Below, piece after piece: positions 1 through 64,000 of a stretch of 64,000 bases of DNA. The stretch is taken from positions 20,499-84,498 of the IMG/VR virus record IMGVR_UViG_3300031707_000006, one strand, 5' to 3'. The translations under genes were made by a program, and so were the position numbers. The stretch's first letter is position 1. The number at the start of each line of letters is the position of its first letter. The DNA comes from a virus. The notes under the pieces were generated by a model that was not told the origin of the DNA, did not search any database, and saw nothing but the letters and a program-made list of their open reading frames with translations.

Positions 1-874
1 AAAATTTTCCATCATCAAAAGTAAACGGACTTTCATATTTTTGATTGTTGATATCCCATATATTAAAGATAAATAAATCAATGCTTTCTAATCCTACTTT
101 ATTTCCCTGAATTCCTGGCCCACAGATTTCACCTTGTATAGCATATCCTTCTGGCAACCATTCTTCTATATGATACTTAGCTACCATATTCCAGTATACA
201 TCTGTTTTAGGAATTTTATAATGCAAGAATTTAATTTTGAAACTATGGATTAGTTTCTTTACAAAACCTTTAGGTGTTCTAGGATCAAGTAATAACATAT
301 TTCGAGAACACACTCCGAATTTACCATTATATCTGAAAAAAGAAGCGCTCATCCCGTCCAATTTTTGTGTAATATAATAAGACTTACCGTGTAGATTTTC
401 CAGTAACCAGGGTTCAGATTGTATTCTTACTTCATCTGTTTTTCTAAGAAATGATGGGAAACTTCTCCCTTTTCTAGTACCTGCCCAATTACTACTAGGA
501 CTTCCAGGTAGCTGTTTCTCATACTTTTCTATACCCAATATGGGAGTTACATCTGCTCCTATCTCAATTTTAACTAGATCCCCGTAGGAATCTAGGATAG
601 ATATTGGAAGAACAAGTCCCTGAGAGGTAACTTTCCTCAATCGTACAGTTCTTAAGCGATATTGTTTATCGTCTGTATTTGGTTTAAATAAGAATTCAGA
701 CCAATCTTTTCTAGGCAATAATGCATCTATTTCTAGATAGATACACAAATCTCCTGAGACAAATTCACCTTTTTTTACTACTACTTGCCACCCCAAGACC
801 ACCGCTGTTTCGATCTGATTTGCGTCAGGTATTGGTCTTATTTCTTTAATTTCTTGTATTGTTGCAAGTGTCAT
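1..874 (-). CDS. RNA ligase (Rnl2/DRB0094-like), 3' end runs off the window
   Basis: Manual translation from ATG 874: MTLATIQEIKEIRPIPDANQIETAVVLGWQVVVKKGEF... with nucleotidyltransferase motif I (YITQKLDGMS) and motif III-like QGEICGPGIQGN. Confidence 0.88.
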   Translation of the reverse strand, partial: MTLATIQEIKEIRPIPDANQIETAVVLGWQVVVKKGEFVSGDLCIYLEIDALLPRKDWSEFLFKPNTDDKQYRLRTVRLRKVTSQGLVLPISILDSYGDLVKIEIGADVTPILGIEKYEKQLPGSPSSNWAGTRKGRSFPSFLRKTDEVRIQSEPWLLENLHGKSYYITQKLDGMSASFFRYNGKFGVCSRNMLLLDPRTPKGFVKKLIHSFKIKFLHYKIPKTDVYWNMVAKYHIEEWLPEGYAIQGEICGPGIQGNKVGLESIDLFIFNIWDINNQKYESPFTFDDGKF

Positions 875-875
875 A

Positions 876-1079
876 TTAACCTTCTAATTCATCTGTCCAA
901 AATTCAGGACATTGCCAACCATACTCATCAAGATTATCTAACCATTTACGTTTAAAATTAGCAGTTGGTAATAAGACTTCGATTACACTCACCAAATCTA
1001 ATGAGCGTCCCTCCATAATTAATTGATCATTTAGATATAAACCCTGCCAATCATTAACTTCCAGTAGTCGGATTTTCAT
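876..1079 (-). CDS. hypothetical protein
   Basis: 67-aa ORF tightly packed in the minus-strand operon. Confidence 0.6.
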   Translation of the reverse strand: MKIRLLEVNDWQGLYLNDQLIMEGRSLDLVSVIEVLLPTANFKRKWLDNLDEYGWQCPEFWTDELEG

Positions 1080-1266
1080 TGCCTTTTATCCTTTCTTTTT
1101 CTACCCCAATAGCATATCTTAGTCGCTGTAAAATAGCTTCTTGTGTGTTAAAACAGCCCAGTATATATCCAACATTATAATCACTTTGTCCTTCAAAATT
1201 TTGCATTTCAACATCCTCAAACATTCCTATATAATCTTCTAACCATTGTAATAAACCTGGATACAT
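1054..1266 (-). CDS. hypothetical protein
   Basis: 70-aa ORF, co-oriented, overlaps neighbour. Confidence 0.6.
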   Translation of the reverse strand: MYPGLLQWLEDYIGMFEDVEMQNFEGQSDYNVGYILGCFNTQEAILQRLRYAIGVEKERIKGNENPTTGS

Positions 1267-1267
1267 A

Positions 1268-2023
1268 TTACACCCCTTCTATCCTTTCCTTTGCAATATT
1301 AAAATATTTTTTATCCATTTCTATACCTATAAAGTTTCTACCTGTTTGTACACATGCTACACCAGTTGTACCACTACCCATACAGAAATCCAGTACAATA
1401 TCATCAGGATTACTATATGTTTTTATAAGATATTCATAGAGGGCAACAGGCTTTTGAGTGGGATGCGGTGGATTATGTTCAGACCCAATTTCGAGTAAAC
1501 TACCAGGAAAATTCTCAAACGGAATGATGCGATCAAGTTTATTGGATGGTCTATCATATCGATGTTCTGAATTGTACATTTGCGGACGATGCCACTTTTT
1601 ATCCACTCGCACCAGCCCTTGTGGGTTATATATCATCCTGTTCTCAGAGTGCCCATCATGGGCAATCATCCCACTTGAGAAAACAATAATATTCTCATGC
1701 TGTCTTATGGGCGAGTTTTTGGCATGGAAGAAATTAAAACCCTTACTTTTTTTCCAAATCCACTCATATTTGAACCACTTTAGATTGCTCATTACTAATG
1801 CACTTGTGAAAGGTTGACTTGCCGTAGTGATGAATGCCCCGTGCGGTTTCAATATACGTCTAACTTCTTTCCACATTGGTTCAAACGGAATAATTACATC
1901 CCACTTACAAGCAGTAGTTCCATATGGCAAATCAGTAGCAATCAAATCTACACTTTGTGCTGGTAAAGTTGGCAGTATATCCAAACAATCACCAAGATAT
2001 AACGTTACATCAACTGTTGCCAT
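1268..2023 (-). CDS. DNA N4-cytosine/N6-adenine methyltransferase (beta class)
   Basis: GDCL, catalytic DLPYG, HPTQKP and SAM-binding DFCMGSGTTG motifs in beta-class order. Confidence 0.93.
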   Translation of the reverse strand: MATVDVTLYLGDCLDILPTLPAQSVDLIATDLPYGTTACKWDVIIPFEPMWKEVRRILKPHGAFITTASQPFTSALVMSNLKWFKYEWIWKKSKGFNFFHAKNSPIRQHENIIVFSSGMIAHDGHSENRMIYNPQGLVRVDKKWHRPQMYNSEHRYDRPSNKLDRIIPFENFPGSLLEIGSEHNPPHPTQKPVALYEYLIKTYSNPDDIVLDFCMGSGTTGVACVQTGRNFIGIEMDKKYFNIAKERIEGV

Positions 2024-2058
2024 AAAAATGCCTTATAGAAAGTTATAAACTGAAATTA

Positions 2059-2448
2059 TCACGCTATTCTCTCATTTGCGATATTAAAATACTTTTCATC
2101 CATTATTTCCTTTACGAAAACTTTTAGATGATACTTCTTAGCAGTATCTATCATGTTTTTTGTGCCCTTACTTATACCATCCCAAATAGCAATTAGTGCA
2201 TCTGCATTTTTAGCCATTTGCTCATTACGAATCGGGCCAGCAGCAGTACCATATCTTTCCCAATCTGCTAAAAAAGAACTAACTGGTATATCATTACTCA
2301 TTGCGTAACCTAATCCTAAACTATCTACGCCCTTTGCACCACCATATACTACCACAGAAATTTGATCTTTCCAACCAGACTCTTCTATAGTAGTTTCTAG
2401 AAGTGCATAATCATCTATCGTCCTACTTCCAGCAATAATAACTCTCAT
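2059..2448 (-). CDS. SLOG-family (YspA/DUF2493-like) protein
   Basis: IIAGSR, GGAKGVD, ADWERYGTAAGPIRNEQM and WDGISKGT motifs. Confidence 0.85.
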   Translation of the reverse strand: MRVIIAGSRTIDDYALLETTIEESGWKDQISVVVYGGAKGVDSLGLGYAMSNDIPVSSFLADWERYGTAAGPIRNEQMAKNADALIAIWDGISKGTKNMIDTAKKYHLKVFVKEIMDEKYFNIANERIA

Positions 2449-4097
2449 ATATTCTTTTTCATTTCTTTTGTTAATTCTACAAAGGTTTCTGTTTGTCCTA
2501 AATTAAGATATCGAGTAAGCCACATACTGTGAAATTGTGCGGATGATTTCTTAATCTGATTAGGAGTTATGTAGTCTATTCTGTGATCTGGAATTATTTT
2601 TTCACAACCATATTTTCTTATGGCATCAATTACCCATAAACTATAATCAGCTGGAATCAATAGGGCGAGGGGTAAATTATATTCTATACATTTTTCAAAG
2701 AACTTTTTCTTTAAACTATTCCCGCTAAACGCCAACTTACCATTTCTTCTAACTAAAAATATATGATTATTTTTTAGTTCTAAACAATACACAAGATCAT
2801 TATATTGAACTATAGATTTTCTTTTTCCGAGAAATGCCCTTTTTTGTTTTGCCAAACAACCTTTATATCCTTTATTCGTTTTATCATAAATATATGAAGC
2901 AAAACTTCCCAACTTTACAGAAATTTCTACTAGATCGTTTGCTAATCTTCTAGATACTGTATAGAAATATCTTCCACCCATACTCATACAACCATCCCCA
3001 AATAAATACCATTTCAACAAAATATCCAGAAATCTTGGTGACAACTCTTTTAGATTAGATGGAATAAATTTAGTATGAGAATTTCCAAACTGATGTAAAT
3101 ATGTCCAAAGTTGAACACTGGAAATTTCAAACATACTAATTTCACCGGGATATTTGCGTTCTCTCACGTTAAAAGGAAGTTTACTAAGAAGTTCTCTAAT
3201 AATAGTTGCATTAGGTTCTTTTTGTTTTATAGAAACTTCATAAAGATGTTTTTGTTTCCCCTTATGATTTTCAAATTCTTCTTTCGTTGATCCTCTAGTA
3301 CATCCTTCTGAAACCCAAATACCAAAGAAAGCACACCAATCCTCCATTTTTACCTTAATTTCTTCAAATACTCTTTGTTGTTTATTATAAATTAGGGAGA
3401 CACTTGGAACAACAAAATATTCTTCTTCTTTCCCTTTCCATATAAATCCAGAACGGTTAAGACAGTGAGGAGATTTTACGTCACTTGCTAAGATTAATTC
3501 CTTAGATTTAGTATCCCTACCCTTTCCATATATTTTATTTGTAGTAATAACGTCTCCTTTATTATTAACCGCATAAATTCTATGATTGGGTGTTACTAAT
3601 AAATCCACTAATTTATTTTTGAAATAAATCATTTCTCCTTGATACGGGCTACTAATAACATTTTTTACATCATCCCAGGATATTTCCAGAGAATTTGAAT
3701 CAAGACTAAGCACTCTATCAGCAACAGACACATCTTTAAGCAATTTCCATCCGTTATTAGTTAAGGTTTCCGTCTGAGAGTCGTAACAAAAGGGAGGATT
3801 AGTTATAATACAAGTCGCATTCCAATCTAAAATTAATTTATCAGGTATTGGATCAGATAGAAAGTTACAATTATAATTCATATCTGTAAGCCTAATATCA
3901 GAAGTAAATACACTATAACCATTTACTTTAAATACATTAGCCAGTCTGTGTTCTCCTGCGGCACATTCCCATATAATTTCAAACCGATGATTTATAAAAG
4001 GAAGAAGTAATTCTGTGGCATATCGAGGAGTAGAAAACATATCACGTCTTTGAACTGTCCCTGGAGTTTGTTTTTGTGGCTTCTTTGGTTTATTCAT
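2445..4097 (-). CDS. DNA adenine methyltransferase-like protein interrupted by an intein (about 193 aa after splicing)
   Basis: TPRYA, WECAAGE (SAM-binding) and ITNPPF catalytic motif; extein resumes SLKKKFFEKC...ALLIP. Confidence 0.8.
   Translation of the reverse strand: MNKPKKPQKQTPGTVQRRDMFSTPRYATELLLPFINHRFEIIWECAAGEHRLANVFKVNGYSVFTSDIRLTDMNYNCNFLSDPIPDKLILDWNATCIITNPPFCYDSQTETLTNNGWKLLKDVSVADRVLSLDSNSLEISWDDVKNVISSPYQGEMIYFKNKLVDLLVTPNHRIYAVNNKGDVITTNKIYGKGRDTKSKELILASDVKSPHCLNRSGFIWKGKEEEYFVVPSVSLIYNKQQRVFEEIKVKMEDWCAFFGIWVSEGCTRGSTKEEFENHKGKQKHLYEVSIKQKEPNATIIRELLSKLPFNVRERKYPGEISMFEISSVQLWTYLHQFGNSHTKFIPSNLKELSPRFLDILLKWYLFGDGCMSMGGRYFYTVSRRLANDLVEISVKLGSFASYIYDKTNKGYKGCLAKQKRAFLGKRKSIVQYNDLVYCLELKNNHIFLVRRNGKLAFSGNSLKKKFFEKCIEYNLPLALLIPADYSLWVIDAIRKYGCEKIIPDHRIDYITPNQIKKSSAQFHSMWLTRYLNLGQTETFVELTKEMKKNI
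2718..3788 (-). mobile_element. intein with LAGLIDADG endonuclease (357 aa) in methyltransferase
   Basis: Starts CYDSQTETLTNNGWK, block B VTPNH, GIWVSEG and LFGDG endonuclease helices, ends VYCL...SGN followed by Ser. Confidence 0.92.
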
Positions 4098-4594
4098 TTT
4101 ACTAATTCTTCGTTATAGTCTTCCTTCCAATCTAAATCATCTATATCCCAATAAGATAATTGTGAATACCCTTTAACAATCCCTCCAGTACTGCCTCTTG
4201 CTGTTTTAATTTGATGAATTTTATCTCGATTAACTTCTACTACTGCGGGAGTAATTACAGGTACTAATACTAATTGAGCAATTGCAGTACCATGTTGAAG
4301 AATTAATTCAGTATCCCAACCATTATAGATCTTTACTAGAATTTCCCCTTGGTAACTACTATCGATAATTCCTGCACCTACTAAATAATCACTACCACTT
4401 TTAGGCCAAATTTGGCCCACATACCCTTTAGGAATTTCAATAGTTATCCCTGTTTGTAATGCTTTAAAAGTAAATGGATGGACTACTGAATATTTTTCAG
4501 GAGAATAATTATATAAATCCAAACCCGCATCTGTGGGAAATTTCCGAGTAGGCAGTACTGTGTAATCATACAACTTACAAACTTTTATAAGCAT
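4094..4594 (-). CDS. dut: trimeric dUTPase
   Basis: DAGLDL, TGI, PKSG, GIIDSSYQGEI and RGSTGG motifs. Confidence 0.93.
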   Translation of the reverse strand: MLIKVCKLYDYTVLPTRKFPTDAGLDLYNYSPEKYSVVHPFTFKALQTGITIEIPKGYVGQIWPKSGSDYLVGAGIIDSSYQGEILVKIYNGWDTELILQHGTAIAQLVLVPVITPAVVEVNRDKIHQIKTARGSTGGIVKGYSQLSYWDIDDLDWKEDYNEELVK

Positions 4595-5109
4595 TTTAAT
4601 ATCTCCATTAGTGAATAAATCCTAATTACATTTTCTTTTTCCCAATTTTGATTCCAGGGCTTATCTTTTAAGAATATTTTTATTGTGTCTGGAATTTTCT
4701 TTATATTTTTAATTTGATCTTCTGTAAAGGCAATGATATTTAATCTGGAAATTTCTACCTCTTTTTTATCAGTAAGAATCAAGTTCTCAGGATAAGGTAA
4801 ACTCTCTCTTTTCAACCAGTTCTGTGTAGCAATTAAAATTTCTGGAGGACGATTAGTAATATAATAAATATTATATTTTTCTGCCAGATAATTTAGCACC
4901 ACCAAATCTTGTGGTGTTATTTTCTCACAACTATAAAGAGTCTCTATCTTTATAAAATTCTTCCAGAATTCCTCTGTATAGTATTTAAGATGATTGCCCC
5001 AAAATTCAGTATAAGTTGCACTTAATCTATGATAGACTTGTAACTCTCTATATGCAGGATCAGCAAAGTTATAGAGTACATCATCCAGATCAAATCCTAT
5101 TGATTCCAT
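4585..5109 (-). CDS. HAD-family 5'(3')-deoxyribonucleotidase-like protein
   Basis: GFDLDDVL motif I, YITNR, EDQ and KPWN motifs. Confidence 0.8.
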   Translation of the reverse strand: MESIGFDLDDVLYNFADPAYRELQVYHRLSATYTEFWGNHLKYYTEEFWKNFIKIETLYSCEKITPQDLVVLNYLAEKYNIYYITNRPPEILIATQNWLKRESLPYPENLILTDKKEVEISRLNIIAFTEDQIKNIKKIPDTIKIFLKDKPWNQNWEKENVIRIYSLMEILKCL

Positions 5110-5323
5110 TTTCTTCTTCCCAAATCTTCTGCCTTAAATATACAGCCATATCTAAACATTCAAAATAAGCATCTCTAAGTGCTTTTCTCCCATTGAAAGG
5201 TTGTAACCTTGTACCATAAGTCTGCATACCAATCTGATCTCTTTGTTTCATATCTTCAATAACTAGATCCCACATAGCAGGAAGATCATTCCTAATCGGT
5301 GTAGGTTCTTCTTGATTATCCAT
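5090..5323 (-). CDS. small alpha-helical phage protein, possibly MazG-like nucleotide pyrophosphohydrolase
   Basis: RDQIGMQTYGT...DAYFECLDMAVYL pattern with E-x-x-D helix; function inferred. Confidence 0.45.
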   Translation of the reverse strand: MDNQEEPTPIRNDLPAMWDLVIEDMKQRDQIGMQTYGTRLQPFNGRKALRDAYFECLDMAVYLRQKIWEEENGINRI

Positions 5324-5334
5324 TTTATTTTCCT

Positions 5335-5556
5335 TTATGCATCCACAGGTTTACTACTTGCAGCAAATATTTCACAAAATTTGATATAATTTTCAATATT
5401 AATTCCTAGATCATAAATCTTAACTTCTAGAATATTTACATACTCAGCAATTGCATCACCATTTATCCAACCATCTTCCTCAATCTGCCCATCTCCTTTC
5501 AAGGGGGCTAATGCAACAAATCCAATATCATCATGCAGTAATTTCCACTTTTTCAT
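5335..5556 (-). CDS. hypothetical protein
   Basis: 73-aa co-oriented ORF. Confidence 0.55.
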   Translation of the reverse strand: MKKWKLLHDDIGFVALAPLKGDGQIEEDGWINGDAIAEYVNILEVKIYDLGINIENYIKFCEIFAASSKPVDA

Positions 5557-5667
5557 AATATTGCATCCACATTATGCGTGTAGTTAATTACCCAGGTAAA
5601 TCTAGATTCTAATAGTTTTTTTAGAGCATCTTTATCATAACCTTGACGCTGTTCCAAATCAAAAATC

Positions 5668-6588
5668 TCATTTACTAACGTATCTATCATATTTAAAACC
5701 TGCTCGTCCATTTTTATCTCCTAGTTCAAAAATATATTTTGACTTTTCCTTAATTAGATCTTGAAATTGCTCTTTTGTCCCACCATCCCTAAAAAAGTAT
5801 GATGGTGAATATCCTTTATCGAACTCCCAAAAGTTATATAATTTTGTTCTATATATTCCTAAATGTTGTACAACCTTTCTACTACCAATTTCTCCGCCTT
5901 GATCATTATCGTAAGAAATGATTATCTCCTTACAGTTAATGAATTTAGAATACCATTCTGGCAACCAGGTCTCTGCACCTGTATCACAACAAACTGCTGG
6001 TATACCTTGCTGTGCTAAAGCTAAGACATCATTTGGCCCTTCTACCACTACTACAAAATCCGTCACTCTCAATACACCTTCGTTGAATAATAGCGGTGGT
6101 ACTCCTCGATACCAACGTGCTACTTCTTTTTTTGGTAAGTCCCTTCTTTTCTGGAATTGCCTGAAAGTGCCATCCATGAAGATAGGGATTAGATACCAAC
6201 TATCATACCACCCCAATTGAAATCTTTGAATTGTGATGTCTGTAAACTTTCTGGTGTACCAATATTCTCTATGATATTTTCCTAACTCATAAAATGCCTC
6301 GATCAAAGCAGGATAAACAATTACATCCTCTTGATTAGTTGTAGTTAAAACATAGGTCGATGAATACCCCAACAACTTTAAATACTCACGGGCCTCAACC
6401 TCTGGCAGTCCCCTCACATTCATAAGGTAATGAAGAGCGTCACCAACTAATCCTTTCGAATTGAAGAAATACAACTGCTTCTGCTTGTCAATTACAAGCG
6501 AGGAGTGGTCACTCGATCTGCCCCAACGGGTTGATGAATAATCAATTCCAAAATCCTCACTAATTAGTTTTTCAAGTATCGTTTCCAT
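5668..6588 (-). CDS. DnaG-type DNA primase (Toprim)
   Basis: VVEGPNDVLAL and YDND Toprim motifs, FQLGW and LIPIF primase core. Confidence 0.85.
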   Translation of the reverse strand: METILEKLISEDFGIDYSSTRWGRSSDHSSLVIDKQKQLYFFNSKGLVGDALHYLMNVRGLPEVEAREYLKLLGYSSTYVLTTTNQEDVIVYPALIEAFYELGKYHREYWYTRKFTDITIQRFQLGWYDSWYLIPIFMDGTFRQFQKRRDLPKKEVARWYRGVPPLLFNEGVLRVTDFVVVVEGPNDVLALAQQGIPAVCCDTGAETWLPEWYSKFINCKEIIISYDNDQGGEIGSRKVVQHLGIYRTKLYNFWEFDKGYSPSYFFRDGGTKEQFQDLIKEKSKYIFELGDKNGRAGFKYDRYVSK

Positions 6589-6748
6589 AATTCTCCAAAT
6601 TAGAATCAGCTTGATGTCTTTTTAAGATCTCAGTGCGCTTCTTTTCTAAAATCTTTTGGATTAATTTCACACTATCCCCATCTTTTCTCATGCCATATTT
6701 TCTTTTATTAATTTTACGATCTCTTTTAATACATTTACTTAGTTTCAT

Positions 6749-7123
6749 TTAAATCTTTTCACAAATATAATAAGGAAATTCAGAAATACTAAAAAATATT
6801 CTCCTAATCCCTCTTTTCCTAAGAAGATTATAGCAATTATTGCATGGTCTAGCTAGCATAGGATTTCCATTATGATCCTCTCTATAGACATATACTGTAG
6901 CCCCGATCAAATCATATTTACCTGAAATTGTAACAGCTCTATATTCAGCATGAAAACTCTTTTGAAATGTGCCTAAATTTGATGGATGTGTTTTATTAAG
7001 ATTACATGCAGCAGAAAAAGGTTTTTTCTTAGCAATTATACATCCAACCCTTATAGAATGATCAGAAAATTTGCTTATGTTTCTTGCTAATTTAAAATAT
7101 CCTATATTCAATAAACTGTTCAC
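6749..7123 (-). CDS. cytidine/dCMP deaminase-family protein
   Basis: HAE and PCNNC zinc motifs; GTG start. Confidence 0.8.
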   Translation of the reverse strand: MNSLLNIGYFKLARNISKFSDHSIRVGCIIAKKKPFSAACNLNKTHPSNLGTFQKSFHAEYRAVTISGKYDLIGATVYVYREDHNGNPMLARPCNNCYNLLRKRGIRRIFFSISEFPYYICEKI

Positions 7124-7269
7124 TTACTTCTTCTAGCTCTCTTTGGAAGTTTTACAACCAGGATAGCCGTACCATTTTTATACTCTGTATTACATTTTGG
7201 ACAATAAGTAATTAATTTATTATTTTCGATCTTTGTTCTAAGGTGAATGTTACAATCTTTACATCTCAT
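7120..7269 (-). CDS. small zinc-ribbon protein (49 aa)
   Basis: Manual translation MRCKDC...YCPKC; fills the gap and overlaps both neighbours. Confidence 0.55.
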   Translation of the reverse strand: MRCKDCNIHLRTKIENNKLITYCPKCNTEYKNGTAILVVKLPKRARRSK

Positions 7270-7579
7270 CTGCATCTACTCCATCTGTACAATACTCTCC
7301 TGTATAAGATTCTGTCACAAATAAAGTGACAGATAATTCATCATCCGGATATTTTTGGAATAACCAACCACCCGTCTCCAGGTCAGCATATTCAGTATCA
7401 TATCTGGTCTCTGTATAAAGAAGGACTAGATGTTCTCTAAGAAAGTCTAGTAGATCCCAACCACCCTCAAACGACCTATAACCAGCCCCAAAATGGCCTT
7501 CGATAAACTCTAATGCTCTACCTACATCTACTAAGTTTAATAATTTTCTAATTTTCAGTTCCCGTTCTGGTGTTAACAT
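7259..7579 (-). CDS. hypothetical protein
   Basis: 106-aa ORF with AAGGAG RBS. Confidence 0.65.
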   Translation of the reverse strand: MLTPERELKIRKLLNLVDVGRALEFIEGHFGAGYRSFEGGWDLLDFLREHLVLLYTETRYDTEYADLETGGWLFQKYPDDELSVTLFVTESYTGEYCTDGVDADEM

Positions 7580-7590
7580 ATTTTCTCCTT

Positions 7591-7776
7591 TTAATCTATT
7601 CTAGATAAATCTAATTGTTTCAATATTTTATTTTTTAGTTCTATTTCTACTTCTTGCAGACTACTGCCTTTTACTAATCTCCAGACCTTTAAACATAATT
7701 TACAATAGATAAATAATTGATTATCTGTAATGGTTTTATTTCTTCCAATACACGAATTACAATGGGGACACTTCAT
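7591..7776 (-). CDS. small zinc-ribbon protein
   Basis: CPHC...CKLC. Confidence 0.6.
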   Translation of the reverse strand: MKCPHCNSCIGRNKTITDNQLFIYCKLCLKVWRLVKGSSLQEVEIELKNKILKQLDLSRID

Positions 7777-7874
7777 TTATCCTTAGGGCCTTTTATACGC
7801 AAGATAATAAATGTAAGTAAATATCCTGATATTCCAAACAATAAACTGATTAAAATTACTCTTATTATTTCCAT
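7773..7874 (-). CDS. 33-aa membrane peptide
   Basis: MEIIRVILISLLFGISGYLLTFIILRIKGPKDK; stop overlaps next start (ATGA). Confidence 0.45.
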   Translation of the reverse strand: MEIIRVILISLLFGISGYLLTFIILRIKGPKDK

Positions 7875-7887
7875 ATTTTCGTCTTAG

Positions 7888-7962
7888 TCGAGGATGTAGA
7901 AATCGAATCTACCTATTGACAATGTATATAAGACATTCGCTTCACCAGCCAGCCCATCCTCG
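7888..7962 (-). tRNA. tRNA-Ile(UAU), divergent
   Basis: Acceptor CGAGGAT/ATCCTCG, anticodon arm AATGT-CTTATAT-ACATT, T arm GTAGA-TTCGATT-TCTAC; followed by CTA, not CCA. Confidence 0.72.
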
Positions 7963-7963
7963 G

Positions 7964-8197
7964 TTAACATTTAAGCCACCCCATAAGATAAGCAGCATTG
8001 AGATTAAAGACGATCTCATCCACTTCTATCGGTTTAAGAGATAAAGGTAAAGACATCATTATTATTTCCTTAAAGAAAATATTATAACAACTTGAACATA
8101 AATTCACACGGTATGGTGCTTTAGGAAATTCTTTTTCATTCATTTCGTATTGCCTATCTAACCTTTCTAAATAATAATCAACTCTTTCCATGTTCAT
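7964..8197 (-). CDS. hypothetical protein
   Basis: 77-aa ORF with GAGG RBS and a CSSC motif. Confidence 0.55.
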   Translation of the reverse strand: MNMERVDYYLERLDRQYEMNEKEFPKAPYRVNLCSSCYNIFFKEIIMMSLPLSLKPIEVDEIVFNLNAAYLMGWLKC

Positions 8198-8216
8198 ATT
8201 AAACCTCTATTAAGAT

Positions 8217-8251
8217 AAAAAGCAGAACCTTTTTGTGTGGGAAGATCCTGC
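8217..8251 (-). terminator. probable intrinsic terminator
   Basis: Minus strand GCAGGATCTT...AAGGTTCTGC stem followed by TTTTT. Confidence 0.55.
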
Positions 8252-8268
8252 GGGAAACCCGAACTAGA

Positions 8269-8739
8269 TTAAAGTTTATAAGTTCTATTTACTGTAGCGG
8301 CAGAAACAACTGCTGCAACTGCTAAGACAATAAATTCTTTGGTAGAATCTAATTGGGCTAAAGTATCCGCGTTTGCGATTGCTACCTGATAAGTTTTATA
8401 CACATGGGGTGAGACTGTTGTAATTGACCAATATTTTTTAGTTTCCTTATCTCTTGATGCAATTACATAATCTTCTACATGTACTGTTTCTTTCATATTC
8501 TCTTCTCCTTTTGGAAAAATACCATACATTAAACCTTCAAATAATTTATTTGTTTCGTCCTCAAATTCATCTTTCCAGAACATATTTTTCTCCTTTTGTT
8601 TCCATTCTCCTAAACCTTTACACGAAAAACCAAGTTGATTCTCTAATCCGTGATCCATTTGAAACTCAAAAATAGTTGACATTTCAAATATTGTATCTTC
8701 TATTGTATCTTCAAATTCTACAGTTACCTTTTTTATCAT
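8269..8739 (-). CDS. hypothetical protein with nested in-frame starts
   Basis: ATG 8739 has an AAGGAG RBS; the track's start at 8778 lies inside the tRNA. Confidence 0.6.
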   Translation of the reverse strand: MIKKVTVEFEDTIEDTIFEMSTIFEFQMDHGLENQLGFSCKGLGEWKQKEKNMFWKDEFEDETNKLFEGLMYGIFPKGEENMKETVHVEDYVIASRDKETKKYWSITTVSPHVYKTYQVAIANADTLAQLDSTKEFIVLAVAAVVSAATVNRTYKL

Positions 8740-8753
8740 AATTACTCCTTTAG

Positions 8754-8827
8754 CACCCTCGGTGAGATTCGGACTCACAACCCCATTTTTAGAAGAAATG
8801 TGCTCTGATCCGTTGAGCTACGAGGGT
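8754..8827 (-). tRNA. tRNA-Arg(UCU)
   Basis: ACCCTCG/CGAGGGT acceptor, GCTC/GAGC D stem, CATTT-CTTCTAA-AAATG anticodon arm, GTGAG-TCCGAAT-CTCAC T arm; CCA not encoded. Confidence 0.88.
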
Positions 8828-8828
8828 A

Positions 8829-9053
8829 GTTTATCCTGGACTGTCTGTGTGAGTTTGATCAGACTCTGGTATATGACCTGACAGCAAGGCTATGCATCTT
8901 TGGATCCAAGCCAATTGGAGATCAATCCGTGCATACTTCCCTCTCACACCAGGATAAATTAGGCAGAACTCCTTAGTTGCAGTCTAAACTGCCCGATCTT
9001 CTTTTTGCATCTGGTGGGAAGGCTAGACCACAGTTTTTAGAGCAAAGATGGAC
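8829..9053 (-). ncRNA. candidate structured non-coding RNA (~225 nt)
   Basis: GC-richer region with no called ORF and nested stems TTTATCCTGG/CCAGGATAAA, TGTGAG/CTCACA, TATGCA/TGCATA, TCCAA/TTGGA, GGCAG/CTGCC; directly downstream of a consensus promoter. Confidence 0.6.
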
Positions 9054-9066
9054 TTGACTTATTTAT

Positions 9067-9094
9067 ATTATACACCAATTTTCTACTTTGTCAA
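9067..9094 (-). promoter_or_regulatory. sigma70/sigmaA-type promoter driving the ncRNA and tRNA-Arg
   Basis: TTGACA-16 nt-TATAAT on minus strand. Confidence 0.75.
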
Positions 9095-9103
9095 GTACCA
9101 ATA

Positions 9104-9179
9104 TAGCGGGAATGTGATTCGAACATCCGATCTCAAGGTTCAAAGCCTCACGTTTTTATCCAGTTAAACTATATGCCTA
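9104..9179 (-). pseudogene. degenerate tRNA-Gln(UUG)
   Basis: D arm TAGTTTAACTGGATAAAAAC, anticodon arm GAGG-CTTTGAA-CCTT and TTCGAATC loop, but T and acceptor stems poorly paired. Confidence 0.5.
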
Positions 9180-9181
9180 TT

Positions 9182-9385
9182 TTAATAAAACACAATATTA
9201 ATTACATATCCCAATTGCTGTAGTGCCTTTACAATAAAACTATTCATAATCACTGTTGAATCACCAGACTTCGTTATCCAAACGGTAACAACCCTGGCAG
9301 CAAAGTCTACAGCAGCGGAGACTCCAAAGAGAAGATTTATCTCCATAAGCAGATCGGATATTTTACTTTTATCACCAATAGCCAT
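9182..9385 (-). CDS. hypothetical protein
   Basis: 67-aa co-oriented ORF. Confidence 0.55.
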   Translation of the reverse strand: MAIGDKSKISDLLMEINLLFGVSAAVDFAARVVTVWITKSGDSTVIMNSFIVKALQQLGYVINIVFY

Positions 9386-9707
9386 TGCGTTCTGCTAACT
9401 CATCTTTATATTCTTTCATTGGTTTAACAGTCAGTTCGTATGAACCAAATGTTATTAACGATTGTAGAACGATTACCGTTGCACCAATACCCCACTGTTT
9501 CCAGTCCGTAGGGATTAAGTATCCTTCTATTTTAAGTAGGGCTAAGGGCAATGCTGTAAATATATTTAAAATTGCTACCATTAATACATAGAGTTTTGGA
9601 GAGAAATCATATTGCCCTCCTAATTTCAATCTAAGTAATGGTTTCACAACGAATTGCAGGATGAACATAGATAATGCACCTGCTGATACAATAACGATCT
9701 CATTCAT
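9372..9707 (-). CDS. three-helix membrane protein (holin-like)
   Basis: Three hydrophobic segments, charged C-terminus, AAGGAG RBS. Confidence 0.5.
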   Translation of the reverse strand: MNEIVIVSAGALSMFILQFVVKPLLRLKLGGQYDFSPKLYVLMVAILNIFTALPLALLKIEGYLIPTDWKQWGIGATVIVLQSLITFGSYELTVKPMKEYKDELAERNGYW

Positions 9708-9718
9708 AATTTTGCTCC

Positions 9719-10018
9719 TTAATCATCTGTTTTCCATTCTTCTTTTATGGAGAATAAATCTCCTTCACATCTTACTAAATAAGTTTGTACATCGGTTAGT
9801 GTCTGTAAATAAGCTGTTTCAGGTACTTCATTAATTGATTCACTGTAAACCATTTTCCTATTTGTAGATAAATCAGGCATGGTTTTTTCTTGCACAATTT
9901 GAGTCATTGCTTTCCAACCACCATCATCTAATTTAGCAAGACTGCTTATAGTTACCTGTTGAAATCTTTTTAATTCTTTAAAGTCCATTGTGAATCCTAT
10001 AGTGGATTTCTTGTCCAT
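9719..10018 (-). CDS. hypothetical protein
   Basis: 99-aa co-oriented ORF. Confidence 0.6.
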   Translation of the reverse strand: MDKKSTIGFTMDFKELKRFQQVTISSLAKLDDGGWKAMTQIVQEKTMPDLSTNRKMVYSESINEVPETAYLQTLTDVQTYLVRCEGDLFSIKEEWKTDD

Positions 10019-10761
10019 TTCGAGAAGGAATAGAGTCGTTTGTGAAGTTCCTCTAAAATTTTTACGTCAGCCCTGTTATGATCTAAAACTTCTAAAATTG
10101 ATTCTGGATCACCATATCTTGCCTTACGCCACGTTGATTTTTTCAAAGGAGTCTTTCCCTCTATTCCCAACCAATCACAAACATTTTCTAGACTTTTCCT
10201 AGATAGTGCTCCTAATTTACTTCTTACAAGATAATATAAATCGAAGTGATATAGTTCTGCATTATACTTACAAACTTCTTTTCCAGATTTAGTTACTATA
10301 ATCTCATCTACAAATCCAGGAAAGTCAAGTCCATAGTGTAAACTTTTAGCCCGTAAGAAACTGGCATCGAAGCGTGTACCAAAATAAGTAACTATAATCT
10401 TATACTTTTTAATCTCTTCAATGCAAGAACGTACTATTCTCTCATCAAATTTTAGATCAAATAGTTCTTTTTTAGTCACACAATCATAAGCGATTTCTCC
10501 GTCTTTTCGTTTAATGCTCCATGATAACATGGTGCTGAAGTCCACAGTTAACCCGTCAGTCTCAATATCTAAATAACCCACGTTCTCTTCGTCCTTTATA
10601 AACCAGGGAATATATTCTTTTTCTTCTTTTGTATCTCCTTTCCTAAAGCAATTTGGATGGTGCTGTATATCTTGTCTGTGTTTGCAACGATTTTGTATTA
10701 TGTATTTCACTTTTTCCTCTATAAATTTTGAATTTTCCTTGTATATATGTTTCTGCTGCAA
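9997..10761 (-). CDS. DEDD/RNase H-like 3'-5' exonuclease (YprB/PolB-exonuclease-like)
   Basis: YLDIETDG, YFGTRFD, HFDLY, SLENVC and HNRADV motifs; true start may be GTG at 10710. Confidence 0.85.
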   Translation of the reverse strand: MQQKHIYKENSKFIEEKVKYIIQNRCKHRQDIQHHPNCFRKGDTKEEKEYIPWFIKDEENVGYLDIETDGLTVDFSTMLSWSIKRKDGEIAYDCVTKKELFDLKFDERIVRSCIEEIKKYKIIVTYFGTRFDASFLRAKSLHYGLDFPGFVDEIIVTKSGKEVCKYNAELYHFDLYYLVRSKLGALSRKSLENVCDWLGIEGKTPLKKSTWRKARYGDPESILEVLDHNRADVKILEELHKRLYSFSKWTRNPL

Positions 10762-11152
10762 GAGTTTCTTCGTCTGTTAAATGATATTTCTCTTGTAAGT
10801 AATTTAAATATCCAGCATCTGTAAATCGATCTCCAAGTAGAAAGCCAAGCCTATCGCATAATTCTCTTACCTCTCGTGCGAGCACACTCCGATCAATACC
10901 TTCTTCTTTTCCTATTAGAGTTAAAGATTTATTATCTTGAATCCGAGATAAAATAATACGATCATAATCAGATAGTAACTTTCGTCTATTAAGTTCGGAT
11001 ATCTTGGTTTCTACTGTGAGTAGATCATCAAAACTTTCAGACTCAGGAATAATAATAATATCTCCTTCTGAATCTATTCTCCCAACTTTTTTATATAAGC
11101 CTTCGCGTATTTGCTGGCTATTTGCTAGTAATTGATAAACATACCATGACAT
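10643..11152 (-). CDS. putative HTH (sigma region-4-like) regulator
   Basis: LSDYDRIIL...KSLTLIGKEEGIDRSVLAREV resembles a sigma4-type HTH. Confidence 0.45.
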   Translation of the reverse strand: MSWYVYQLLANSQQIREGLYKKVGRIDSEGDIIIIPESESFDDLLTVETKISELNRRKLLSDYDRIILSRIQDNKSLTLIGKEEGIDRSVLAREVRELCDRLGFLLGDRFTDAGYLNYLQEKYHLTDEETLAAETYIQGKFKIYRGKSEIHNTKSLQTQTRYTAPSKLL

Positions 11153-11186
11153 ATTCTAATTATACACCTTTACTGTGATTAGTTGC

Positions 11187-11546
11187 TTACAGTACAACTG
11201 AGTTCCTTCTGTTTGCTGATTCGGTTCTGTAAAGTTCCAGCATACCATAGTATACCTTAAATTTTAATTCTTCTTCTGCTAATAAACCTTTAACATTAGC
11301 TAGACGCATTCTACTTGTTGCTAATTCACCATGAAGTCCTGGATAATGATACGTATTTTGAATAAAAGACATGGATGGGATCTTACCATCTGGAGAATAT
11401 TTCTCAGGATGTGTTACACATTCTTTAGTTATCTTAGCCTCTGCTAACTTTAACTCCGCCTCTATTATTTCTTCCTCAGTTGTTAATTTTCCAATTGCAG
11501 AAACAATTATCATAAATGTATCAAAATCGGGGGGTTGTTCGATCAT
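11187..11546 (-). CDS. hypothetical coiled-coil protein (possible recombination mediator)
   Basis: Helical 119-aa ORF with GAGGAG RBS in recombination module; function inferred only. Confidence 0.5.
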   Translation of the reverse strand: MIEQPPDFDTFMIIVSAIGKLTTEEEIIEAELKLAEAKITKECVTHPEKYSPDGKIPSMSFIQNTYHYPGLHGELATSRMRLANVKGLLAEEELKFKVYYGMLELYRTESANRRNSVVL

Positions 11547-11922
11547 AATACTCCTCTATAATTTTTGATATCTTATTAAAATTTTCACATGCTGTAAAAT
11601 ATGCTGATATTGTATTTTTATCCAAATATGAATCTTCATTTTTGCATAAAATATTAAAAGTTTGTTTCTCGCCCTTTGCTATAGTATAAATAGCTAATGG
11701 ATTAATATAAAGAGTTTCATTCCAACCATATACTTTAAGGAACTCTATAATTGTTGCTTGTATATAACCTAGAGATAAATCATTTATCTCAGAGATGTCA
11801 CGATTAGACACACCAGCAACACAACCTTCTAGAATATTAAATACTGCAATATATTCCAAAGTTTTTGGATCTATATTAATTTGATTCGCTAAAAAATCTC
11901 TAATGGTTGTCCAGTTTAGCAT
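11521..11922 (-). CDS. hypothetical protein
   Basis: 133-aa ORF with GAGGAG RBS. Confidence 0.6.
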   Translation of the reverse strand: MLNWTTIRDFLANQINIDPKTLEYIAVFNILEGCVAGVSNRDISEINDLSLGYIQATIIEFLKVYGWNETLYINPLAIYTIAKGEKQTFNILCKNEDSYLDKNTISAYFTACENFNKISKIIEEYYDRTTPRF

Positions 11923-12367
11923 ATGCTTTGTCTAACTCCTCTCTCATCTTGGTTATATGATTCGCAAGAGAAAGAAATGTATCTAAATCTAACGTTACAA
12001 ATATCTTAACTCCGTTACGAACATTATCAAACTTACCAAATAACATAGGCATTCTAAAACCATTGATTGCCTCTACTTTAATTTTATCTAACCAACTCTT
12101 TGCTAACGTTAAACTCTTAGCATCTGCACCTGTTTTATTAGAATAGCCTACTTTACACTCTGCTTTGATTGCAGTAGGGAATCCATAGATCGTACCATTA
12201 ACATCTCCAGTTAATAAAGGTTCACTCATAATAGTGCCGATTGATCCTGAACTCGGACATCTTTTAAAAGAACCATGAGTTAGATTCTCATTCAGAGTAT
12301 TTACAATATCTCGTTCAAAACTTGATCCCTTTCTTTTCTGACTAGATGGCATCACTACACTTCCCAT
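11900..12367 (-). CDS. Holliday junction resolvase (PD-(D/E)xK, Hjc-like)
   Basis: SQKRKGSSFER, SGSIG, GDV and AECKVG motifs. Confidence 0.8.
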   Translation of the reverse strand: MGSVVMPSSQKRKGSSFERDIVNTLNENLTHGSFKRCPSSGSIGTIMSEPLLTGDVNGTIYGFPTAIKAECKVGYSNKTGADAKSLTLAKSWLDKIKVEAINGFRMPMLFGKFDNVRNGVKIFVTLDLDTFLSLANHITKMREELDKAYAKLDNH

Positions 12368-12623
12368 ACATTACTTCTATTTCAAATTTACAAGCGCCTT
12401 TAGAAATTGATTCAATAATCTCTTGATGTGTAACCATAGAACCATCTCTAAGTTTATAGACATTATTTATACCCAAGTCGAGAACTGCTATTGTTCCTTC
12501 AATTGTATCCGATTTAGGAATAGAATATTTATTTCTAAATTCAGATTTAATCTTTGGTACGAATTTCACAAATGGTGTGATAATTATCATACCCAAAAAT
12601 TTAAGAAAATTTCTACGATTCAT
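12342..12623 (-). CDS. small protein with twin-arginine-like N-terminus
   Basis: MNRRNFLKFLGMIIITPFV. Confidence 0.55.
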   Translation of the reverse strand: MNRRNFLKFLGMIIITPFVKFVPKIKSEFRNKYSIPKSDTIEGTIAVLDLGINNVYKLRDGSMVTHQEIIESISKGACKFEIEVMYGKCSDAI

Positions 12624-12805
12624 TTAAATACTCTTTTTAACCAATTATAAAATCTATTATGGAAGAGAATAAATTGTATAAAATTAACTCTTTTAAGCCC
12701 CAGATATAAGGCCAATAACCAATAAGGATCTACAGTATTAGAAACACTAATAGATATTCTGGTTCCGTTTTTATCAATCATAGTATAATATTTCATATTA
12801 ATTCC

Positions 12806-14122
12806 CTATCCATGTTTAGTAATCCTTCCAGTCTTATCATCAAAGTCTGAAAAAATAGAACCTAAAATTCCTGTTTGTCTATTTTTTACTATCATGTGTT
12901 CTAATACTCCAGGCATAGTAGTGTCCTTTGGTTTATAAAGTTCATCTCGATAATACATGATTATTACATCTGCATCTTCCTCTAAGTTTCCCGATTGTCT
13001 TAAATCGGCCTGCATTGGATGTTTATCCTCGCCTCTTAACTCAACACCACGATTTAATTGGGATGCAAGTGTAATTGAAATATTAAGTTCGATTGCTAAT
13101 AATTTCATTGCCCTAGAAATCTGGCCTAATGCGTTCGTAGCATTTTGGTCTCTTGCTGCCATGAGTTGAATATAATCTATAAATACTTGATCTAGATGTT
13201 TCAATTGACAGAATTTTCTTATCGTACCTGTAACATAGGGGATACTCGCTGAGAAATTATTATCCACATAAATTGGTAAAGATTTAATTCTAGGAATTGC
13301 ATCATCAATTAGTTGTAATTTTTCTTTATTCAGATAGCCAAGATGAATATCAGAAATGGGAATTCCTGTTTCAATTCCTAACCATCTCTCTGCTAACATA
13401 TATTTGGGCATTTCATAAGAAAACAGTAAAGAACTATACCCTTTTTTAGCAGACTCCAACATAGATAAACAAATGCTGGATGATTTTCCCATACCTGGCC
13501 TGCCCGCCTCAATCCATAAATTTCCTCTGCCTCTGCCCCCTGTAGCAAAATCTATATCTGGAAAACAAGTAAAAATACCAGAAGTACCTGGATTATTAAT
13601 TCTCTCTTTAATTTCATTCCAACCTGCTCTTAATACGTCTTCAAAAGTAGAGGTAGTTTCCCCGCCGGAAGATAAAGAAAGATTATCTATTCTTACCCTT
13701 GCTTCAGCAATAACTGTATCAATATTTTCCAGATTGGATGCTGGAAGTGAAACAAGCGTACTACCTAATTCAACTAACTGTTTGGCTTTAAAACTCCCAA
13801 CCAATAACCTTTCAAATTCCAAAAGGTTATCAACAGAGTAAGCCTGATTTTTTAAGTATTCTAAGTACGTTGTACCTCCAGCATCCAGCAATCTGGCATT
13901 CGTTTGTAAATAATTTGTTATTAATGATATATCAGGTATAGAACCTTTTGCCGCTAATTCTTGAATTGTAGTAAATAATAACTCATTTGCAATAGAACTC
14001 ATCATAAAAGATTTTAGATAAGTTAATTCAAATACCTTTAATGGATTATTAAGTAAGATACATAAAATTGCTGTCTCGTTTTCAGTGTTAAATATCTTCG
14101 TTGGCATGGCTATCCTCGTCAC
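12806..14122 (-). CDS. dnaB: replicative DnaB-type helicase
   Basis: Walker A GRPGMGKS, FSYEM, IDYIQLM, SQLNRGVE, DLRQSGNLEEDAD, KNRQ. Confidence 0.95.
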   Translation of the reverse strand: MTRIAMPTKIFNTENETAILCILLNNPLKVFELTYLKSFMMSSIANELLFTTIQELAAKGSIPDISLITNYLQTNARLLDAGGTTYLEYLKNQAYSVDNLLEFERLLVGSFKAKQLVELGSTLVSLPASNLENIDTVIAEARVRIDNLSLSSGGETTSTFEDVLRAGWNEIKERINNPGTSGIFTCFPDIDFATGGRGRGNLWIEAGRPGMGKSSSICLSMLESAKKGYSSLLFSYEMPKYMLAERWLGIETGIPISDIHLGYLNKEKLQLIDDAIPRIKSLPIYVDNNFSASIPYVTGTIRKFCQLKHLDQVFIDYIQLMAARDQNATNALGQISRAMKLLAIELNISITLASQLNRGVELRGEDKHPMQADLRQSGNLEEDADVIIMYYRDELYKPKDTTMPGVLEHMIVKNRQTGILGSIFSDFDDKTGRITKHG

Positions 14123-14483
14123 AAAATGGATCTTGCATAACTATATCTTTTAAATCATCTCTAGCACTATTGTATTGAAACTCTAATTGTTTTATATCAA
14201 TTCGATTAATGGGATTCACCTTATCTTCTAATCTTTTCTTTAGGAAATATGTAAGTAACGCATATGGATTCTCTGGTCTAAAATTATCCACATCATACGT
14301 ATCTAATATTGCAAAGAATATATTTTTCCTACTATATACTTTAACAAGTTTGCCAAATATTTTTATATAGGTTGCAAAATTTGTTAAATCATATAACTTA
14401 CAATACAATGAGGTTAATACCACCGCCGGATTGGAAGTGGTATTAATCTCATTTAGAAACTGGTCACTAATATTCTCATCCAT
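14088..14483 (-). CDS. hypothetical protein (possible helicase loader/initiator)
   Basis: Located between SSB and helicase; function inferred from position. Confidence 0.5.
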   Translation of the reverse strand: MDENISDQFLNEINTTSNPAVVLTSLYCKLYDLTNFATYIKIFGKLVKVYSRKNIFFAILDTYDVDNFRPENPYALLTYFLKKRLEDKVNPINRIDIKQLEFQYNSARDDLKDIVMQDPFCDEDSHANEDI

Positions 14484-14487
14484 AAAA

Positions 14488-15303
14488 TTAATCTGCTAGA
14501 ATACTATTAACTCTGTCAACAATATCTGCTGGGACTGCTGCATCACTTTCAGCGACTTCCATCGTTTTCTCCGCACTTTTCTTAGCAAAGATATCCTTTA
14601 AAGAAGCGCCCCTTAGAAAATCTTCCATCTCAGCCAATTCAAGACGGATAACTGCCCTTGATGTATCAAAGTATGCCTCTTCAGGCACAATAATCACATC
14701 ACATCTTTCTCTTGCCACTTGTGGGGTCATCTCCTTTTTCTTTCCCTTTTGCATGACAAGAAGTTCAAAATCATACCTGGTTACGGGTACAGGATTACCA
14801 GCCTCATCTAATTGTGCGGCTTCTAATTGACTAATTAAATCCGCAATAGTAGGAGGAATGGATAATACTTTAACTTTCCCGGATTCCTTTATAGCCGCTT
14901 GATTCAAAATAGAGTTACAGTACGGACAGGTATCTGGAAATCTGCCCGTAAATCCTGCTTTGACTTCTGCCTGACATTCCGTTTTTGGACAAACTTTTAC
15001 CATAGTCCGATCTAGAATATTAATTGCTATTCGATCACTTAAAGAAATTAAACCTTCAATATCTTTCCACTTCTTCCCAGGATTCTCTAACCACAATCTA
15101 CGATTGTTTTTACATGCTGGGCAATCTTCACCTAAACATTGTAAAGAAATTCCAGTTTGTCCTCTAGGGAAATAATGAGAGGGGAGTATTGAAGCTTTCT
15201 CAGTTGGCTCTATAAAACGAATGTAATGTTTTCCTGGTTCTTGAAAAAAATAGTCTAATTTTTTAAATGTACTTGTTGCTCTTGGTGTAAGTTGAAATGG
15301 CAT
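14488..15303 (-). CDS. single-stranded DNA-binding protein (gp32-like, Zn-binding)
   Basis: HYIRF, CLGEDCPAC, INILDR, GKVKVL, YDFEL and acidic C-terminus. Confidence 0.7.
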   Translation of the reverse strand: MPFQLTPRATSTFKKLDYFFQEPGKHYIRFIEPTEKASILPSHYFPRGQTGISLQCLGEDCPACKNNRRLWLENPGKKWKDIEGLISLSDRIAINILDRTMVKVCPKTECQAEVKAGFTGRFPDTCPYCNSILNQAAIKESGKVKVLSIPPTIADLISQLEAAQLDEAGNPVPVTRYDFELLVMQKGKKKEMTPQVARERCDVIIVPEEAYFDTSRAVIRLELAEMEDFLRGASLKDIFAKKSAEKTMEVAESDAAVPADIVDRVNSILAD

Positions 15304-15318
15304 TTTATTTTTCCTTTT

Positions 15319-15615
15319 TTATATTTTTGATTGTGTTGGATTTAAATATTCTTTTATTTTATTTGTTGTAAATTCTTTGAAAGTTTCTAGATATACATCT
15401 TGATCTGCCTCATTTGACAATTCACGTAACAATTTTAGATATCTTTTATATTGACTCTCCACTTCTGCTAACTGTTGAGCATGAATAATATTTGAGAACT
15501 TATGGTCATTCACCAGATGTTCTGGGATCTCTGCCATCGTTTCCACAACTTCCAATGAATTGAAAGGTGATAACTGAAATACTCGCCTGGTTACTACTGT
15601 TTTATACATCCTCAT
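15319..15615 (-). CDS. hypothetical protein
   Basis: 98-aa ORF with AAGGAG RBS behind a promoter. Confidence 0.65.
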   Translation of the reverse strand: MRMYKTVVTRRVFQLSPFNSLEVVETMAEIPEHLVNDHKFSNIIHAQQLAEVESQYKRYLKLLRELSNEADQDVYLETFKEFTTNKIKEYLNPTQSKI

Positions 15616-15632
15616 ACTCCTTTATTATAAAT

Positions 15633-15661
15633 ATTGTACCACATATCTCTTACCTTGTCAA
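15633..15661 (-). promoter_or_regulatory. sigma70-type promoter for the SSB/helicase block
   Basis: TTGACA-17 nt-TACAAT with TG extension. Confidence 0.75.
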
Positions 15662-15924
15662 GAACTAATTGTCGTCAAAATTGCCCGGATAGCCCGGATG
15701 CCAATGATATCCCCAAAATTAATTTCATCTCTGTCATTTAGAATATCCTCAAAATAATCCATTGTTACTGCGTCTAAATCAAAATCAGGGATATTCTCGA
15801 TCATCCACTCTACATATTCGGGATCGGCATCAATGATCTGTTGTAGAGTTTCACCTTGATGTTTACCGAAGGTTAACCTATCCCTCAGATTGTATACTTT
15901 TATTTTCTTTTGTAAGAATGGCAT
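15658..15924 (-). CDS. small FGKH/YG-motif protein (exonuclease X C-terminal-like domain)
   Basis: LTFGKHQGETL...DPEYVEW. Confidence 0.65.
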   Translation of the reverse strand: MPFLQKKIKVYNLRDRLTFGKHQGETLQQIIDADPEYVEWMIENIPDFDLDAVTMDYFEDILNDRDEINFGDIIGIRAIRAILTTISS

Positions 15925-16936
15925 AGCATGTGCTCTTAATCCTTTCTAATACTTCTGGAGTTTGTTTAAGATACTCCATTGTTTTTACAAATCCTTGGCC
16001 CAATCTTTCTTCTCCAAAATAATACCACGCACCGTGTAAACTTAGTATCCCTAAATCCTCTGAGAACCGTATAAAATCCCTTAATCTATCTATGCCTTTT
16101 CCAAATAGAATTGGAATCTGATAACTTCTAAATGGAGGAGCTAATTTATTTTTCATGATAGTAAATTTACACATAATCCCAATTGCTTCTTTATCTAACA
16201 TGAGCATATTTTTTTCCCCTGTTAATGCTTTAGTTTGGATTTCAACAGAAGAAAAATGTTTTATCGCATTGCCTCCAGTAGTTGTAACCATAGGTATATA
16301 CGAACCAATTACTGCCCTTGCCTGCCCAATAAAAATCATTGCTACTTCATTTCTCAAAATAGAGAATTGATTCCTTCTAAAAAATTTGGCTAATAACCTT
16401 GATTGTTGAGTCATTGTGGATTCAATTAATTCCTTTTCCAATTCCTCATCGGGAGATCCAGCACTAACTGAATCTATTACAACTACTCCTACCTCTTTAG
16501 AACGTACAGCATCCTCACATAACGTCATACAATCCTCAAATGATTCTGGTTTTAATATCTTTAACCAATTACCTCCTATATGTAAAGTATAATATAAAAC
16601 ATTACCACTAATTAGATAATCATAACCTTTAAAATATTCATCTACTAAGCCCTGTTCAAGTCCGGCCTCTGAATCAATATAAACAGCATTCAAATGATAT
16701 GTAAGAACTGCATTCTTAACTATCTCCAAAGCCAAATGTGATTTTCCTGATCCGGCAACTCCCCAGATAAAGGTTGTTTTTCCTCTAGGAATACCCCCAA
16801 TACCCAAAGATACATCTAAAGATAAAGCACCTGTTTCTATAACTTTTAAGGTCTTTAATCTTTCTTCTTCTTCCTCAGATAAATCGTATAATTTTTTATA
16901 TTTTTCTTCTAATAGTTCTTCAAAAGTTTCTACCAT
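15878..16936 (-). CDS. recA: RecA/UvsX recombinase
   Basis: TGALSLDVSLGIGGIPRG, Walker A GVAGSGKS, VIDSV, TTTGGNAIKHFSS, KNKLAPPF. Confidence 0.95.
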   Translation of the reverse strand: MVETFEELLEEKYKKLYDLSEEEEERLKTLKVIETGALSLDVSLGIGGIPRGKTTFIWGVAGSGKSHLALEIVKNAVLTYHLNAVYIDSEAGLEQGLVDEYFKGYDYLISGNVLYYTLHIGGNWLKILKPESFEDCMTLCEDAVRSKEVGVVVIDSVSAGSPDEELEKELIESTMTQQSRLLAKFFRRNQFSILRNEVAMIFIGQARAVIGSYIPMVTTTGGNAIKHFSSVEIQTKALTGEKNMLMLDKEAIGIMCKFTIMKNKLAPPFRSYQIPILFGKGIDRLRDFIRFSEDLGILSLHGAWYYFGEERLGQGFVKTMEYLKQTPEVLERIKSTCYAILTKENKSIQSEG

Positions 16937-17158
16937 TTATTCTTCCCTTTTCTTAGAAAAATTACTTATAAATAGATCTAATCCTTTTTCTAGCGCGTCA
17001 TCTTCCAAATAAAAGATATCTGCATTCCCTAAATTAACAAGGACAAAGAGGACTTGGCCCAATCTCCAATCAGGAAAAATAGACCATATTGCCTCTAATT
17101 TAGTTATTATCCGCGTAATTCTAGTTATATCTCTCATTTTATTTGCTCCAATAATCAT
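16937..17158 (-). CDS. conserved small phage protein (MRD..RI..W..PDWRLGQ family)
   Basis: MRDITRI...WSIFPDWRLGQ...DIFYLEDD. Confidence 0.65.
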   Translation of the reverse strand: MIIGANKMRDITRITRIITKLEAIWSIFPDWRLGQVLFVLVNLGNADIFYLEDDALEKGLDLFISNFSKKREE

Positions 17159-19991
17159 TTACTGTAATCTCTACAGCAGCAGGAATTACTTTTAGATATA
17201 TTCTTTCTGCTGTTAACATAGTTTCTTCTACAAACTTTATTGCAGCATTTACGATTTCATCTTTTACCTCTATTACAACTTCATCGTGTACTTGCATAAG
17301 AATATGAAAATCTTTATATTCAAAAGGATTATTATAAAATAGATTACACATTGCATCTTTAATAATATCCGCCGCACTCCCTTGTATGAGCATATTGTAA
17401 CCCTCTCTCATACTTGCCGCATTTTCTTTTTCAGCTTCTTCCATATTTTTGTAGATTCTTCGATGATCAAAATATCTTTTTCTACCTAATAAAGTTTTAG
17501 TATGCCCTTTACTTAATACTGCCTCACCAAAAGATTTTCTAAATGCAACCATTGTTGGATATCCCGTATTAATTGCAATAAGAACATCTTCTGCGACATC
17601 TTGAGAAATATGTAATTTCTTAGAAAGTCCCCAAGCACTGCTTCCAAATAAAGAAGCAAAGTTGATATTTTTGGCATCATCTCTTTGTTCCTTTATAACT
17701 TCATCAAGGGTACAATGATTAACCAAAGCAGCAGTAGAGGTATGCATATCCTTACCTTCCTGATATGCTTTAATAATCAATTCATCTTCTGTTATTTCTC
17801 CCACCAATCTATACTCTTCTTGATTATAATCTGCACGTAAAAGTTTATATCCAGGTCTCGCTATAAATGTTGCACGATATTCTGCCAATTTAGGTATGTT
17901 TTGTAAATTTATTGAGTCACTATTTCCAGTGATAGCCACAATATGTCCTTGTTTCATAACCCAAGTTCCACATTCTGTTGTTGGACACCAAACATCCATT
18001 TCTTTTTCTGGAGCCCAATTACAATTTCGATTCGCATATAATTCATCAGAACAAGTAAGATGATAATAAATAAAGGGTTTCCCTGATTTTAATTTTCTTT
18101 TACTAAAACTATATGGCTTCGCTAAGGCTAAAGAAAGTAATTCAAAGTACTCACAGGATTGTTTCTTTTGGGTTTCCAAACTTCCAAATCCAATATATTT
18201 CTTTAATTCTCTCCGATAAGATCCATCTCCCTCAATCATAGATAAGTACATTATTTCCCAGCATTCCTCTGATAAACTCATGATAATTTTACTTGGGGGA
18301 TGTGTAAGAAACGTTTGATAGATTGGCTCAAATATTTCAGAACTAATATGAAAAGCACTCACATAATGTGAATCGTATTCATATTGTTTATATCTATTTA
18401 GCGTATAAGATACATTATTTTCATCTAACCAACCTTTTAATAATTGAATACTCCTCCCTTTTACAAGGGAAATTCCTAATCCATGATTTTTCTTTCCGGT
18501 TAAAAATCCATCGGATAAGTACCAGCCAAGTAACAATGCTTGTGTTTTATCTAAAAGAGACGTTTTACAATCCTGCAATTTAACGTTTGGCATTAAAACT
18601 GTGTCATATTTTCTTGGAATACTATTTGCATTACTAAATCCAATTATCTTTGAATCCTTAGTAATCCATTTATGATTGGCTGTACATAAAATTCCTTTTT
18701 GATATTTAGAATCATGACCTTTGTTAACTACTAATCTTCCAACAAGGTCTTTTCCAATCGTTATATCATCTATAGTTGTAATTTTATATTGATATTTTTG
18801 TAAATCAAAACCAATAACTTGATCCCCAATATTTACCTCATTATATTTTTTCCAACCATTCAACGTGAGTATTTCTGAATCCAAAGGTACACAACTGTAT
18901 CTCCCAGAAGTTGCCCCAAGTTGATTAAATTTAGAATGTATTCTACCTGTAGTTGGGTGTATATTTTCAAACCAACTTACACCATAAGTAGATACTCTTT
19001 TAGCGCGATTTCTATATTCTAATATTAAATCTATAAGAGGTTCTCCAGCAAATAATACTAATGTATCTTCATTCGTATCTTCTACAGGAATATTAAATAG
19101 ATTTAATGCATTCTTCATATGTACATGAGAACCAGGATTTAATCTTTCATAAATCCAAGAAGTAAGTGCATAAGTTGAATCTACTTGTTCGAGATATTTC
19201 TTATCTCTGACCAATTTTACTTTAATTCCTAATGTTTCAGATAACTCTATAGAACTATTGAACTTAGTTGTATCTATATTATTAAGTATATAATCTTTTA
19301 TTTTTTTATGGAATAAATCTCTTTCAACTTCTGCTAATTTAGCAAGATTCTCCCATGCAACTTTATCTAATAAGATGCCCTCTAATTCCATCATTACGGT
19401 AACTGGAGTTAATCTATTCTCAAGATTAAATACATCTAGTTGTTTTTGTTCTATTAACTTTACTAAAAGAATATCTTTTAATCTCTTAAGATACATTACA
19501 TCCTCGGTAGAGTATACTAACATATCTTCAGTGATTTGTCCAAATGGATCTTCATAGAATTTTTTTCTTACTGTTTTATCTAATTGTATTCCTAGATATT
19601 TTAAGCAAATATCGTCTAAAGATGGATATCTGGATAAGGCTAGACCATTTGTAACCATTACTTCAGCAGATTGTAAATCTATTAAATCTGTAAAGAGTAG
19701 ATTATATTTAGATTTAATGAATTTTAGGTCAAACTTTAGATTAAATCCAACAAGGATTGAATCACTTTCTTGTAATAAAGAACAAATATAAATAATATTC
19801 TTATCTCCTAAGAGTTGAGCATCAAATAAGAATATTTTATTATCTATCTCTACTTGAATTAATCTAATAAAATTCAGATAAGGATCTAATCCACTTGTTT
19901 CTATATCAAATCCTATTACAGTATCTTTTCTATTAATAAGAGACTTTTGAAAAGATGATAATTCACTTAAAGAAGCGATATAAGAATACAT
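17139..19991 (-). CDS. polA: family A DNA polymerase (3'-5' exonuclease + polymerase) with intein
   Basis: FDIETSG, FNLKFD, SGRYS, NLQNIP, ADYNQEEYR, RDDAKNINF, IQGSAAD and QVHDE motifs; no 5'-3' exonuclease domain. Confidence 0.95.
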   Translation of the reverse strand: MYSYIASLSELSSFQKSLINRKDTVIGFDIETSGLDPYLNFIRLIQVEIDNKIFLFDAQLLGDKNIIYICSLLQESDSILVGFNLKFDLKFIKSKYNLLFTDLIDLQSAEVMVTNGLALSRYPSLDDICLKYLGIQLDKTVRKKFYEDPFGQITEDMLVYSTEDVMYLKRLKDILLVKLIEQKQLDVFNLENRLTPVTVMMELEGILLDKVAWENLAKLAEVERDLFHKKIKDYILNNIDTTKFNSSIELSETLGIKVKLVRDKKYLEQVDSTYALTSWIYERLNPGSHVHMKNALNLFNIPVEDTNEDTLVLFAGEPLIDLILEYRNRAKRVSTYGVSWFENIHPTTGRIHSKFNQLGATSGRYSCVPLDSEILTLNGWKKYNEVNIGDQVIGFDLQKYQYKITTIDDITIGKDLVGRLVVNKGHDSKYQKGILCTANHKWITKDSKIIGFSNANSIPRKYDTVLMPNVKLQDCKTSLLDKTQALLLGWYLSDGFLTGKKNHGLGISLVKGRSIQLLKGWLDENNVSYTLNRYKQYEYDSHYVSAFHISSEIFEPIYQTFLTHPPSKIIMSLSEECWEIMYLSMIEGDGSYRRELKKYIGFGSLETQKKQSCEYFELLSLALAKPYSFSKRKLKSGKPFIYYHLTCSDELYANRNCNWAPEKEMDVWCPTTECGTWVMKQGHIVAITGNSDSINLQNIPKLAEYRATFIARPGYKLLRADYNQEEYRLVGEITEDELIIKAYQEGKDMHTSTAALVNHCTLDEVIKEQRDDAKNINFASLFGSSAWGLSKKLHISQDVAEDVLIAINTGYPTMVAFRKSFGEAVLSKGHTKTLLGRKRYFDHRRIYKNMEEAEKENAASMREGYNMLIQGSAADIIKDAMCNLFYNNPFEYKDFHILMQVHDEVVIEVKDEIVNAAIKFVEETMLTAERIYLKVIPAAVEITVNDYWSK
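17922..18893 (-). mobile_element. intein with LAGLIDADG endonuclease (324 aa) in DNA polymerase
   Basis: GRYS|CVPLDSEILTLNGWK, CTANH, LGWYLSDG, MIEGDG, ends VWCP...TGN|S. Confidence 0.92.
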
Positions 19992-19992
19992 A

Positions 19993-20247
19993 TCAGTCTA
20001 CTGTAAAATTAATTATATCGTTTTCATGCTTTAAGCAATGCATCTTCTCATAAGCATTAGCAAATGCCATATAATAGCCTGCCTGTTCACTCCACACATC
20101 TCCTGGTAAACATCTTGCAATTCCTTTAACACCATTAGGTAGGATAACGATTGTAACAGGTTTTGACCAAATTACATTTACCAATCCAATTCCTCGAACA
20201 GGGAATTGATGATGCTTGCACGATTTTTCCTTAACCTTTTTATTCAT
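19993..20247 (-). CDS. hypothetical protein
   Basis: 84-aa ORF with PVTIVI...KGIARCLPGDVWS motif and AAAGGA RBS. Confidence 0.65.
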   Translation of the reverse strand: MNKKVKEKSCKHHQFPVRGIGLVNVIWSKPVTIVILPNGVKGIARCLPGDVWSEQAGYYMAFANAYEKMHCLKHENDIINFTVD

Positions 20248-20412
20248 TTTATTTTTCCTTTCAAATTATTTCTTCTTGCTCAGTTCTATCTTTTGAATAC
20301 TGGAGAAGCACTGAATAAGTTACATTTATTACTTATAAACTTTAATGGTTTATTTCCTCTTGCTCCCCGTCTTGGCTTCGCAAGTATAACTCTAGTTTAT
20401 TCAATTATGAGT

Positions 20413-20441
20413 AGTATAGCATAATTTTGAGGGGCTGTCAA
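20413..20441 (-). promoter_or_regulatory. strong sigma70-type promoter for the replication arm
   Basis: TTGACA-17 nt-TATACT with TG extension. Confidence 0.8.
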
Positions 20442-20551
20442 GAGGCAATTTTCTCTAAACACCATTCACGAACACCCTCATAGGTAACTTTATCATCCAA
20501 TTCTATCTTTGCCTCTACTTCAAAATTAATTGTGAATCTCCGTTTAGCCAT
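20438..20551 (-). CDS. 37-aa peptide
   Basis: MAKRRFTINFEVEAKIELDDKVTYEGVREWCLEKIAS with AAGGAG RBS. Confidence 0.5.
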   Translation of the reverse strand: MAKRRFTINFEVEAKIELDDKVTYEGVREWCLEKIAS

Positions 20552-20561
20552 ATTTTGCTCC

Positions 20562-20590
20562 TTGACAATCTTAGACTTTTAGGGTAAAAT
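20562..20590 (+). promoter_or_regulatory. rightward sigma70-type promoter
   Basis: TTGACA-17 nt-TAAAAT. Confidence 0.75.
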
Positions 20591-20646
20591 ACACACTAAT
20601 TCACCTATGAGAGGCAAATTTTTTTGTGTATCTCATTCTGAATTAC

Positions 20647-20674
20647 ATGATACCCTAAATTTGTAGTTTGTCAA
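20647..20674 (-). promoter_or_regulatory. leftward sigma70-type promoter facing the rightward one
   Basis: TTGACA-16 nt-TATCAT. Confidence 0.6.
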
Positions 20675-20682
20675 GGAGCAAA

Positions 20683-20922
20683 ATGCCAATCCGTCATGAT
20701 TTCAATTTCTGGGAGTGTAAATATTGCCACAAAGATTACAAGTTAGAACTCATGGCTTTAGGTTGCGAGCAAAGCCACGAGATTATATACCTCCCTATCC
20801 GTAAAGATGATCTTCAAAGGTTAATCCAATTCATCTACATGAAGGACGAGCGATTACTTACACCTACGTTATTAGAGACCCTTATGCCATATTCCCAGAA
20901 CATGCGGGGAGGGAATGCATGA
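20683..20922 (+). CDS. small zinc-finger-like protein
   Basis: ATG 20683 after AAGGAG; WECKYC...CEQSH. Confidence 0.65.
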   Translation: MPIRHDFNFWECKYCHKDYKLELMALGCEQSHEIIYLPIRKDDLQRLIQFIYMKDERLLTPTLLETLMPYSQNMRGGNA

Positions 20923-21143
20923 TCTGTATCTTCTGTGATAAAGAAGTATTAGATGATATATTTACTCTGGGAATTGATATCCCCTATATTAACTTAAAAG
21001 TGCATAAATATTGCTGGAAAATGCATAAAAATACTAATTATCTACAACAAAATGCAGAAGTGTGCTATAATAGGATCGTAAAGATTATTGAGGAAAGAGA
21101 TAATGGATCAACCAGAAAAGAAAAAAAGAAAACCACGAACTAA
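20919..21143 (+). CDS. small zinc-binding protein
   Basis: CIFC...HKYC; ATGA coupling. Confidence 0.6.
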   Translation: MICIFCDKEVLDDIFTLGIDIPYINLKVHKYCWKMHKNTNYLQQNAEVCYNRIVKIIEERDNGSTRKEKKKTTN

Positions 21144-21822
21144 AACCGTATTGTCGTCTAAAAATCAGATGCGGAATCTGAGTCAATTTAAGGAATTATC
21201 AAATGATGAATTTGATGAGATGTTTGCTAAGAGGCTTTTTGGAATCGAAAAGGCTCAAATTTTTGAACAAAGGATTGAAAAGAAACTAGCCGATTTTGCT
21301 GAAGATTATGACGTTTCTGATATGAAAATTAATGACAAATATCTTCTAAGAGCATTAGCACAGGCAGTAGTTTCTCTAGAAGATTATGAAAATTTTGTTT
21401 TTAATATTCGTGCAGAAGGTATTGGTACAGAGAATATCTTTCTAATTGAAAAAATTCAAAAGGTTATGACCGATCTTAGAAGAGATGTTTCTACGATGCA
21501 GGATGATCTTAAAATTACCAGGAAGATTAGAAAAGGAGACTCAGAAACATCAGTTATTAATTATATTGAAACTTTAAAAGAAAAAGCAAAAAAGTTTTAT
21601 GAATCTAGAATGATGATAGTTACCTGTCCTAAATGTAATAAGTGGATCTTTTCTGGTTGGTTTTTATTTCCACATGAAAAACAAAATAAAATTATTTTAC
21701 AGTGTGATGGTGATATGGGAGATGGGACAAAATGTGGAGAAGTTATAAGATTAACTTCTACAGAGTTATTGGAAAAACGTGGGTATAGTGATCCAGAAAT
21801 TTTTCCTGAGTCACTTATCTAG
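21088..21822 (+). CDS. putative terminase small subunit
   Basis: Helical protein with basic N-terminus and C-terminal Zn ribbon, first large gene of the packaging arm; assignment positional. Confidence 0.45.
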   Translation: MRKEIMDQPEKKKRKPRTKTVLSSKNQMRNLSQFKELSNDEFDEMFAKRLFGIEKAQIFEQRIEKKLADFAEDYDVSDMKINDKYLLRALAQAVVSLEDYENFVFNIRAEGIGTENIFLIEKIQKVMTDLRRDVSTMQDDLKITRKIRKGDSETSVINYIETLKEKAKKFYESRMMIVTCPKCNKWIFSGWFLFPHEKQNKIILQCDGDMGDGTKCGEVIRLTSTELLEKRGYSDPEIFPESLI

Positions 21823-21834
21823 TTATGGAGAAAT

Positions 21835-22518
21835 ATGTATAAAGGATTTAATATTACAGTTGGAATTCCTGTTTATAACAATTATCGGGGATTAAGGAAA
21901 TGTATTATTTCTGCCGAAATGGGAGAGGTAAAGCCTGATCTTTATTTTATATTTGATAATGGTGGTTTATATAATAATATTTTATTTAAAGATGAAATGG
22001 ATGTTAGTAAGATCCGGTTATATAGACCTGGGTATAATCAAGGTGTCGCAAAGGCATGGAATCTTATTATTAGAAATACAACAGATATAAGAATTATCTG
22101 TAATGATGATATTGAATTTCATACGGATACTGTAAAAGTGTTTGTAGATAATTTTGATGAAAACAAGATAACATTCCCGGATGAAAAGAGAGATAATCTT
22201 TTTTCTTGTTTTAGTATACCAACAAAATTATTTAATGCAATTGGTGAGTTTGATGAATCGCTGAGTCCTAACTATGGATATTTTGAGGACAACGATTATT
22301 ATCGTAGAGTAATTCTTTATGGACAAGAATTTGGTTTCCAATCTATTCCTACTGGATATGAACACATTGGTAGTACTACATTGAAAAATTATAGTCCAGG
22401 TGAATTATCTTTACACCATAAAAAGTTTGAATTAGCAAAAGCCAATTACATAAAAAAATGGGGAAATCTCCCACATCAAGAAACTTTTACAATTCCTTAT
22501 AACGGTGTGAAACAATGA
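21835..22518 (+). CDS. GT2-family glycosyltransferase
   Basis: GIPVYN, FDNG, NQGVAKAWN, NDD, FDE...YFEDNDY. Confidence 0.85.
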   Translation: MYKGFNITVGIPVYNNYRGLRKCIISAEMGEVKPDLYFIFDNGGLYNNILFKDEMDVSKIRLYRPGYNQGVAKAWNLIIRNTTDIRIICNDDIEFHTDTVKVFVDNFDENKITFPDEKRDNLFSCFSIPTKLFNAIGEFDESLSPNYGYFEDNDYYRRVILYGQEFGFQSIPTGYEHIGSTTLKNYSPGELSLHHKKFELAKANYIKKWGNLPHQETFTIPYNGVKQ

Positions 22519-23282
22519 TAACATATCTGCAACTGAATAACAGAAGTGTAGCAGGCCGCTTGGGAAACAATTTATTTGAGATCGCAAGTACGATAGGAAT
22601 CGCAGATTCTTTAAATATTCCTTTTTACTTTCCTACTTGGCCGTACAGCAGGTATTTTAAACATGAGTTACCTCAAAAAAGTTATGATGAACTTTCTTCT
22701 TATAAACTAAAAATATTTACTGAGAAACAATTCAATTATGATTTTATTTCTTTAGATGTTCGCCATTCTTGGAGTCTCTGTGGGTATCTACAATCCTGGA
22801 AATATTTTGTAAATTCATTTGATAAAATTAAATATTATTTTGAACCTAATTTTGAAACAAATGATAATTCAAAAGACCTAGTTTCAGTGCATGTGAGGAG
22901 AGGCGATTATCTCGATCGTAAAGGATTCCATACTTGTTTAACTGAAACAAATTATTATCAGAAAGCAATGGCCCTATTTCCTGATGATAAATTCCTAATC
23001 TTCTCTGATGATATTCACTGGTGTATGCAAAGTGATTTATTTGATAATGATCGATGTATCTATAAAATGAATGAGACATCTGATACTGCAACTCCCGCAC
23101 CCTTTGATTTATTACACATGGTTTATATGGCAAAATGTAAACATCATATTATCGCCAATTCTAGTTATTCCTGGTGGGGTTCTTTTCTTGGAAATTCAAA
23201 TAGTATAACTATTGCTCCTAGACAATGGTGGGTTAATAATAATTCCAGCGATATTTACTTACCACATTGGATTCAAATATGA
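22515..23282 (+). CDS. GT11 alpha-1,2-fucosyltransferase-like
   Basis: GRLGNNLF, GYLQSWKYF, SVHVRRGDY, FSDD, HHIIANSSYSWWG. Confidence 0.92.
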   Translation: MITYLQLNNRSVAGRLGNNLFEIASTIGIADSLNIPFYFPTWPYSRYFKHELPQKSYDELSSYKLKIFTEKQFNYDFISLDVRHSWSLCGYLQSWKYFVNSFDKIKYYFEPNFETNDNSKDLVSVHVRRGDYLDRKGFHTCLTETNYYQKAMALFPDDKFLIFSDDIHWCMQSDLFDNDRCIYKMNETSDTATPAPFDLLHMVYMAKCKHHIIANSSYSWWGSFLGNSNSITIAPRQWWVNNNSSDIYLPHWIQI

Positions 23283-24229
23283 TTGAGGATCAATTAGTCT
23301 TTATAGACACATTTGCAAAACTTGATTCCATTATGGATAAGTATAAAAATAAGAAAATTAGAGTAGCCTATAGTGGGGGATCGGACTCTGATAATGTAAT
23401 GTGGTTATTACGAACTAGAGGATATAATGTTCCCGCTGTATTTTGGGATACAGGATTAGAATATGCTGCTACATATGAACATTTAGATTATATGAGATCA
23501 GTTGGATTTAGTATTGAAAAAGTTAAGGCCAAAAACCCCATCCCAACAACTTTGATGAAATATGGTCAACCCTTTGTAAGTAAAAGAGTCAGTGATTATT
23601 TATCCAGACTACAAAAGCATGGTTTTAATTTCCAGAATGATGGGAATAAAACTTTTAAAGACTTAACTGTAAAATATGAAAATTGTAAAACAGCATTATC
23701 GTGGTGGTGTAATAAGTTCCCCTATATAACAACAAATATTACTTATAATCGGTATTTAAAAGAATTCTTAATAGAATATGGACTCCCCTTTTCTGTATCC
23801 GATCAGTGTTGCACTTGGGCGAAAAAACAACCTAGTAAGGACTATACAAAAAAAAATCATATTGATTTAATGATTTTAGGAATTAGGAAAGCTGAAGGGG
23901 GTTCTAGAGCCAGAGCATATAAAACTTGCTTTTTACCTCCAAAATTGCACACATATGCTTTATATTTCCCCTTATTTTGGTGGAAAAAAGTCGAGAAGCA
24001 ACTTTTTTGTGGGGAATTGAATATAAAATATAGTGATTGTTATACAAAATATGGGATGACAAGAACAGGTTGTGCTGGTTGTCCTTTTAGTAGAACTTTT
24101 GAAAATGAATTGGATATCCTGAGACAATATGAACCAAATCTATATAAGGGAGCAACAAAAATGTTTAATTCTTCTTATGAGTGGACTAGAAAGTATAAAC
24201 AATTTATAGAGAATGAAAAACGTGGATAA
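23267..24229 (+). CDS. PAPS-reductase-family (PP-loop, Fe-S) protein
   Basis: AYSGGSDS, DTGLEY, CC...KKQP, GIRKAEG, RTGCAGCP. Confidence 0.85.
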   Translation: MDSNMIEDQLVFIDTFAKLDSIMDKYKNKKIRVAYSGGSDSDNVMWLLRTRGYNVPAVFWDTGLEYAATYEHLDYMRSVGFSIEKVKAKNPIPTTLMKYGQPFVSKRVSDYLSRLQKHGFNFQNDGNKTFKDLTVKYENCKTALSWWCNKFPYITTNITYNRYLKEFLIEYGLPFSVSDQCCTWAKKQPSKDYTKKNHIDLMILGIRKAEGGSRARAYKTCFLPPKLHTYALYFPLFWWKKVEKQLFCGELNIKYSDCYTKYGMTRTGCAGCPFSRTFENELDILRQYEPNLYKGATKMFNSSYEWTRKYKQFIENEKRG

Positions 24230-25538
24230 TATTGAAGAAAGAATCAAGGATCTTATTGGTCTTTTAAGAGAAGATGGAAGTAATGTATTAGGCTATGTCT
24301 ATAATGATGACGCTAAATTTATACCTGGTATTACTCCAGTATACTACTCAGGCCCGTATTGGGATAATAAAGAAATTATTGCGGCTGTAAAGGCATTACT
24401 TACTGGTAAGTGGTTATCTTCTGGAGAAAAAGTTAAAGAATTTGAAGATAAATTCTCTGAAAAATTTGGTGGTGGTTATTCTGTAATGGTTAACTCAGGC
24501 TCATCTGCTAATTTAGTTATGTTAGCAGCATTGAAAAAATATTATGGTTGGGCAGATGGTGCAGAAGTTATTGTTTCTTGTGTGGGTTTTCCTACTACAA
24601 TTGCCCCCATCGTACAGAACAATCTAAAACCAGTTTTTGTAGATATTGAATTAGACACACTAAATGCAGACTATTTAGAGATATATAATTCTATAAATGC
24701 TAATACAGTAGCAATATTAATCTCTCCAGTATTAGGTAATCCTCCTGATATGGGTAAATTACTAAATTTACATTCTATATTAGACTTAGAATTAATCTTG
24801 GATAATTGTGATAGTTTGGGGACTACTTGGGATTATACTTTACTTAATCAATTAGTTGTGGCATCTTCTTGTTCATTCTATCCGGCTCACCACTTAGCCA
24901 TCGGTGAAGGAGGAATGATCTCATCTAAAAATGAAAGTATTATTAAACTTGCAAGAAGTATTGCATGGTGGGGTAGAGATTGTGAATGCACTGGCGCTCA
25001 GAATTTATTGTCTAATGGGATGTGTCATAAACGATTTGCTTGTTGGTTGGATAACTATGATGGGATTATTGATCATAAATATTTATTTACAAATATGGGA
25101 TATAATTTAAAACCATTAGATTTTCAAGGCGCAATGGGGTTAGAACAACTCAAAAAATTTGATGAGATACATTATCGTAGAGTACAGAATGAACACATTA
25201 TTACAGAGACTTTTCTAAAATATCTTCCAGAATTAAAAACCCCAACAGTATTATCAGGAGCGAAACCATCCTGGTTTGGTACTCCTTTTATTTGTCCTAA
25301 TAAGGAATATAAAAATAAATTAGTGGCATTTTTAGAATCTAAGAAGATTCAGACACGGAATTATTTCGCTGGTAATATACTTTTGCACCCCGGCTATAAA
25401 CATTTGGGGAACTATAGGGATTATCCTAATGCAAATAAGATATTGGATACCGTATTTTTTATCGGTTGTGCCCCGCATTATGGGGAAAATATTTTGGGTT
25501 ATATAGAAGATTGTGTAAAGGAGTTCTATATTAATTAG
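24213..25538 (+). CDS. rfbH: NDP-4-keto-6-deoxyglucose 3-dehydrase E1 (RfbH/AscC/DdhC-like)
   Basis: MVNSGSSANL, LDNCDSLG, SFYPAHH (His at the cofactor-lysine position), WWGRDCEC Fe-S cysteines, DHKY, FAGNILLHP. Confidence 0.9.
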   Translation: MKNVDNIEERIKDLIGLLREDGSNVLGYVYNDDAKFIPGITPVYYSGPYWDNKEIIAAVKALLTGKWLSSGEKVKEFEDKFSEKFGGGYSVMVNSGSSANLVMLAALKKYYGWADGAEVIVSCVGFPTTIAPIVQNNLKPVFVDIELDTLNADYLEIYNSINANTVAILISPVLGNPPDMGKLLNLHSILDLELILDNCDSLGTTWDYTLLNQLVVASSCSFYPAHHLAIGEGGMISSKNESIIKLARSIAWWGRDCECTGAQNLLSNGMCHKRFACWLDNYDGIIDHKYLFTNMGYNLKPLDFQGAMGLEQLKKFDEIHYRRVQNEHIITETFLKYLPELKTPTVLSGAKPSWFGTPFICPNKEYKNKLVAFLESKKIQTRNYFAGNILLHPGYKHLGNYRDYPNANKILDTVFFIGCAPHYGENILGYIEDCVKEFYIN

Positions 25539-25539
25539 A

Positions 25540-25597
25540 ACAAGATGGCTAGTGATAGCTACACGAAAAAGCATACCTCCATGCTCTGCCATTTTGT
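25540..25597 (+). ncRNA. candidate three-way-junction RNA element
   Basis: ACAAGATGGC/GCCATTTTGT enclosing GTG/CAC and AGCAT/ATGCT hairpins. Confidence 0.45.
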
Positions 25598-25625
25598 ATT
25601 TTAAGGAGAACTAAAAGGAGAAAAG

Positions 25626-25682
25626 ATGAGCAAATTAATTAATTTAATCGGTCAAAGATTTGGTAGATTGACCGTTAAATAA
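25626..25682 (+). pseudogene. N-terminal remnant of an AP2/HNH-type homing endonuclease
   Basis: MSKLINLIGQRFGRLTVK-stop with AAGGAG RBS; L.G.RFGRLTV is a typical N-terminus of these phage proteins. Confidence 0.65.
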
Positions 25683-25709
25683 CATAATTAGATATATGAA
25701 AGAAACTTT

Positions 25710-26399
25710 ATGACATTATTAAGTATAGCAATTCCAACATATGGATATCACGGAAGGGGAGAAGGACTTTTAGAATATTCCTTTAATAAATTAGAATCTC
25801 AGTATTTTACAGATTTTGATGTAGTTGTTGCAGATCATTCTGAAGATGATAAGATTAAGAATTTATGTGAAAAGTGGAATCATAAATTGTCTATTCATTA
25901 TCTCAGAAATGAAGAAAATAGAGGATCGGCAGCATATAATACTGACTTTGTTATAAGACATAGTACTGGTAAATTTATTAAAATTCTTTGCGGAGATGAC
26001 TACCTTTATGATGCATTTTCACTAGAAAAACCCATTCTAGCATTTGATGAAACTACTATGTGGATTGCAACTGCATATATGCACACAAGAGATAAATTAC
26101 ATTTTTTCAAATACCATTGTCCTAGTTTAAATCCTAAGATTTATATGTGTAATACTATAGGAACTCCAAGTTGTATTACTATACGCAATTCCTCAGATAT
26201 TCCTCGAATGGATACAAATCTTAAATATGCATATGATTGTGATTGGTATTATAGAATGATAAATAGTCCATACGGTAATCCTAAAATTATAAATGATATT
26301 ACAATTATTAACTATTTATGGGATGGTAGTATTACATCAGAAATGTCTGATAAACAAATCTCTGATGAATTAGAAAAGGTAAGAAAGAAATATGAATAA
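25710..26399 (+). CDS. GT2-family glycosyltransferase
   Basis: SIAIPTY, VADHS, CGDDY, IGTPS, DCDWYYR. Confidence 0.85.
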   Translation: MTLLSIAIPTYGYHGRGEGLLEYSFNKLESQYFTDFDVVVADHSEDDKIKNLCEKWNHKLSIHYLRNEENRGSAAYNTDFVIRHSTGKFIKILCGDDYLYDAFSLEKPILAFDETTMWIATAYMHTRDKLHFFKYHCPSLNPKIYMCNTIGTPSCITIRNSSDIPRMDTNLKYAYDCDWYYRMINSPYGNPKIINDITIINYLWDGSITSEMSDKQISDELEKVRKKYE

Positions 26400-27030
26400 A
26401 CTGTTTATAATTAGTAGGTATGAAGAGAATTTAGATTGGTTAAAATCTTATAACTTTAATTATCTTATTTATAATAAAGGAAAACCAATTGAAGACCCAA
26501 ATATAATTAATATTGAGAATATAGGTGGAAATCAAATAGATATTTTTAGATTTATTTATGATCATTATGAAGATCTTCCTGATGTTATGGTGTTTATACA
26601 AGCCCATCCTTTTGATCACTGCCGTAAAGAACTTTTTGACTTACTTATAAATAATATAGTTTTTACACCACTAGAATATTATGGAAAATTTCCGGCAAAC
26701 TCTTGGGAAAGACGAACAGAGGAGGGGGGATATTTAGAAATAAATAATAATTGGTATATAAAAAATAATAACGATCATTATAATATAACTTGTAGATATT
26801 CATCTTTTGATGAGTTTATGAATAAATATTTTAATAATTATGAACACATAGAGTGGATACGTTTTTCCCCTGGTTCTCAGTATATTGTGGAGAGAATGCG
26901 AGTACTGCACTATCCCAGGGAATTTTGGAGAAAATTAATGGATGAACTTAATAGTAGATTTTCAACTGAGGGACATATTATTGAAAGGAGTTTATGGATG
27001 ATATTTCAATGCAAACTAAACCTGAGATAA
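26392..27030 (+). CDS. DUF3431-like (probable GT-A fold) protein
   Basis: SRYEENLDW, YNKG, YEDLPDVMVFIQAHPFDH, FSPGSQYIV, GHIIERSLW. Confidence 0.75.
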   Translation: MNKLFIISRYEENLDWLKSYNFNYLIYNKGKPIEDPNIINIENIGGNQIDIFRFIYDHYEDLPDVMVFIQAHPFDHCRKELFDLLINNIVFTPLEYYGKFPANSWERRTEEGGYLEINNNWYIKNNNDHYNITCRYSSFDEFMNKYFNNYEHIEWIRFSPGSQYIVERMRVLHYPREFWRKLMDELNSRFSTEGHIIERSLWMIFQCKLNLR

Positions 27031-27953
27031 ATCATTTCTCTCCAGGGTTGCACAAGTTGATTCACCATACAGAACACTTAGCAAAAATACAAAGAGGTGA
27101 AATTGTTGGGCCAATTCATGTATCTGTATGGCCTACAAATAAATGTCAATTAGCCTGTACATACTGTTGTTTTAGGAATGTAATGAGAAATGATATAGAA
27201 TTAGGTTTACACGATTTCAAACATGCTACAAATGTACTTAGATCTCATGGACTTAAAGCAATGGAATTCTCTGGTGGAGGAGAGCCATTACTTTGGAAAC
27301 ATTTTGATGAAACTGTGGAGTTTGCTTTTCAAGAGGGTTTGAAATTATCTTTAGTAACCAATGGACTTTTACTGCCTAAGATTCCTACGAAAACATTAGA
27401 AAAATTTACCTGGATTCGGGTAAGTATCCAATCTGCAAACTATGCAAGAAAGATTGATTTTGATTGTATTCCCAAAAATGTTCGACATAGTGCCTCATTT
27501 ATCGTTCATGATGATCATACTTTAGCTGGGATAAAAAATTTATATCTATTTGCCAAAGATTTAAATTTGGTTATCAGAGTGGCTCCTATACGTCCGTGTA
27601 CATTAGAGTGGGAGAAAACAGTGGGAGATGAAACTGATAAATATGGATATCCATTAGTATTCTTTAGAAAAGAATCGGGTACACCATTAGGTTGTTATAT
27701 GATATATCTTCGGGCGGCAATAGATTGGAATGGTAATTTTCTTCCTTGTCCATCTATAGAATTAGGGTATGAATCTGAAGCGAATATACCAGATGATTTT
27801 GCTGTTTGTCATGTTTCTAAATTAGAGGAATGGTTACAAAACAATCCTCCTCATGATATGGGATATCGTTGCAAATTTTGCAACTGCGGTAAGGAATCAA
27901 ATGATCTAATCTATAATTTATTACAGCCGATTGAGGATGTGGATTTTGTATAA
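26994..27953 (+). CDS. radical SAM protein with SPASM/twitch-like C-terminus
   Basis: CQLACTYC, SGGGEPL, VTNG, C-terminal C...PC...CKFCNC. Confidence 0.88.
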   Translation: MDDISMQTKPEINHFSPGLHKLIHHTEHLAKIQRGEIVGPIHVSVWPTNKCQLACTYCCFRNVMRNDIELGLHDFKHATNVLRSHGLKAMEFSGGGEPLLWKHFDETVEFAFQEGLKLSLVTNGLLLPKIPTKTLEKFTWIRVSIQSANYARKIDFDCIPKNVRHSASFIVHDDHTLAGIKNLYLFAKDLNLVIRVAPIRPCTLEWEKTVGDETDKYGYPLVFFRKESGTPLGCYMIYLRAAIDWNGNFLPCPSIELGYESEANIPDDFAVCHVSKLEEWLQNNPPHDMGYRCKFCNCGKESNDLIYNLLQPIEDVDFV

Positions 27954-28521
27954 TTGTGGGATTTATCAAATTAAGAATTTAGTAAATAAAAAATGTTATG
28001 TGGGACAGGCCGTCAGATTACATAAAAGAGAAATAGATCATTTTTCCCAACTTAGATCGGACAGACACGAGAATCAACATCTTCAAAGGGCTTGGAATAA
28101 ATATGGAAAAGAAAACTTTAAATTTGAAATATTAATCTATTGTGAACCGTTTGAATTAACTAGATATGAACAATTTTTTAGTGATTACTATAAAAAACTA
28201 GATCTTCCTTATAATATAAGAAATTGTGTAGACAGTAATAAGGGTTTACCTTGTTCTGATGAAACTAAAAGAAAGATATCTGAAAAACAAAAAGGAGAAA
28301 AAGCATATAATTACAAAAAGATTTTTTCTAAAGAAACAAGAGATAAAATTTCCAAGGAACTAAAAGGACGAAAAAGAACAGAAGAACACATAAAAAATTT
28401 ATTAACTTCTTTAAATGGAAGTTCCGGAATGTTTGGCAAACAACACAGAGAAGATACAAAGAAAAAAATGTCAGAGGCTAGAAAACTATATTGGCAGAAG
28501 AGGAGAAAAGAACGTGCTTGA
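27931..28521 (+). mobile_element. freestanding GIY-YIG homing endonuclease with NUMOD3-like repeats
   Basis: GIYQIKN...CYVGQ, LQRAWNKYG, repeated S.ET..KIS / HREDTKKKMS. Confidence 0.88.
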
Positions 28522-29203
28522 TCGGTTGGAAAAACAAAAAATGTTTAGTGAGTACATAAATTCCGATGGAAGTTTTAAACCCGAATTCTACAATGAAGAT
28601 TATTATGAAAGAGGAAAAGAAAGTGGCCGCGGCTGGCTCGAAAATTACCATTTAATGCCCGAAAGAAGTATCAGAGAGTCTTTTGCTTTTATTGATTATA
28701 TGGGTTTAGATTCTCAAAGGGATTTTATTTTAGACTTTGGTTGTGCTAAAGGATTCTTAGTATGGGCATTTAGATTCTTAGGATATAAAGCAGAGGGTTG
28801 TGACATCAGTGATTATGCACTCTCTTTTGCCCCAGATGGTTGTTGGAATTGTGCTACTTTAGATTCCTGGAGAGACCATGAATTAAGATATAGTCACATC
28901 GTGTGTAAAGATGTGTTTGAACACATTGAAGAGAAAACATTATTCTCTACCTTACGAGGATTAACTATGTTTGCTCCTAAGATGATGTGTGTAATCCCTA
29001 TGGGAGATCATGGTAAATATCGTATCCCGGAATATCATATGGAGATTTCACACGTAATTATTGAGAATGAAATTTGGTGGGAAGATATGTTTATCGGTGC
29101 AGATTGGAATGTTATTAAGCATACAAATCATGTACCTGGATTAAAAGACAACTGGATGAATGTGCCTGATGGGAATCATGTATTTGTATTGGAGGCTAAA
29201 TGA
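28415..29203 (+). CDS. class I SAM-dependent methyltransferase
   Basis: ILDFGCAKG, GCDISDYA, DVFEH; likely start GTG 28514 after AGGAG. Confidence 0.85.
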   Translation: MEVPECLANNTEKIQRKKCQRLENYIGRRGEKNVLDRLEKQKMFSEYINSDGSFKPEFYNEDYYERGKESGRGWLENYHLMPERSIRESFAFIDYMGLDSQRDFILDFGCAKGFLVWAFRFLGYKAEGCDISDYALSFAPDGCWNCATLDSWRDHELRYSHIVCKDVFEHIEEKTLFSTLRGLTMFAPKMMCVIPMGDHGKYRIPEYHMEISHVIIENEIWWEDMFIGADWNVIKHTNHVPGLKDNWMNVPDGNHVFVLEAK

Positions 29204-30081
29204 CAATTTGTGCCGATCTCACGGGCAATATAGGAAATAATTTATGGCAGTACTCGGTCACGAGAACGGTGGCTGAACATAGTGGATTTGAGTTTGGATT
29301 CAATCGTCATCCATCCAATGATTATTTTCATGGCAAAGAACAGATGGACTTTATGGAGATTGATTATGGCAAAGAACATGATGCGCCCTGGTGTAGAGAC
29401 TTAAGTAACCCTCCTCCAGGAATTAATAAAATCTGGTGTGAACCTAGAGAATATCGAAATACAGATGGGCATGAGTATACTTATTTTCCTTATACTCCTG
29501 AGATCTTTAATGTACAAGACAATACGAAACTCATAATTGATTGCTGTCAGAATTTCAAATACATTGAGGAGAGAAAAGAAGATATCCGAAACTGGTTTAA
29601 AATAAAACCAGAGTGTGCAGATAAATTTGCACAAACTATTCACTTCTATGATGGTTTAGAATTAGATGAGAATGTCTGTATAATCAATGTTAGAGGTGGG
29701 GAATACGTAGGAGTAAAAGATTTTAATCTGCCTGTAACGTATTGGAACAATGCGATTAAACAGATGTTGTCCAGGAATCGTAAGATGAAATTCATTGTAG
29801 TTACTGAGGATATTGGTTATGCAAAGAGTATCTTACCTTATCCTGTAGTGCATTTTGGCATTAGTATTGACTACTATATGGTTAATCAAGCGAAGAATTT
29901 GATTATCTCTAACTCGTCTTTTGCACAATTTCCTACATGGTTGAATCCTCATAACCCATTTGTGATTGCTCCTCTTTATTGGGGGAGATATAATGTATCT
30001 ACGGGATATTGGTCGGCTTGTGAAATGAATCGCCCGGACTGGAATTTTATGGATAGAGGAGGAAATCTACATAAAGTATGA
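29200..30081 (+). CDS. second GT11-like glycosyltransferase
   Basis: GNIGNNLWQY, INVRGGEY, VVTED, LIISNSSF. Confidence 0.8.
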   Translation: MTICADLTGNIGNNLWQYSVTRTVAEHSGFEFGFNRHPSNDYFHGKEQMDFMEIDYGKEHDAPWCRDLSNPPPGINKIWCEPREYRNTDGHEYTYFPYTPEIFNVQDNTKLIIDCCQNFKYIEERKEDIRNWFKIKPECADKFAQTIHFYDGLELDENVCIINVRGGEYVGVKDFNLPVTYWNNAIKQMLSRNRKMKFIVVTEDIGYAKSILPYPVVHFGISIDYYMVNQAKNLIISNSSFAQFPTWLNPHNPFVIAPLYWGRYNVSTGYWSACEMNRPDWNFMDRGGNLHKV

Positions 30082-30938
30082 AAGTATTTGATCTTATAAA
30101 TTTTTATCATGAAATGGATCTTTTGGAGATCCGACTAAATACCTTAGATCCCATTGTAGATTATTTTATAATTAGTGAATCTAATGTAACATTCTCTGGG
30201 ATTCCTAAACCATATTACTATCTTGAAAATAAAGATAGATATAAAAAGTTTGAACATAAAATTATTTCACAAATAATCACAGATACACCGGAAGATTATT
30301 TACATCTTTCTCCTGATAGTGCTAAAGATCCTCTTCATAGATTGGTAATAGAAAGAGTTAATAAGGGAGATTGGTGGCCCCACAATATCCTTACGTATGG
30401 GAGAAATACCTATCAAAAAGAATGTCTTATTAGATCATTGGGAAATTGTGCCCCAGATGACATTATAATGACTTCTGATACAGATGAGATATTTAATCCA
30501 GAAAAAGTTAAAACAGTTCTTGATAATTTTGATCCAAATCAGGTATATAATTTTAGAAATAAAAATTATATCTTCTATTTTAATCTATGTAATGGAGAAC
30601 CCTGGTTAGGTGGACAGTTACTTACTTGTAATAAACTTTTAACTGAAGCAGGTTTATGTGAATTAAAAATGAGAAGAAGAGGAGTATTTATAGAAGATGG
30701 TGGTTGGCACTTTAGCTATATGGGTGGTATAGAAAAGGTAAAAGAAAAATTAATTGCACTTGATGAACCAGAACTTAAAAATGTTAAAGGTGACATACGA
30801 ACTATTGTAAACACTTGTATTACTAAAGGATTTGATTTATATGGCAGAAATTATGGAATCTGGAAAGTTCCTATTGATGAAACTTTTCCAAAATATCTTA
30901 TTGATAATCAGGATAAGTTTAAGGAGTATATTTATTGA
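30078..30938 (+). CDS. GT17-family glycosyltransferase (MGAT3-like)
   Basis: FYHEMDLLEIRL, VDYFIISESNVTFSG, SDTDEI, GGWHFSY. Confidence 0.88.
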   Translation: MKVFDLINFYHEMDLLEIRLNTLDPIVDYFIISESNVTFSGIPKPYYYLENKDRYKKFEHKIISQIITDTPEDYLHLSPDSAKDPLHRLVIERVNKGDWWPHNILTYGRNTYQKECLIRSLGNCAPDDIIMTSDTDEIFNPEKVKTVLDNFDPNQVYNFRNKNYIFYFNLCNGEPWLGGQLLTCNKLLTEAGLCELKMRRRGVFIEDGGWHFSYMGGIEKVKEKLIALDEPELKNVKGDIRTIVNTCITKGFDLYGRNYGIWKVPIDETFPKYLIDNQDKFKEYIY

Positions 30939-31462
30939 CTTTAATAAAATATAGGGATGAATTTATAGATTTATTGAATACTTTAGATAAAGTATGTATT
31001 GAACATGTTATTAATTTAATATCAGTGCGCAAGACCTATCCATTTTTTGTTATTGGTAATGGTGGTAGTGCTTCTAATGCATCTCATTTTGCACAAGATT
31101 TACTTAATACAGTAAAGATTAATGCAATTAGTTTATGCAATGACATCTCAACTATAACTGCAATTGCTAACGATATATCCTATGAAGATATTTTTAGTGA
31201 ACAATTAGAAAGAATGGGAAAAAAGTGGGGGGTATTAGTTGCTATTAGTGGTTCTGGTAATAGTAAAAATATTATTAAAGCAGTTAATACCGCAAATAAA
31301 ATTGGTATGACTATACTTGGTTTTACAGGATTTGATGGTGGGGAACTTGCAAAATTAATAGATTATTCAATTATTGTTCCATCAAATGATATGAGGATGA
31401 TAGAAAGCACCCATTCTTTTGTCTTACATTATATAGTTAATGAATTAGTCCATGAAACTTAA
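30935..31462 (+). CDS. gmhA: phosphoheptose isomerase (SIS domain)
   Basis: GNGGSASNASH, TAIANDISYEDIFSEQ, ISGSGNSKN, TGFDGG, IESTH; TTG start. Confidence 0.88.
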   Translation: MTLIKYRDEFIDLLNTLDKVCIEHVINLISVRKTYPFFVIGNGGSASNASHFAQDLLNTVKINAISLCNDISTITAIANDISYEDIFSEQLERMGKKWGVLVAISGSGNSKNIIKAVNTANKIGMTILGFTGFDGGELAKLIDYSIIVPSNDMRMIESTHSFVLHYIVNELVHET

Positions 31463-32090
31463 TGAATTATCCCCTTTATCTTATTACATAAACCTGGATT
31501 ATCGCCCAGACCGGAATACTTATGCACAACAAGAGATTATGAAACTAGGATTAATTCCTATTAGAATCCCAGGAGTTATTTATACAGGGACAAATAATAC
31601 AGTATTTAATAGACAGATTGGGTGTGGTTTAGCACATTTAAATGGCTTAAGATTAGCTAAAGAACAAAACCAAAATGTGTTGATGTTTGAGGATGATGTT
31701 AAATTAATTAACGACTATACTAATATTATTCAAGGGGCATTAACTGAATTACCTGAACAATGGGACATGCTTTATTTAGGTGGGAATATCTGTAGTAGTA
31801 TCTTTCAAATTTCAACACATTTGGGAAAATTAACTCACGCACAATCCACCCACGCATACGCGATTAATAAGAATTTTCTAGATAGATTAATAAACCATAT
31901 TGAACCAAGAATTACTACAACTATTATTGATGTGATGTATGCAAATGATATTGTTCCCTCTCATAATTGTTATATCACTATACCTATGGTTGCTGTACAA
32001 AAATCTGGATATTCTAACATTGAAGAACGAAATGTTTCATACCAAGACTGGATGGAGACTCGATTTTACGAGCAATTAAGGAGAAATTAA
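31452..32090 (+). CDS. GT25-family glycosyltransferase
   Basis: YINLDYRPDR, GCGLAH, FEDD, WDMLYLG, STHAY. Confidence 0.85.
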   Translation: MKLNELSPLSYYINLDYRPDRNTYAQQEIMKLGLIPIRIPGVIYTGTNNTVFNRQIGCGLAHLNGLRLAKEQNQNVLMFEDDVKLINDYTNIIQGALTELPEQWDMLYLGGNICSSIFQISTHLGKLTHAQSTHAYAINKNFLDRLINHIEPRITTTIIDVMYANDIVPSHNCYITIPMVAVQKSGYSNIEERNVSYQDWMETRFYEQLRRN

Positions 32091-32091
32091 T

Positions 32092-32361
32092 ATGTGTAAA
32101 CATGGCGATGAAGTAGTTTTACGAGTACCGATTAATCCTGAATTATCTTTTGATGGTCAATCTCGTTGGGACGATAAAGGTATTGATCGTTGTATTGCCC
32201 CATTAGTACAAGCACTTAATTTCGCTGGAATTTATACATCCAGTTGTTGTTGTGGACATAATGCTGAATATGGTCATATATGGTTGCAAGATGGGAGGGT
32301 TTTAATAATATTACCTTTTGGAACAAAAACTATTATAACAGAATATGTAAGGAAAAATTAA
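32092..32361 (+). CDS. small Cys-rich protein (ID.CI.PLV..LN..T..CCCGH)
   Basis: 89-aa ORF with AAGGAG RBS. Confidence 0.6.
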   Translation: MCKHGDEVVLRVPINPELSFDGQSRWDDKGIDRCIAPLVQALNFAGIYTSSCCCGHNAEYGHIWLQDGRVLIILPFGTKTIITEYVRKN

Positions 32362-32979
32362 ATGAATAAGGACAATCCATCAATTTGTTATTTTATTCCT
32401 ACTCTTGGTAGAAAAACATTGACCAACACCCTCCGTTCTTTATATGGACAATTTGGACATAGTTTAGATAAAATAGAGGTGTTTTTTGATGGGTCTAATT
32501 TTACAGAAGTTGGGCCAGATTATTTTCAATCAGAGCAAGACTTATATGGGAGTGACCTAATATTTCATGTTTTAGATCATAATCTTGGTTGCTATGGGCA
32601 TGGGATTAGGAATACTTATCAAGGTACATTCCAAACAGACTATATTCATCATATGGATGATGATGATATGTATGCAAATAATGTGATCCCATCAATCCGT
32701 AGTGATCTAAGAACTTGGTATGGTAAGATGATTATTTATAAATTTAGAGCACATGGAGTGGGGATTGTAGGAGGTTCTGATGATTTTAGGCATGGTTTTG
32801 TAGGCACACCTGCTGGTTTAATTCCTAATAGGCCAGAAATATTTGGACATTGGGTAGAGGCATATGGGGGAGATGCTGATTTCTATTCTCAAACTAGAGA
32901 TAAGATTGGTAAAGGAAATGTAGTCTATAAAAACAGGATTATCGTTTTGACGAGGCCCCATGTGTACGGGTATACCTAA
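32362..32979 (+). CDS. GT2-like glycosyltransferase
   Basis: IPTLGR, GHGIRN, MDDDD, VGTP, YGGDADF. Confidence 0.75.
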   Translation: MNKDNPSICYFIPTLGRKTLTNTLRSLYGQFGHSLDKIEVFFDGSNFTEVGPDYFQSEQDLYGSDLIFHVLDHNLGCYGHGIRNTYQGTFQTDYIHHMDDDDMYANNVIPSIRSDLRTWYGKMIIYKFRAHGVGIVGGSDDFRHGFVGTPAGLIPNRPEIFGHWVEAYGGDADFYSQTRDKIGKGNVVYKNRIIVLTRPHVYGYT

Positions 32980-33032
32980 AACCTTGCTGTAAACGAAATT
33001 CTAATTTATTCAAAAAATTGAAGGAGATTAAA

Positions 33033-33296
33033 ATGTTTCATACACACGATTTAAATTATATACAGATACAACCAGGAAATCAGTTACCTGGCACATTAAC
33101 AGTTGGGAGCACTTATTCTCCACATCAACATACTCATACATGTATACACAATCTTGCATACTGTTCAGTGTGTGATGCAGTATATTGTACAATCTGTGGG
33201 AAAGAGTGGGGTCAACCTTATCGTTGGTATCCTTGCACTTGGCAACCCTATACAGGTATTACTTATAATAATCTTCCAGGACTTACTTATACATAA
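33033..33296 (+). CDS. small zinc-binding protein
   Basis: ATG after AAGGAG; CIH...CSVC...CTIC. Confidence 0.6.
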   Translation: MFHTHDLNYIQIQPGNQLPGTLTVGSTYSPHQHTHTCIHNLAYCSVCDAVYCTICGKEWGQPYRWYPCTWQPYTGITYNNLPGLTYT

Positions 33297-36050
33297 ATGG
33301 CAATACGAGAGGTAATCACTCAAGGGGATATTCTACTATACGAAATTTTGAGGAATCCCTGTCTTTTTGGAGAGTTTGTTGAAAATATAGATAAACTCCC
33401 TTACGAAGAGGAATTTAGATTCCATGATTATCAGAATGAAATGATTATGGACTTCAGTACCTATGTAAGTTTTTGTACAGGAAGAAGTGTTGGAAAAACA
33501 GTTTCGATAAGTCATTTAATGTCTTGGGCATTAACTTTTAATATCTTTCCCTCTGAGTATCTTGTTTATACTGTACCGGGAAGAGCACATCTAGAGCCTG
33601 TATTTAATGCTTTGGTTAGGTTATTCAGAACCAACTCTTTTCTTAAACATTTTATTGCCTCAAACTCAGGTGTGAATAACTCAGACTTTACAATTCATTT
33701 ATTAAATCAGTCTGATTTATTTTGTAGAATTGCAGGACAAAGCGGTAGTGGTTTACCTGTAGTTGGTTTACACTCTCCATATGAATTCGTGGATGAATGT
33801 GTTGTGGGATCACAACTCGTAAGATGCAAAAACGGGAAAAACCCAATCTCTCATATAAAATCTGGAGATATCGTCATTTCATGGGATGGGGAAAATACTG
33901 TCGAAGATCGAGTTATTTCTACTCAAAAGGTCAAAAAAAATCAAAACGTATTAGAGATAGGATTTGATGGAGGATATATTAGAATTGGAGAACACCATAG
34001 AATATATACAGATGCCGGATATATAGAGGCACATTTACTAAACATTAAAGATAATATTTATCATTCTACAAATTCGATTAGACAACGTTGGACTAAAAAT
34101 GAAATAGATATTGTTAAAAAACGGATTAAAAATTCTGTACCTGTATATGAAATTGCTAAAGAATTGAATCGGACAGAATTAGGAGTTTTTAGAAAAATTA
34201 GTCATCTGGGATTATCAGTAAGAGAGATCTTTGATTCCATTCCTTTAACAGAGGAAGAATTTCAAGTGATTGCGGGATCATTTTTAGGGGATGGATCAGC
34301 ACAAATAGAACCATATAGAGCAAGATATACTACAAATCACAGTTTAAAACAAAAAGAATATGTCGATTGGCTTAGAATAAAGTTAAATAGACTTATAAGG
34401 GTTGAACCAAGGATCTCAAAAAATGGTGGATGGGGGACTTATAATTATTCTTTAAGTACCATAGGCCACCCAACAATCCTAACTCTTGCAAACGAATTGT
34501 ATATTAATGGAAAAAAGACAATTACTCGATATTATTTAGATAGATTAACTCCACTTGGTTTTGCTATTTGGTTTATGGACGATGGATCAGAAAGTGGAAT
34601 GTTATCTACACATTCATTCTCTGAATCTGAAAACGAAATTATAAAACAGTATCTATGGGAAAAATGGGGTATTGAATCGAAAATTTATAAAGACAAGAGA
34701 AAAAGTTTATATTTTATAGTAATTAGAATTAAGTCATTATCCATTCTTAGAAAAATTATTGAACCATATATTCCAGAATGTATGGGATATAAAATAGGAA
34801 AGGGAAAGTATAATAATACACTTCCAGAAATATCTATTATAAAGAATGGAGAAAATAAACAATCCCTAGAGAAAAAAGAAATTACTTATATTAAAAAGAT
34901 TAAATCAACGGCAAGATACTTATATAATATTGAGGTTGAAAATAATCATAATTACTTTATTAATGGAATCCTAACAAAAAATTCGGGCTACTATCCGTAT
35001 CCAACCTTCATTGAATTTAGACCTACCTTTAATAAATGGATGCCAGGATGCAAATTAATTGTATCTGGTGTCCCTACAGGTTTAAGAGAAAATAATGTTT
35101 TATATCACTGTGATCAAGAAGATTCATCTTTCTCAAAACATAGAATCAGTGCAGATGATAATCCAAGATTAACCAAAGAAGATAGAGAACAAGCAATCGT
35201 TGATTATGGTGGAGAAGATTCGGAAGATTTTGAGCATTTGTGGCGGGGCAGACATGGCCGTCCTGTATTTGCACTCTTTGATCGCAGTCTAATGGAAATA
35301 TCTAACTATCCTGTATCTAAATTAGAGATAGATGGAATTAAATTAGCGGATAATATTGCTCTTTATGTTGAGAGATTGTCCCTACTTCCAGGATTACCAC
35401 ATAAAGATTATTCCTGTTTTTTTGGAATAGATCTTGGTTATACGCAACCATCCGCTATTTATGTTCTTTATATAGATAATTATGGAAGAATTAAGTTTCA
35501 TGCCAAAATAAAATTAAGTAAAGTTTCTTATCCTATACAAGAAAGATTAATAGATTATTTAGATTCTAAATATAATCCATTATTCTTAGGAATGGACGAG
35601 GGTTCATCTGGTAAATCAGTAAAACAACATCTTATGGAAGATAAAGAATATTGGCATAAAGATTATGAAAAAAGATTAATACCGATTGATTTCTCATCTT
35701 GGGTTATATTAGGATATGATTCAGAAAAGAAAGAAATTAAAAGTAAAACTAAACCATATGCGACTACCATTCTACAAGAATGGGCAAATAGTCACAAAAT
35801 AATATTTACATCAACTGACCTTGAAACAGTTACAGAACTGGAGAGAATGACGTTTACAAAGAATCCATCTGGAGAAATCGTTTATCGTACCTTAACAGAA
35901 CGTGGGGGTAAACGAGGCGAAGATCACTTCACCGCTGCTTTACTTTGTGCAACAATGGCACATTATATTACTTATGATTCTCTTACTTCAGTTAAACATG
36001 TACAACTTTTTAAAGGTGGTTGGATAGGAAATATAGGGAGACAACTATGA
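33297..36050 (+). CDS. terminase large subunit with intein (about 522 aa after splicing)
   Basis: Walker A GRSVGKT, Walker B FVDE, coupling motif GVP, nuclease GIDLG and EDHFT; directly upstream of portal. Confidence 0.9.
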   Translation: MAIREVITQGDILLYEILRNPCLFGEFVENIDKLPYEEEFRFHDYQNEMIMDFSTYVSFCTGRSVGKTVSISHLMSWALTFNIFPSEYLVYTVPGRAHLEPVFNALVRLFRTNSFLKHFIASNSGVNNSDFTIHLLNQSDLFCRIAGQSGSGLPVVGLHSPYEFVDECVVGSQLVRCKNGKNPISHIKSGDIVISWDGENTVEDRVISTQKVKKNQNVLEIGFDGGYIRIGEHHRIYTDAGYIEAHLLNIKDNIYHSTNSIRQRWTKNEIDIVKKRIKNSVPVYEIAKELNRTELGVFRKISHLGLSVREIFDSIPLTEEEFQVIAGSFLGDGSAQIEPYRARYTTNHSLKQKEYVDWLRIKLNRLIRVEPRISKNGGWGTYNYSLSTIGHPTILTLANELYINGKKTITRYYLDRLTPLGFAIWFMDDGSESGMLSTHSFSESENEIIKQYLWEKWGIESKIYKDKRKSLYFIVIRIKSLSILRKIIEPYIPECMGYKIGKGKYNNTLPEISIIKNGENKQSLEKKEITYIKKIKSTARYLYNIEVENNHNYFINGILTKNSGYYPYPTFIEFRPTFNKWMPGCKLIVSGVPTGLRENNVLYHCDQEDSSFSKHRISADDNPRLTKEDREQAIVDYGGEDSEDFEHLWRGRHGRPVFALFDRSLMEISNYPVSKLEIDGIKLADNIALYVERLSLLPGLPHKDYSCFFGIDLGYTQPSAIYVLYIDNYGRIKFHAKIKLSKVSYPIQERLIDYLDSKYNPLFLGMDEGSSGKSVKQHLMEDKEYWHKDYEKRLIPIDFSSWVILGYDSEKKEIKSKTKPYATTILQEWANSHKIIFTSTDLETVTELERMTFTKNPSGEIVYRTLTERGGKRGEDHFTAALLCATMAHYITYDSLTSVKHVQLFKGGWIGNIGRQL
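33798..34982 (+). mobile_element. intein with LAGLIDADG endonuclease (395 aa) in terminase
   Basis: VDE|CVVG..., GSFLGDG and IWFMDDG, ends LYNIEVENNHNYFINGILTKN|S. Confidence 0.92.
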
Positions 36051-37549
36051 TAGACGAAAAATATAAAAGTGGATTCGCAGGACTACTTGTAAATACAGGA
36101 GAAGCCCAGTTTATTACTGGAAGTCAGAATACAGTATATCCACAAGACATAGATAAGATGGATAGTATGGATATTAAGGAATATCGAGAGGTTGTGAAGA
36201 GTTGTAGATTCTTCTATAGGAAAGATCCTATCGCTGGAACCGTGATCGATAAGATGATTGATCTCGGAATCACAGATATCTATATTGAGAAAAATGGATT
36301 ATCCGAAAATGAATTCCGAATTTTCACTGGAATTAAACCAATATTGAAAAAACTTGCTGCCACTTGTGGTTTAGAATGGTTACTATCTGGTTTGGTTATT
36401 CCAGAAATTTCATATGGTGCAGCAACTAAGGATGTCTTAAAAGAAATGGGGGTTAAAAAATATGAAACTATGACCATTCCACAAGACTTCTGGTTAGTTC
36501 CTTCTGAAACAGTTAAAATTAATTCCGTGTTGTTAACTTCAACACCATCTTATTATATTGAAATTCCCGCAGAATTGATCCATTTTATCCAAACTGAGGG
36601 AACATACCCAGATAGTACAGAGGATAAACCAGCTTATGTAGCTTTAGCAGAAATGTTTCCCGAATTTGTGGCGGCAATTAAGGCAGGGAAACTTGAAATA
36701 CAGATTAAGAATCCATTAATTGTAAGACGTAGACCATTATCTGATTGCCCATATCCAACTCCGTATCTTTATAGATCATTAGAATCTATGAAAGAAAAAA
36801 GAAATCTAAAAAGAATGGACTATTCTCTTGTTTCTAGAGTGACTACTGCTATTGAACATGTTAAGGTCGGTGATAAGGATTTCCCTGCTGTAGAACAAGA
36901 CCAAGATCGTATTACTCATCTACAAAATCAACTCATCCATAGAAATTCTGGTAGAGTAGATATAGATAGGATCTTCCAGTTAGTTACTGATCACACTGTA
37001 TCAATCGAATGGGTTTTTCCAGATGTCCAGGCATTACTCGCGGATTCAAAATATATACCAGTGAATAATGATATCTTTTTTGGACTTGGCTTTCCTAAAA
37101 TTTTAACTACAGGAGAGACAGACCGCTCATCTGCCTCTGATCCAGAGTTTGCTACTATGTCACCAGTGAAAACTATGGAAGCAATGCAAGAAGATATTTT
37201 ACCTATTATTAAAGGAGTATTAAAAGAAGTATCTAATTATAATGGATTTAAGAGTGTACCTACTGCAAAATTTGATAATATTAACTTACATTCTTTTACT
37301 ACATTTGTAGAGGGCATGACTGCACTTTATAATACAGGTAACTTATCTAGAACAGATTATGCTGCTGCACTTGGTTATAATTGGCTTAACCAAATGGTAC
37401 AAAAATCAGATGAAAAGAAAGTTATGACAGAACTTGGTATAGAAGAATTCCCACAAGTGCCTTTCTCTCCACAACCAAATAACGATAAAAGTAAACAAAA
37501 TAGACCTCAAGAGAAAAAAGATATAACACAAAACGAAGAAAATAAGTGA
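36020..37549 (+). CDS. portal protein
   Basis: About 500 aa, follows terminase; FFYRKDPIAGTVID and IFFGLGFP segments. Confidence 0.75.
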   Translation: MDRKYRETTMIDEKYKSGFAGLLVNTGEAQFITGSQNTVYPQDIDKMDSMDIKEYREVVKSCRFFYRKDPIAGTVIDKMIDLGITDIYIEKNGLSENEFRIFTGIKPILKKLAATCGLEWLLSGLVIPEISYGAATKDVLKEMGVKKYETMTIPQDFWLVPSETVKINSVLLTSTPSYYIEIPAELIHFIQTEGTYPDSTEDKPAYVALAEMFPEFVAAIKAGKLEIQIKNPLIVRRRPLSDCPYPTPYLYRSLESMKEKRNLKRMDYSLVSRVTTAIEHVKVGDKDFPAVEQDQDRITHLQNQLIHRNSGRVDIDRIFQLVTDHTVSIEWVFPDVQALLADSKYIPVNNDIFFGLGFPKILTTGETDRSSASDPEFATMSPVKTMEAMQEDILPIIKGVLKEVSNYNGFKSVPTAKFDNINLHSFTTFVEGMTALYNTGNLSRTDYAAALGYNWLNQMVQKSDEKKVMTELGIEEFPQVPFSPQPNNDKSKQNRPQEKKDITQNEENK

Positions 37550-37602
37550 TTAATCTTGCAATATCTCTTGTAATAGACCAATTATCCACAAGTTTTTAGT
37601 GT

Positions 37603-37615
37603 GATGTGGTATACT
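37603..37615 (+). promoter_or_regulatory. extended -10 promoter upstream of head genes
   Basis: TGTGG-TATACT in intergenic gap; no clear -35. Confidence 0.5.
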
Positions 37616-37663
37616 AATAATAGAAACTGAGATCCCCAGGAAGATCTTACAGAGAAAAACTTT

Positions 37664-38653
37664 ATGGAAGATAAACTAATTTATTTAACTTCGGATTTTG
37701 AGTTAGTTGAGGCGACTGCCGAGACTGAAGCTTCTGCATCTGCTATTTCTCTAAATCCATATGTATCTTGGGCTAAATTTGTCTTTACAGATGATTTACC
37801 CAATGCTAACAATCAACGCATTCCAAAAGAAGAGTTTCCAAGCATAATTAAAACTGGTGTACATATGCCGATTAAAATGGCTATCGGGAAGATTAACGAA
37901 GATCATTCTTTAGCTATTCCATTAGGCACAATCGCACAACTAAAAGTAGAAGGAAATAAAGTCCTTGGTCTTGCTGCACTTTGGATGAAAGAAAGACCAG
38001 AAGATGTTGAAATGCTTAAAAATAAAGAATCCAAACCACAATTATCGTGGGAGGTTCTTTATTCAGGCGCTGAGAAAGATGACGCTGGTATTGAAACATT
38101 ATCTGGAGTGGTAGTAAGAGCATCTACGATAGTTGGCTTGCCTGCTTATAGAGGCAGAACACCCTTTTTAGCCTTTGCTTCGGAAGATGCGGAGGAAAAT
38201 AAAGTGACAATGGAAGAGTTATTGGCTAAAATAGCCGATCTTGAAAATACAATTAAACAACTACAGGCATCTATCGTTGAGAAAGACTCAGCACTTGCGG
38301 AAAAAGAAACTGCTTTATCTTCACAGATTGATGAACTAACTCAGTTAAAATCATATAAAGAAGAAAAAGAAAAGAAAGAGCAAGAAGAAGTAAAGATGGT
38401 TGCAATTAGAACCAAATTTGCGGATGCTGGTATTGAAAAAGACGAAACATACTTTACAGAAAGACGTGAAAATTTCTTAAAACTAGAAGATTCAGAAATT
38501 GAATTTATGGTTCAGGAATTGGTTGCTTTTAAACCAGCAATAGCTGGAGAAAGTTCTGCTAAAGTACCTAATCTAACATCTGTTGCTCAGATTCCAAGTG
38601 ATCCTAGAGAACTTGGTAAACTATTAAGAGAACAAGTTAGTATCAAATCATAA
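37664..38653 (+). CDS. prohead protease/scaffold protein
   Basis: PNANNQRI, H, LSWE and PAY motifs followed by long coiled-coil; position between portal and capsid. Confidence 0.7.
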   Translation: MEDKLIYLTSDFELVEATAETEASASAISLNPYVSWAKFVFTDDLPNANNQRIPKEEFPSIIKTGVHMPIKMAIGKINEDHSLAIPLGTIAQLKVEGNKVLGLAALWMKERPEDVEMLKNKESKPQLSWEVLYSGAEKDDAGIETLSGVVVRASTIVGLPAYRGRTPFLAFASEDAEENKVTMEELLAKIADLENTIKQLQASIVEKDSALAEKETALSSQIDELTQLKSYKEEKEKKEQEEVKMVAIRTKFADAGIEKDETYFTERRENFLKLEDSEIEFMVQELVAFKPAIAGESSAKVPNLTSVAQIPSDPRELGKLLREQVSIKS

Positions 38654-38667
38654 CGGAGATAAGAAAC

Positions 38668-39246
38668 ATGGAAATAAATGTTTATGGGGACACAATTCTA
38701 CCCGCTGTAGCGGCAGAAACGTTATACGAAGGTAGAATGGCTCGCCTATGCACACATTCCACTGATTATGATTTTGGAAGTTTACTAGATCTCCCTGGGG
38801 CCGAACTACCTGACAATGCTGCGGAAGCACTTACTGCCAGATATGTTATTGCCTGGGCGGAAGATAATCGTAGCCTTCCAATTTATACTCCACAACCTCA
38901 CTATGATTGGGCATTACGTGAAGGTTGGGATCAGACTGAGAATGTACCCTTCGATGCAACTGTATGGTTAGACCATCCAGCTAATATGTACACACCTCCA
39001 AGCATTGCTTCTGGTACTGGTGTTAGACTATTAGGCGAAGGTATCTATACAATTCCATCTGGCGTTTATATGTATAACGTTTTGATGGAAACCCCCGGTA
39101 CACAACTGACTGTTGCCAGTACAGATGTGAACGGTGCAGGTAACGCCGGTAAACTAAAATATTTAGATGGAACTACAGGAATTGTAGCTGAAGTTTATAA
39201 ATATAATAGTACTAACGGTGATTTAACCTTTAAGATCTTACACTAA
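38668..39246 (+). CDS. probable capsid decoration/cement protein
   Basis: Small beta-rich protein immediately upstream of the major capsid gene. Confidence 0.55.
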   Translation: MEINVYGDTILPAVAAETLYEGRMARLCTHSTDYDFGSLLDLPGAELPDNAAEALTARYVIAWAEDNRSLPIYTPQPHYDWALREGWDQTENVPFDATVWLDHPANMYTPPSIASGTGVRLLGEGIYTIPSGVYMYNVLMETPGTQLTVASTDVNGAGNAGKLKYLDGTTGIVAEVYKYNSTNGDLTFKILH

Positions 39247-39259
39247 AATGGAGGCTAAT

Positions 39260-40180
39260 ATGGTAGATCAAAAACAACTTTACGAAGCTGCTGCCTCCTT
39301 GATGAAAGATAAGGCAAAAAGAGAAGCATTTGCTGCAATGTTGGTAGAATTTGTACAGCCCAATCACATTGTACCAGATTTTGTCAGTATGCTTCTAGAT
39401 ACGAGAGCATTACAACCCGGTGACTCTCTAGTCAAGAAATTACGCACAGGCATTACCGTTAGAACGCTAGTCCCTGGCACTATTCCACTAGCTAGTGAAG
39501 TAGTCGTGCGCGATAGAATGAACTATGTGCTTGATCAAGCAGTAGTTAAAATTAGAGCCTCACAGTGGGATCTAGATAATGGTGATATTGGTACAGTAGC
39601 CAGCCTCAGAGCTGAGATGATGGCTAAACTAAGAGACTATTATCAGAACAAAGTTTTTTCTGCACTAGGTTCTGTATGGAGTGCAGTTAATACTCCTCTC
39701 AACTATATTAGTGTTGGCGGGCCTATTACTGCTACCGTACTAAAAGCCGGTATTGACTACATCACAAGAATTTGTGGTGGAGTTAAAGCAGTGGTTGGTG
39801 TCAAAGCGGTAATGAACCCTATTACTGAATTTGGTGCTTTCTGGACTGATCCTAGTTCTGGTGCAACTGGTGTTAGTGATCCCGCCCTCGAAGAGATTAG
39901 AACTTCAGGGAAATTAGGTGTATTCTACGGTGCTCCTTTGGTTGGTCTTGAGCAAGTATGGGATAACCCAACGGATTATAATACTCTATTACCAGAAACT
40001 AAGATTGTGATCATTGGTAAGAATGTCGGTGACTTTATTACCTTTGGGCCAGAGAAATCTCAGGAATATACAGATATGAGATTAGTTCCCCCAGATTGGT
40101 TCTTAGCTATTTATCAACAATTCGGTTTATTAATTTGGCGTGCCGAAGGCATTTATGTGATCGATAACGTTACTAGTTAA
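39260..40180 (+). CDS. major capsid protein
   Basis: About 306 aa, GGAGG RBS before ATG 39260, GKLGVFYGAPLV segment, followed by a terminator. Confidence 0.8.
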   Translation: MVDQKQLYEAAASLMKDKAKREAFAAMLVEFVQPNHIVPDFVSMLLDTRALQPGDSLVKKLRTGITVRTLVPGTIPLASEVVVRDRMNYVLDQAVVKIRASQWDLDNGDIGTVASLRAEMMAKLRDYYQNKVFSALGSVWSAVNTPLNYISVGGPITATVLKAGIDYITRICGGVKAVVGVKAVMNPITEFGAFWTDPSSGATGVSDPALEEIRTSGKLGVFYGAPLVGLEQVWDNPTDYNTLLPETKIVIIGKNVGDFITFGPEKSQEYTDMRLVPPDWFLAIYQQFGLLIWRAEGIYVIDNVTS

Positions 40181-40185
40181 CATAT

Positions 40186-40225
40186 AAATAAAGGGGTTAT
40201 ATGATAATACTATAACCCCTTATTT
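40186..40225 (+). terminator. intrinsic terminator after capsid gene
   Basis: AAGGGGTTATA...TATAACCCCTT stem then ATTT. Confidence 0.75.
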
Positions 40226-40242
40226 ACATTTAGGAGAATAAT

Positions 40243-40533
40243 ATGGCTTTAGCACAATACTTATCATTTCTTCCCTACGTAGTTGTATCTAAGCCTTGGA
40301 CTACGGCTCAAGCTGCTATAGACGACTTTAATACTCAATGGAAAATCGAATTCCCTGTTGGTATGGCCTTCTACATTACTGGTTGGGAGGGGCCAAGTGA
40401 CCCAGATGACTATGGGTATTTAGCCATAGAGGATGGGGTTGCCACCTTTGGTGCAGATTTTATCACCTCACCTCCAGTTGGTACTGTGGTATTCATAGTA
40501 GATTTTGATGCTTATGCAGATCGTTGGGAGTAA
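40243..40533 (+). CDS. hypothetical virion-associated protein
   Basis: 96-aa ORF with AGGAG RBS. Confidence 0.6.
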   Translation: MALAQYLSFLPYVVVSKPWTTAQAAIDDFNTQWKIEFPVGMAFYITGWEGPSDPDDYGYLAIEDGVATFGADFITSPPVGTVVFIVDFDAYADRWE

Positions 40534-40592
40534 ATTTTTATTTTATATAATAAGTTAAATTAGGTTAGGATAATAAAAGGAATGGAGAAAAA

Positions 40593-41120
40593 ATGAGTGA
40601 ATTTAATAAAGAACTTTATGCTGCTGTACAATTAGAGAAACCTTATAAGTCCTATATTAAAACAATATTAGGTCAGATATACATTACGATTTTAAACCCC
40701 TTCAATGAGGAGGAGATTACGGGGTTAATCTTAAAGGGGAATCAAAGAAGAGAAAAAGATAAAGAAGCTTGTATTATAGATGTTTGGTCTGAAGTACAGG
40801 ATCGTTTCTTTAAAAAAATGAATAAAAGGCACTTTGAGAATAGAAGATTAATTCCTTATCAAAGAACAGAAACAGAGCAAATCGTAGAGAGAACCTTTGC
40901 TGACTATTCCGATATCGAACTTTTAGCAATATTCAAACAACCTTTTGCTCAATTTCAAAAGACAATTAATCAAATTGAATTGCCTGCGGTATTAGCAGCA
41001 ATGATTGAACTAGCAGAGAATGAAGGTAAGATCTCTAAACGCATATTTACAGTATTAGAGAGTAAATTATCTGAACTGCAAAAAGCAACTTACACGACTC
41101 CTGATCTGGAACAAGATTAG
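40593..41120 (+). CDS. hypothetical protein
   Basis: 175-aa ORF with GGAG RBS. Confidence 0.65.
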   Translation: MSEFNKELYAAVQLEKPYKSYIKTILGQIYITILNPFNEEEITGLILKGNQRREKDKEACIIDVWSEVQDRFFKKMNKRHFENRRLIPYQRTETEQIVERTFADYSDIELLAIFKQPFAQFQKTINQIELPAVLAAMIELAENEGKISKRIFTVLESKLSELQKATYTTPDLEQD

Positions 41121-41129
41121 GAGTTAACT

Positions 41130-41273
41130 ATGAAAAAACTCTTGTGGAATTTATCTGTAAGATTTAATGACTGGTTTAGAGTTTTTTATAGAAAAATTAA
41201 ACCAGCAAAAAAGAATCATACATTATCCATTGATAATCTAGAGATAGATATTAATATGATACTTGGGAGATAA
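41130..41273 (+). CDS. 47-aa peptide
   Basis: AGGAG RBS, MKKLLWNLSVRFNDWF...MILGR. Confidence 0.45.
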   Translation: MKKLLWNLSVRFNDWFRVFYRKIKPAKKNHTLSIDNLEIDINMILGR

Positions 41274-41276
41274 TTT

Positions 41277-41645
41277 ATGGCAAAATTAGTCCATAATGAT
41301 GTTTTAGATGGTGCTCTTAATATTATTAAAGCTAACTGTAATATCATGACGGTTTGTAATGCACAACCTACTACTAGAGATGAAGCAATCACTACTTATA
41401 AGTTAGCGGATGTCGCAATGGCGACTGGTGATTTTACTCTTAGTGTTGGCGATACAAATGGTAGAAAAATGGCAGTAGCACAAAAAGCTGCTGTAGCAGT
41501 TGATTCAGGTGGAACAGCAAATCATGTTGCGCTTTGTGATGCTACTAGATTATTGGCAGTAACTACTTGTACTTCACAGGTATTAACAGCAGGAAATACT
41601 GTTACATTCCCAACTTGGGATCATGAAATTGCCGATCCCGTGTGA
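41277..41645 (+). CDS. small virion structural protein (beta-sandwich-like)
   Basis: MAKLVHNDVLDGAL...SGGTANHVAL...GNTVTFPTWDHEIADPV. Confidence 0.65.
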   Translation: MAKLVHNDVLDGALNIIKANCNIMTVCNAQPTTRDEAITTYKLADVAMATGDFTLSVGDTNGRKMAVAQKAAVAVDSGGTANHVALCDATRLLAVTTCTSQVLTAGNTVTFPTWDHEIADPV

Positions 41646-41651
41646 AATTCA

Positions 41652-41756
41652 ATGGAATATAAATCCTTAAATATTTCTGGTATATATCAAATAAGAAACA
41701 CTAAAAATAATCATATCTATATTGGAAGTGCCAAGAATATACGTATTCGTTCGTGA
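41652..41756 (+). pseudogene. truncated GIY-YIG endonuclease
   Basis: MEYKSLNISGIYQIRNTKNNHIYIGSAKNIRIRS-stop. Confidence 0.75.
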
Positions 41757-41832
41757 TTCAATGAAAATAGCACGTTCTATACGATTTTGGTCTACCAAAA
41801 TGGTAGCCGATCCCACGTAAGGAGAATATAAA

Positions 41833-42261
41833 ATGGCAATTTATTCAGCAGCGCAAAGAACTTCAACTTTTACTATTAATGTTGGTTGTTGGGAATTACG
41901 TACCACAGCAACTGACCGACCGCGTGTTATGGAGATGGGATTTTTCTCTGCCACTGCTACAGTACAAACTATTGGTATTGGCAGACCGGCAGCGATTGGT
42001 ATTACTCCAGCGGGTGGGGTCACTGTGCAAGCAGAAGACCCCGGTGATCCTGCCGGTACAGTAGTTACCGCGTTATCGTGGGCAACACCTCCTACCGCGC
42101 CAACCGTGTTTCTGCGGCGTTATCCCCTGGCCGGGACTGTAGGAGTTGGGTTTATTGCTACCTTTCCCAATGGATTGGTAATTCCAATTTCCTATGGACT
42201 GGTATTCAACAATATTACCGTTTCAGTAGCAAGCGATGTTCACTGCGTCCTCGATGAGTGA
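41833..42261 (+). CDS. hypothetical structural protein
   Basis: 142-aa T/A/G-rich ORF with AAGGAG RBS. Confidence 0.65.
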   Translation: MAIYSAAQRTSTFTINVGCWELRTTATDRPRVMEMGFFSATATVQTIGIGRPAAIGITPAGGVTVQAEDPGDPAGTVVTALSWATPPTAPTVFLRRYPLAGTVGVGFIATFPNGLVIPISYGLVFNNITVSVASDVHCVLDE

Positions 42262-42264
42262 TCC

Positions 42265-42480
42265 ATGCAATGGGATAACGATAAGAAAAGCGCCCCGAAA
42301 GAACTCGTGTGCGGGCACTGTATGCGTTTATTCCAGGTTGATGATTTGACTTGGAGCGCTGCGGAGCATCGTGTATGCCCATACTGTAAACGTACAGATG
42401 CGATAACACCCATATTGGATGTTCGTATTGGTGCTAAACGCATGGTAAATTATTCTATTGCATATCATCCAAAGAGATAG
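42265..42480 (+). CDS. small zinc-ribbon protein
   Basis: CGHC...CPYC. Confidence 0.55.
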   Translation: MQWDNDKKSAPKELVCGHCMRLFQVDDLTWSAAEHRVCPYCKRTDAITPILDVRIGAKRMVNYSIAYHPKR

Positions 42481-42483
42481 CAA

Positions 42484-42978
42484 ATGGCAACCTCACTCAA
42501 TAGATTTTTTGATGGCGTACAAACTCATCCTGCGATGGGGTCAATGAGTTGGTTTAGCAATGTTTTATATCCTTTGGATAATGATGATCGCAGTCGCAGA
42601 GATTTACGAGTAAGATCATTGTGGAAACGAAATCAACCTGCTCCTAAATGGCCTTGGAGCAGAAGTCAATTTCTGGCTGAATCGTCTGACTTTGGTGTTT
42701 GGCGTACTCAATGGTGGGGTAATGCGCGCTGGAGACATGGGGCAAACTCGCGTTTTCGCATCGATGGTATTACTCGTGATCCTTATGGTACACCTATGCC
42801 CGGATGTGTTGTATTGTGTTTAGGTCAAGTAGCAGGTGATATAGTTTATACAACAATTTCAGATGCGAATGGGGCATACAGTGTTTATACTCCTTATTAT
42901 GGGGCAGCGAATATCGTTGTGAGCTATAAGGCTGTTCCAGATATTGCAGGGGCAGTGATTAATGTACAAGGAATTTAA
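42484..42978 (+). CDS. protein with C-terminal carboxypeptidase-regulatory/Ig-like domain
   Basis: IDGITRDPYGTPMPGCVV...TTISDANGAY. Confidence 0.6.
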   Translation: MATSLNRFFDGVQTHPAMGSMSWFSNVLYPLDNDDRSRRDLRVRSLWKRNQPAPKWPWSRSQFLAESSDFGVWRTQWWGNARWRHGANSRFRIDGITRDPYGTPMPGCVVLCLGQVAGDIVYTTISDANGAYSVYTPYYGAANIVVSYKAVPDIAGAVINVQGI

Positions 42979-42980
42979 TA

Positions 42981-44312
42981 GTGCCAGATGTTAAACTGTA
43001 TTCCAGTCCTGCAATTCCGAATGAAATTCGGCAATATCGAGATACAGGTTGGATTTGGGATGTTACTTTACTTCGTGTATTAGGTAATAATGATGTAATA
43101 ATGATTCGTCGGATGTTTACTCCGATTATTCTAGAAACATCAATAAATCTTATTATTAGTGAATTACTATATTTCTACATTCTTGATCCAATAACTTTAA
43201 TACAACTACATAATTTAATAATTGATACATTAGATCACAGCGAAGTTTTAGATTCTATTCTACTTTCACAAATACATAGTCTTGTAGTAAATGAATTACT
43301 AGATGCATTTTCTATAGATAACATTACTTTAACACAGTTATCTTTATTAATAATAAATGAACTTTTACATTCAGAAACTTTAGATAATTTAGTATTAACT
43401 CAAGCACATAGTTTACTTATTGCTGCATTAGATCATAGTGAAACATTAGATAATTTAACATTAACTCAAGTACATAATATTATTGTAAACGAACTTTTAC
43501 ATAACTATACCATAGATTTATTATTACTATCTCAAGCACATCAACTTGTTGTAAATGAACTTTTACATATATTTACTTTAGACAGTACAAATCTAACACA
43601 AAATCATATCCTGATTGTTAATGATTTAACGCAACAAGAATTATTAGATACAATAAATCTTTTACAAAACCATGTACTGCTGATTAATGAGTTATTAGAA
43701 TCATCTACATTAGATAATCTTACACTAGTACAAAGTTTATTATTAATTGTAAATAATTTATTACATACTCTTTCTATAGAAAATATATCACTATCACAAG
43801 TACATAATTTAAATATCTCAGATATAGTACAAAATTTTTCTATAGATACTTTAAATCTACTTCTTAATCTTCTATTAGTAATTCAAGATTTAACTAATAC
43901 AGAAACTATTGATGGACTTATTCTAGTACAGAATATACAACTTGTACTAAATAAATTACAACATTTATATTCAATAGACAAATTCACTCTATCTCAAGAT
44001 TATGTATTAGCAGTTCAAAAATTAATAAATGATTATCAGTTAGACAATATAACTTTTAATGTACTTATATTATTAATAATTCAAAATATATTAAATCAAC
44101 AAATCCTTGATAATGTCTCCCTTGATTTCTTTATCTCAATAAAACAAAATATTCAAAAGATTATATCAGTACAAAGTAAAACACAAAACATAATATTAAA
44201 ACAAGAAACTATGCAAAGAATTATTAATAAAGTATCAAAAGATAATGTGACAAGGGACATAAAAAAAATAAGGACTAGAATAACTAAAAAATTAAGGATA
44301 AATAAAGCATGA
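42981..44312 (+). CDS. 22-residue tandem-repeat protein
   Basis: About 15 repeats of Q.H.L.VNELLH...LDN.TL., basic C-terminal tail. Confidence 0.75.
   Translation: MPDVKLYSSPAIPNEIRQYRDTGWIWDVTLLRVLGNNDVIMIRRMFTPIILETSINLIISELLYFYILDPITLIQLHNLIIDTLDHSEVLDSILLSQIHSLVVNELLDAFSIDNITLTQLSLLIINELLHSETLDNLVLTQAHSLLIAALDHSETLDNLTLTQVHNIIVNELLHNYTIDLLLLSQAHQLVVNELLHIFTLDSTNLTQNHILIVNDLTQQELLDTINLLQNHVLLINELLESSTLDNLTLVQSLLLIVNNLLHTLSIENISLSQVHNLNISDIVQNFSIDTLNLLLNLLLVIQDLTNTETIDGLILVQNIQLVLNKLQHLYSIDKFTLSQDYVLAVQKLINDYQLDNITFNVLILLIIQNILNQQILDNVSLDFFISIKQNIQKIISVQSKTQNIILKQETMQRIINKVSKDNVTRDIKKIRTRITKKLRINKA
43140..44125 (+). repeat. degenerate 66-bp coding tandem repeat
   Basis: e.g. QIHSLVVNELLDAFSIDNITLT, QAHSLLIAALDHSETLDNLTLT, QVHNIIVNELLHNYTIDLLLLS; boundaries approximate. 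Confidence 0.8.
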
Positions 44313-44611
44313 GTATTCAAGTAGGAAATTATGGTTTTATATTTGAAGAAACAATTGTAGACGAAGACGGACTTCCTATAAATCTATCTGCCGCCACTTG
44401 TATCTGCTTTACTTTTGAAAAACCAGATGGTACAGAAATACTTTGTTCAGGAACATTTTCCACAAATGGTATAGACGGTAAAGTAAGATATGTAGTAGAA
44501 AATACATTGTTTACTGTTGCTGGTGTGTGGCAATATCAAATGAGCGTAATTACGTCCGCTAGAAATTGGAAGACAGAAATTGCTAGTTTCTTTGTAGAGG
44601 AATTAATATGA
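44309..44611 (+). CDS. BppU-N-like Ig-fold structural protein
   Basis: PINLSAAT...FEKPDG...GKVRY...AGVWQYQ. Confidence 0.65.
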   Translation: MSIQVGNYGFIFEETIVDEDGLPINLSAATCICFTFEKPDGTEILCSGTFSTNGIDGKVRYVVENTLFTVAGVWQYQMSVITSARNWKTEIASFFVEELI

Positions 44612-45114
44612 CATTATCAGTAGCACCAGATTATCTAATTCCTTCTTTCAGAATTAGATTAGGAGATCTTGATTCTACTGCTTATCGGTATTTAGATGAG
44701 TGGTTAAAAACTGCTTTAATCCTTGCTGTAAAAGGTTTAAGTAAATATTGGAACTATAGATATTTAATTGATAATTCAAATAGAGTTTATAGAAATCCAC
44801 ATCAAAGTTTCTTATTTGCAGAACCACCCGTAATACAAAATGCTGACGAAGATCTTATTATCTTAATGGCAAATATTATTCTCTTGGAAGGAAGTTTGGA
44901 GAATAGCGCCTGGAGTGCTACAAGTTGGAGAGATGCTGAAATCGCATTTAGTAATCTGGAACAATTCAGAACAAGAGATAGTTCACTTACTCGATTGATT
45001 AATGAATTAAATAGTAAAATACTCCCACCTACTAAGAGATTAGCATGGGCAGTAAAACAAAGTTTACCAGGATTTCAAAAAAATCAATACGAAAGAATAG
45101 ACGAAACGGCTTAA
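44608..45114 (+). CDS. putative head-tail adaptor
   Basis: LIPSFRIRLGD...YLDEWL helical pattern; position. Confidence 0.55.
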   Translation: MTLSVAPDYLIPSFRIRLGDLDSTAYRYLDEWLKTALILAVKGLSKYWNYRYLIDNSNRVYRNPHQSFLFAEPPVIQNADEDLIILMANIILLEGSLENSAWSATSWRDAEIAFSNLEQFRTRDSSLTRLINELNSKILPPTKRLAWAVKQSLPGFQKNQYERIDETA

Positions 45115-46307
45115 TAAAGGAAAGGAATATAGGAATGATAGAAGGAAAAATTAAATTAATGTTTTATGGGGACGCCACTGTACCCACAGGTTTTGCAAGA
45201 GTATTGCATACAGTGCAAAAATATTTATCTACAGAAATTTATGATTTTTCATGGTTAGGCATAAACTATACTGGAGATCCACACAGTTACCCAATTAGGA
45301 TTTATCCAGCATTTACTAAGGGGGATATTTGGGGGATCAATAGAATAAAAGAAGTGATAGAATTAGAAGATCCCGATGTTCTCTTCTTATTAAATGATGC
45401 ATGGGTTCTTTCTAATATTCTAAATAATATTAAAGAATTAAAACGAATACCACAAATTGTTGTATATTTCCCAGTTGATTCTATGTATTTTGATAGAAAC
45501 TGGTTTAAAAATTATGGGATTGTTTCTAGAGCATTTACATATACTGAATTTGGAAAAAAAGTTGTAGAAGATAGTGGAGCAAATATAAAAATAGAGGTTA
45601 TGCCTCACGGTGTAGACGCCACAACTTTCTATAAAATAGATAAACCAAAACCAGAAATCAAAAAACTAATTTATCCAGATCAACCAGATTTTACAGATTC
45701 ATTTATTTTCTTAAACGCTAATCGGAATCAACCAAGAAAAAGAATAGACACAACCATAGAAGCCTTTGGGAAATTTGTAAAAGATAAACCAACGAATGTG
45801 AAGTTATATCTTCACATGGGATTGCGCGACAGCGGCTGGGATATTAATAGATTAGCAAAACGACATGGTTTAGAAAAAAGAGTGCTAGTCTCCGGTACAA
45901 CTGCACAAATGCCCATGTTAACAGATGAAAAACTAAATCTAGTTTACAACGCCACTGATTGTGGGGTCAACAGTTCAATCGCGGAAGGTTTTGGACTTTG
46001 TAGTATAGAACATGCAGTAACGGGTGCGCCTCAAATTGTAGGTAATCATTCTGCATGTAAAGAACTATTCTCAGATTGTGGTTTAACAGTGGAACCTAAA
46101 TTATGGTTAACGTCTCCAGGAGAAGGGGTAGTTAGTGGTTTTATAAGTTCTGATGATCTTGCTGATGCAATGGAAAAAGTGTATTCGGATAAGGAATTAT
46201 ATACAGAACTTGCAGAAAAAGCCTATAAAAAATTTACTGCACCAGAATGGCAATGGAAAACAATTGCCGGAAGATTCAATGAGATATTCCTGCAAACAGT
46301 AGCGTAA
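45045..46307 (+). CDS. GT4 (GT-B) glycosyltransferase
   Basis: PTGFARV, MPHGVD, NANRNQPRKRID, YNATD, AEGFGLCSIEH; likely start ATG 45135. Confidence 0.9.
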   Translation: MGSKTKFTRISKKSIRKNRRNGLIKERNIGMIEGKIKLMFYGDATVPTGFARVLHTVQKYLSTEIYDFSWLGINYTGDPHSYPIRIYPAFTKGDIWGINRIKEVIELEDPDVLFLLNDAWVLSNILNNIKELKRIPQIVVYFPVDSMYFDRNWFKNYGIVSRAFTYTEFGKKVVEDSGANIKIEVMPHGVDATTFYKIDKPKPEIKKLIYPDQPDFTDSFIFLNANRNQPRKRIDTTIEAFGKFVKDKPTNVKLYLHMGLRDSGWDINRLAKRHGLEKRVLVSGTTAQMPMLTDEKLNLVYNATDCGVNSSIAEGFGLCSIEHAVTGAPQIVGNHSACKELFSDCGLTVEPKLWLTSPGEGVVSGFISSDDLADAMEKVYSDKELYTELAEKAYKKFTAPEWQWKTIAGRFNEIFLQTVA

Positions 46308-46311
46308 ATAT

Positions 46312-46755
46312 ATGGTAACAATAACATTTCCTGATACAAGAGATACCATAAATTCTATCCGTGATGCTATAGGCCGAGATGTTACTTTTATATCTTCTAC
46401 CGTATCAGGTTGTTCTGTTTGTACTCTTGATCCTTTTACAGATACGGCAACTGACTCATTTTGTCCAACTTGTTCGGGGTTATATTGGATACCTACTTAT
46501 TCTGGCACAGACATCTTAGCACATATAACTTGGGGAAGTGCAGATATAAATAATTGGTATACTGCTGGTTGGCAATTTGATGGTGATGTTAGAATACAAA
46601 TTGAATTAACAGTTGCTAATCTTGCTGCTGTAGATAATTGTGATTGGGTTGAAGTAGATGGGAAAAAGGTAGAAATTAAAAAGAGGATATTGCGAGGAGT
46701 TCCAGGTCTTAATAGAATACTATTAGACTGCATCGAACTAGAACGAGAGGTATAA
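46312..46755 (+). CDS. putative head-closure protein with Zn motif
   Basis: CSVC...CPTCSG; position in neck module. Confidence 0.55.
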   Translation: MVTITFPDTRDTINSIRDAIGRDVTFISSTVSGCSVCTLDPFTDTATDSFCPTCSGLYWIPTYSGTDILAHITWGSADINNWYTAGWQFDGDVRIQIELTVANLAAVDNCDWVEVDGKKVEIKKRILRGVPGLNRILLDCIELEREV

Positions 46756-46756
46756 T

Positions 46757-46999
46757 ATGGGAATAATTACACAGAAGGTAGATCTGTTAAATTTAACAGA
46801 CTTAATTTCACGGAAAAACAAAAAATTACAGGCAGTTGCATTAAGTCAAATAGAAAGTTTATTATTAGATCAACCAGAAATCTTTACACAAATTAGAAAA
46901 GTTTATCTGGATTCAATGAATGATTTTGCAAGACTCATATTAACTGCTTTGTATCAAGATGTAGAAAAACCAGAAATGAGTCGGGTCTATAATGGTTGA
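46757..46999 (+). CDS. hypothetical protein
   Basis: 80-aa ORF with GAGG RBS. Confidence 0.6.
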   Translation: MGIITQKVDLLNLTDLISRKNKKLQAVALSQIESLLLDQPEIFTQIRKVYLDSMNDFARLILTALYQDVEKPEMSRVYNG

Positions 47000-48083
47000 A
47001 ATCAGTGGGTACAATGCTTTTGCACAAGAATCGTCACAAAATGCGATAGAGCGTTTGCGGGGAAGAGTAAATACGGAACGGGGATTAGTGCAAAAGATTG
47101 ATATCGAAACTGAAATAATTGATAAATATATACAAGAACTAACTCAACATAAAACAAGTCAAGATCTTTCACAACGAGCACTTCTAATTGCAATTAGTAA
47201 TATAATGGATCAAGCTAGGATGATTTTATCTAGCGAAGCATTGGAAGCCATAAATCAAACCCAAGAGTTTGATTATCCACCACTAAAAACTGGATTACTA
47301 AGTGCAATAGATAATGAGAATACTTATGAGTATTCACTCAGTACAAGAGGGGAAAACACAACATCAGTTGTGAAAATTAATCTCGATAAAACTGCCGGAA
47401 GATTACAAGATTATGCCAGCGCAGTCAAAAAAGCTAGAACTACTTTATTATCGGGTAGACCCAAATGGCGAAAATTCTTTGCCGGGCCAGCAATGGCATC
47501 TCATTTCTGGAAAGAGAAAATCTATCGCCCTTCTAGAGAGGGCGTTGGTGAGGAGAAATATGCAGATCGGTATCCAGATACGATTGCATTAAGAGTAGGG
47601 TTCTTTAGATCTCCTGCTCCCTGGTGGAGTTTATTAGAATACGGTAACGCACCAGGTAAGATGTCAAGTGATCGTGTGGGGGGCACACCATATCCTTCGT
47701 TTGGCCCAACAGGGTTTGTTAAAAAAGCAGAAGGAAGAATAAACAGATTGATCCGAGGCGAGTTCAACTCTGCAAAAGTAGAGTTACAAACCAAAGTACA
47801 AAAGATCATTGATAAACTATATAATAAAAAAATAAAAATGCTGGAATATGCAAGTAGTTTATCTAGTTCATTACAGACTGATACATTTCAAACAAAAGTC
47901 ATTGCCATAGAAAACTTACTTAAAGGCCAAGTGGCAGGATATGACTATGATCCTGTGAAATTAAAAATACTTGCAGGAAAAATCGCCACTGGGGAGATTA
48001 TACAGGGAAGATATAGAATTGGTGGTGGTACGAGGATAAGGATCAAAATGATTAGTAAACAAATAAGAACTCTTTATGAATAG
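46992..48083 (+). CDS. putative neck/tail completion protein
   Basis: APWWSLLEYG...PTGFV segment resembles HK97 gp10-like motif; position. Confidence 0.5.
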   Translation: MVEISGYNAFAQESSQNAIERLRGRVNTERGLVQKIDIETEIIDKYIQELTQHKTSQDLSQRALLIAISNIMDQARMILSSEALEAINQTQEFDYPPLKTGLLSAIDNENTYEYSLSTRGENTTSVVKINLDKTAGRLQDYASAVKKARTTLLSGRPKWRKFFAGPAMASHFWKEKIYRPSREGVGEEKYADRYPDTIALRVGFFRSPAPWWSLLEYGNAPGKMSSDRVGGTPYPSFGPTGFVKKAEGRINRLIRGEFNSAKVELQTKVQKIIDKLYNKKIKMLEYASSLSSSLQTDTFQTKVIAIENLLKGQVAGYDYDPVKLKILAGKIATGEIIQGRYRIGGGTRIRIKMISKQIRTLYE

Positions 48084-48146
48084 GAGAATTTAAGAATATG
48101 GCAGATAGAGATTGTGTAAATAATTTCTACGGGGGAGGATACTAAA

Positions 48147-48596
48147 ATCTATACTGAAAGATTAGAAGATCTATCCTTCTTATACTTTATACAAAATCAA
48201 TTCTTAGATTTTCCAGGTGTAGCTGTTGTAAATGCATTCCCTAAAGTAGATTTAACTACGCCAACCATCTCAGTTGTCGCAAAATCTATCGAACTCTTTC
48301 CTGGGGAACTTGGAAATGCAAAGCAGATGGCTATAAGGACTTGGGATATAGACGTTTTTGCAGAAACCATCACACAAAGAGATGAATTTGCATACCGAAT
48401 TATCAATGCTTTACAATATCCCGTTTCTGTTCTGGATTTTAATATGGGGTTTCCACCAACTGTAACTCCAAGTCAGTTATATTGTTTGAAACCACAAGCT
48501 ATCCGTATGGATAATATAGATGTAGATGCAGAACTTGTAAGTAAATTCTATTATAGAAACTGGGTAAATTATACAGCATATCGAGATAAGTTATAA
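48147..48596 (+). CDS. putative tail terminator (start extended to ATC 48147)
   Basis: Frame open from 48120; PTISV, ELG and WDIDVFAETITQRDE; directly upstream of tail tube gene. Confidence 0.6.
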   Translation: MYTERLEDLSFLYFIQNQFLDFPGVAVVNAFPKVDLTTPTISVVAKSIELFPGELGNAKQMAIRTWDIDVFAETITQRDEFAYRIINALQYPVSVLDFNMGFPPTVTPSQLYCLKPQAIRMDNIDVDAELVSKFYYRNWVNYTAYRDKL

Positions 48597-48610
48597 TTGG
48601 AGGCAAATAA

Positions 48611-49813
48611 ATGGCAAGAAGATTAGCAATACCTTCCGAGGACGTACAACTTACAATAGTTGGCCCTACAAACTTCTTCAAAGCCTCAAGAGTTCAAAGA
48701 GTTACGTTCAATGCGGACGTACCTACTACTGATGTATACGAATTAGGTAATAGTTCTCTGGCGGGTACTGTACAGGATGTTCCTAATGTTACTGCTACTT
48801 TTAGTGCATTTGATGTTGGGATTAAAGTGTTTGGTACATTAGCTGGAAAAGATATTACTGCGTTCCCTGCTGCTGGTGCAAGTATTTCAGATCTTGGTGA
48901 AGCCGGTATCGTTGTAGACATACAAGATGCAGTCCTAGATGATTTTGCAAAGGCTGCACACGGTAAAAGATTACAAGTAAGAGACTTCTCATTCAGTTAC
49001 TCAGTAGATGGTGAATCAACAGAAGATTATACTCTGATTGGTTCTAAGAAAAGATGGTTTAAAAATGATGTTCTTGTACAAAGATTTACAGGAGCTGGCC
49101 CATACATCTTAACTTATACACCATTGGTATTAAGGAATGGTGATTACGCTCTCTCTGTGGTTCTTGATGGAGTATATCTTGAAGAACATGCTACTCCCGG
49201 AACAGGACAATATAGTATAAATGCTGGTACTAAAACAGTAACTCTAGGTGACGCATTAAGTGCCCAGATGTTAGTTGTATATGCTACTAATCCTGGTGGA
49301 AGTCCCTGGACAGATGTAAATGATACAACTGTACCCGCAGCAATCAGAGGTAGAGATGTTGTAGTTTCGATCTCTGCTAATGAAATCCCAAGAGTACAAA
49401 ATGTAACCATCAATGGTAACTTGAATGTACAACCAGTAAAAGAAATGGGGGAAAGAGAAATTACTGGTTATCAGGCACAAGTTCCCACTGTTGAGGGTAC
49501 AATTACTGTACTCGATACTGATACCGAATTAATATCTCTATTAACTACTGGCACTATTTCCGGTGCTGGTGTATATGAGTACGAAATCGGTGAACAATGC
49601 CCAACCTCAGGTGTAAGCCTAAAGGTGGAATTACTCGATCCTTGTGATACTACTTCCCCATATGAGATCTTAAAGACTGTATATGTGGATGAGATCATTC
49701 CTACAGGTGAATCATGGACAAGCAATATTAATAATAATGCGAGTCAGACCTTTAACTGGAGAGCAATTCATGCTCACTTAGTTGTGTATGCCGGTAGTGG
49801 CACTTCACACTAA
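48611..49813 (+). CDS. major tail (tube) protein
   Basis: 400 aa beta-rich, GGAGG RBS, followed by terminator, chaperones and tape measure. Confidence 0.7.
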   Translation: MARRLAIPSEDVQLTIVGPTNFFKASRVQRVTFNADVPTTDVYELGNSSLAGTVQDVPNVTATFSAFDVGIKVFGTLAGKDITAFPAAGASISDLGEAGIVVDIQDAVLDDFAKAAHGKRLQVRDFSFSYSVDGESTEDYTLIGSKKRWFKNDVLVQRFTGAGPYILTYTPLVLRNGDYALSVVLDGVYLEEHATPGTGQYSINAGTKTVTLGDALSAQMLVVYATNPGGSPWTDVNDTTVPAAIRGRDVVVSISANEIPRVQNVTINGNLNVQPVKEMGEREITGYQAQVPTVEGTITVLDTDTELISLLTTGTISGAGVYEYEIGEQCPTSGVSLKVELLDPCDTTSPYEILKTVYVDEIIPTGESWTSNINNNASQTFNWRAIHAHLVVYAGSGTSH

Positions 49814-49851
49814 ATAATTAAATAAGAAAGAGCCATAAGTAAAGGATTAGT

Positions 49852-49895
49852 AAAGGGGCAGCAGAGTAAGTATCTTTTGCTGTCCCTATTTTTTT
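49852..49895 (+). terminator. intrinsic terminator
   Basis: AGGGGCAGCAGAG...CTTTTGCTGTCCCT followed by a T-run. Confidence 0.75.
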
Positions 49896-49917
49896 AAGTA
49901 GGTTAGGAGAAGAAAAA

Positions 49918-50640
49918 ATGAATAAGGTAAATCCAATAGAGAGAAATGATGTGGACGTTGCAAAACTTTTTAGATGGAAAAAGGAAGTTACAATTCTGGA
50001 TGAGGACGAAGAACCAATATTAACTGCTTATATTAGATTGGTTGGAGATGCAGATCTAAATAGAGCAAGAGTTTTTGCTATACGCAGTTCAAAAGATTAT
50101 AGAAGAATTCTAAAAGATTTAGATTCAGATGAACGTATTGCATTAATTCCAGAGAAGGATGAATTAACTAAAGATGCGACTATAGATTCTATTGTAATCT
50201 ATTCTATGAGAGACTTTGCTTTAGATGCAAATGATCAAGTTAAAATAAAAGAACCAAAAGAACTTACAAGTATTGCAACTCTCGAAGATCAAGAAGAATT
50301 CCAGGAAGATGTGGATCAATATCCTGAGAATAAAAAAGAAGCCATAGAAAAATACGTAGAAGAAAAAATAGAGGAAAAGAGAAAAGAACTCTCTAAAAGA
50401 GAATTTGATGATATGTATCCTGAGTTAGTAACTAAAATTATTGACCAATATTGTGAAAATAAAATGTTTGAATCATTTAGAGAATACTCGGTATACTTGG
50501 GTGCATATACAGATAAGAAATACACAACTAAATTCTTCAAAAACTTTGAGGAATTTGCAAATCTTCCTACAATCATTAAAGATCAATTTGAATTGGCTTA
50601 TAGTAATTTGGAACTAGGAATAGATGAACTAAAAAACTAG
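49918..50640 (+). CDS. tail assembly chaperone (G-like)
   Basis: Acidic helical ORF between tail tube and tape measure, ending at slippery A-AAA-AAC. Confidence 0.8.
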   Translation: MNKVNPIERNDVDVAKLFRWKKEVTILDEDEEPILTAYIRLVGDADLNRARVFAIRSSKDYRRILKDLDSDERIALIPEKDELTKDATIDSIVIYSMRDFALDANDQVKIKEPKELTSIATLEDQEEFQEDVDQYPENKKEAIEKYVEEKIEEKRKELSKREFDDMYPELVTKIIDQYCENKMFESFREYSVYLGAYTDKKYTTKFFKNFEEFANLPTIIKDQFELAYSNLELGIDELKN

Positions 50641-50933
50641 CAAGGAGCAATGCTTTTTCAGCACTTTGGGCAGTTAGTCGGGCATTGCAAATCCCTATAG
50701 ATAAAGAAGTTAATCAACTTATTGAACTGCCTTTTACCATCTCTTATGTAATTAGAAAAAGAGCACAGGTGGATAGTTTAATGGAATTGCCCCGTGAACA
50801 ACGCCCAACTGATGAGTTACTTTGGAATGGATCAGCAGACGAAATTGATGCGTGGTTAGATAAGGTGATGCGTGGTAAAAATCCGGGGAAACAAGAATCG
50901 ACATTTATAATTTCAGAAAAAGATATTGAGTAA
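50631..50933 (+). CDS. -1 frameshift extension of tail assembly chaperone (GT-like)
   Basis: -1 frame reads KLARSNAFSALWAVSRALQIPID... without a stop into ORF 50685-50933. Confidence 0.8.
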   Translation, partial: KKLARSNAFSALWAVSRALQIPIDKEVNQLIELPFTISYVIRKRAQVDSLMELPREQRPTDELLWNGSADEIDAWLDKVMRGKNPGKQESTFIISEKDIE

Positions 50934-50935
50934 AT

Positions 50936-53900
50936 ATGACAGATGCATTAGATATCCTAAGACAAAAATTAATAGATATTTCCGCACAACTTTCTATAGT
51001 TAATACGAAACTTGGTAATGTAACCCAAGCGAGTATTGCATTTAATCCTGCAATCGGAAGTACGGGTCGTTGGCAAGGTGCAGGAGGAAGAACTATTTCT
51101 GGTGCAGAAATAAACCCCATTAATACTCTTGCTCAAAAAGCTGTATCCCAGGGACTGATGCAGGCCACAGTCCAGATTAGAGAAATGGGGAAACAAGCAG
51201 GGCTTTCTGGTAAAGAAGTTAATGAATTTGTTGGGAGATTAAAAACATTTTCTTCGGCGGACTTGTCTATTGGGACAAGAGATTGGATTAAGGATCTTCA
51301 ACAACTTAATATTGTTCTTAGTTCTACACAAGCAGAACTTCAAGAACTGATTGCACTAAGACAACAACTTAAAGCACCAACTAAAGGAACTCTTCCTACA
51401 ACTGAACCTGCACAACTTCTTGGTACTCCTATTTCAATTCAAGAAATAGATAAAATGCAGGCTCAACTTGAAAAAAGTTTAGGCCCCCAAGAAAAACTCA
51501 AAAAAAATGAGTTAGATTCACAACAACTGGCTAAAGCTAGAACTTTAGATCGCTATAAACAGGCATTTGCAATGTTGGATAAACAAGCTATATCTGTAGG
51601 ATTAGATCCATCTCAAATGAGGATACAAGCTGTTAGCCAATTAGTTACTGGTTATACAACATTTAATGCTACTTTGGGGGAAGTAAATGGGATTGCTCAA
51701 AAGGCGACAGTTACCATAGATCGTTTAGGGAATGCTACTGGAGATTCTCAGAGAAGATTTAGATCTTTTGGTGATGCAGTTAAAAGAGATATGGTTGAAT
51801 TCCTCAAATGGAGTATTGCTGCTGCTGCTATCTATGGTACTTTCCAAAAATTATCTCAATTAGTTGGGGTAATGATTAAGAACCAATCTGAGTTAGCAGA
51901 TATTACTATTGTGCTTGGTAAAGCACAATCAGATACTAATAAAATATTTGCTGATGCTGCGGATATTGCTAATATAACTGGTTCTTCTATTAATGGTGTT
52001 TTAGATGGATATAATCTAGCTTATAGGGCTACAGGGAATTTAGGCACTGCTTCAGAAAAAGCCGCCGTTGCAAATAAATTAATGGCGGACTCTTTAATTC
52101 TATCCAGCCTTTCTGGTATGTCTCAAGCAGAGGCATTAGATGCTTTAGTTGCCTCATTAAAACAAACAGGTTCATCTTTAACAGATGGTACTGCCTTAAT
52201 GGACAAATGGGTAAAAACCACCAGAGTAGCCAATGTTGATTTACAAACGTTAGCTACTGGTTTTGCTATAGTGGGGGATACCGCCGAAGCTGCTGGATTA
52301 AAAGTAGATGAATTAAATGGCCTATTAGCGGCAATTGCTGAAACAGGTATTGCCTCAGGTAAAGAAGTTGCTAATGCAGCCAGAGCGGTTATTTCTGGTT
52401 TTGAAACGGAAACAGCAAAAAAAGCATTAAGTACTTTAGGTATTGCTCTTGAAGATGCTTCTGGGCAAGCTAGAGCCTTTACCAGTATTATGGAAGAACT
52501 TCATGATCTCAGAATAACTGGTATTATTTCTGATCAAGAATTCTCTAAATTAACTTTAGCTTTAGGTGGTGGTTATCGTAGACAGGCTGTTTATTCTACC
52601 TTAATTGAAAACTATAATAGAGTTGGGGAAGTTGCTAAACAATCTGCAAGTGCTTCTGGAGAAGCTGCTGAGGCGTTATCTATTAAACTAAATACAGTAG
52701 AAAAATCTGTTGTAAAATTAGGAAATGCTTTTCAAGTCTTAGCACAAGGTTTAGGGTCTGAAAATGGCGCATTAGCTATGATTAACCTTTTAGTTAAAGC
52801 ATTAACTGGCTTAGTAAAAGTTTCTGGAGAATTTGGGAAATTAGCTGGGGGTACATTAATCCCCGCCCTGGCTACTTTAGGAACAATGTGGGCAATAAGT
52901 GGTAAAAATACAAAAATAGGCCAAATGGGACAAAGTTTTGCTAATCCATTTATTAGCGCTACTGGTGCAATAATCCCTAGTTGGAAACAAATGCCCGGAA
53001 CTTATGGAGAAAAAACTGGACAATTCCTACCTTCAGGCCCATCCAGAGCACAAACTGTTGGCACAAATATGGCAGCACTCACTGGTGGAGTATTATTGGC
53101 AGGTCTTTTACCAACTGTTATGAATACTTTAAATACAGGAAAAGTAGACCTTACAAAAGCTGGTGCTACCTTAGCGGGAGCTACTGCGGGAGGATTGGTT
53201 GGTTTATTAATTGGCCCTGAAGGTGCATTAGTGGGGAGTACAATTGGATCAATGGTTGGAGAAAGTTTTGTATCCTTCTTAGAAGCTAATAAATTGCAAG
53301 TTGCAAATGTATTTAAACAGGTTATCACTACACCAAAAACAGAAGGAGAAATTACTGTTGACCAGGCAAGAGTAAATACTGAAGTGGCATTGAAAATGTC
53401 ATTAGATGGATTAAGAATAGAACTCGGATCGTGGGCGGGTTTAAAAGGAAATGTACAACCTAGAGAAGAAAAGGATAGACTAGCAAAAATGCTGTTTGGC
53501 GAAAAATTCCAAACGGGGGCATATACAAATGAACAAAGTCAGATCATTAAATATGCTGGTTTATTAGAAAAAGGAGGTAGAAAAGATGAGTTAGCAAAAC
53601 TCATAGAGTTGTTACAATCTGCTGGTGGTGTTATGGGCTTGGGGGGCACTGAAGTAATAACTACTGCACAAAAAGAATTTCAAGAGAAATATGCACAATA
53701 CATTAAAGATGTGATTTCTAAAACAAATGTGGAAGTAACTAAAAATTTAGCTACGGGGGATATAACAAAAGCTGCTGCAAATGCTGCTACTTTAGCAATG
53801 TCGGGGTTTAATACTAAATTCGCATTATGGGGTACTACTCTTCGAGATTCATTTTTAAATATGGCAGATCAACAATTCACAGAAATGATTGCGAATATTG

Positions 53901-55288
53901 TTGCTTATTCCCCTACGGATGTACAAGAACAAATTAGTGCCTTTGTAAAAAGTGCTGAAACTGCTAAAGCCTGGGCTATTTTCCTTGATAGTATGGGTAA
54001 GAGTGCTGCTGCTGCAATGGCAAATCAAATTGCTGCAACACAAGTCCAATACGCAGGCCAATTAACTGCATTTGCAAATAAACAAATACTAACTGGAATT
54101 CCTGCTATGCAACAGTTAGATTTAAGTAAATTCGCTACTAAAGATATAGATAAAATCATACAAGGAATAATGCAGAACTATAAGGGGAAACTTACTACTG
54201 AAGCCGCATATGCTCCACAAGATAAATACACAATGGAACGTGTAGAAGCTCTTATGGCAGATTTGCAACCTTTTATGATGCTCACTGAATCAGGATTTAT
54301 AATTAGAGAACTTCCAGCATCTATTACATCCTCATGGGGAGATCTTCTAGAGGAAACTAAGAAACAAACAGGAATTATGGAACTAGGTTTAGGATACCAA
54401 TTGGGGGGAATGACTGCTGCACAATTTGCTTCCATTCAGGGGCAATATGCGGCGATTAGGGGTCAAATATTAGCTAGAGGAGGTACTTCGGAAGAAACCC
54501 CACAATTGGTTATGACAGACGATGGGCAATGGATTTCAGAAAGAAAGGATTGGAAAATTATTCAATATCTCTTAGGTCAAATTGCCGATAATACTAAGAA
54601 ACAACTGGAAGGTATTTATAATATGCCCGAAGGCGCTAACTTTTGGTTCCCATCTTCAGCACTTGCTTCTATTCAAAATGCTGCTGGTGGGGGTGGAATT
54701 ACATTAGATAATCTTCCGGGAGCAATTTCAGCAGGTATTAAAATGGCTGGTACTACTGGCCCCGGTATGGGTATGACAATAAATCCAAATGTCACTAACC
54801 CTATTACGAGTACATGGAATCCTCTTATACCTATGGGGCCATTCCAAAATCCAATCCCTCTAGGGGCAACTAACCAAACTTCTACACCGGGAAGTTGGTT
54901 AGATCAATTATTGAAGCCGGTTGGACCTCCTGCCCCTGAAACAACTTCTAACGAAATGTTTAGTAAAATATTGGACATGTTAACTACATTAAATTCAACC
55001 CTGTTTAAACCATCCTTTACTCCTCCTCCATCTGGTGTAGGTGGTACTCCATTTATGGGCGATCAAGAAAGTTTTGCAAATGCAATTAGTGAGGGGATTG
55101 GTGGAGTTCTTGGTTTAGGGAAAGAAGTTAAATTACCCACTTTAAATACGAAAATAGAACTTATGAGCACAATTCAATTGATTGCCGATGGGAGAACCTT
55201 AGCAAGTGTGGTCGCTCCCTGGTTAGGTGAATTTTTATCTAACTTTAATGGCTCTACTACCTCACAAACTCTTTCGGCTGTAATATAG
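50936..55288 (+). CDS. tail tape measure protein
   Basis: 1450 aa Ala/Gly-rich helical protein with TP901-like core (LMDKWV..., AEAAGL..., SGKEVANA). Confidence 0.9.
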   Translation: MTDALDILRQKLIDISAQLSIVNTKLGNVTQASIAFNPAIGSTGRWQGAGGRTISGAEINPINTLAQKAVSQGLMQATVQIREMGKQAGLSGKEVNEFVGRLKTFSSADLSIGTRDWIKDLQQLNIVLSSTQAELQELIALRQQLKAPTKGTLPTTEPAQLLGTPISIQEIDKMQAQLEKSLGPQEKLKKNELDSQQLAKARTLDRYKQAFAMLDKQAISVGLDPSQMRIQAVSQLVTGYTTFNATLGEVNGIAQKATVTIDRLGNATGDSQRRFRSFGDAVKRDMVEFLKWSIAAAAIYGTFQKLSQLVGVMIKNQSELADITIVLGKAQSDTNKIFADAADIANITGSSINGVLDGYNLAYRATGNLGTASEKAAVANKLMADSLILSSLSGMSQAEALDALVASLKQTGSSLTDGTALMDKWVKTTRVANVDLQTLATGFAIVGDTAEAAGLKVDELNGLLAAIAETGIASGKEVANAARAVISGFETETAKKALSTLGIALEDASGQARAFTSIMEELHDLRITGIISDQEFSKLTLALGGGYRRQAVYSTLIENYNRVGEVAKQSASASGEAAEALSIKLNTVEKSVVKLGNAFQVLAQGLGSENGALAMINLLVKALTGLVKVSGEFGKLAGGTLIPALATLGTMWAISGKNTKIGQMGQSFANPFISATGAIIPSWKQMPGTYGEKTGQFLPSGPSRAQTVGTNMAALTGGVLLAGLLPTVMNTLNTGKVDLTKAGATLAGATAGGLVGLLIGPEGALVGSTIGSMVGESFVSFLEANKLQVANVFKQVITTPKTEGEITVDQARVNTEVALKMSLDGLRIELGSWAGLKGNVQPREEKDRLAKMLFGEKFQTGAYTNEQSQIIKYAGLLEKGGRKDELAKLIELLQSAGGVMGLGGTEVITTAQKEFQEKYAQYIKDVISKTNVEVTKNLATGDITKAAANAATLAMSGFNTKFALWGTTLRDSFLNMADQQFTEMIANIVAYSPTDVQEQISAFVKSAETAKAWAIFLDSMGKSAAAAMANQIAATQVQYAGQLTAFANKQILTGIPAMQQLDLSKFATKDIDKIIQGIMQNYKGKLTTEAAYAPQDKYTMERVEALMADLQPFMMLTESGFIIRELPASITSSWGDLLEETKKQTGIMELGLGYQLGGMTAAQFASIQGQYAAIRGQILARGGTSEETPQLVMTDDGQWISERKDWKIIQYLLGQIADNTKKQLEGIYNMPEGANFWFPSSALASIQNAAGGGGITLDNLPGAISAGIKMAGTTGPGMGMTINPNVTNPITSTWNPLIPMGPFQNPIPLGATNQTSTPGSWLDQLLKPVGPPAPETTSNEMFSKILDMLTTLNSTLFKPSFTPPPSGVGGTPFMGDQESFANAISEGIGGVLGLGKEVKLPTLNTKIELMSTIQLIADGRTLASVVAPWLGEFLSNFNGSTTSQTLSAVI

Positions 55289-55300
55289 GAGAATGATAAT

Positions 55301-55672
55301 ATGGCATGGACGCTTGGAGGCACTCCTCTCTTTGTAACTAAATTAGGTAATCTTGCTACACAAGCAATTGCAAGATTACAACCATTAGCTTCTGGTACAT
55401 TATATCATTCCTTTGGTTATGAATTTTTAATCAAGAAACTTACTGCTTATGTAGTAGGTACTGATGATGAATTAGCATTAATTGATTGTACTAGAACTGG
55501 TAACGCTTACACATTATTGGGCCCGACTGGTTGGACTTGGGGGGATTATTATGTAAAATCGGCGAGTTTTGATATGCAAAATTCAATTTCACAAACTTTA
55601 ATAATAGATGCAGATCATGACTGTTTAGATCCAGTATTCGTTTGTGATTTGGAACTTTTCAAGCAGGAATAG
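55301..55672 (+). CDS. distal tail-like protein
   Basis: Follows tape measure; beta-rich 123 aa. Confidence 0.55.
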   Translation: MAWTLGGTPLFVTKLGNLATQAIARLQPLASGTLYHSFGYEFLIKKLTAYVVGTDDELALIDCTRTGNAYTLLGPTGWTWGDYYVKSASFDMQNSISQTLIIDADHDCLDPVFVCDLELFKQE

Positions 55673-55680
55673 GAAGAATA

Positions 55681-56712
55681 ATGGCTAGAAAACTTTTTGC
55701 AGATATTCTTGGAATAACTAAACCACTTGTAGTATCTGTAAATAATTCACATAATAATGCTACCGCGATGGCGACAATAACCGCCGAGGGAACTTCTATG
55801 GACATAGGTGATCCTATTTCTATTGATTTAGGTTTTACAGACGATCATGCTAATATCTTTAATGGTTGGGTAAAAGGAGTAGATAGACAAGTCCCCGAAG
55901 ATGTTTATACAATTACTGCACAAGATAAATTAGTACAGGCAATTGATTATTTTATTGTTTCTGCAAGCCCAGATGCCCCCTATAATTATGGAAAAGGAAT
56001 TTCTGCTGAAGATTTGGTAGATAAAGTATTAACTCTAGCGGATGTACCTTTAACACATAGTTGTATTGATCCAACTTTTTTTACTTTTGGGGTGAATAAT
56101 GATGTAGAAGTTAATCTTGTTTCTTCTTATGATTATGCGAAAATGATTGCTGATATTGTAACTTGGGGGGTATGGTGTGATCGTGCAGGAAATATTCATT
56201 TTGAAAATAGAAAACCATTTGTAATGGGGGCTGATCCTGGACAACCGGGTTGGGATGCGGATACTCCAATTAATGCTGATCCCTATACGGATGTTATTAT
56301 AATAGATAATACTTATAAAAGAACTGAAAAAGAGTTAAGAAATAGGGTAGTAGTCTATGGAGAAGGTGGAATTAAAGCAGACAAAAAAAGGGCAGACTCT
56401 TATGATCCTTTTGATGATTCTTATAAACAAATTCTTCCTGTAGGTTTTTATAAATCAGTTGTATGCTCTTATGGGTTTATTGGTACACAAGCAATTGCAG
56501 ATGATATTGCTCAATATAATCTAGATAAATTAAATAAGATTACTGAACAAGTTGCTGTAACAATGGAGGGAAAACCAGAATTGGAGGCTAGAATCGTGAT
56601 TCGATTGAAGGAAGATATTACTGAAATACCGAATAGTTTATGGTATACTTACTCCGTGGATCACGCGTGGAGCAAGGATGGCTACGTTTGTATGATGGAT
56701 CTTCGCCGTTAG
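55681..56712 (+). CDS. baseplate hub-like tail protein
   Basis: IFNGWV, ITAQDK, WCDRAGNIHF, LRNRVVVYG. Confidence 0.7.
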   Translation: MARKLFADILGITKPLVVSVNNSHNNATAMATITAEGTSMDIGDPISIDLGFTDDHANIFNGWVKGVDRQVPEDVYTITAQDKLVQAIDYFIVSASPDAPYNYGKGISAEDLVDKVLTLADVPLTHSCIDPTFFTFGVNNDVEVNLVSSYDYAKMIADIVTWGVWCDRAGNIHFENRKPFVMGADPGQPGWDADTPINADPYTDVIIIDNTYKRTEKELRNRVVVYGEGGIKADKKRADSYDPFDDSYKQILPVGFYKSVVCSYGFIGTQAIADDIAQYNLDKLNKITEQVAVTMEGKPELEARIVIRLKEDITEIPNSLWYTYSVDHAWSKDGYVCMMDLRR

Positions 56713-56719
56713 GCAACTT

Positions 56720-59700
56720 ATGACCTCACCCGTAATTGTTATTACCCACGCTGGAACTAATATTATAGATTATGTAATTTCCTATGAGAGAAATAAATTT
56801 ATTTGTACTGGAATAGGTACTTTTAACTTCTCTATAACAGATAACTATCCAAATGCGATTATGGAATGGGATACAATCGTTTTAAGGGAAGCAGGTAGAC
56901 GAAAAGGCACATATTTTGTAGTAGAGACATCTAGAAATGCAATTACTGGTTTAATGGATATTTCTTGTCAAGATGGTTCTTTAAGATTAACTTCTTATTT
57001 TATTCCAGATATTTATAATATAAATTATGCAACTTATGCAAGATATTGGATTGAAAAGTTCCTTACCGAAGCTGGAGTAACTTATGAATTTAACACCGAT
57101 TCACAAGGAGCATTATTATCTGAAAACTTCGCTCTTGGGCCAGCATCTGCATATGAAACCATTCAAACTTTATTACAGAACTCCGGTTGGTATATGTATT
57201 TTGATGGGGATAATACCTGTTGTATTGGGACACTCACTGTAGATCTTACACACCCTGAGAAAACAATTCGTGCGGAGACTCTTATATCCTTTTTAGGTAA
57301 GAAAGATGATAAGATGTTAAGAAATCGTGTGGTTGTTTGGGGAAACTATGATCCAATAGAACAAATGTGGGTATTTGCAGATGTAACTCAACATACCCCT
57401 TGGGATCGTAGTGAGAATGATATTAGAACAACCGTTTTATCTAATGCGGGTGTTCGAGGTTATGGAACAGCTTATGCCTTAGCAATGAGACTTTTACAAG
57501 AACTTGCTAGGATAACCTATACCAAAGAATTAGAAATAGCGGGAGAAGTTAATTTAGATATTGGTGATGTAGTAAAATTAAAAATCAAATATCATCGTGG
57601 AGATTGTTTAGTAACATCTATTGGTTCAAGAGCAACATCAAATGGATTAATTACAACAATGACAGTAGATCAACGTTGTCCTAGACTATTTGGGTATGTA
57701 GAATATTTAGATTATGTTTATGTAGGTACTATAGACGGAGGTGTGTGGAGAAAACCATTAGACAGTAATGCATGGGAAAGTTTCTCAACGGGATTAATTT
57801 ATTGGAATGTTCCCGATTTAATTATCAAGAATGGAATTTTTGCGTGTGTAGCTACGGACATAAGTGCTGGAGGCTATGCTTTTGTTAATACAGATAGAGT
57901 AGCAGATTGGCATATATATTTCCCATTATCATTAATTGATGGAGAGGGAATATCTTATGCATCCACAGATTTTGAAGCAGTAGCGGTAGATATAGATGAT
58001 TATTCTAATAATATCCTTATCGGATATAGACTAAGAAGTCCCAGATTTGATGGGGAATTTCGCTCTTGGATAGTAGAAATAACGCCTGATTTAGAATTAG
58101 TTAGTGTAAGACAAATATTTATTATAGATCAAGACCATCAAAACTTTAAATTAATTGATGTAGATAAATATGCTGCTGAAAGATTGTGTACAGCAGAGGG
58201 GCCAGCAGCCTATGCACCATCTGATCCGGGATTTTGGGGCACAAGAAAAGTTCGTCTATTTACTGATCCTGATCCTAAATCAGTTGTATTGGGGCCACCA
58301 CCAGAATGTGAAACCTATGATGATCCTCTAGTAGAAGTAGTATCCCATCTTGGTGCATATTATGAAGATTCAACAAATATCGTAGAAGGAAATGCAATCT
58401 CTGGTTTTTGGTCTAGTGGTTGGTTAACCTATTTTACATATGATTACTTTATTGGTGAAACACACTATGGTATAGAACATCCTATTGAGTGGCCTATACA
58501 GTATCATAATCCTTTTTCTGGTGATCCATATCTATTTGCTAGAATGGTTTATAGGAAATCCTTTGAGGCTTTAACTGAAGAAACGGCTGAAAAAGATAGA
58601 ATGTATCATGTGTGTGATATGGTTAAAACTGGTGGGGAAGTATATTTATATCACCATCAAATTACTCCTTTAGTAGAAGGGAATTCATACCAAATTCAGA
58701 ATGTGGATTTAGCTACTACAGAAAATATAGTCTTATTTGGGGAACAAACCATAGATGGTGCTTTTGCATTAGCAGGAATGAGAATTCTTGTAAAAGATCA
58801 AACTAATGCCATAGAGAATGGAATTTATTATGTTCATGCCCTCGCTGCATGGTCTCGTTCTATAACTGTTGCTTTAGATGAAACTTTACAGAATGGAATG
58901 TTTGTAAAAGTAGATGCCGGTGTTGAAAATAGATGGACGGCTTGGCAAGTAGAATCTGAGGGTTGGAATACAATTGATGTAGATGAGATTAATTTTGCAC
59001 GAGTTCTGGAATTAATAGCAGGAAGTGCAATGCGTTGTGGGGGGGAATCTGAATTTTTTATAGAACTTCCCAATGATGGTTATTATACACCTGAATTAGT
59101 ACGGTATCCAAGAATGAGAGAAGGGATAATATATTATTTATATGATGGTCATGTAAATGTTGCTACTGATCCTAATAATCCCTTCACTGGAAAGGGCACA
59201 CATTATTTTAAATTAGTAAAATATGATATTCTAAATAGTGTTATAACACACGATGAGGCCTATCAATATGATTATGTTGCTGTTTGGAAAACAAATATAA
59301 AAACCCACTCTCCCACCCAATTAATTCCTGCTGGAACCGGGGTAGGATTTGCTTTCTTTTTATTTACTTGGTATCCACAATGGGAAAGTAAGTGCGAACT
59401 TTGTGTATTTTCATTCACTTTAGGTGGGATTTCAAATGCAGTTACTGAATTATGGAAAGCTCCAAATTATCCTCCTGGAGGGCCAGGATGTGCTGCTGAA
59501 ACTGTTTATGCAAGTATTACTGAAAACGCTATTGCATGGACGGGCACAACCATGCATGGAGAAAATCCTTCTATAACATCTTATGGAAAATTCAGAGCAT
59601 TACTTACATCTTCTCTTCTATATTGGTGTTGTCTTGGTTATGGGCAACCAGAAGCTTTTGAACAAGCCCAAACTTTAGTAAGTGGGAATATTGATTTTAG

Positions 59701-60781
59701 AAATTTGGGGATAACATCAATGGAAACAGCAAGGGGTTGGGTTCTTGAAAATTGTACTAGACAACCTTATGATAATTTAGATTATGTTGAGCTCGGACAT
59801 AACTACGGTTCTATCTTTCCTCTATATATCAGAAATGGATCTCCATATTATATTTATGAAAATTGGACAGTTTATGATGCAAAGAACATTACTGCGGATG
59901 GTGCAATAATTGGTTATTTAAATCATACTGGATTAATCTCTCCCCATCAAGATGACTTCGATAATGGTATCTATGTTTTTGATCATGGGACTAAAAAAAT
60001 ATATAAAGAATCTATAGATGGTACAACACTTGCAACACTAAATGTTGAAAACTATAGTTGGCCTATAACAACATTTACTAATAAAATGTTATATTCTAAT
60101 GGTTATTTCTTTTTTATCCATACAAGTTATAAATCACAAGTTGATAGTCATCATATTCTAAAATTAAAGGATGAATTACTATTTCCAGGAAAAAATCTTT
60201 GTTATTTACTACAAGAAAATAAAACTGTAGGCACAACCAGAGGTTTAGATTATGAAATTAAAGATTATGACTTCTATGATTTACAACTAGAGAATTCTCA
60301 AGAATTTCCTTTGGTTGCATGGACAGTGGGGAGTGGGTTGATTGTATATTCTGGTTGTGGTGGAGTAATGTATGGATTTCCGCAACATTTAAAGTATTAT
60401 AGTGTAGAATTAGATAATACGACCATTGCTGGTGAATTTAATGATGCTAGAATTTTTACAATTACGGGAGATTTTGTAACTGAAGCTGGAACATTAACTT
60501 CAACAAATGGTAGATATATTGGTGTTGCAGATAGAAACGAAAATACATTCTCTATCATATCGTCTGAAAGTCTGACAGAAGATGATTTTGTAACCTTAGT
60601 GACTTTCTCAGGTACATCAGGAAAATTGGAAACATCCAATTCTGTATATCCATATATATTTGCAAGTACCAGTGGGGTTTGTTTTTATCAAAGAACGCCT
60701 GGTTCTGGTGCATTTGTAGATTATTCTCCTGGTGGGTTATTTGGTGAAATTCAGACTATAAGAATTGATGATCGTGTGTAG
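56720..60781 (+). CDS. large tail-tip protein (hub-like N-terminus plus beta-rich receptor-binding region)
   Basis: LRNRVVVWG hub motif, YVGTIDGGVWR propeller-like segment, internal fibre-type domain. Confidence 0.7.
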   Translation: MTSPVIVITHAGTNIIDYVISYERNKFICTGIGTFNFSITDNYPNAIMEWDTIVLREAGRRKGTYFVVETSRNAITGLMDISCQDGSLRLTSYFIPDIYNINYATYARYWIEKFLTEAGVTYEFNTDSQGALLSENFALGPASAYETIQTLLQNSGWYMYFDGDNTCCIGTLTVDLTHPEKTIRAETLISFLGKKDDKMLRNRVVVWGNYDPIEQMWVFADVTQHTPWDRSENDIRTTVLSNAGVRGYGTAYALAMRLLQELARITYTKELEIAGEVNLDIGDVVKLKIKYHRGDCLVTSIGSRATSNGLITTMTVDQRCPRLFGYVEYLDYVYVGTIDGGVWRKPLDSNAWESFSTGLIYWNVPDLIIKNGIFACVATDISAGGYAFVNTDRVADWHIYFPLSLIDGEGISYASTDFEAVAVDIDDYSNNILIGYRLRSPRFDGEFRSWIVEITPDLELVSVRQIFIIDQDHQNFKLIDVDKYAAERLCTAEGPAAYAPSDPGFWGTRKVRLFTDPDPKSVVLGPPPECETYDDPLVEVVSHLGAYYEDSTNIVEGNAISGFWSSGWLTYFTYDYFIGETHYGIEHPIEWPIQYHNPFSGDPYLFARMVYRKSFEALTEETAEKDRMYHVCDMVKTGGEVYLYHHQITPLVEGNSYQIQNVDLATTENIVLFGEQTIDGAFALAGMRILVKDQTNAIENGIYYVHALAAWSRSITVALDETLQNGMFVKVDAGVENRWTAWQVESEGWNTIDVDEINFARVLELIAGSAMRCGGESEFFIELPNDGYYTPELVRYPRMREGIIYYLYDGHVNVATDPNNPFTGKGTHYFKLVKYDILNSVITHDEAYQYDYVAVWKTNIKTHSPTQLIPAGTGVGFAFFLFTWYPQWESKCELCVFSFTLGGISNAVTELWKAPNYPPGGPGCAAETVYASITENAIAWTGTTMHGENPSITSYGKFRALLTSSLLYWCCLGYGQPEAFEQAQTLVSGNIDFRNLGITSMETARGWVLENCTRQPYDNLDYVELGHNYGSIFPLYIRNGSPYYIYENWTVYDAKNITADGAIIGYLNHTGLISPHQDDFDNGIYVFDHGTKKIYKESIDGTTLATLNVENYSWPITTFTNKMLYSNGYFFFIHTSYKSQVDSHHILKLKDELLFPGKNLCYLLQENKTVGTTRGLDYEIKDYDFYDLQLENSQEFPLVAWTVGSGLIVYSGCGGVMYGFPQHLKYYSVELDNTTIAGEFNDARIFTITGDFVTEAGTLTSTNGRYIGVADRNENTFSIISSESLTEDDFVTLVTFSGTSGKLETSNSVYPYIFASTSGVCFYQRTPGSGAFVDYSPGGLFGEIQTIRIDDRV

Positions 60782-60789
60782 GATAAAAC

Positions 60790-61941
60790 ATGAGTTTAAA
60801 GTTTGAACAAACTGTCTTTGAAATATTTGGGAATGTAGTGCGTTACTTAAAAGCCCAACCTCTTAATCTAGGTGGGTATATGGCATCTGGTGGGGGCGCT
60901 GGAGGCCCTCCAGGAGGTTTTATTGGGCAACTTCCCCAAACCAGAGTCTCCTATGACCTTACAGAAGCAGCAACTTTGGCTGTACCTTTTAGTGGTGCAT
61001 CCCTTATAGATAACTTAAATCATATCCGGTATAGATTAGGCACTGTAGAGGGTAGTGGCAATATGGGAGTTGATGTTTATGAGGATGGTGCAGTTATTGC
61101 TGAAGGAATTCACGTTGTAAATTTTATAAATCATTTTGACATAGAAACAAGTGGGCCAGATGGTGTAACCATAGCACTATTATCTAGTGGAGTATTGAGT
61201 GATGTTACATATTCTGGAGTTTACGGAGAAAATTTAACTCCATATATAAATGGAGTTGATTCTCATTTTGATTTACTTGGCACGGTAAATGATAATTCTT
61301 TAGAAGTATATTTTAATGGTATTCGACAATCTACTTCAGAATATACATTAGATGGGGATTATCAAGGATTTACTACTACTTTTGTTCCCTTAGTTGATGA
61401 TACTCTCCAAGTAGATTATATAGAGGCATATACTGGTGCTTTTCACACTCATAGTCAATATGCTTCAGCTTCTGGGGTAATGACTGTAGAACAAGTTCTA
61501 GCTCTTATTGCTACTAAAGCTAATCTTGCTCATTATCATACTGTGAGTGACATAACAGATTTACCAGACCCTCTTACAATAAATCAGCAAATTGTATTCA
61601 CAATCGCAAGTAGTGGTTATTTAACATCTGGCGTAAAACCTTTAAGAATATATGCTCACGATGTAAATGATCATGCCACAATCTCTGAAATATTTGTTTG
61701 TTTTAACACTCCTCCTGCAACAACTGCTGTAAGAATGAATGTACTAAAAAATGGTTCAACAATATTTAATGCGCCCACTTATGTAACAGTGGCATCGGGA
61801 GCATATACAGGAAGTAAAACAACTGGCTTTTTAGATGATACTTTTGTAAAAGACGATTATTTCCAGATAAAAGTCGAACAGGGGGATAATGCTGCTTCTG
61901 ATATGACACTTCATATTAGATTTAGTTATGAGTTAGATTAA
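60790..61941 (+). CDS. tail fibre/baseplate-associated protein
   Basis: EVYFNGIRQ...EYT, HYHTVSDITDL His repeat, C-terminal beta-sandwich. Confidence 0.65.
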   Translation: MSLKFEQTVFEIFGNVVRYLKAQPLNLGGYMASGGGAGGPPGGFIGQLPQTRVSYDLTEAATLAVPFSGASLIDNLNHIRYRLGTVEGSGNMGVDVYEDGAVIAEGIHVVNFINHFDIETSGPDGVTIALLSSGVLSDVTYSGVYGENLTPYINGVDSHFDLLGTVNDNSLEVYFNGIRQSTSEYTLDGDYQGFTTTFVPLVDDTLQVDYIEAYTGAFHTHSQYASASGVMTVEQVLALIATKANLAHYHTVSDITDLPDPLTINQQIVFTIASSGYLTSGVKPLRIYAHDVNDHATISEIFVCFNTPPATTAVRMNVLKNGSTIFNAPTYVTVASGAYTGSKTTGFLDDTFVKDDYFQIKVEQGDNAASDMTLHIRFSYELD

Positions 61942-61942
61942 T

Positions 61943-62497
61943 ATGACAAGTAAAATAGTGACTCTTACATATACTTCCTTAGATATACCGGTTGCTTCCG
62001 ATTGGGAGTTTGAAGAGGAAGCAGAAATAGATGATAATACTCCAGCATTTTATAGTATGCCTCCAGATGGACAAACAGGATTATTAGCTGGAGTAATATC
62101 TGCCGATCAAATCCCAGAAGGGGCTACAATTGATGGAATAGAATTTTATATAAAAAAGCAACAAAGGATTGATTACCTTACTACATATGATACTCATGTA
62201 ACAATTGCAAATAATGGAGGAGCTATCGGAGATAATAAGGCAGATACAGTTAATAAATGGCCCAACTCCTATCAATATTTTACTTATGGTGGTTCTACTG
62301 ATATGTGGGGGACTACTTTAACCGCAAATGATATTAATTCTGGGGATATTGCAGTAGGAATAGCAGGAACAAAAATTGGCGGAAGTTTGTGGATATTTAT
62401 GGATGTAGACTATATAAGAATTACAGTCTACTATACTGAAGGAGTAACCCCTCCTGCTGGCGAAAATCCTTATGGGCCTCTAATACAAGTAATTTAA
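61943..62497 (+). CDS. beta-sandwich virion protein
   Basis: IPEGATIDGIE...YGGSTDMWGTTLT...VDYIRITVYY. Confidence 0.65.
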   Translation: MTSKIVTLTYTSLDIPVASDWEFEEEAEIDDNTPAFYSMPPDGQTGLLAGVISADQIPEGATIDGIEFYIKKQQRIDYLTTYDTHVTIANNGGAIGDNKADTVNKWPNSYQYFTYGGSTDMWGTTLTANDINSGDIAVGIAGTKIGGSLWIFMDVDYIRITVYYTEGVTPPAGENPYGPLIQVI

Positions 62498-62522
62498 TAA
62501 TACTCAATTTTATATGTATTTA

Positions 62523-62531
62523 TGGTATAAT
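62523..62531 (+). promoter_or_regulatory. extended -10 promoter
   Basis: TGG-TATAAT in an AT-rich gap before an RBS and ATG. Confidence 0.45.
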
Positions 62532-62561
62532 TAATATGATATTAAATATAAAAGGAAGATT

Positions 62562-62684
62562 ATGAGTCCATTTAAATCGGAAAGACAAAAACGTTTTTTA
62601 TATGCAAAACACCCAAAAATTGCAAAAAGATGGTCAAAAAAGTATGGATCAAGGATAGTTAAGAGTAAAAAAAAGAAAAAATAA
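62562..62684 (+). CDS. 40-aa highly basic peptide (PFKS..Q.R...A..P.IA.RW type)
   Basis: MSPFKSERQKRFLYAKHPKIAKRWSKKYGSRIVKSKKKKK with AAAGGA RBS. Confidence 0.65.
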   Translation: MSPFKSERQKRFLYAKHPKIAKRWSKKYGSRIVKSKKKKK

Positions 62685-64000
62685 ATGGATACAATTCGTC
62701 CTGAACAATTAAAAGCTATTGATGTTCCCGCTAATAATGAAGTACCTTCTTATGATTCTGCTACAGAACAATTTGAATGGGTAGAGGCAGGTGTGGGTGG
62801 AGGACATACCATTCAAGATGAGGGGACTCCTCTTACTTCTAGAACTAATTTAAACTTTGTTGGTTCTGGTGTAGCTGCTACTGATGATGCGGGCAATAAT
62901 GCAACTGTTATTACAATAAATGGTGTTGCTGATCATGCTGCATTATCTAATTTAGCGTATGTAAATGCCGCACATACAGGATTTGAACCAACAGTTACTA
63001 AAGGGAACTTAACTGCAACTACTCCTGTAGTAATAGATCAGACAAGACAAGTTATTGGTGGCGCAGCAGTAATTTCTATTCCTAAAGCAACGACAACCAT
63101 TTCCGGTTATTTATCTTCTGAAGATTGGAATATTTTTAATAACAAATTAGATGCAACATTATTGTCTGATTTGGGAGACGTAAATGTTGCGGGAGTAACA
63201 GATGGACAACTCCTGGCCTATGATGGCGGAGCTGGAGAATGGATCGCTGTTGACCCAGGTGATGGTGTAGACGCCTATGTGGGTACAGAAATATATCGGA
63301 CTATAGTTGGGGTTGGTGGTGTAGCAAATATTGATATTACTAACATTCCTGCTGGATATGATGAACTGCGCTTAGTTATTTACGGTAAATCCGAAGAAGC
63401 CGATTCTACTGACGAGATACTTATCGCATTCAATGGTGATACAACTAACTCTAATTATCGCCGGGCAAGACTTTATGGTGGAGAAAGTACGGGTAGCGAC
63501 CAACAAGACAATAGACAAATTGGAGAACTAGGTGGAGCAGCCGATACGTTATGTATAGGTATGATTGAGGCCACTATCCCTGATTATTCAAGCGTTGCTT
63601 TCCATAAAGTTTGCAGATCAAAAACAGGAATCCGACAGCAAGTAAATATCTATGTAATGGACTATTTGTTAGCCTGGGAAAATCTTGCGGCAATAAACCA
63701 AGTTACATTTACATTAGCGTCCGGATCCGACTTTGCCGAGGGAACATTTGTAAATCTTATTGCTTACAAAAAACAAACTATTGGGGGTGGTGTCCACATA
63801 ACTACAAGAGTAGTTGCCTCACCCTACAATATTCTTGCGACGGACGAAATCGTATTTGTGGATACAGATAGTGGAGGCATCACAGTAAACCTTCCTGCGG
63901 GCAACGCAGGACGACATTACAAAGTGATCAATTGCGGCAGTGGCAGTCATGATGTCACGCTAGATCCCAACGGAACAGAACAAATTTATGGTGGTGGTGC
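62685..64000 (+). CDS. tail fibre protein, runs off the window
   Basis: Manual translation MDTIRPEQLK...IQDEGTPLTSRTNLNFVGSGV...GYLSSEDWNIFNNK...LSDLGDVN...GQLLAYD, typical fibre repeat motifs. Confidence 0.8.
   Translation, partial: MDTIRPEQLKAIDVPANNEVPSYDSATEQFEWVEAGVGGGHTIQDEGTPLTSRTNLNFVGSGVAATDDAGNNATVITINGVADHAALSNLAYVNAAHTGFEPTVTKGNLTATTPVVIDQTRQVIGGAAVISIPKATTTISGYLSSEDWNIFNNKLDATLLSDLGDVNVAGVTDGQLLAYDGGAGEWIAVDPGDGVDAYVGTEIYRTIVGVGGVANIDITNIPAGYDELRLVIYGKSEEADSTDEILIAFNGDTTNSNYRRARLYGGESTGSDQQDNRQIGELGGAADTLCIGMIEATIPDYSSVAFHKVCRSKTGIRQQVNIYVMDYLLAWENLAAINQVTFTLASGSDFAEGTFVNLIAYKKQTIGGGVHITTRVVASPYNILATDEIVFVDTDSGGITVNLPAGNAGRHYKVINCGSGSHDVTLDPNGTEQIYGGG

What the first reader, a model, noticed from the sequence alone, without database searches (positions are those of the whole stretch)
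8829..9060. Unrecognised ~225-nt structured RNA with its own promoter, abutting tRNA-Arg
Seen: a consensus TTGACA/TATAAT promoter (9094-9067) points into a GC-richer region with no called ORF. It folds into a 5' stem (ATCTT/AAGAT, TTGC/GCAA, TGGT/ACCA), a GGCAG/CTGCC domain, and a ~130-nt branched rod closed by a 10-bp helix TTTATCCTGG/CCAGGATAAA ending 2 nt before the tRNA. Possible long-range pairings are TCTAAA/TTTAGA and CTTCCC/GGGAAG. I could not match it by eye to 5S, SRP, tmRNA, RNase P or Y RNA. Inference: a new tRNA-linked phage ncRNA, possibly released by RNase P cleavage of the tRNA leader.
Basis: partly seen in the sequence, partly recalled or inferred. Interest (0 to 1): 0.75.

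Follow-up and report, generated by a model that had tools for sequence, protein, structure and literature searches.

The report
Orphan leader insert before phage tRNA-Arg
A GC-rich, non-coding stretch of about 220 bases has been added between a conserved phage tRNA promoter and its tRNA-Arg gene; it is probably transcribed as a long tRNA leader, but nothing yet shows that it is a conserved structured RNA.

Summary
The sequence features are real. There is a perfect TTGACA/16/TATAAT promoter at 9094-9067 (-). After it come 232 non-coding bases with GC 0.45-0.48, against 0.33 for the genome. A 10-13 bp helix closes about 110-130 nt and ends 2 nt before tRNA-Arg(UCU).

- The promoter is not dedicated to this RNA. 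The same promoter sits 11-35 nt in front of a tRNA in three related phages, so the 232 nt is a lineage-specific insertion into a tRNA leader.
- The fold is no more stable than shuffles: whole z -0.02, 3' rod z -1.4.
The 5' stems and long-range pairings do not.
- There is no Rfam match.
- No homologue appeared in 280 fetched loci, in IMG/VR or in the GenBank phage set, so covariation cannot be tested.
- One natural variant carries a 26-nt deletion inside the region.
- A near-identical phage appears to lack the tRNA/RNA segment at this position.

Best reading: a leader co-transcribed with tRNA-Arg and released by RNase P, with unproven function. It resembles T4 RNAC/RNAD in location only. Interest is low to moderate. 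The scan also noted this same stretch in another read of this genome (e1-6132613).

The parts
9067..9094 (-). Sigma-70-type promoter TTGACA-16-TATAAT, homologous to the tRNA-cluster promoters of related phages
   Evidence: 12 of 12 consensus match. Aligns with the promoters of L017, L230, L029, L237 and L016, with conservation beyond the hexamers.
8829..9060 (-). 232-nt GC-rich non-coding leader (the finding). About 200-220 nt of it is absent from the homologous promoter-tRNA modules of relatives.
   Evidence: Leaders of relatives are 11-35 nt. No Rfam hit. z -0.02.
8961..8994 (-). GGGCAG...CTGCC hairpin (RNA positions 67-100), containing an AAGGAG
   Evidence: Pair probability about 0.58. z -2.13 for the 36-nt piece.
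8827..8961 (-). 3' 'rod': a 10-13 bp closing helix (8961-8949 with 8839-8827) and an inner helix TGTGAG/CTCACA (8948-8943 with 8853-8848) around a branched interior
   Evidence: repeat I1, 13 nt, 92% complementary. (probabilities 0.8 and 0.58). (z -1.36, 20 of 200 shuffles as good).
8905..8930 (-). 26 nt missing in a natural variant (contig from a sediment run)
   Evidence: X4 record 2 (1130 nt, depth 9.6) bridges 8388-9538 and has no substitution in 8740-9538; the deletion breaks 5 predicted pairs, and 15% of all possible 26-nt deletions in the rod do as well or better.
8753..8827 (-). tRNA-Arg(UCU), no encoded CCA
   Evidence: ARAGORN. Rfam tRNA, 60.4 bits.
9104..9178 (-). Decayed tRNA-Gln(UUG)-like sequence just upstream of the promoter
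   Evidence: Rfam tRNA 27.9 bits, below the gathering score of 29. Acceptor and T stems are mismatched. ARAGORN does not call it.
8269..8739 (-). 156-aa gene of unknown function; its RBS follows the tRNA directly, and no terminator lies between
   Evidence: 0 terminator-like sites in 7500-10500. PHROG 17352, unknown function. No Pfam match.

Best explanation
The 232 nt is a lineage-specific, non-coding expansion of the 5' leader of a conserved promoter-tRNA unit in the tRNA cluster of an uncultured sediment phage.

Proposed mechanism:
1. The host sigma-70 RNA polymerase starts at about 9060.
2. It transcribes the leader, tRNA-Arg(UCU) and the downstream genes as one unit.
3. RNase P cuts at tRNA +1 (8827/8828). 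This frees a roughly 232-nt 5' fragment whose 3' end is held in a 10-13 bp helix.
4. That fragment may persist for a while, or it may affect tRNA 5' maturation in cis.

It is not a member of any described RNA family, and there is so far no evidence that its fold is under selection.

Shown: the promoter homology, the insertion relative to relatives, the non-coding nature, the GC enrichment, and the local helices.
Inferred: transcription, RNase P release, and any stability or function.
For: - The promoter is conserved and tRNA-linked. The leader is 35 nt before tRNA-Arg(tct) in L017, 22 nt before tRNA-Arg(tct) in L029 and about 11 nt before tRNA-Ala in L230, where a tRNA also precedes the promoter, as here. 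The tblastx and blastn hits from the window to relatives cover only the promoter and the tRNA.
- No terminator-like site lies in 7500-10500. The RBS of the next gene follows the tRNA directly.
- The stretch is non-coding. The longest open frame on the transcribed strand is 50 aa. The natural 26-nt deletion is not a multiple of 3.
- GC is 0.47-0.48 against a genome value of 0.33.
- Partial structure is present: closing helix p about 0.8, inner helix 0.58, GGCAG hairpin 0.58.
- The genome has few strong -35/-10 promoters. One search lists 10 loose TTGAC-N16-18-TAnnnT matches (9 sites, this one counted twice) in 84.5 kb. Four of the other eight have TTGACA and lie at intergenic operon starts.
- The locus is a variable hot spot. 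P0001 has the 156-aa gene at 100% identity but an unrelated 89-aa coding extension directly upstream, and that extension is not encoded in this genome. Divergence in the X4 and X7 contigs begins at the same boundary, about 8740.
Against: - Transcription, the transcription start and RNase P release are not observed.
- A stable helix that reaches position -3 (to +1 in the 13-nt form) could hinder RNase P rather than permit cleavage.
- GC enrichment in an AT-rich phage is what a selected RNA structure would produce, so 'no selected fold' is not shown. It simply could not be tested.
- The X7 contig has 0 changes in 217 nt of the leader, against 7 in 171 nt of the neighbouring ORF. This could reflect constraint. 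However, X4 shows the same zero divergence over the upstream ORFs as far as 9538, which points to a recombination boundary instead.
Confidence: 0.55

Rival explanations
1. A true new stable ncRNA acting in trans (regulator, decoy or anti-defence RNA). It would be made by RNase P release from the tRNA-Arg precursor, as a functional analogue of T4 RNAC/RNAD.
For: - GC enrichment.
- A 10-13 bp terminal helix at p about 0.8 that could protect the 3' end.
- Zero substitutions across the leader in two diverged contigs.
- tRNA clusters of related phages hold other RNA genes: a tmRNA in L037 and an unassigned 392-nt GC-rich non-coding gap in L019 with z -2.32.
- T4 encodes two small RNAs of unknown role next to its tRNA-Arg (passages of PMC3014915 and PMC9697503).
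Against: - The fold is no better than shuffles.
- Only 5% of bases are confidently paired.
- No homologue in any collection searched, so there is no covariation evidence.
- A 26-nt internal deletion exists in nature and breaks 5 predicted pairs.
- A near-identical phage appears to lack the segment at this position.
Confidence: 0.2
2. Debris of decayed tRNA-cluster genes (old pseudo-tRNAs or another lost RNA gene), still transcribed but without function.
For: - A decayed tRNA-Gln-like sequence lies just upstream.
- This phage keeps 2 tRNAs, while relatives have up to 14-18 in the same place.
- The length is about three tRNAs, and the GC is intermediate.
- There is no thermodynamic signal, and a deletion is tolerated.
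Against: - No residual tRNA signal at E<=10 in the 1-kb Rfam scan, apart from the two tRNA(-like) genes outside the stretch.
- No nhmmer hit to the more than 100 tRNAs in the relatives' loci.
- In three relatives the promoter abuts its tRNA, so nothing need have lain between them.
- Neutral debris in a 33% GC genome should have drifted towards AT.
Confidence: 0.15
3. A miniature mobile insertion (MITE-like): the 13-nt inverted repeat would be terminal repeats around a 109-nt core.
For: - 12 of 13 complementary arms.
- It lies in a variable locus.
Against: - Single copy in the genome.
- The two arms with a 95-125 nt gap match 0 IMG/VR contigs.
- They match 28 stretches in the GTDB genomes. My estimate for chance is about 30. 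The taxa are scattered and the interiors unrelated: no nhmmer hit, and 46-66% identity in lenient global alignment.
- No clear target-site duplication.
- The repeat would explain only 135 of the 232 nt.
Confidence: 0.05
4. A small protein gene, for example the 38-aa GTG frame at 8831-8947 (-).
For: An AAGGAG lies at RNA positions 87-92, and there is an open frame of 50 aa from stop to stop.
Against: - No ATG/GTG/TTG at a working distance from the AAGGAG.
- The natural 26-nt deletion shifts this frame.
- No tblastx match in relatives.
- GC is far above that of the phage's genes.
Confidence: 0.03

Closest known systems
T4 RNAC and RNAD (species 1 and 2 RNAs, genes rnaC and rnaD)
   Same: Small non-coding RNAs inside a phage tRNA cluster, directly next to tRNA-Arg and co-transcribed with tRNAs, with unknown role (passages in PMC3014915, and PMC9697503).
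   Different: - In T4 they lie downstream of tRNA-Arg (tRNA-Arg, then rnaD of 119 nt, then rnaC of 139 nt). Here the RNA lies upstream, as a leader.
- There is no sequence similarity: local score 16, against a shuffle mean of 15.7-17.0.
- T4 rnaC ends in a T-arm-like GGGTTCGAATCCC stem-loop (my reading of the sequence). The window RNA has no tRNA-like part.
Ordinary bacterial and phage pre-tRNA 5' leaders removed by RNase P
   Same: It lies between a promoter and tRNA +1, with no terminator. Relatives have 11-35 nt leaders at the same place.
   Different: At 232 nt it is about 7-20 times longer than the leaders of its relatives. It is GC-rich, and a stable helix comes to within 2 nt of the cleavage site.
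Phage-encoded tmRNA in tRNA clusters (as in relative L037)
   Same: A non-tRNA RNA gene embedded among phage tRNAs (L037 10323-10640, 119 bits).
   Different: The window RNA has no tmRNA match at E<=10. ARAGORN's tmRNA search finds nothing in the window or the whole genome.

Membership tests
Any Rfam 15 family (4227 models) | Score at or above the family's gathering threshold | tested here: not met
   the only hit in the window is tRNA-Arg. (E<=10, 8500-9500): inside 8829-9060 there is only a Dictyostelium snoRNA DdR1 match at 17.4 bits, against a gathering score of 70.
tmRNA | tRNA-like acceptor and T-arm together with a tag reading frame | tested here: not met
   ARAGORN finds no tmRNA. There is no RF00023 match at E<=10. 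A true phage tmRNA in L037 scores 119 bits with the same tools.
T4 RNAC/RNAD | Sequence similarity to rnaC or rnaD | tested here: not met
   local alignment score 16, against shuffle means of 15.7-17.0.
T4 RNAC/RNAD | Position in a phage tRNA cluster next to tRNA-Arg, co-transcribed | tested here: inconclusive
   It is adjacent to tRNA-Arg(UCU), but on the 5' side; T4's lie on the 3' side. Co-transcription is inferred only.
pre-tRNA 5' leader | Lies between the promoter/start site and tRNA +1 on the same strand, with no terminator | tested here: met
.
pre-tRNA 5' leader | Removed by RNase P at tRNA +1 | not testable with these tools
   No RNA run holds the stretch. This needs end mapping.
Structured ncRNA (general criterion) | Fold more stable than shuffles, and covariation among homologues | tested here: not met
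   Stability is not met. Covariation is untestable: there are 0 homologues in 280 loci and in the collection scans.
MITE-like element | Terminal inverted repeats plus multiple copies and a target-site duplication | tested here: not met
   The repeats are present. It is a single copy. 0 viral matches and 28 chance-level genomic matches with unrelated interiors.

The most novel reading that the evidence does not exclude
A phage has turned the leader of its tRNA-Arg gene into a separate, stable ncRNA of about 230 nt. RNase P would cut it out, and the 3'-terminal helix would protect it. It would then act in trans during early infection, for example as a decoy or regulator. On this reading it is one of several unrelated orphan RNAs that ride in the tRNA clusters of this phage group (this one, the 392-nt element in L019, and the tmRNA in L037). 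That would parallel the still unexplained RNAC/RNAD of T4.
Probability: 0.15. Interest if true: 0.6.

Novelty: new member of a known kind. Interest (0 to 1): 0.3.

Why it matters
If the leader fragment accumulates, it would be a second case, independent of T4, of a small RNA of unknown role tied to a phage tRNA-Arg. It would also be a simple system for asking what such RNAs do.

As the evidence stands, the firm result is more modest. Phage tRNA clusters in this uncultured sediment clade carry a conserved internal promoter, and they are hot spots where non-coding and coding inserts come and go. A consensus promoter followed by a GC-rich gap is therefore not enough to call a new RNA gene.

Tried and rejected
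Searches for homologues, all negative for the 232 nt:
- blastn 'distant' against 50,697 GenBank phage records.
- An exact 23-mer in IMG/VR.
- nhmmer and blastn against 83 loci of relatives, 117 loci fetched by the promoter pattern and 80 metagenome loci.
- A covariance model R1 of the 135-nt rod, searched against 163 loci (1.44 Mb) and the window. It found only itself.
- A 33-mer of the tRNA in IMG/VR.
- The scan's earlier findings, by sequence and by relatives.

Searches for relatives through neighbouring proteins:
- Single-protein searches for the neighbouring genes in IMG/VR found no relative.
- The DNA polymerase gave only relatives at 21-35% identity.
- The first metagenome scan, with the 156-aa gene, found none.
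- The closest metagenome contig (L202, 99% identical exonuclease) ends at about window 9161, before the RNA.
- The closest cultured phages are only 27% identical in the exonuclease.

Expression: no RNA holder is listed among the 10 runs, so nothing can be said about expression.

Ideas tested and dropped:
- The 26-nt deletion as a 'structure-preserving' event. It breaks 5 predicted pairs; 15% of the 104 possible 26-nt deletions in the rod do as well, and its energy ranks 41 of 104.
- GATC or palindrome clustering. There are 4 GATC in the stretch, windows with at least 4 make up about 1% of the genome, GATC is not avoided genome-wide, and palindrome density is at the 43rd percentile.
- Antisense or repeat relations to the rest of the genome. 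There is nothing beyond 13-nt chance matches.
- A pseudogene. There is no long frame on the transcribed strand and no tblastx match.
- A boxA-like TGCTCT near the 5' end. This is my reading against a recalled consensus; it is a 6-mer match only and was not pursued.
- A possible kinship between the inner helix (GTGTGAG/CTCACAC) and the L017 leader hairpin (GTGAGAG/CTCTCAC). It is too short to judge.

Papers: a search for work on phage tRNA-linked leader RNAs listed nothing specific. I saw only search listings, plus the passages cited from PMC3014915 and PMC9697503. No supplements were opened.

Full report
WHAT IS THERE

The window is part of an 84,498-base IMG/VR virus record, estimated 93% complete. 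Its GC is 0.33, and it has only two tRNA genes, Ile(tat) and Arg(tct).

On the minus strand the order is as follows:
- a decayed tRNA-Gln-like sequence at 9178-9104 (Rfam tRNA 27.9 bits, below the gathering score of 29, with broken acceptor and T stems);
- a perfect TTGACA-16-TATAAT promoter at 9094-9067;
- 232 nt without a gene at 9060-8829;
- tRNA-Arg(UCU) at 8827-8753;
- directly afterwards, the RBS and ATG of a 156-aa gene.

No terminator-like site lies anywhere in 7500-10500.

The 232 nt has GC 0.45-0.48. Its longest stop-to-stop frame on the transcribed strand is 50 aa. It is single copy in the genome.

CHECK OF THE DESCRIBED FOLD

The 10-bp helix TTTATCCTGG/CCAGGATAAA is real. It extends to 12 of 13 pairs and then reaches tRNA position +1.

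I folded the whole primary transcript (leader plus tRNA) and read off ensemble pair probabilities:
- closing helix: about 0.8;
- the TGTGAG/CTCACA helix just inside it: about 0.58;
- the GGGCAG/CTGCC hairpin: about 0.58;
- the two proposed long-range pairings: 0.00.

Only 5% of leader bases have a partner at p>0.8, against 56% in the tRNA.

Against dinucleotide shuffles:
- the whole RNA has z -0.02, with 99 of 200 shuffles as good;
- the 135-nt rod has z -1.36, with 20 of 200 as good;
- the 5' domain has z -0.05, and the 36-nt hairpin z -2.13.

Inverted repeats as good as the closing helix occur 38 times in the genome, about 0.10 per 232 nt. Shuffled genomes give 11-17.

A few local helices are plausible.

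KNOWN FAMILIES

Rfam 15 at gathering thresholds finds only the tRNA. At E<=10 on 8500-9500 there is nothing credible inside the stretch. ARAGORN finds no tmRNA.

RELATIVES AND THE PROMOTER

The phage has no close cultured relative. The best exonuclease identity in the GenBank phage set is 27%.

The RNase H-like exonuclease about 1 kb upstream has many uncultured relatives. An alignment of 32 of them (A1) fetched 69 IMG/VR loci and 80 metagenome loci. In these phages a tRNA cluster lies downstream of the exonuclease, on the same strand, with up to 14-18 tRNAs. One cluster holds a true tmRNA (L037, 119 bits).

The only parts of window 8741-9200 that match relatives are the tRNA and the promoter. 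The promoter is conserved beyond its hexamers, as GGTACTTGACAAA ... TATAATATA. In the relatives it fires straight into a tRNA:
- L017: a 35-nt leader with a 7-bp hairpin, then tRNA-Arg(tct);
- L029: a 22-nt leader, then tRNA-Arg(tct);
- L230 (the same contig as L022): tRNA-Thr, then the promoter, then about 11 nt, then tRNA-Ala.

This last arrangement (tRNA, promoter, tRNA) is the one seen in the window, except for roughly 200-220 extra bases. The promoter is therefore a tRNA-cluster promoter rather than one dedicated to this RNA. The finding is an insertion into a tRNA leader.

HOMOLOGUES OF THE INSERT

None were found:
- blastn against the GenBank phage set;
- an exact 23-mer in IMG/VR;
- nhmmer and blastn against 83, 117 and 80 loci;
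- a covariance model of the rod against 163 loci, 1.44 Mb.

Covariation therefore cannot be tested with what could be fetched. Closer relatives do exist in the protein collection: exonucleases at 69-77% identity, and 156-aa gene variants at 87%.

POPULATION DATA

Ten sediment-metagenome runs hold the stretch or part of it. I laid contigs from four of them on window 8200-9800.
- X4: a 1130-nt contig bridges 8388-9538. It has 7 substitutions and a 12-nt deletion in the 156-aa gene and none in 8740-9538, but 26 nt (8905-8930) are missing inside the RNA.
- X7: a 465-nt contig bridges 8569-9045. It has 7 substitutions in the gene, one in the tRNA (8802) and none in 217 nt of the leader.

The lack of substitutions could suggest constraint. 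In X4, however, it extends over the upstream ORFs as well, so a recombination boundary near 8740 is the simpler reading.

The same boundary appears in protein P0001. There the 156-aa gene is 100% identical, but it is fused in frame to an unrelated 89-aa coding extension that this genome does not encode. This near-identical phage therefore appears to have a different gene where the window has tRNA-Arg and the insert.

The 26-nt deletion is not a multiple of three, which argues against coding. It is also not notably structure-sparing: it breaks 5 predicted pairs, 15% of the possible deletions do as well, and its energy ranks 41 of 104.

RIVAL ORIGINS

MITE-like element. The two helix arms with a 95-125 nt gap match no IMG/VR contig. 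They match 28 stretches in the GTDB genomes. This is about the number I expect by chance for 20 fixed bases, and the hits have scattered taxa and unrelated interiors.

Decayed tRNAs. This fits the neighbouring pseudo-tRNA and the shrunken tRNA set. However, there is no residual tRNA signal, and the promoter abuts its tRNA in relatives.

Small protein. There is no usable start codon, the natural deletion shifts the frame, and there is no tblastx match.

MOST LIKELY MECHANISM

1. The host polymerase starts at about 9060.
2. The leader, tRNA-Arg and the downstream genes are made as one transcript.
3. RNase P cleaves at tRNA +1 and releases the leader. Its 3' end is closed by the 10-13 bp helix.

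The promoter homology and the gene layout are shown. Transcription, cleavage and any stability are inferred. Whether the fragment does anything is open. I put about 0.2 on a real trans-acting RNA, and about 0.55 on a co-transcribed leader insert with no function, or only a cis one.

COMPARISON WITH KNOWN SYSTEMS

The nearest parallel is T4. Two small RNAs of unknown role, RNAD (119 nt) and RNAC (139 nt), follow its tRNA-Arg directly (passages in PMC3014915, and PMC9697503). The window RNA shares only the neighbourhood. It lies on the other side of the tRNA, has no sequence similarity and has no tRNA-like part. It works like an unusually long pre-tRNA leader and belongs to no described family.

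VERDICT

The sequence feature is real. The promoter is real but is shared with the tRNA. The claim of a 'structured RNA' is unproven, and it failed the one test that could be run. Interest 0.3. I file it as a new member of a known kind: non-coding RNA co-transcribed in phage tRNA clusters.

Noticed in passing
window 9104-9178 (-): Decayed tRNA-Gln(UUG)-like sequence. The D and anticodon arms are intact, but the acceptor and T stems are mismatched. It scores 27.9 bits against a gathering score of 29, and ARAGORN does not call it. It suggests that this lineage is losing tRNAs.
   Followed up: partly
L019 10491-10882 (+) (same contig as L227 9491-9882): A 392-nt non-coding gap with GC 0.47 (locus 0.37) between tRNA-Gly and tRNA-Asn of a related phage. 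It has stop codons in all three + strand frames, no Rfam match at E<=5, and MFE -124 against -110.4 kcal/mol for shuffles (z -2.32, 3 of 100 as good). No other copy occurs in the fetched loci. It is a better candidate for an unknown structured RNA than the finding itself.
   Followed up: partly
L037 10323-10640 (+): A phage-encoded tmRNA (Rfam 119 bits; ARAGORN tag AKDFITSLVTKITGAFAPVPQLAFA*) lies inside the tRNA cluster of a related phage, right after tRNA-Ser.
   Followed up: no
window about 8740 (start of the 156-aa gene, 8269-8739 -): A recombination boundary. P0001 joins a 100%-identical copy of the gene to an unrelated 89-aa upstream coding stretch that this genome does not encode. In the X4 and X7 contigs, divergence begins on the gene side of the same point.
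   Followed up: partly
window 9052-9108 (-); L017 9398-9454; L230 6984-7040; L029 11834-11890; L237 1883-1939; L016 9083-9139: A promoter conserved beyond its hexamers (GGTACTTGACAAA ... TATAATATA) recurs inside the tRNA clusters of phages whose exonucleases are only 45-55% identical. Short contig pieces that match only 9060-9097 in three runs (X4, X6, X7) fit this.
   Followed up: partly
L016 9263-9526 and L017 9677-9964: A small conserved protein gene (87 and 95 aa, both starting MFKV) sits between tRNAs in two related phages. The likeness is my reading of the DNA and was not tested.
   Followed up: no

Follow-up and report, generated by a model that had tools for sequence, protein, structure and literature searches.

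Facing promoters, which fire toward each other from opposite strands, are well known from a small number of temperate phages and restriction-modification systems. In coliphage 186, pR and pL form a lysis/lysogeny switch flanked by the CI and Apl repressor genes, with starts ~62 bp apart. The E. coli bio operon has face-to-face promoters under one palindromic operator. In phi29, replication and morphogenesis operons diverge from a central region (A2b/A2c versus A3, with protein p4), and the late promoter has no -35 box and needs p4. The face-to-face pR/pL pair of phage 186 was reportedly described by Dodd et al. 1990 and Callen et al. 2004. According to the part of the Ecl18kI study available to us, the facing Pm and Pr promoters of divergent genes interfere through a front-end clash of polymerases, which lowers binding at the other promoter (PMC2760811). 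Divergent excludons, in which the overlapping 5' leaders of divergent genes lead to transcriptional interference and double-stranded RNA, have been mapped on the E. coli and S. aureus chromosomes, with 16 and 10 divergent cases defined by RNA-seq in the accessible portion of that paper (PMC12288877). For Clostridium clostridioforme prophages, the accessible text predicts convergent promoters in lysogeny modules and proposes 186-like interference (PMC11318856).

Here we describe a junction at which the two gene arms of a large phage diverge. Judging from its sequence, we consider it probable that the 131-bp gap between the arms holds face-to-face promoters of the host sigma-70/sigma-A type that start the divergent arms and act through transcriptional interference.

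The divergence point and its predicted promoters

The window, the whole 64,000-nucleotide stretch of DNA that was analysed, corresponds to positions 20499-84498 in an IMG/VR virus record that is 84,498 bp long, with a completeness estimate of 93% and 33% GC. A search of sequencing runs showed that the phage sequence is present in sediment metagenomes, none of the runs listed being an RNA run, and a distant-mode search of GenBank phages gave no match to 4 kb of it. The left arm, on the minus strand, encodes a 37-aa ORF, an 84-aa ORF, an intein-bearing family-A DNA polymerase (PolA) and a UvsX-like recombinase, followed by a DnaB-like helicase, RusA, an exonuclease, a primase, nucleotide-metabolism genes and an RNA ligase. 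The right arm, on the plus strand, begins with two small zinc-finger proteins and a 244-aa protein, continues with ~11.5 kb of glycosyltransferase, aminotransferase and radical-SAM genes, and beyond this block carries the large terminase (with a LAGLIDADG insert), portal, tape measure and tail fibre. This gene content (Pfam and PHROGs families of both arms) means that the labels replication and morphogenesis, given to the arms in an earlier note on this DNA, are correct. The same note had stated that no cI/cro-like gene flanks the junction, and indeed a Pfam and PHROGs scan of the flanking ORFs detected none of the HTH, cI or cro families, nor did a repressor or integrase family turn up in these or the other ORFs scanned (PHROGs, Pfam). 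The phage is apparently virulent.

The first genes of the two arms are divergent neighbours, with 131 bp from start codon to start codon (Table 1). The stop codon of the 37-aa ORF, TGA, sits within the -35 box of the next promoter, P3. This ORF belongs to no Pfam or PHROGs family, its protein atlas scores (at most 0.82) are at chance level, and it is not kept in relatives. Homologues of the first rightward protein, ZnF1, lie on the same arm in relatives. Its AF2 model (pLDDT 79) suggests a beta-beta-alpha, zinc-finger-like N-terminus; a Foldseek search with the model gave no match at E<=0.001, and the C2H2 rows were weak, all with E>1. Because the 244-aa protein directly precedes the large terminase in relatives, we regard it as a candidate small terminase.

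Table 1. Genes, promoter elements, repeats and bridging contigs at the junction, in window positions
Feature	Position	Strand	Remarks
84-aa ORF	19993..20247	-	followed by family-A DNA polymerase gene with intein (17139-19991)
37-aa ORF	20438..20551	-	first gene of replication arm; ATG 20551..20549
P3, second leftward promoter (predicted)	20413..20441	-	TTGACA, 17 nt, TGcTATACT; 233 nt downstream of P_L
Left arm of perfect 17-bp inverted repeat	20552..20568		ATTTTGCTCCTTGACAA; repeat scan
SD of 37-aa ORF	20558..20563	-	AAGGAG (CTCCTT on + strand); 2 nt in common with P_R -35
P_R (predicted)	20562..20590	+	TTGACA (20562-20567), 17 nt, TAAAAT (20585-20590); predicted start ~20597; 86-nt leader to ATG 20683
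Left inner arm	20578..20586		TTTAGGGTA; abuts and overlaps -10 of P_R; position of TGn in relatives
Central dyad	20597..20645		7+6+5 bp stem-loop; -13.6 kcal/mol, z -4.0, 0/200 shuffles
P_L (predicted)	20647..20674	-	TTGACA (20674..20669), 16 nt, TATCAT (20652..20647); predicted start ~20640; 89-nt leader to ATG 20551
Right inner arm	20651..20659		TACCCTAAA, complement of TTTAGGGTA; abuts -10 of P_L
Right arm of 17-bp inverted repeat	20668..20684		repeat scan; 99 nt between arms
SD of 79-aa gene	20673..20678	+	AAGGAG; 2 nt in common with P_L -35
ZnF1, 79 aa	20683..20922	+	CX2C-X12-CX3H; first gene of packaging/morphogenesis arm; ATG 20683
ZnF2, 74 aa	20919..21143	+	CxxC ... PYINL ... HxxC; adjoins ZnF1 in relatives, conserved
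244-aa protein	21088..21822	+	C-terminal zinc ribbon; no Pfam/PHROG family
Bridging contig X2 record 3	18897-21171		0 differences at palindrome
Bridging contig X3 record 12	20153-20690		0 differences at palindrome
Bridging contig X4 record 19	19978-20690		0 differences at palindrome
Bridging contig X5 record 28	20466-20761		0 differences at palindrome

The gap contains two promoter-like sequences, P_R and P_L, on opposite strands and tens of base pairs apart. A consensus scan finds both of the facing TTGACA promoters with properly spaced -10 boxes that the earlier note had reported, each matching 11/12 positions of the sigma-70/sigma-A-type consensus. Transcription starts ~7 nt after a -10 box, and the predicted starts were placed 7 nt past the -10 boxes. 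The predicted 5' leaders would overlap in antisense by ~44 nt and each transcript would cross the opposite promoter, so the geometry proposed earlier holds. Each arm of the junction is built on the 10-mer CTCCTTGACA, which joins the complement of a Shine-Dalgarno (SD) sequence to a TTGACA -35 box and occurs genome-wide only at the two junction sites. The earlier reading, in which each ribosome-binding site is also the -35 box of the other arm, stands in part: the two elements are fused in CTCCTTGACA, but they are not the same letters and have 2 nt in common. Read outward, the left side is AAGGAG-CAAAAT-ATG and the right side AAGGAG-CAAA-ATG, so that the SD-to-ATG spacers differ by 2 nt.

Sites with TTGACA and a -10 box matching at least 5/6 positions number five in the 84.5-kb genome. 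Four of these lie on the minus strand in the replication arm (20674, 20441, 15661 and 9094) and one, P_R, on the plus strand (20562); all are intergenic and co-oriented with the genes. The right arm also has extended -10 sites at 21061, 37605 and 62521, and no other consensus promoter besides P_R. When all promoter-like sites between 12000 and 30000 are counted, their number (79) is not above that in shuffles (94.5 +/- 10), and only the top scorers stand out. TTGACA is depleted: counting both strands, the genome has 23 copies, where 200 Markov genomes gave 59.2 +/- 6.5 and never fewer than 42; the reversed hexamer has 54 copies. Such avoidance is expected if the host polymerase reads TTGACA, and it suggests that the hexamer acts as a real signal.

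The perfect 17-bp inverted repeat and its 9-bp inner arms are present as the earlier note had described them (17/17 and 9/9 pairs). With a repeat finder, the outer arms stretch to 20 nt at 95% (20552-20571 / 20665-20684). The repeat is the longest in the 84,498-bp genome among inverted repeats with a gap of at most 200 nt, and 0/100 first-order Markov genomes reached 17 bp (the maximum, 16 bp, appeared in 2), so a chance origin is unlikely. The inner 9-mer TTTAGGGTA is absent elsewhere in the 84.5-kb genome. Folded as RNA, 20549-20686 forms one nested hairpin of -51.6 kcal/mol (z -8.4), and folded as DNA it reaches -28.8 (z -7.2); none of 200 shuffles equalled either value. Rfam 15 gave 0 covariance-model matches at E up to 1 in 20100-21000.

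Some further observations concern the repeat sequences. We discarded the idea of a protelomerase-type site, since 99 nt separate the arms and they do not form a contiguous palindrome; the protelomerase sites known to us are contiguous palindromes. The sequence AGAGGCAA has 3/7 of its genomic copies within 180 bp, which is too weak a clustering to build on. A scan with a 14-mer of the arm returned 124 occurrences at 119 loci, 24 of them RBS-like, 5 promoter-like and 0 both, and says nothing on relatives.

Contigs from 4/4 other, independent sequencing runs bridge the palindrome unchanged (Table 1), which shows that the repeat is real and not an assembly artefact. These contigs also bear on whether the repeats bound an invertible DNA segment, an alternative raised earlier and prompted by the perfect 17-bp arms that flank 99 nt. 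In the contigs of 4/4 runs, which tend to lose rare variants, no strand-changing joint was listed at the repeat, and every bridge has the same orientation. The ORFs scanned (PHROGs, Pfam) yielded no recombinase family, though small family-less ORFs could be missed. Moreover, inversion would only swap the -10 regions and leaders and restore an equivalent state with nearly the same promoters. We consider inversion extremely unlikely.

Two of the runs (X3 and X4) contain a variant strain, which shows 25 differences in 20002-20152, none in 20153-20690 and differences again from 20691. Its ZnF1 (P0091) is only 79% identical, its polymerase N-extein (P0002) is 99% identical and lacks the intein, and its 37-aa ORF is identical. 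The regulatory block is thus an island of identity between diverged flanks, whose source is selection or recent exchange.

The junction in related phages

Relatives were collected by two routes. A search with the polymerase N-extein followed by alignment yielded 80 IMG/VR loci, and a metagenome scan with an alignment of the 244-aa protein yielded 9, seven of them new; the other two, L352 and L353, belong to the contigs of G002 and L248. Locus searches with a single protein returned intein matches only for the polymerase and one weak match for the 244-aa protein. Facing pairs are present in the two polymerase loci nearest to the phage, L139 (record G001) and L192 (record G002), and absent from the 78/80 that are more distant; they are found at 0/119 unrelated loci. 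In G001 and G002 each junction promoter matches the consensus at 12/12 positions, and the two stand face to face 99 and 100 bp apart. Both records are syntenic with the phage, with 30 and 17 matched ORFs of 23-55% identity in the same order on both arms. Their polymerase arms have 5 and 7 perfect promoters, and their other arms a single one each; a backwards control gave 0.

Among the seven new loci, L355 and L356 have facing 12/12 pairs, L357 has no pair, and L354, L358 and L359 are short or have none. In L351, the closest relative when judged by the 244-aa protein, just 52 bp separate the -35 boxes, the -10 boxes overlap, and no leftward gene is visible on the 1.75-kb contig. Facing pairs are also present in two further relatives, L248 and L364. 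The facing layout is therefore not universal among relatives, as L351, L357 and the distant polymerase loci show. At six related junctions (G001, G002, L248, L355, L356 and L364), which come from syntenic relatives with 30-55% protein identity and all separate replication from packaging genes, both partners match 12/12 and carry TGn. An alignment of seven junctions shows conserved -35, TGn, -10 and SD elements around a variable centre. Exact CTCCTTGACA is found on 11/14 promoter sides, 6/7 on the polymerase side and 5/7 on the other; on the remaining side of G001 the start codon overlaps the -35 box and the SD lies within the spacer. The arms of L355 form a perfect 21-bp repeat whose sequence differs from that of the arms in the window. 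This conservation argues that the junction layout is functional and not accidental.

The relatives also weigh on the idea that only one promoter works and that the second TTGACA merely arose when the translation-start region was duplicated in inverted form. The -10 boxes at the window's junction are imperfect and lack TGn, as that idea would have it, and P3 could serve the replication arm alone. Both partners, however, are perfect and extended at all six related junctions, and TTGACA is otherwise avoided in the genome; a single working promoter thus seems very unlikely to us.

Across IMG/VR, at least 126 stretches match TTGACA-N17-TATAAT-N30-60-ATTATA-N17-TGTCAA, and the same facing pattern read backwards, as a control, matches 0. 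Among the matches listed, 135 matches reduce to 97 distinct cores and 67 clusters, and pair sizes pile up at 94-97 and 103-106 bp. Among these same listed matches, outward ORFs preceded by an SD within 200 nt on both sides occur in 27/65 flanked clusters, and the exact SD/-35 composite in 4/65. Only 5 stretches in all of IMG/VR carry the double composite CTCCTTGACA-N80-110-TGTCAAGGAG; 3/5 are relatives of the phage, and 2/5 lack -10 boxes and look chance-like. These tallies suggest that facing consensus promoters between divergent genes are a common phage layout and that the SD/-35 weld is particular to the phage's clade.

Compared with the relatives, the window's junction promoters look weaker: neither has TGn, the -10 boxes read TAAAAT and TATCAT, and one of the spacers measures 16 nt, which suggests that P_R and P_L may need a factor. 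In relatives both junction promoters read TGn-TATAAT, whereas in the window AGGG-TAAAAT and AGGG-TATCAT follow the same TTTAGGG, from which it appears that both promoters lost the TG by the same change. Both ribosome sites at the window's junction are GGAGCAAAA, where the clade mostly has GGAGGAATT. Such parallel alterations indicate that the two halves of the junction changed together, and they point to gene conversion between inverted copies or to a symmetric ligand. Promoter function alone does not account for arms that stay identical past the SD and -35 box, for the TTTAGGGTA pair or for the central hairpin. AAGGAGCAAAAT also serves as the ribosome site of a gene starting at 9707, which makes part of the arm a reused translation start.

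A symmetric operator could account for such features. A dimeric or looping phage regulator would bind the TTTAGGGTA boxes, with 73 bp between their centres, the 17-bp arms, at a distance of 116 bp, or both, and shut or open the two promoters together. TTTAGGGTA lies at only two genomic sites, exactly where relatives have TGn; the shared loss of TG and the arm identity past the SD and -35 box fit the proposal, as do the upstream flank of P3 (TTGCCTC), which a repeat finder showed to resemble the arm's TTGCTCC, and the whole-junction DNA fold (z -7.2 here versus -4.8 in G001 and -2.4 in G002). Some other IMG/VR facing pairs have operator-like repeats inside both spacers. On the other hand, the flanking ORFs yielded no DNA-binding family (Pfam, PHROGs), and the motif is missing in relatives, which places it outside the conserved design. 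Concerted evolution or gene conversion of inverted promoter copies would give the same picture, and the third use of AAGGAGCAAAAT, at 9707, marks that sequence as a reused translation start. We regard an operator, which would concern this phage's lineage only, as rather unlikely on balance; it is compatible with the promoter reading and may sit on top of it.

The central dyad was also considered as a conserved hairpin. This was rejected, because the dyad is significant only in the window (z -4.0 versus -0.9 to +0.7 in the five relatives' junctions folded) and the differences in L360 and L364 keep no stem.

The dyad bears as well on a transcription-activated bidirectional origin, in which the facing promoters would supply primers or R-loops for leading strands in both directions. 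The site lies at the head of the replication arm, has a large dyad that could fold into a hairpin or cruciform, and coincides with a sign change in GC skew at ~20700-20900. That change is inseparable from the change of coding strand with which it coincides, and the central dyad is not conserved in relatives. No iterons were found, only short two-copy direct repeats (80-100% alike) in 20300-20950, and there is no AT-rich dip at the junction, with GC of 0.335-0.37 across 20400-20800 against 0.33 for the genome. The origin that the earlier note had offered as an alternative therefore receives little credence from us, and the chance that it is correct is slim.

A proposed model of interference between early promoters

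We infer promoter activity and start sites from the sequence, and interference from the geometry only. In the reading that we favour, interfering facing promoters, P_R (-35 at 20562) would fire rightward into ZnF1, ZnF2, the terminase and the morphogenesis arm, and P_L (-35 at 20674) leftward into the 37-aa ORF and the replication arm. Because CTCCTTGACA welds every -35 box to the complement of the SD of the opposite gene, each leader would be the antisense of the other promoter. A polymerase from one promoter would cross the other before transcribing any ribosome-binding site, and a transcript blocked there would consequently be non-coding. Interference between the two promoters could take the form of collision, occlusion or steric crowding of two open complexes, and perhaps of base pairing between the leaders. 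Since an open complex spans about -55 to +20, two of them could just co-exist here, with ~44 bp between the predicted starts, and could not do so in relatives, where the starts are ~30-34 bp apart. The near-perfect symmetry could reflect two copies of one promoter-plus-translation-start module that evolved in concert.

The earlier note had proposed a replication-versus-morphogenesis switch. This fits poorly with the three further strong promoters of the replication arm (20441, 15661 and 9094) and with the right arm's own extended -10 sites. Given the three additional leftward promoters, the net effect on early rightward transcription and on the 37-aa ORF is probably that of a throttle or coupling and not of an all-or-none switch. 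P3 would provide a backup leftward, and P_R has no consensus backup, so interference would be felt mainly in early rightward transcription and the 37-aa ORF.

Another view of the fused SD/-35 junction takes it as a per-template toggle or a transcription-primed bidirectional origin, in which, in this lineage, a symmetric factor at TTTAGGGTA would set the bias over time. As a toggle, one polymerase would win on each genome copy and commit it to the replication-arm leader or to the packaging arm. We think this improbable.

If the interference reading is right, a facing device would stand at the single divergence point of a large phage and be conserved across a clade of uncultured phages. Joining each promoter's -35 box to the ribosome-binding site of the gene on the far side makes for a very tight build. 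The 130-bp element is compact and easily synthesised, and would suit measurements of interference between two strong natural promoters. The IMG/VR scan also suggests that the facing layout is far commoner in phages than the handful of studied cases.

Comparison with known facing promoters

Like pR/pL of phage 186 and Pe/Pc of P2, the junction has promoters on opposite strands that would fire toward each other over a short distance and interfere. Unlike 186, it has no match to a repressor family or integrase in the ORFs scanned, one arm serves replication and the other packaging/morphogenesis, and both -35 boxes are welded to the ribosome-binding site of the gene opposite. With no repressor genes detected, it does not count among the 186-type temperate switches. 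As in phi29, replication and morphogenesis genes diverge from one region; unlike in phi29, both junction promoters have a consensus -35 box, and no regulator was found in the flanking ORFs.

As in the Ecl18kI system, the genes are divergently transcribed and their promoters face each other, and the predicted limits on the co-existence of open complexes match the front-end clash described in the part of that study available to us (PMC2760811). That part places one Ecl18kI promoter inside a gene and without consensus elements, with regulation by the methyltransferase (PMC2760811), whereas the phage promoters are both near-consensus, symmetric and intergenic. Divergent excludons share with the junction a divergent gene pair (ATG 20551 on the minus strand, ATG 20683 on the plus strand) and overlapping 5' leaders, here predicted from sequence alone; the accessible portion of the excludon paper describes no SD/-35 fusion (PMC12288877). 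Our literature search found no paper describing such a fusion at facing promoters, which does not prove its absence.

The C. clostridioforme case resembles the junction in its predicted facing promoters between divergent phage genes, and many IMG/VR pairs look similar. In the text of that paper available to us, the pairs lie in temperate switch regions beside HTH regulators (PMC11318856), and the phage's clade has no such genes at the junction. Taken together, the sequence comparisons show that this conserved regulatory architecture is real and suggest that it works like the known facing-promoter systems.

The junction block and the genes beside it

Comparing contigs, we found that a variant strain recovered from other runs is identical to this phage throughout 20153-20690, the block that holds the junction between the two arms, although both flanks have diverged. 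On the left there are 25 differences in 20002-20152, and on the right the variant-strain ZnF1, encoded by the first right-arm gene, is just 79% identical. Because the block is identical while its flanks are not, its sequence suggests either a mosaic exchange or a regulatory block under strong constraint. The same strain carries an intein-less form of the family-A DNA polymerase (P0002; 626 aa, 99% identical).

To the right of the junction, the pair of small zinc-binding proteins ZnF1 (motif CX2C-X12-CX3H) and ZnF2 (CxxC...PYINL...HxxC), at 20683-21143, is conserved ahead of the 244-aa protein in all six relatives examined over that stretch. Judged by the 244-aa protein, L351 is the nearest relative. 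To the left of its promoters lie 330 nt (1-330) with no ORF of at least 30 aa; the contig ends at that point, and this segment looks non-coding.

Right-arm gene order and candidate signals

In the relatives G001 and L248 the gene for the 244-aa protein directly adjoins that for the large terminase, whereas here the two lie about 11.5 kb apart. The intervening stretch encodes glycosyltransferase, PAPS-reductase-like, aminotransferase, radical-SAM, methyltransferase and GIY-YIG proteins. The terminase itself is 917 aa long, compared with 525 aa in relatives. Three extended -10 motifs on this arm, each without a -35 box, may represent a second promoter class serving the packaging and structural genes.

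Features of the phage genome, in window positions except for palindrome L137, which is in genome positions
Feature	Position	Strand	Remarks
Palindrome L137, perfect, 30 bp	11327-11356		Outside window; between two + strand genes; TTGACA on each strand
Family-A DNA polymerase with intein, 950 aa	17139-19991	-	Replication arm
Extended -10 motif	21061-21071	+	TGTGnTATAAT-like
Gene stretch of about 11.5 kb	21835-33296	+	244-aa protein to large terminase
Large terminase	33297-36050	+	LAGLIDADG homing-endonuclease-like insert
Extended -10 motif	37605-37615	+	TGTGnTATAAT-like
Terminator-like hairpin with T run	40190-40221	+	3' of gene 39248-40180
Terminator-like hairpin with T run	49852-49895	+	3' of gene 48611-49813
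Extended -10 motif	62521-62531	+	TGTGnTATAAT-like

Facing promoter pairs in other phages

In the present phage, no -10 box was found to match the TTGACA copies of palindrome L137. Across IMG/VR, a pattern scan returned at least 126 stretches with perfect face-to-face sigma-70-type promoter pairs (L225-L350), against none for the same pattern read backwards. Judged by these matches, such predicted pairs are widespread in phage contigs. Among the matches listed, pair sizes cluster near 94-97 and 103-106 bp, and some contigs carry two or three pairs in a span of a few kb. In one family, both spacers contain ATTACG...CGTAAT-like repeats, and in another a GC-rich dyad separates the -10 boxes.
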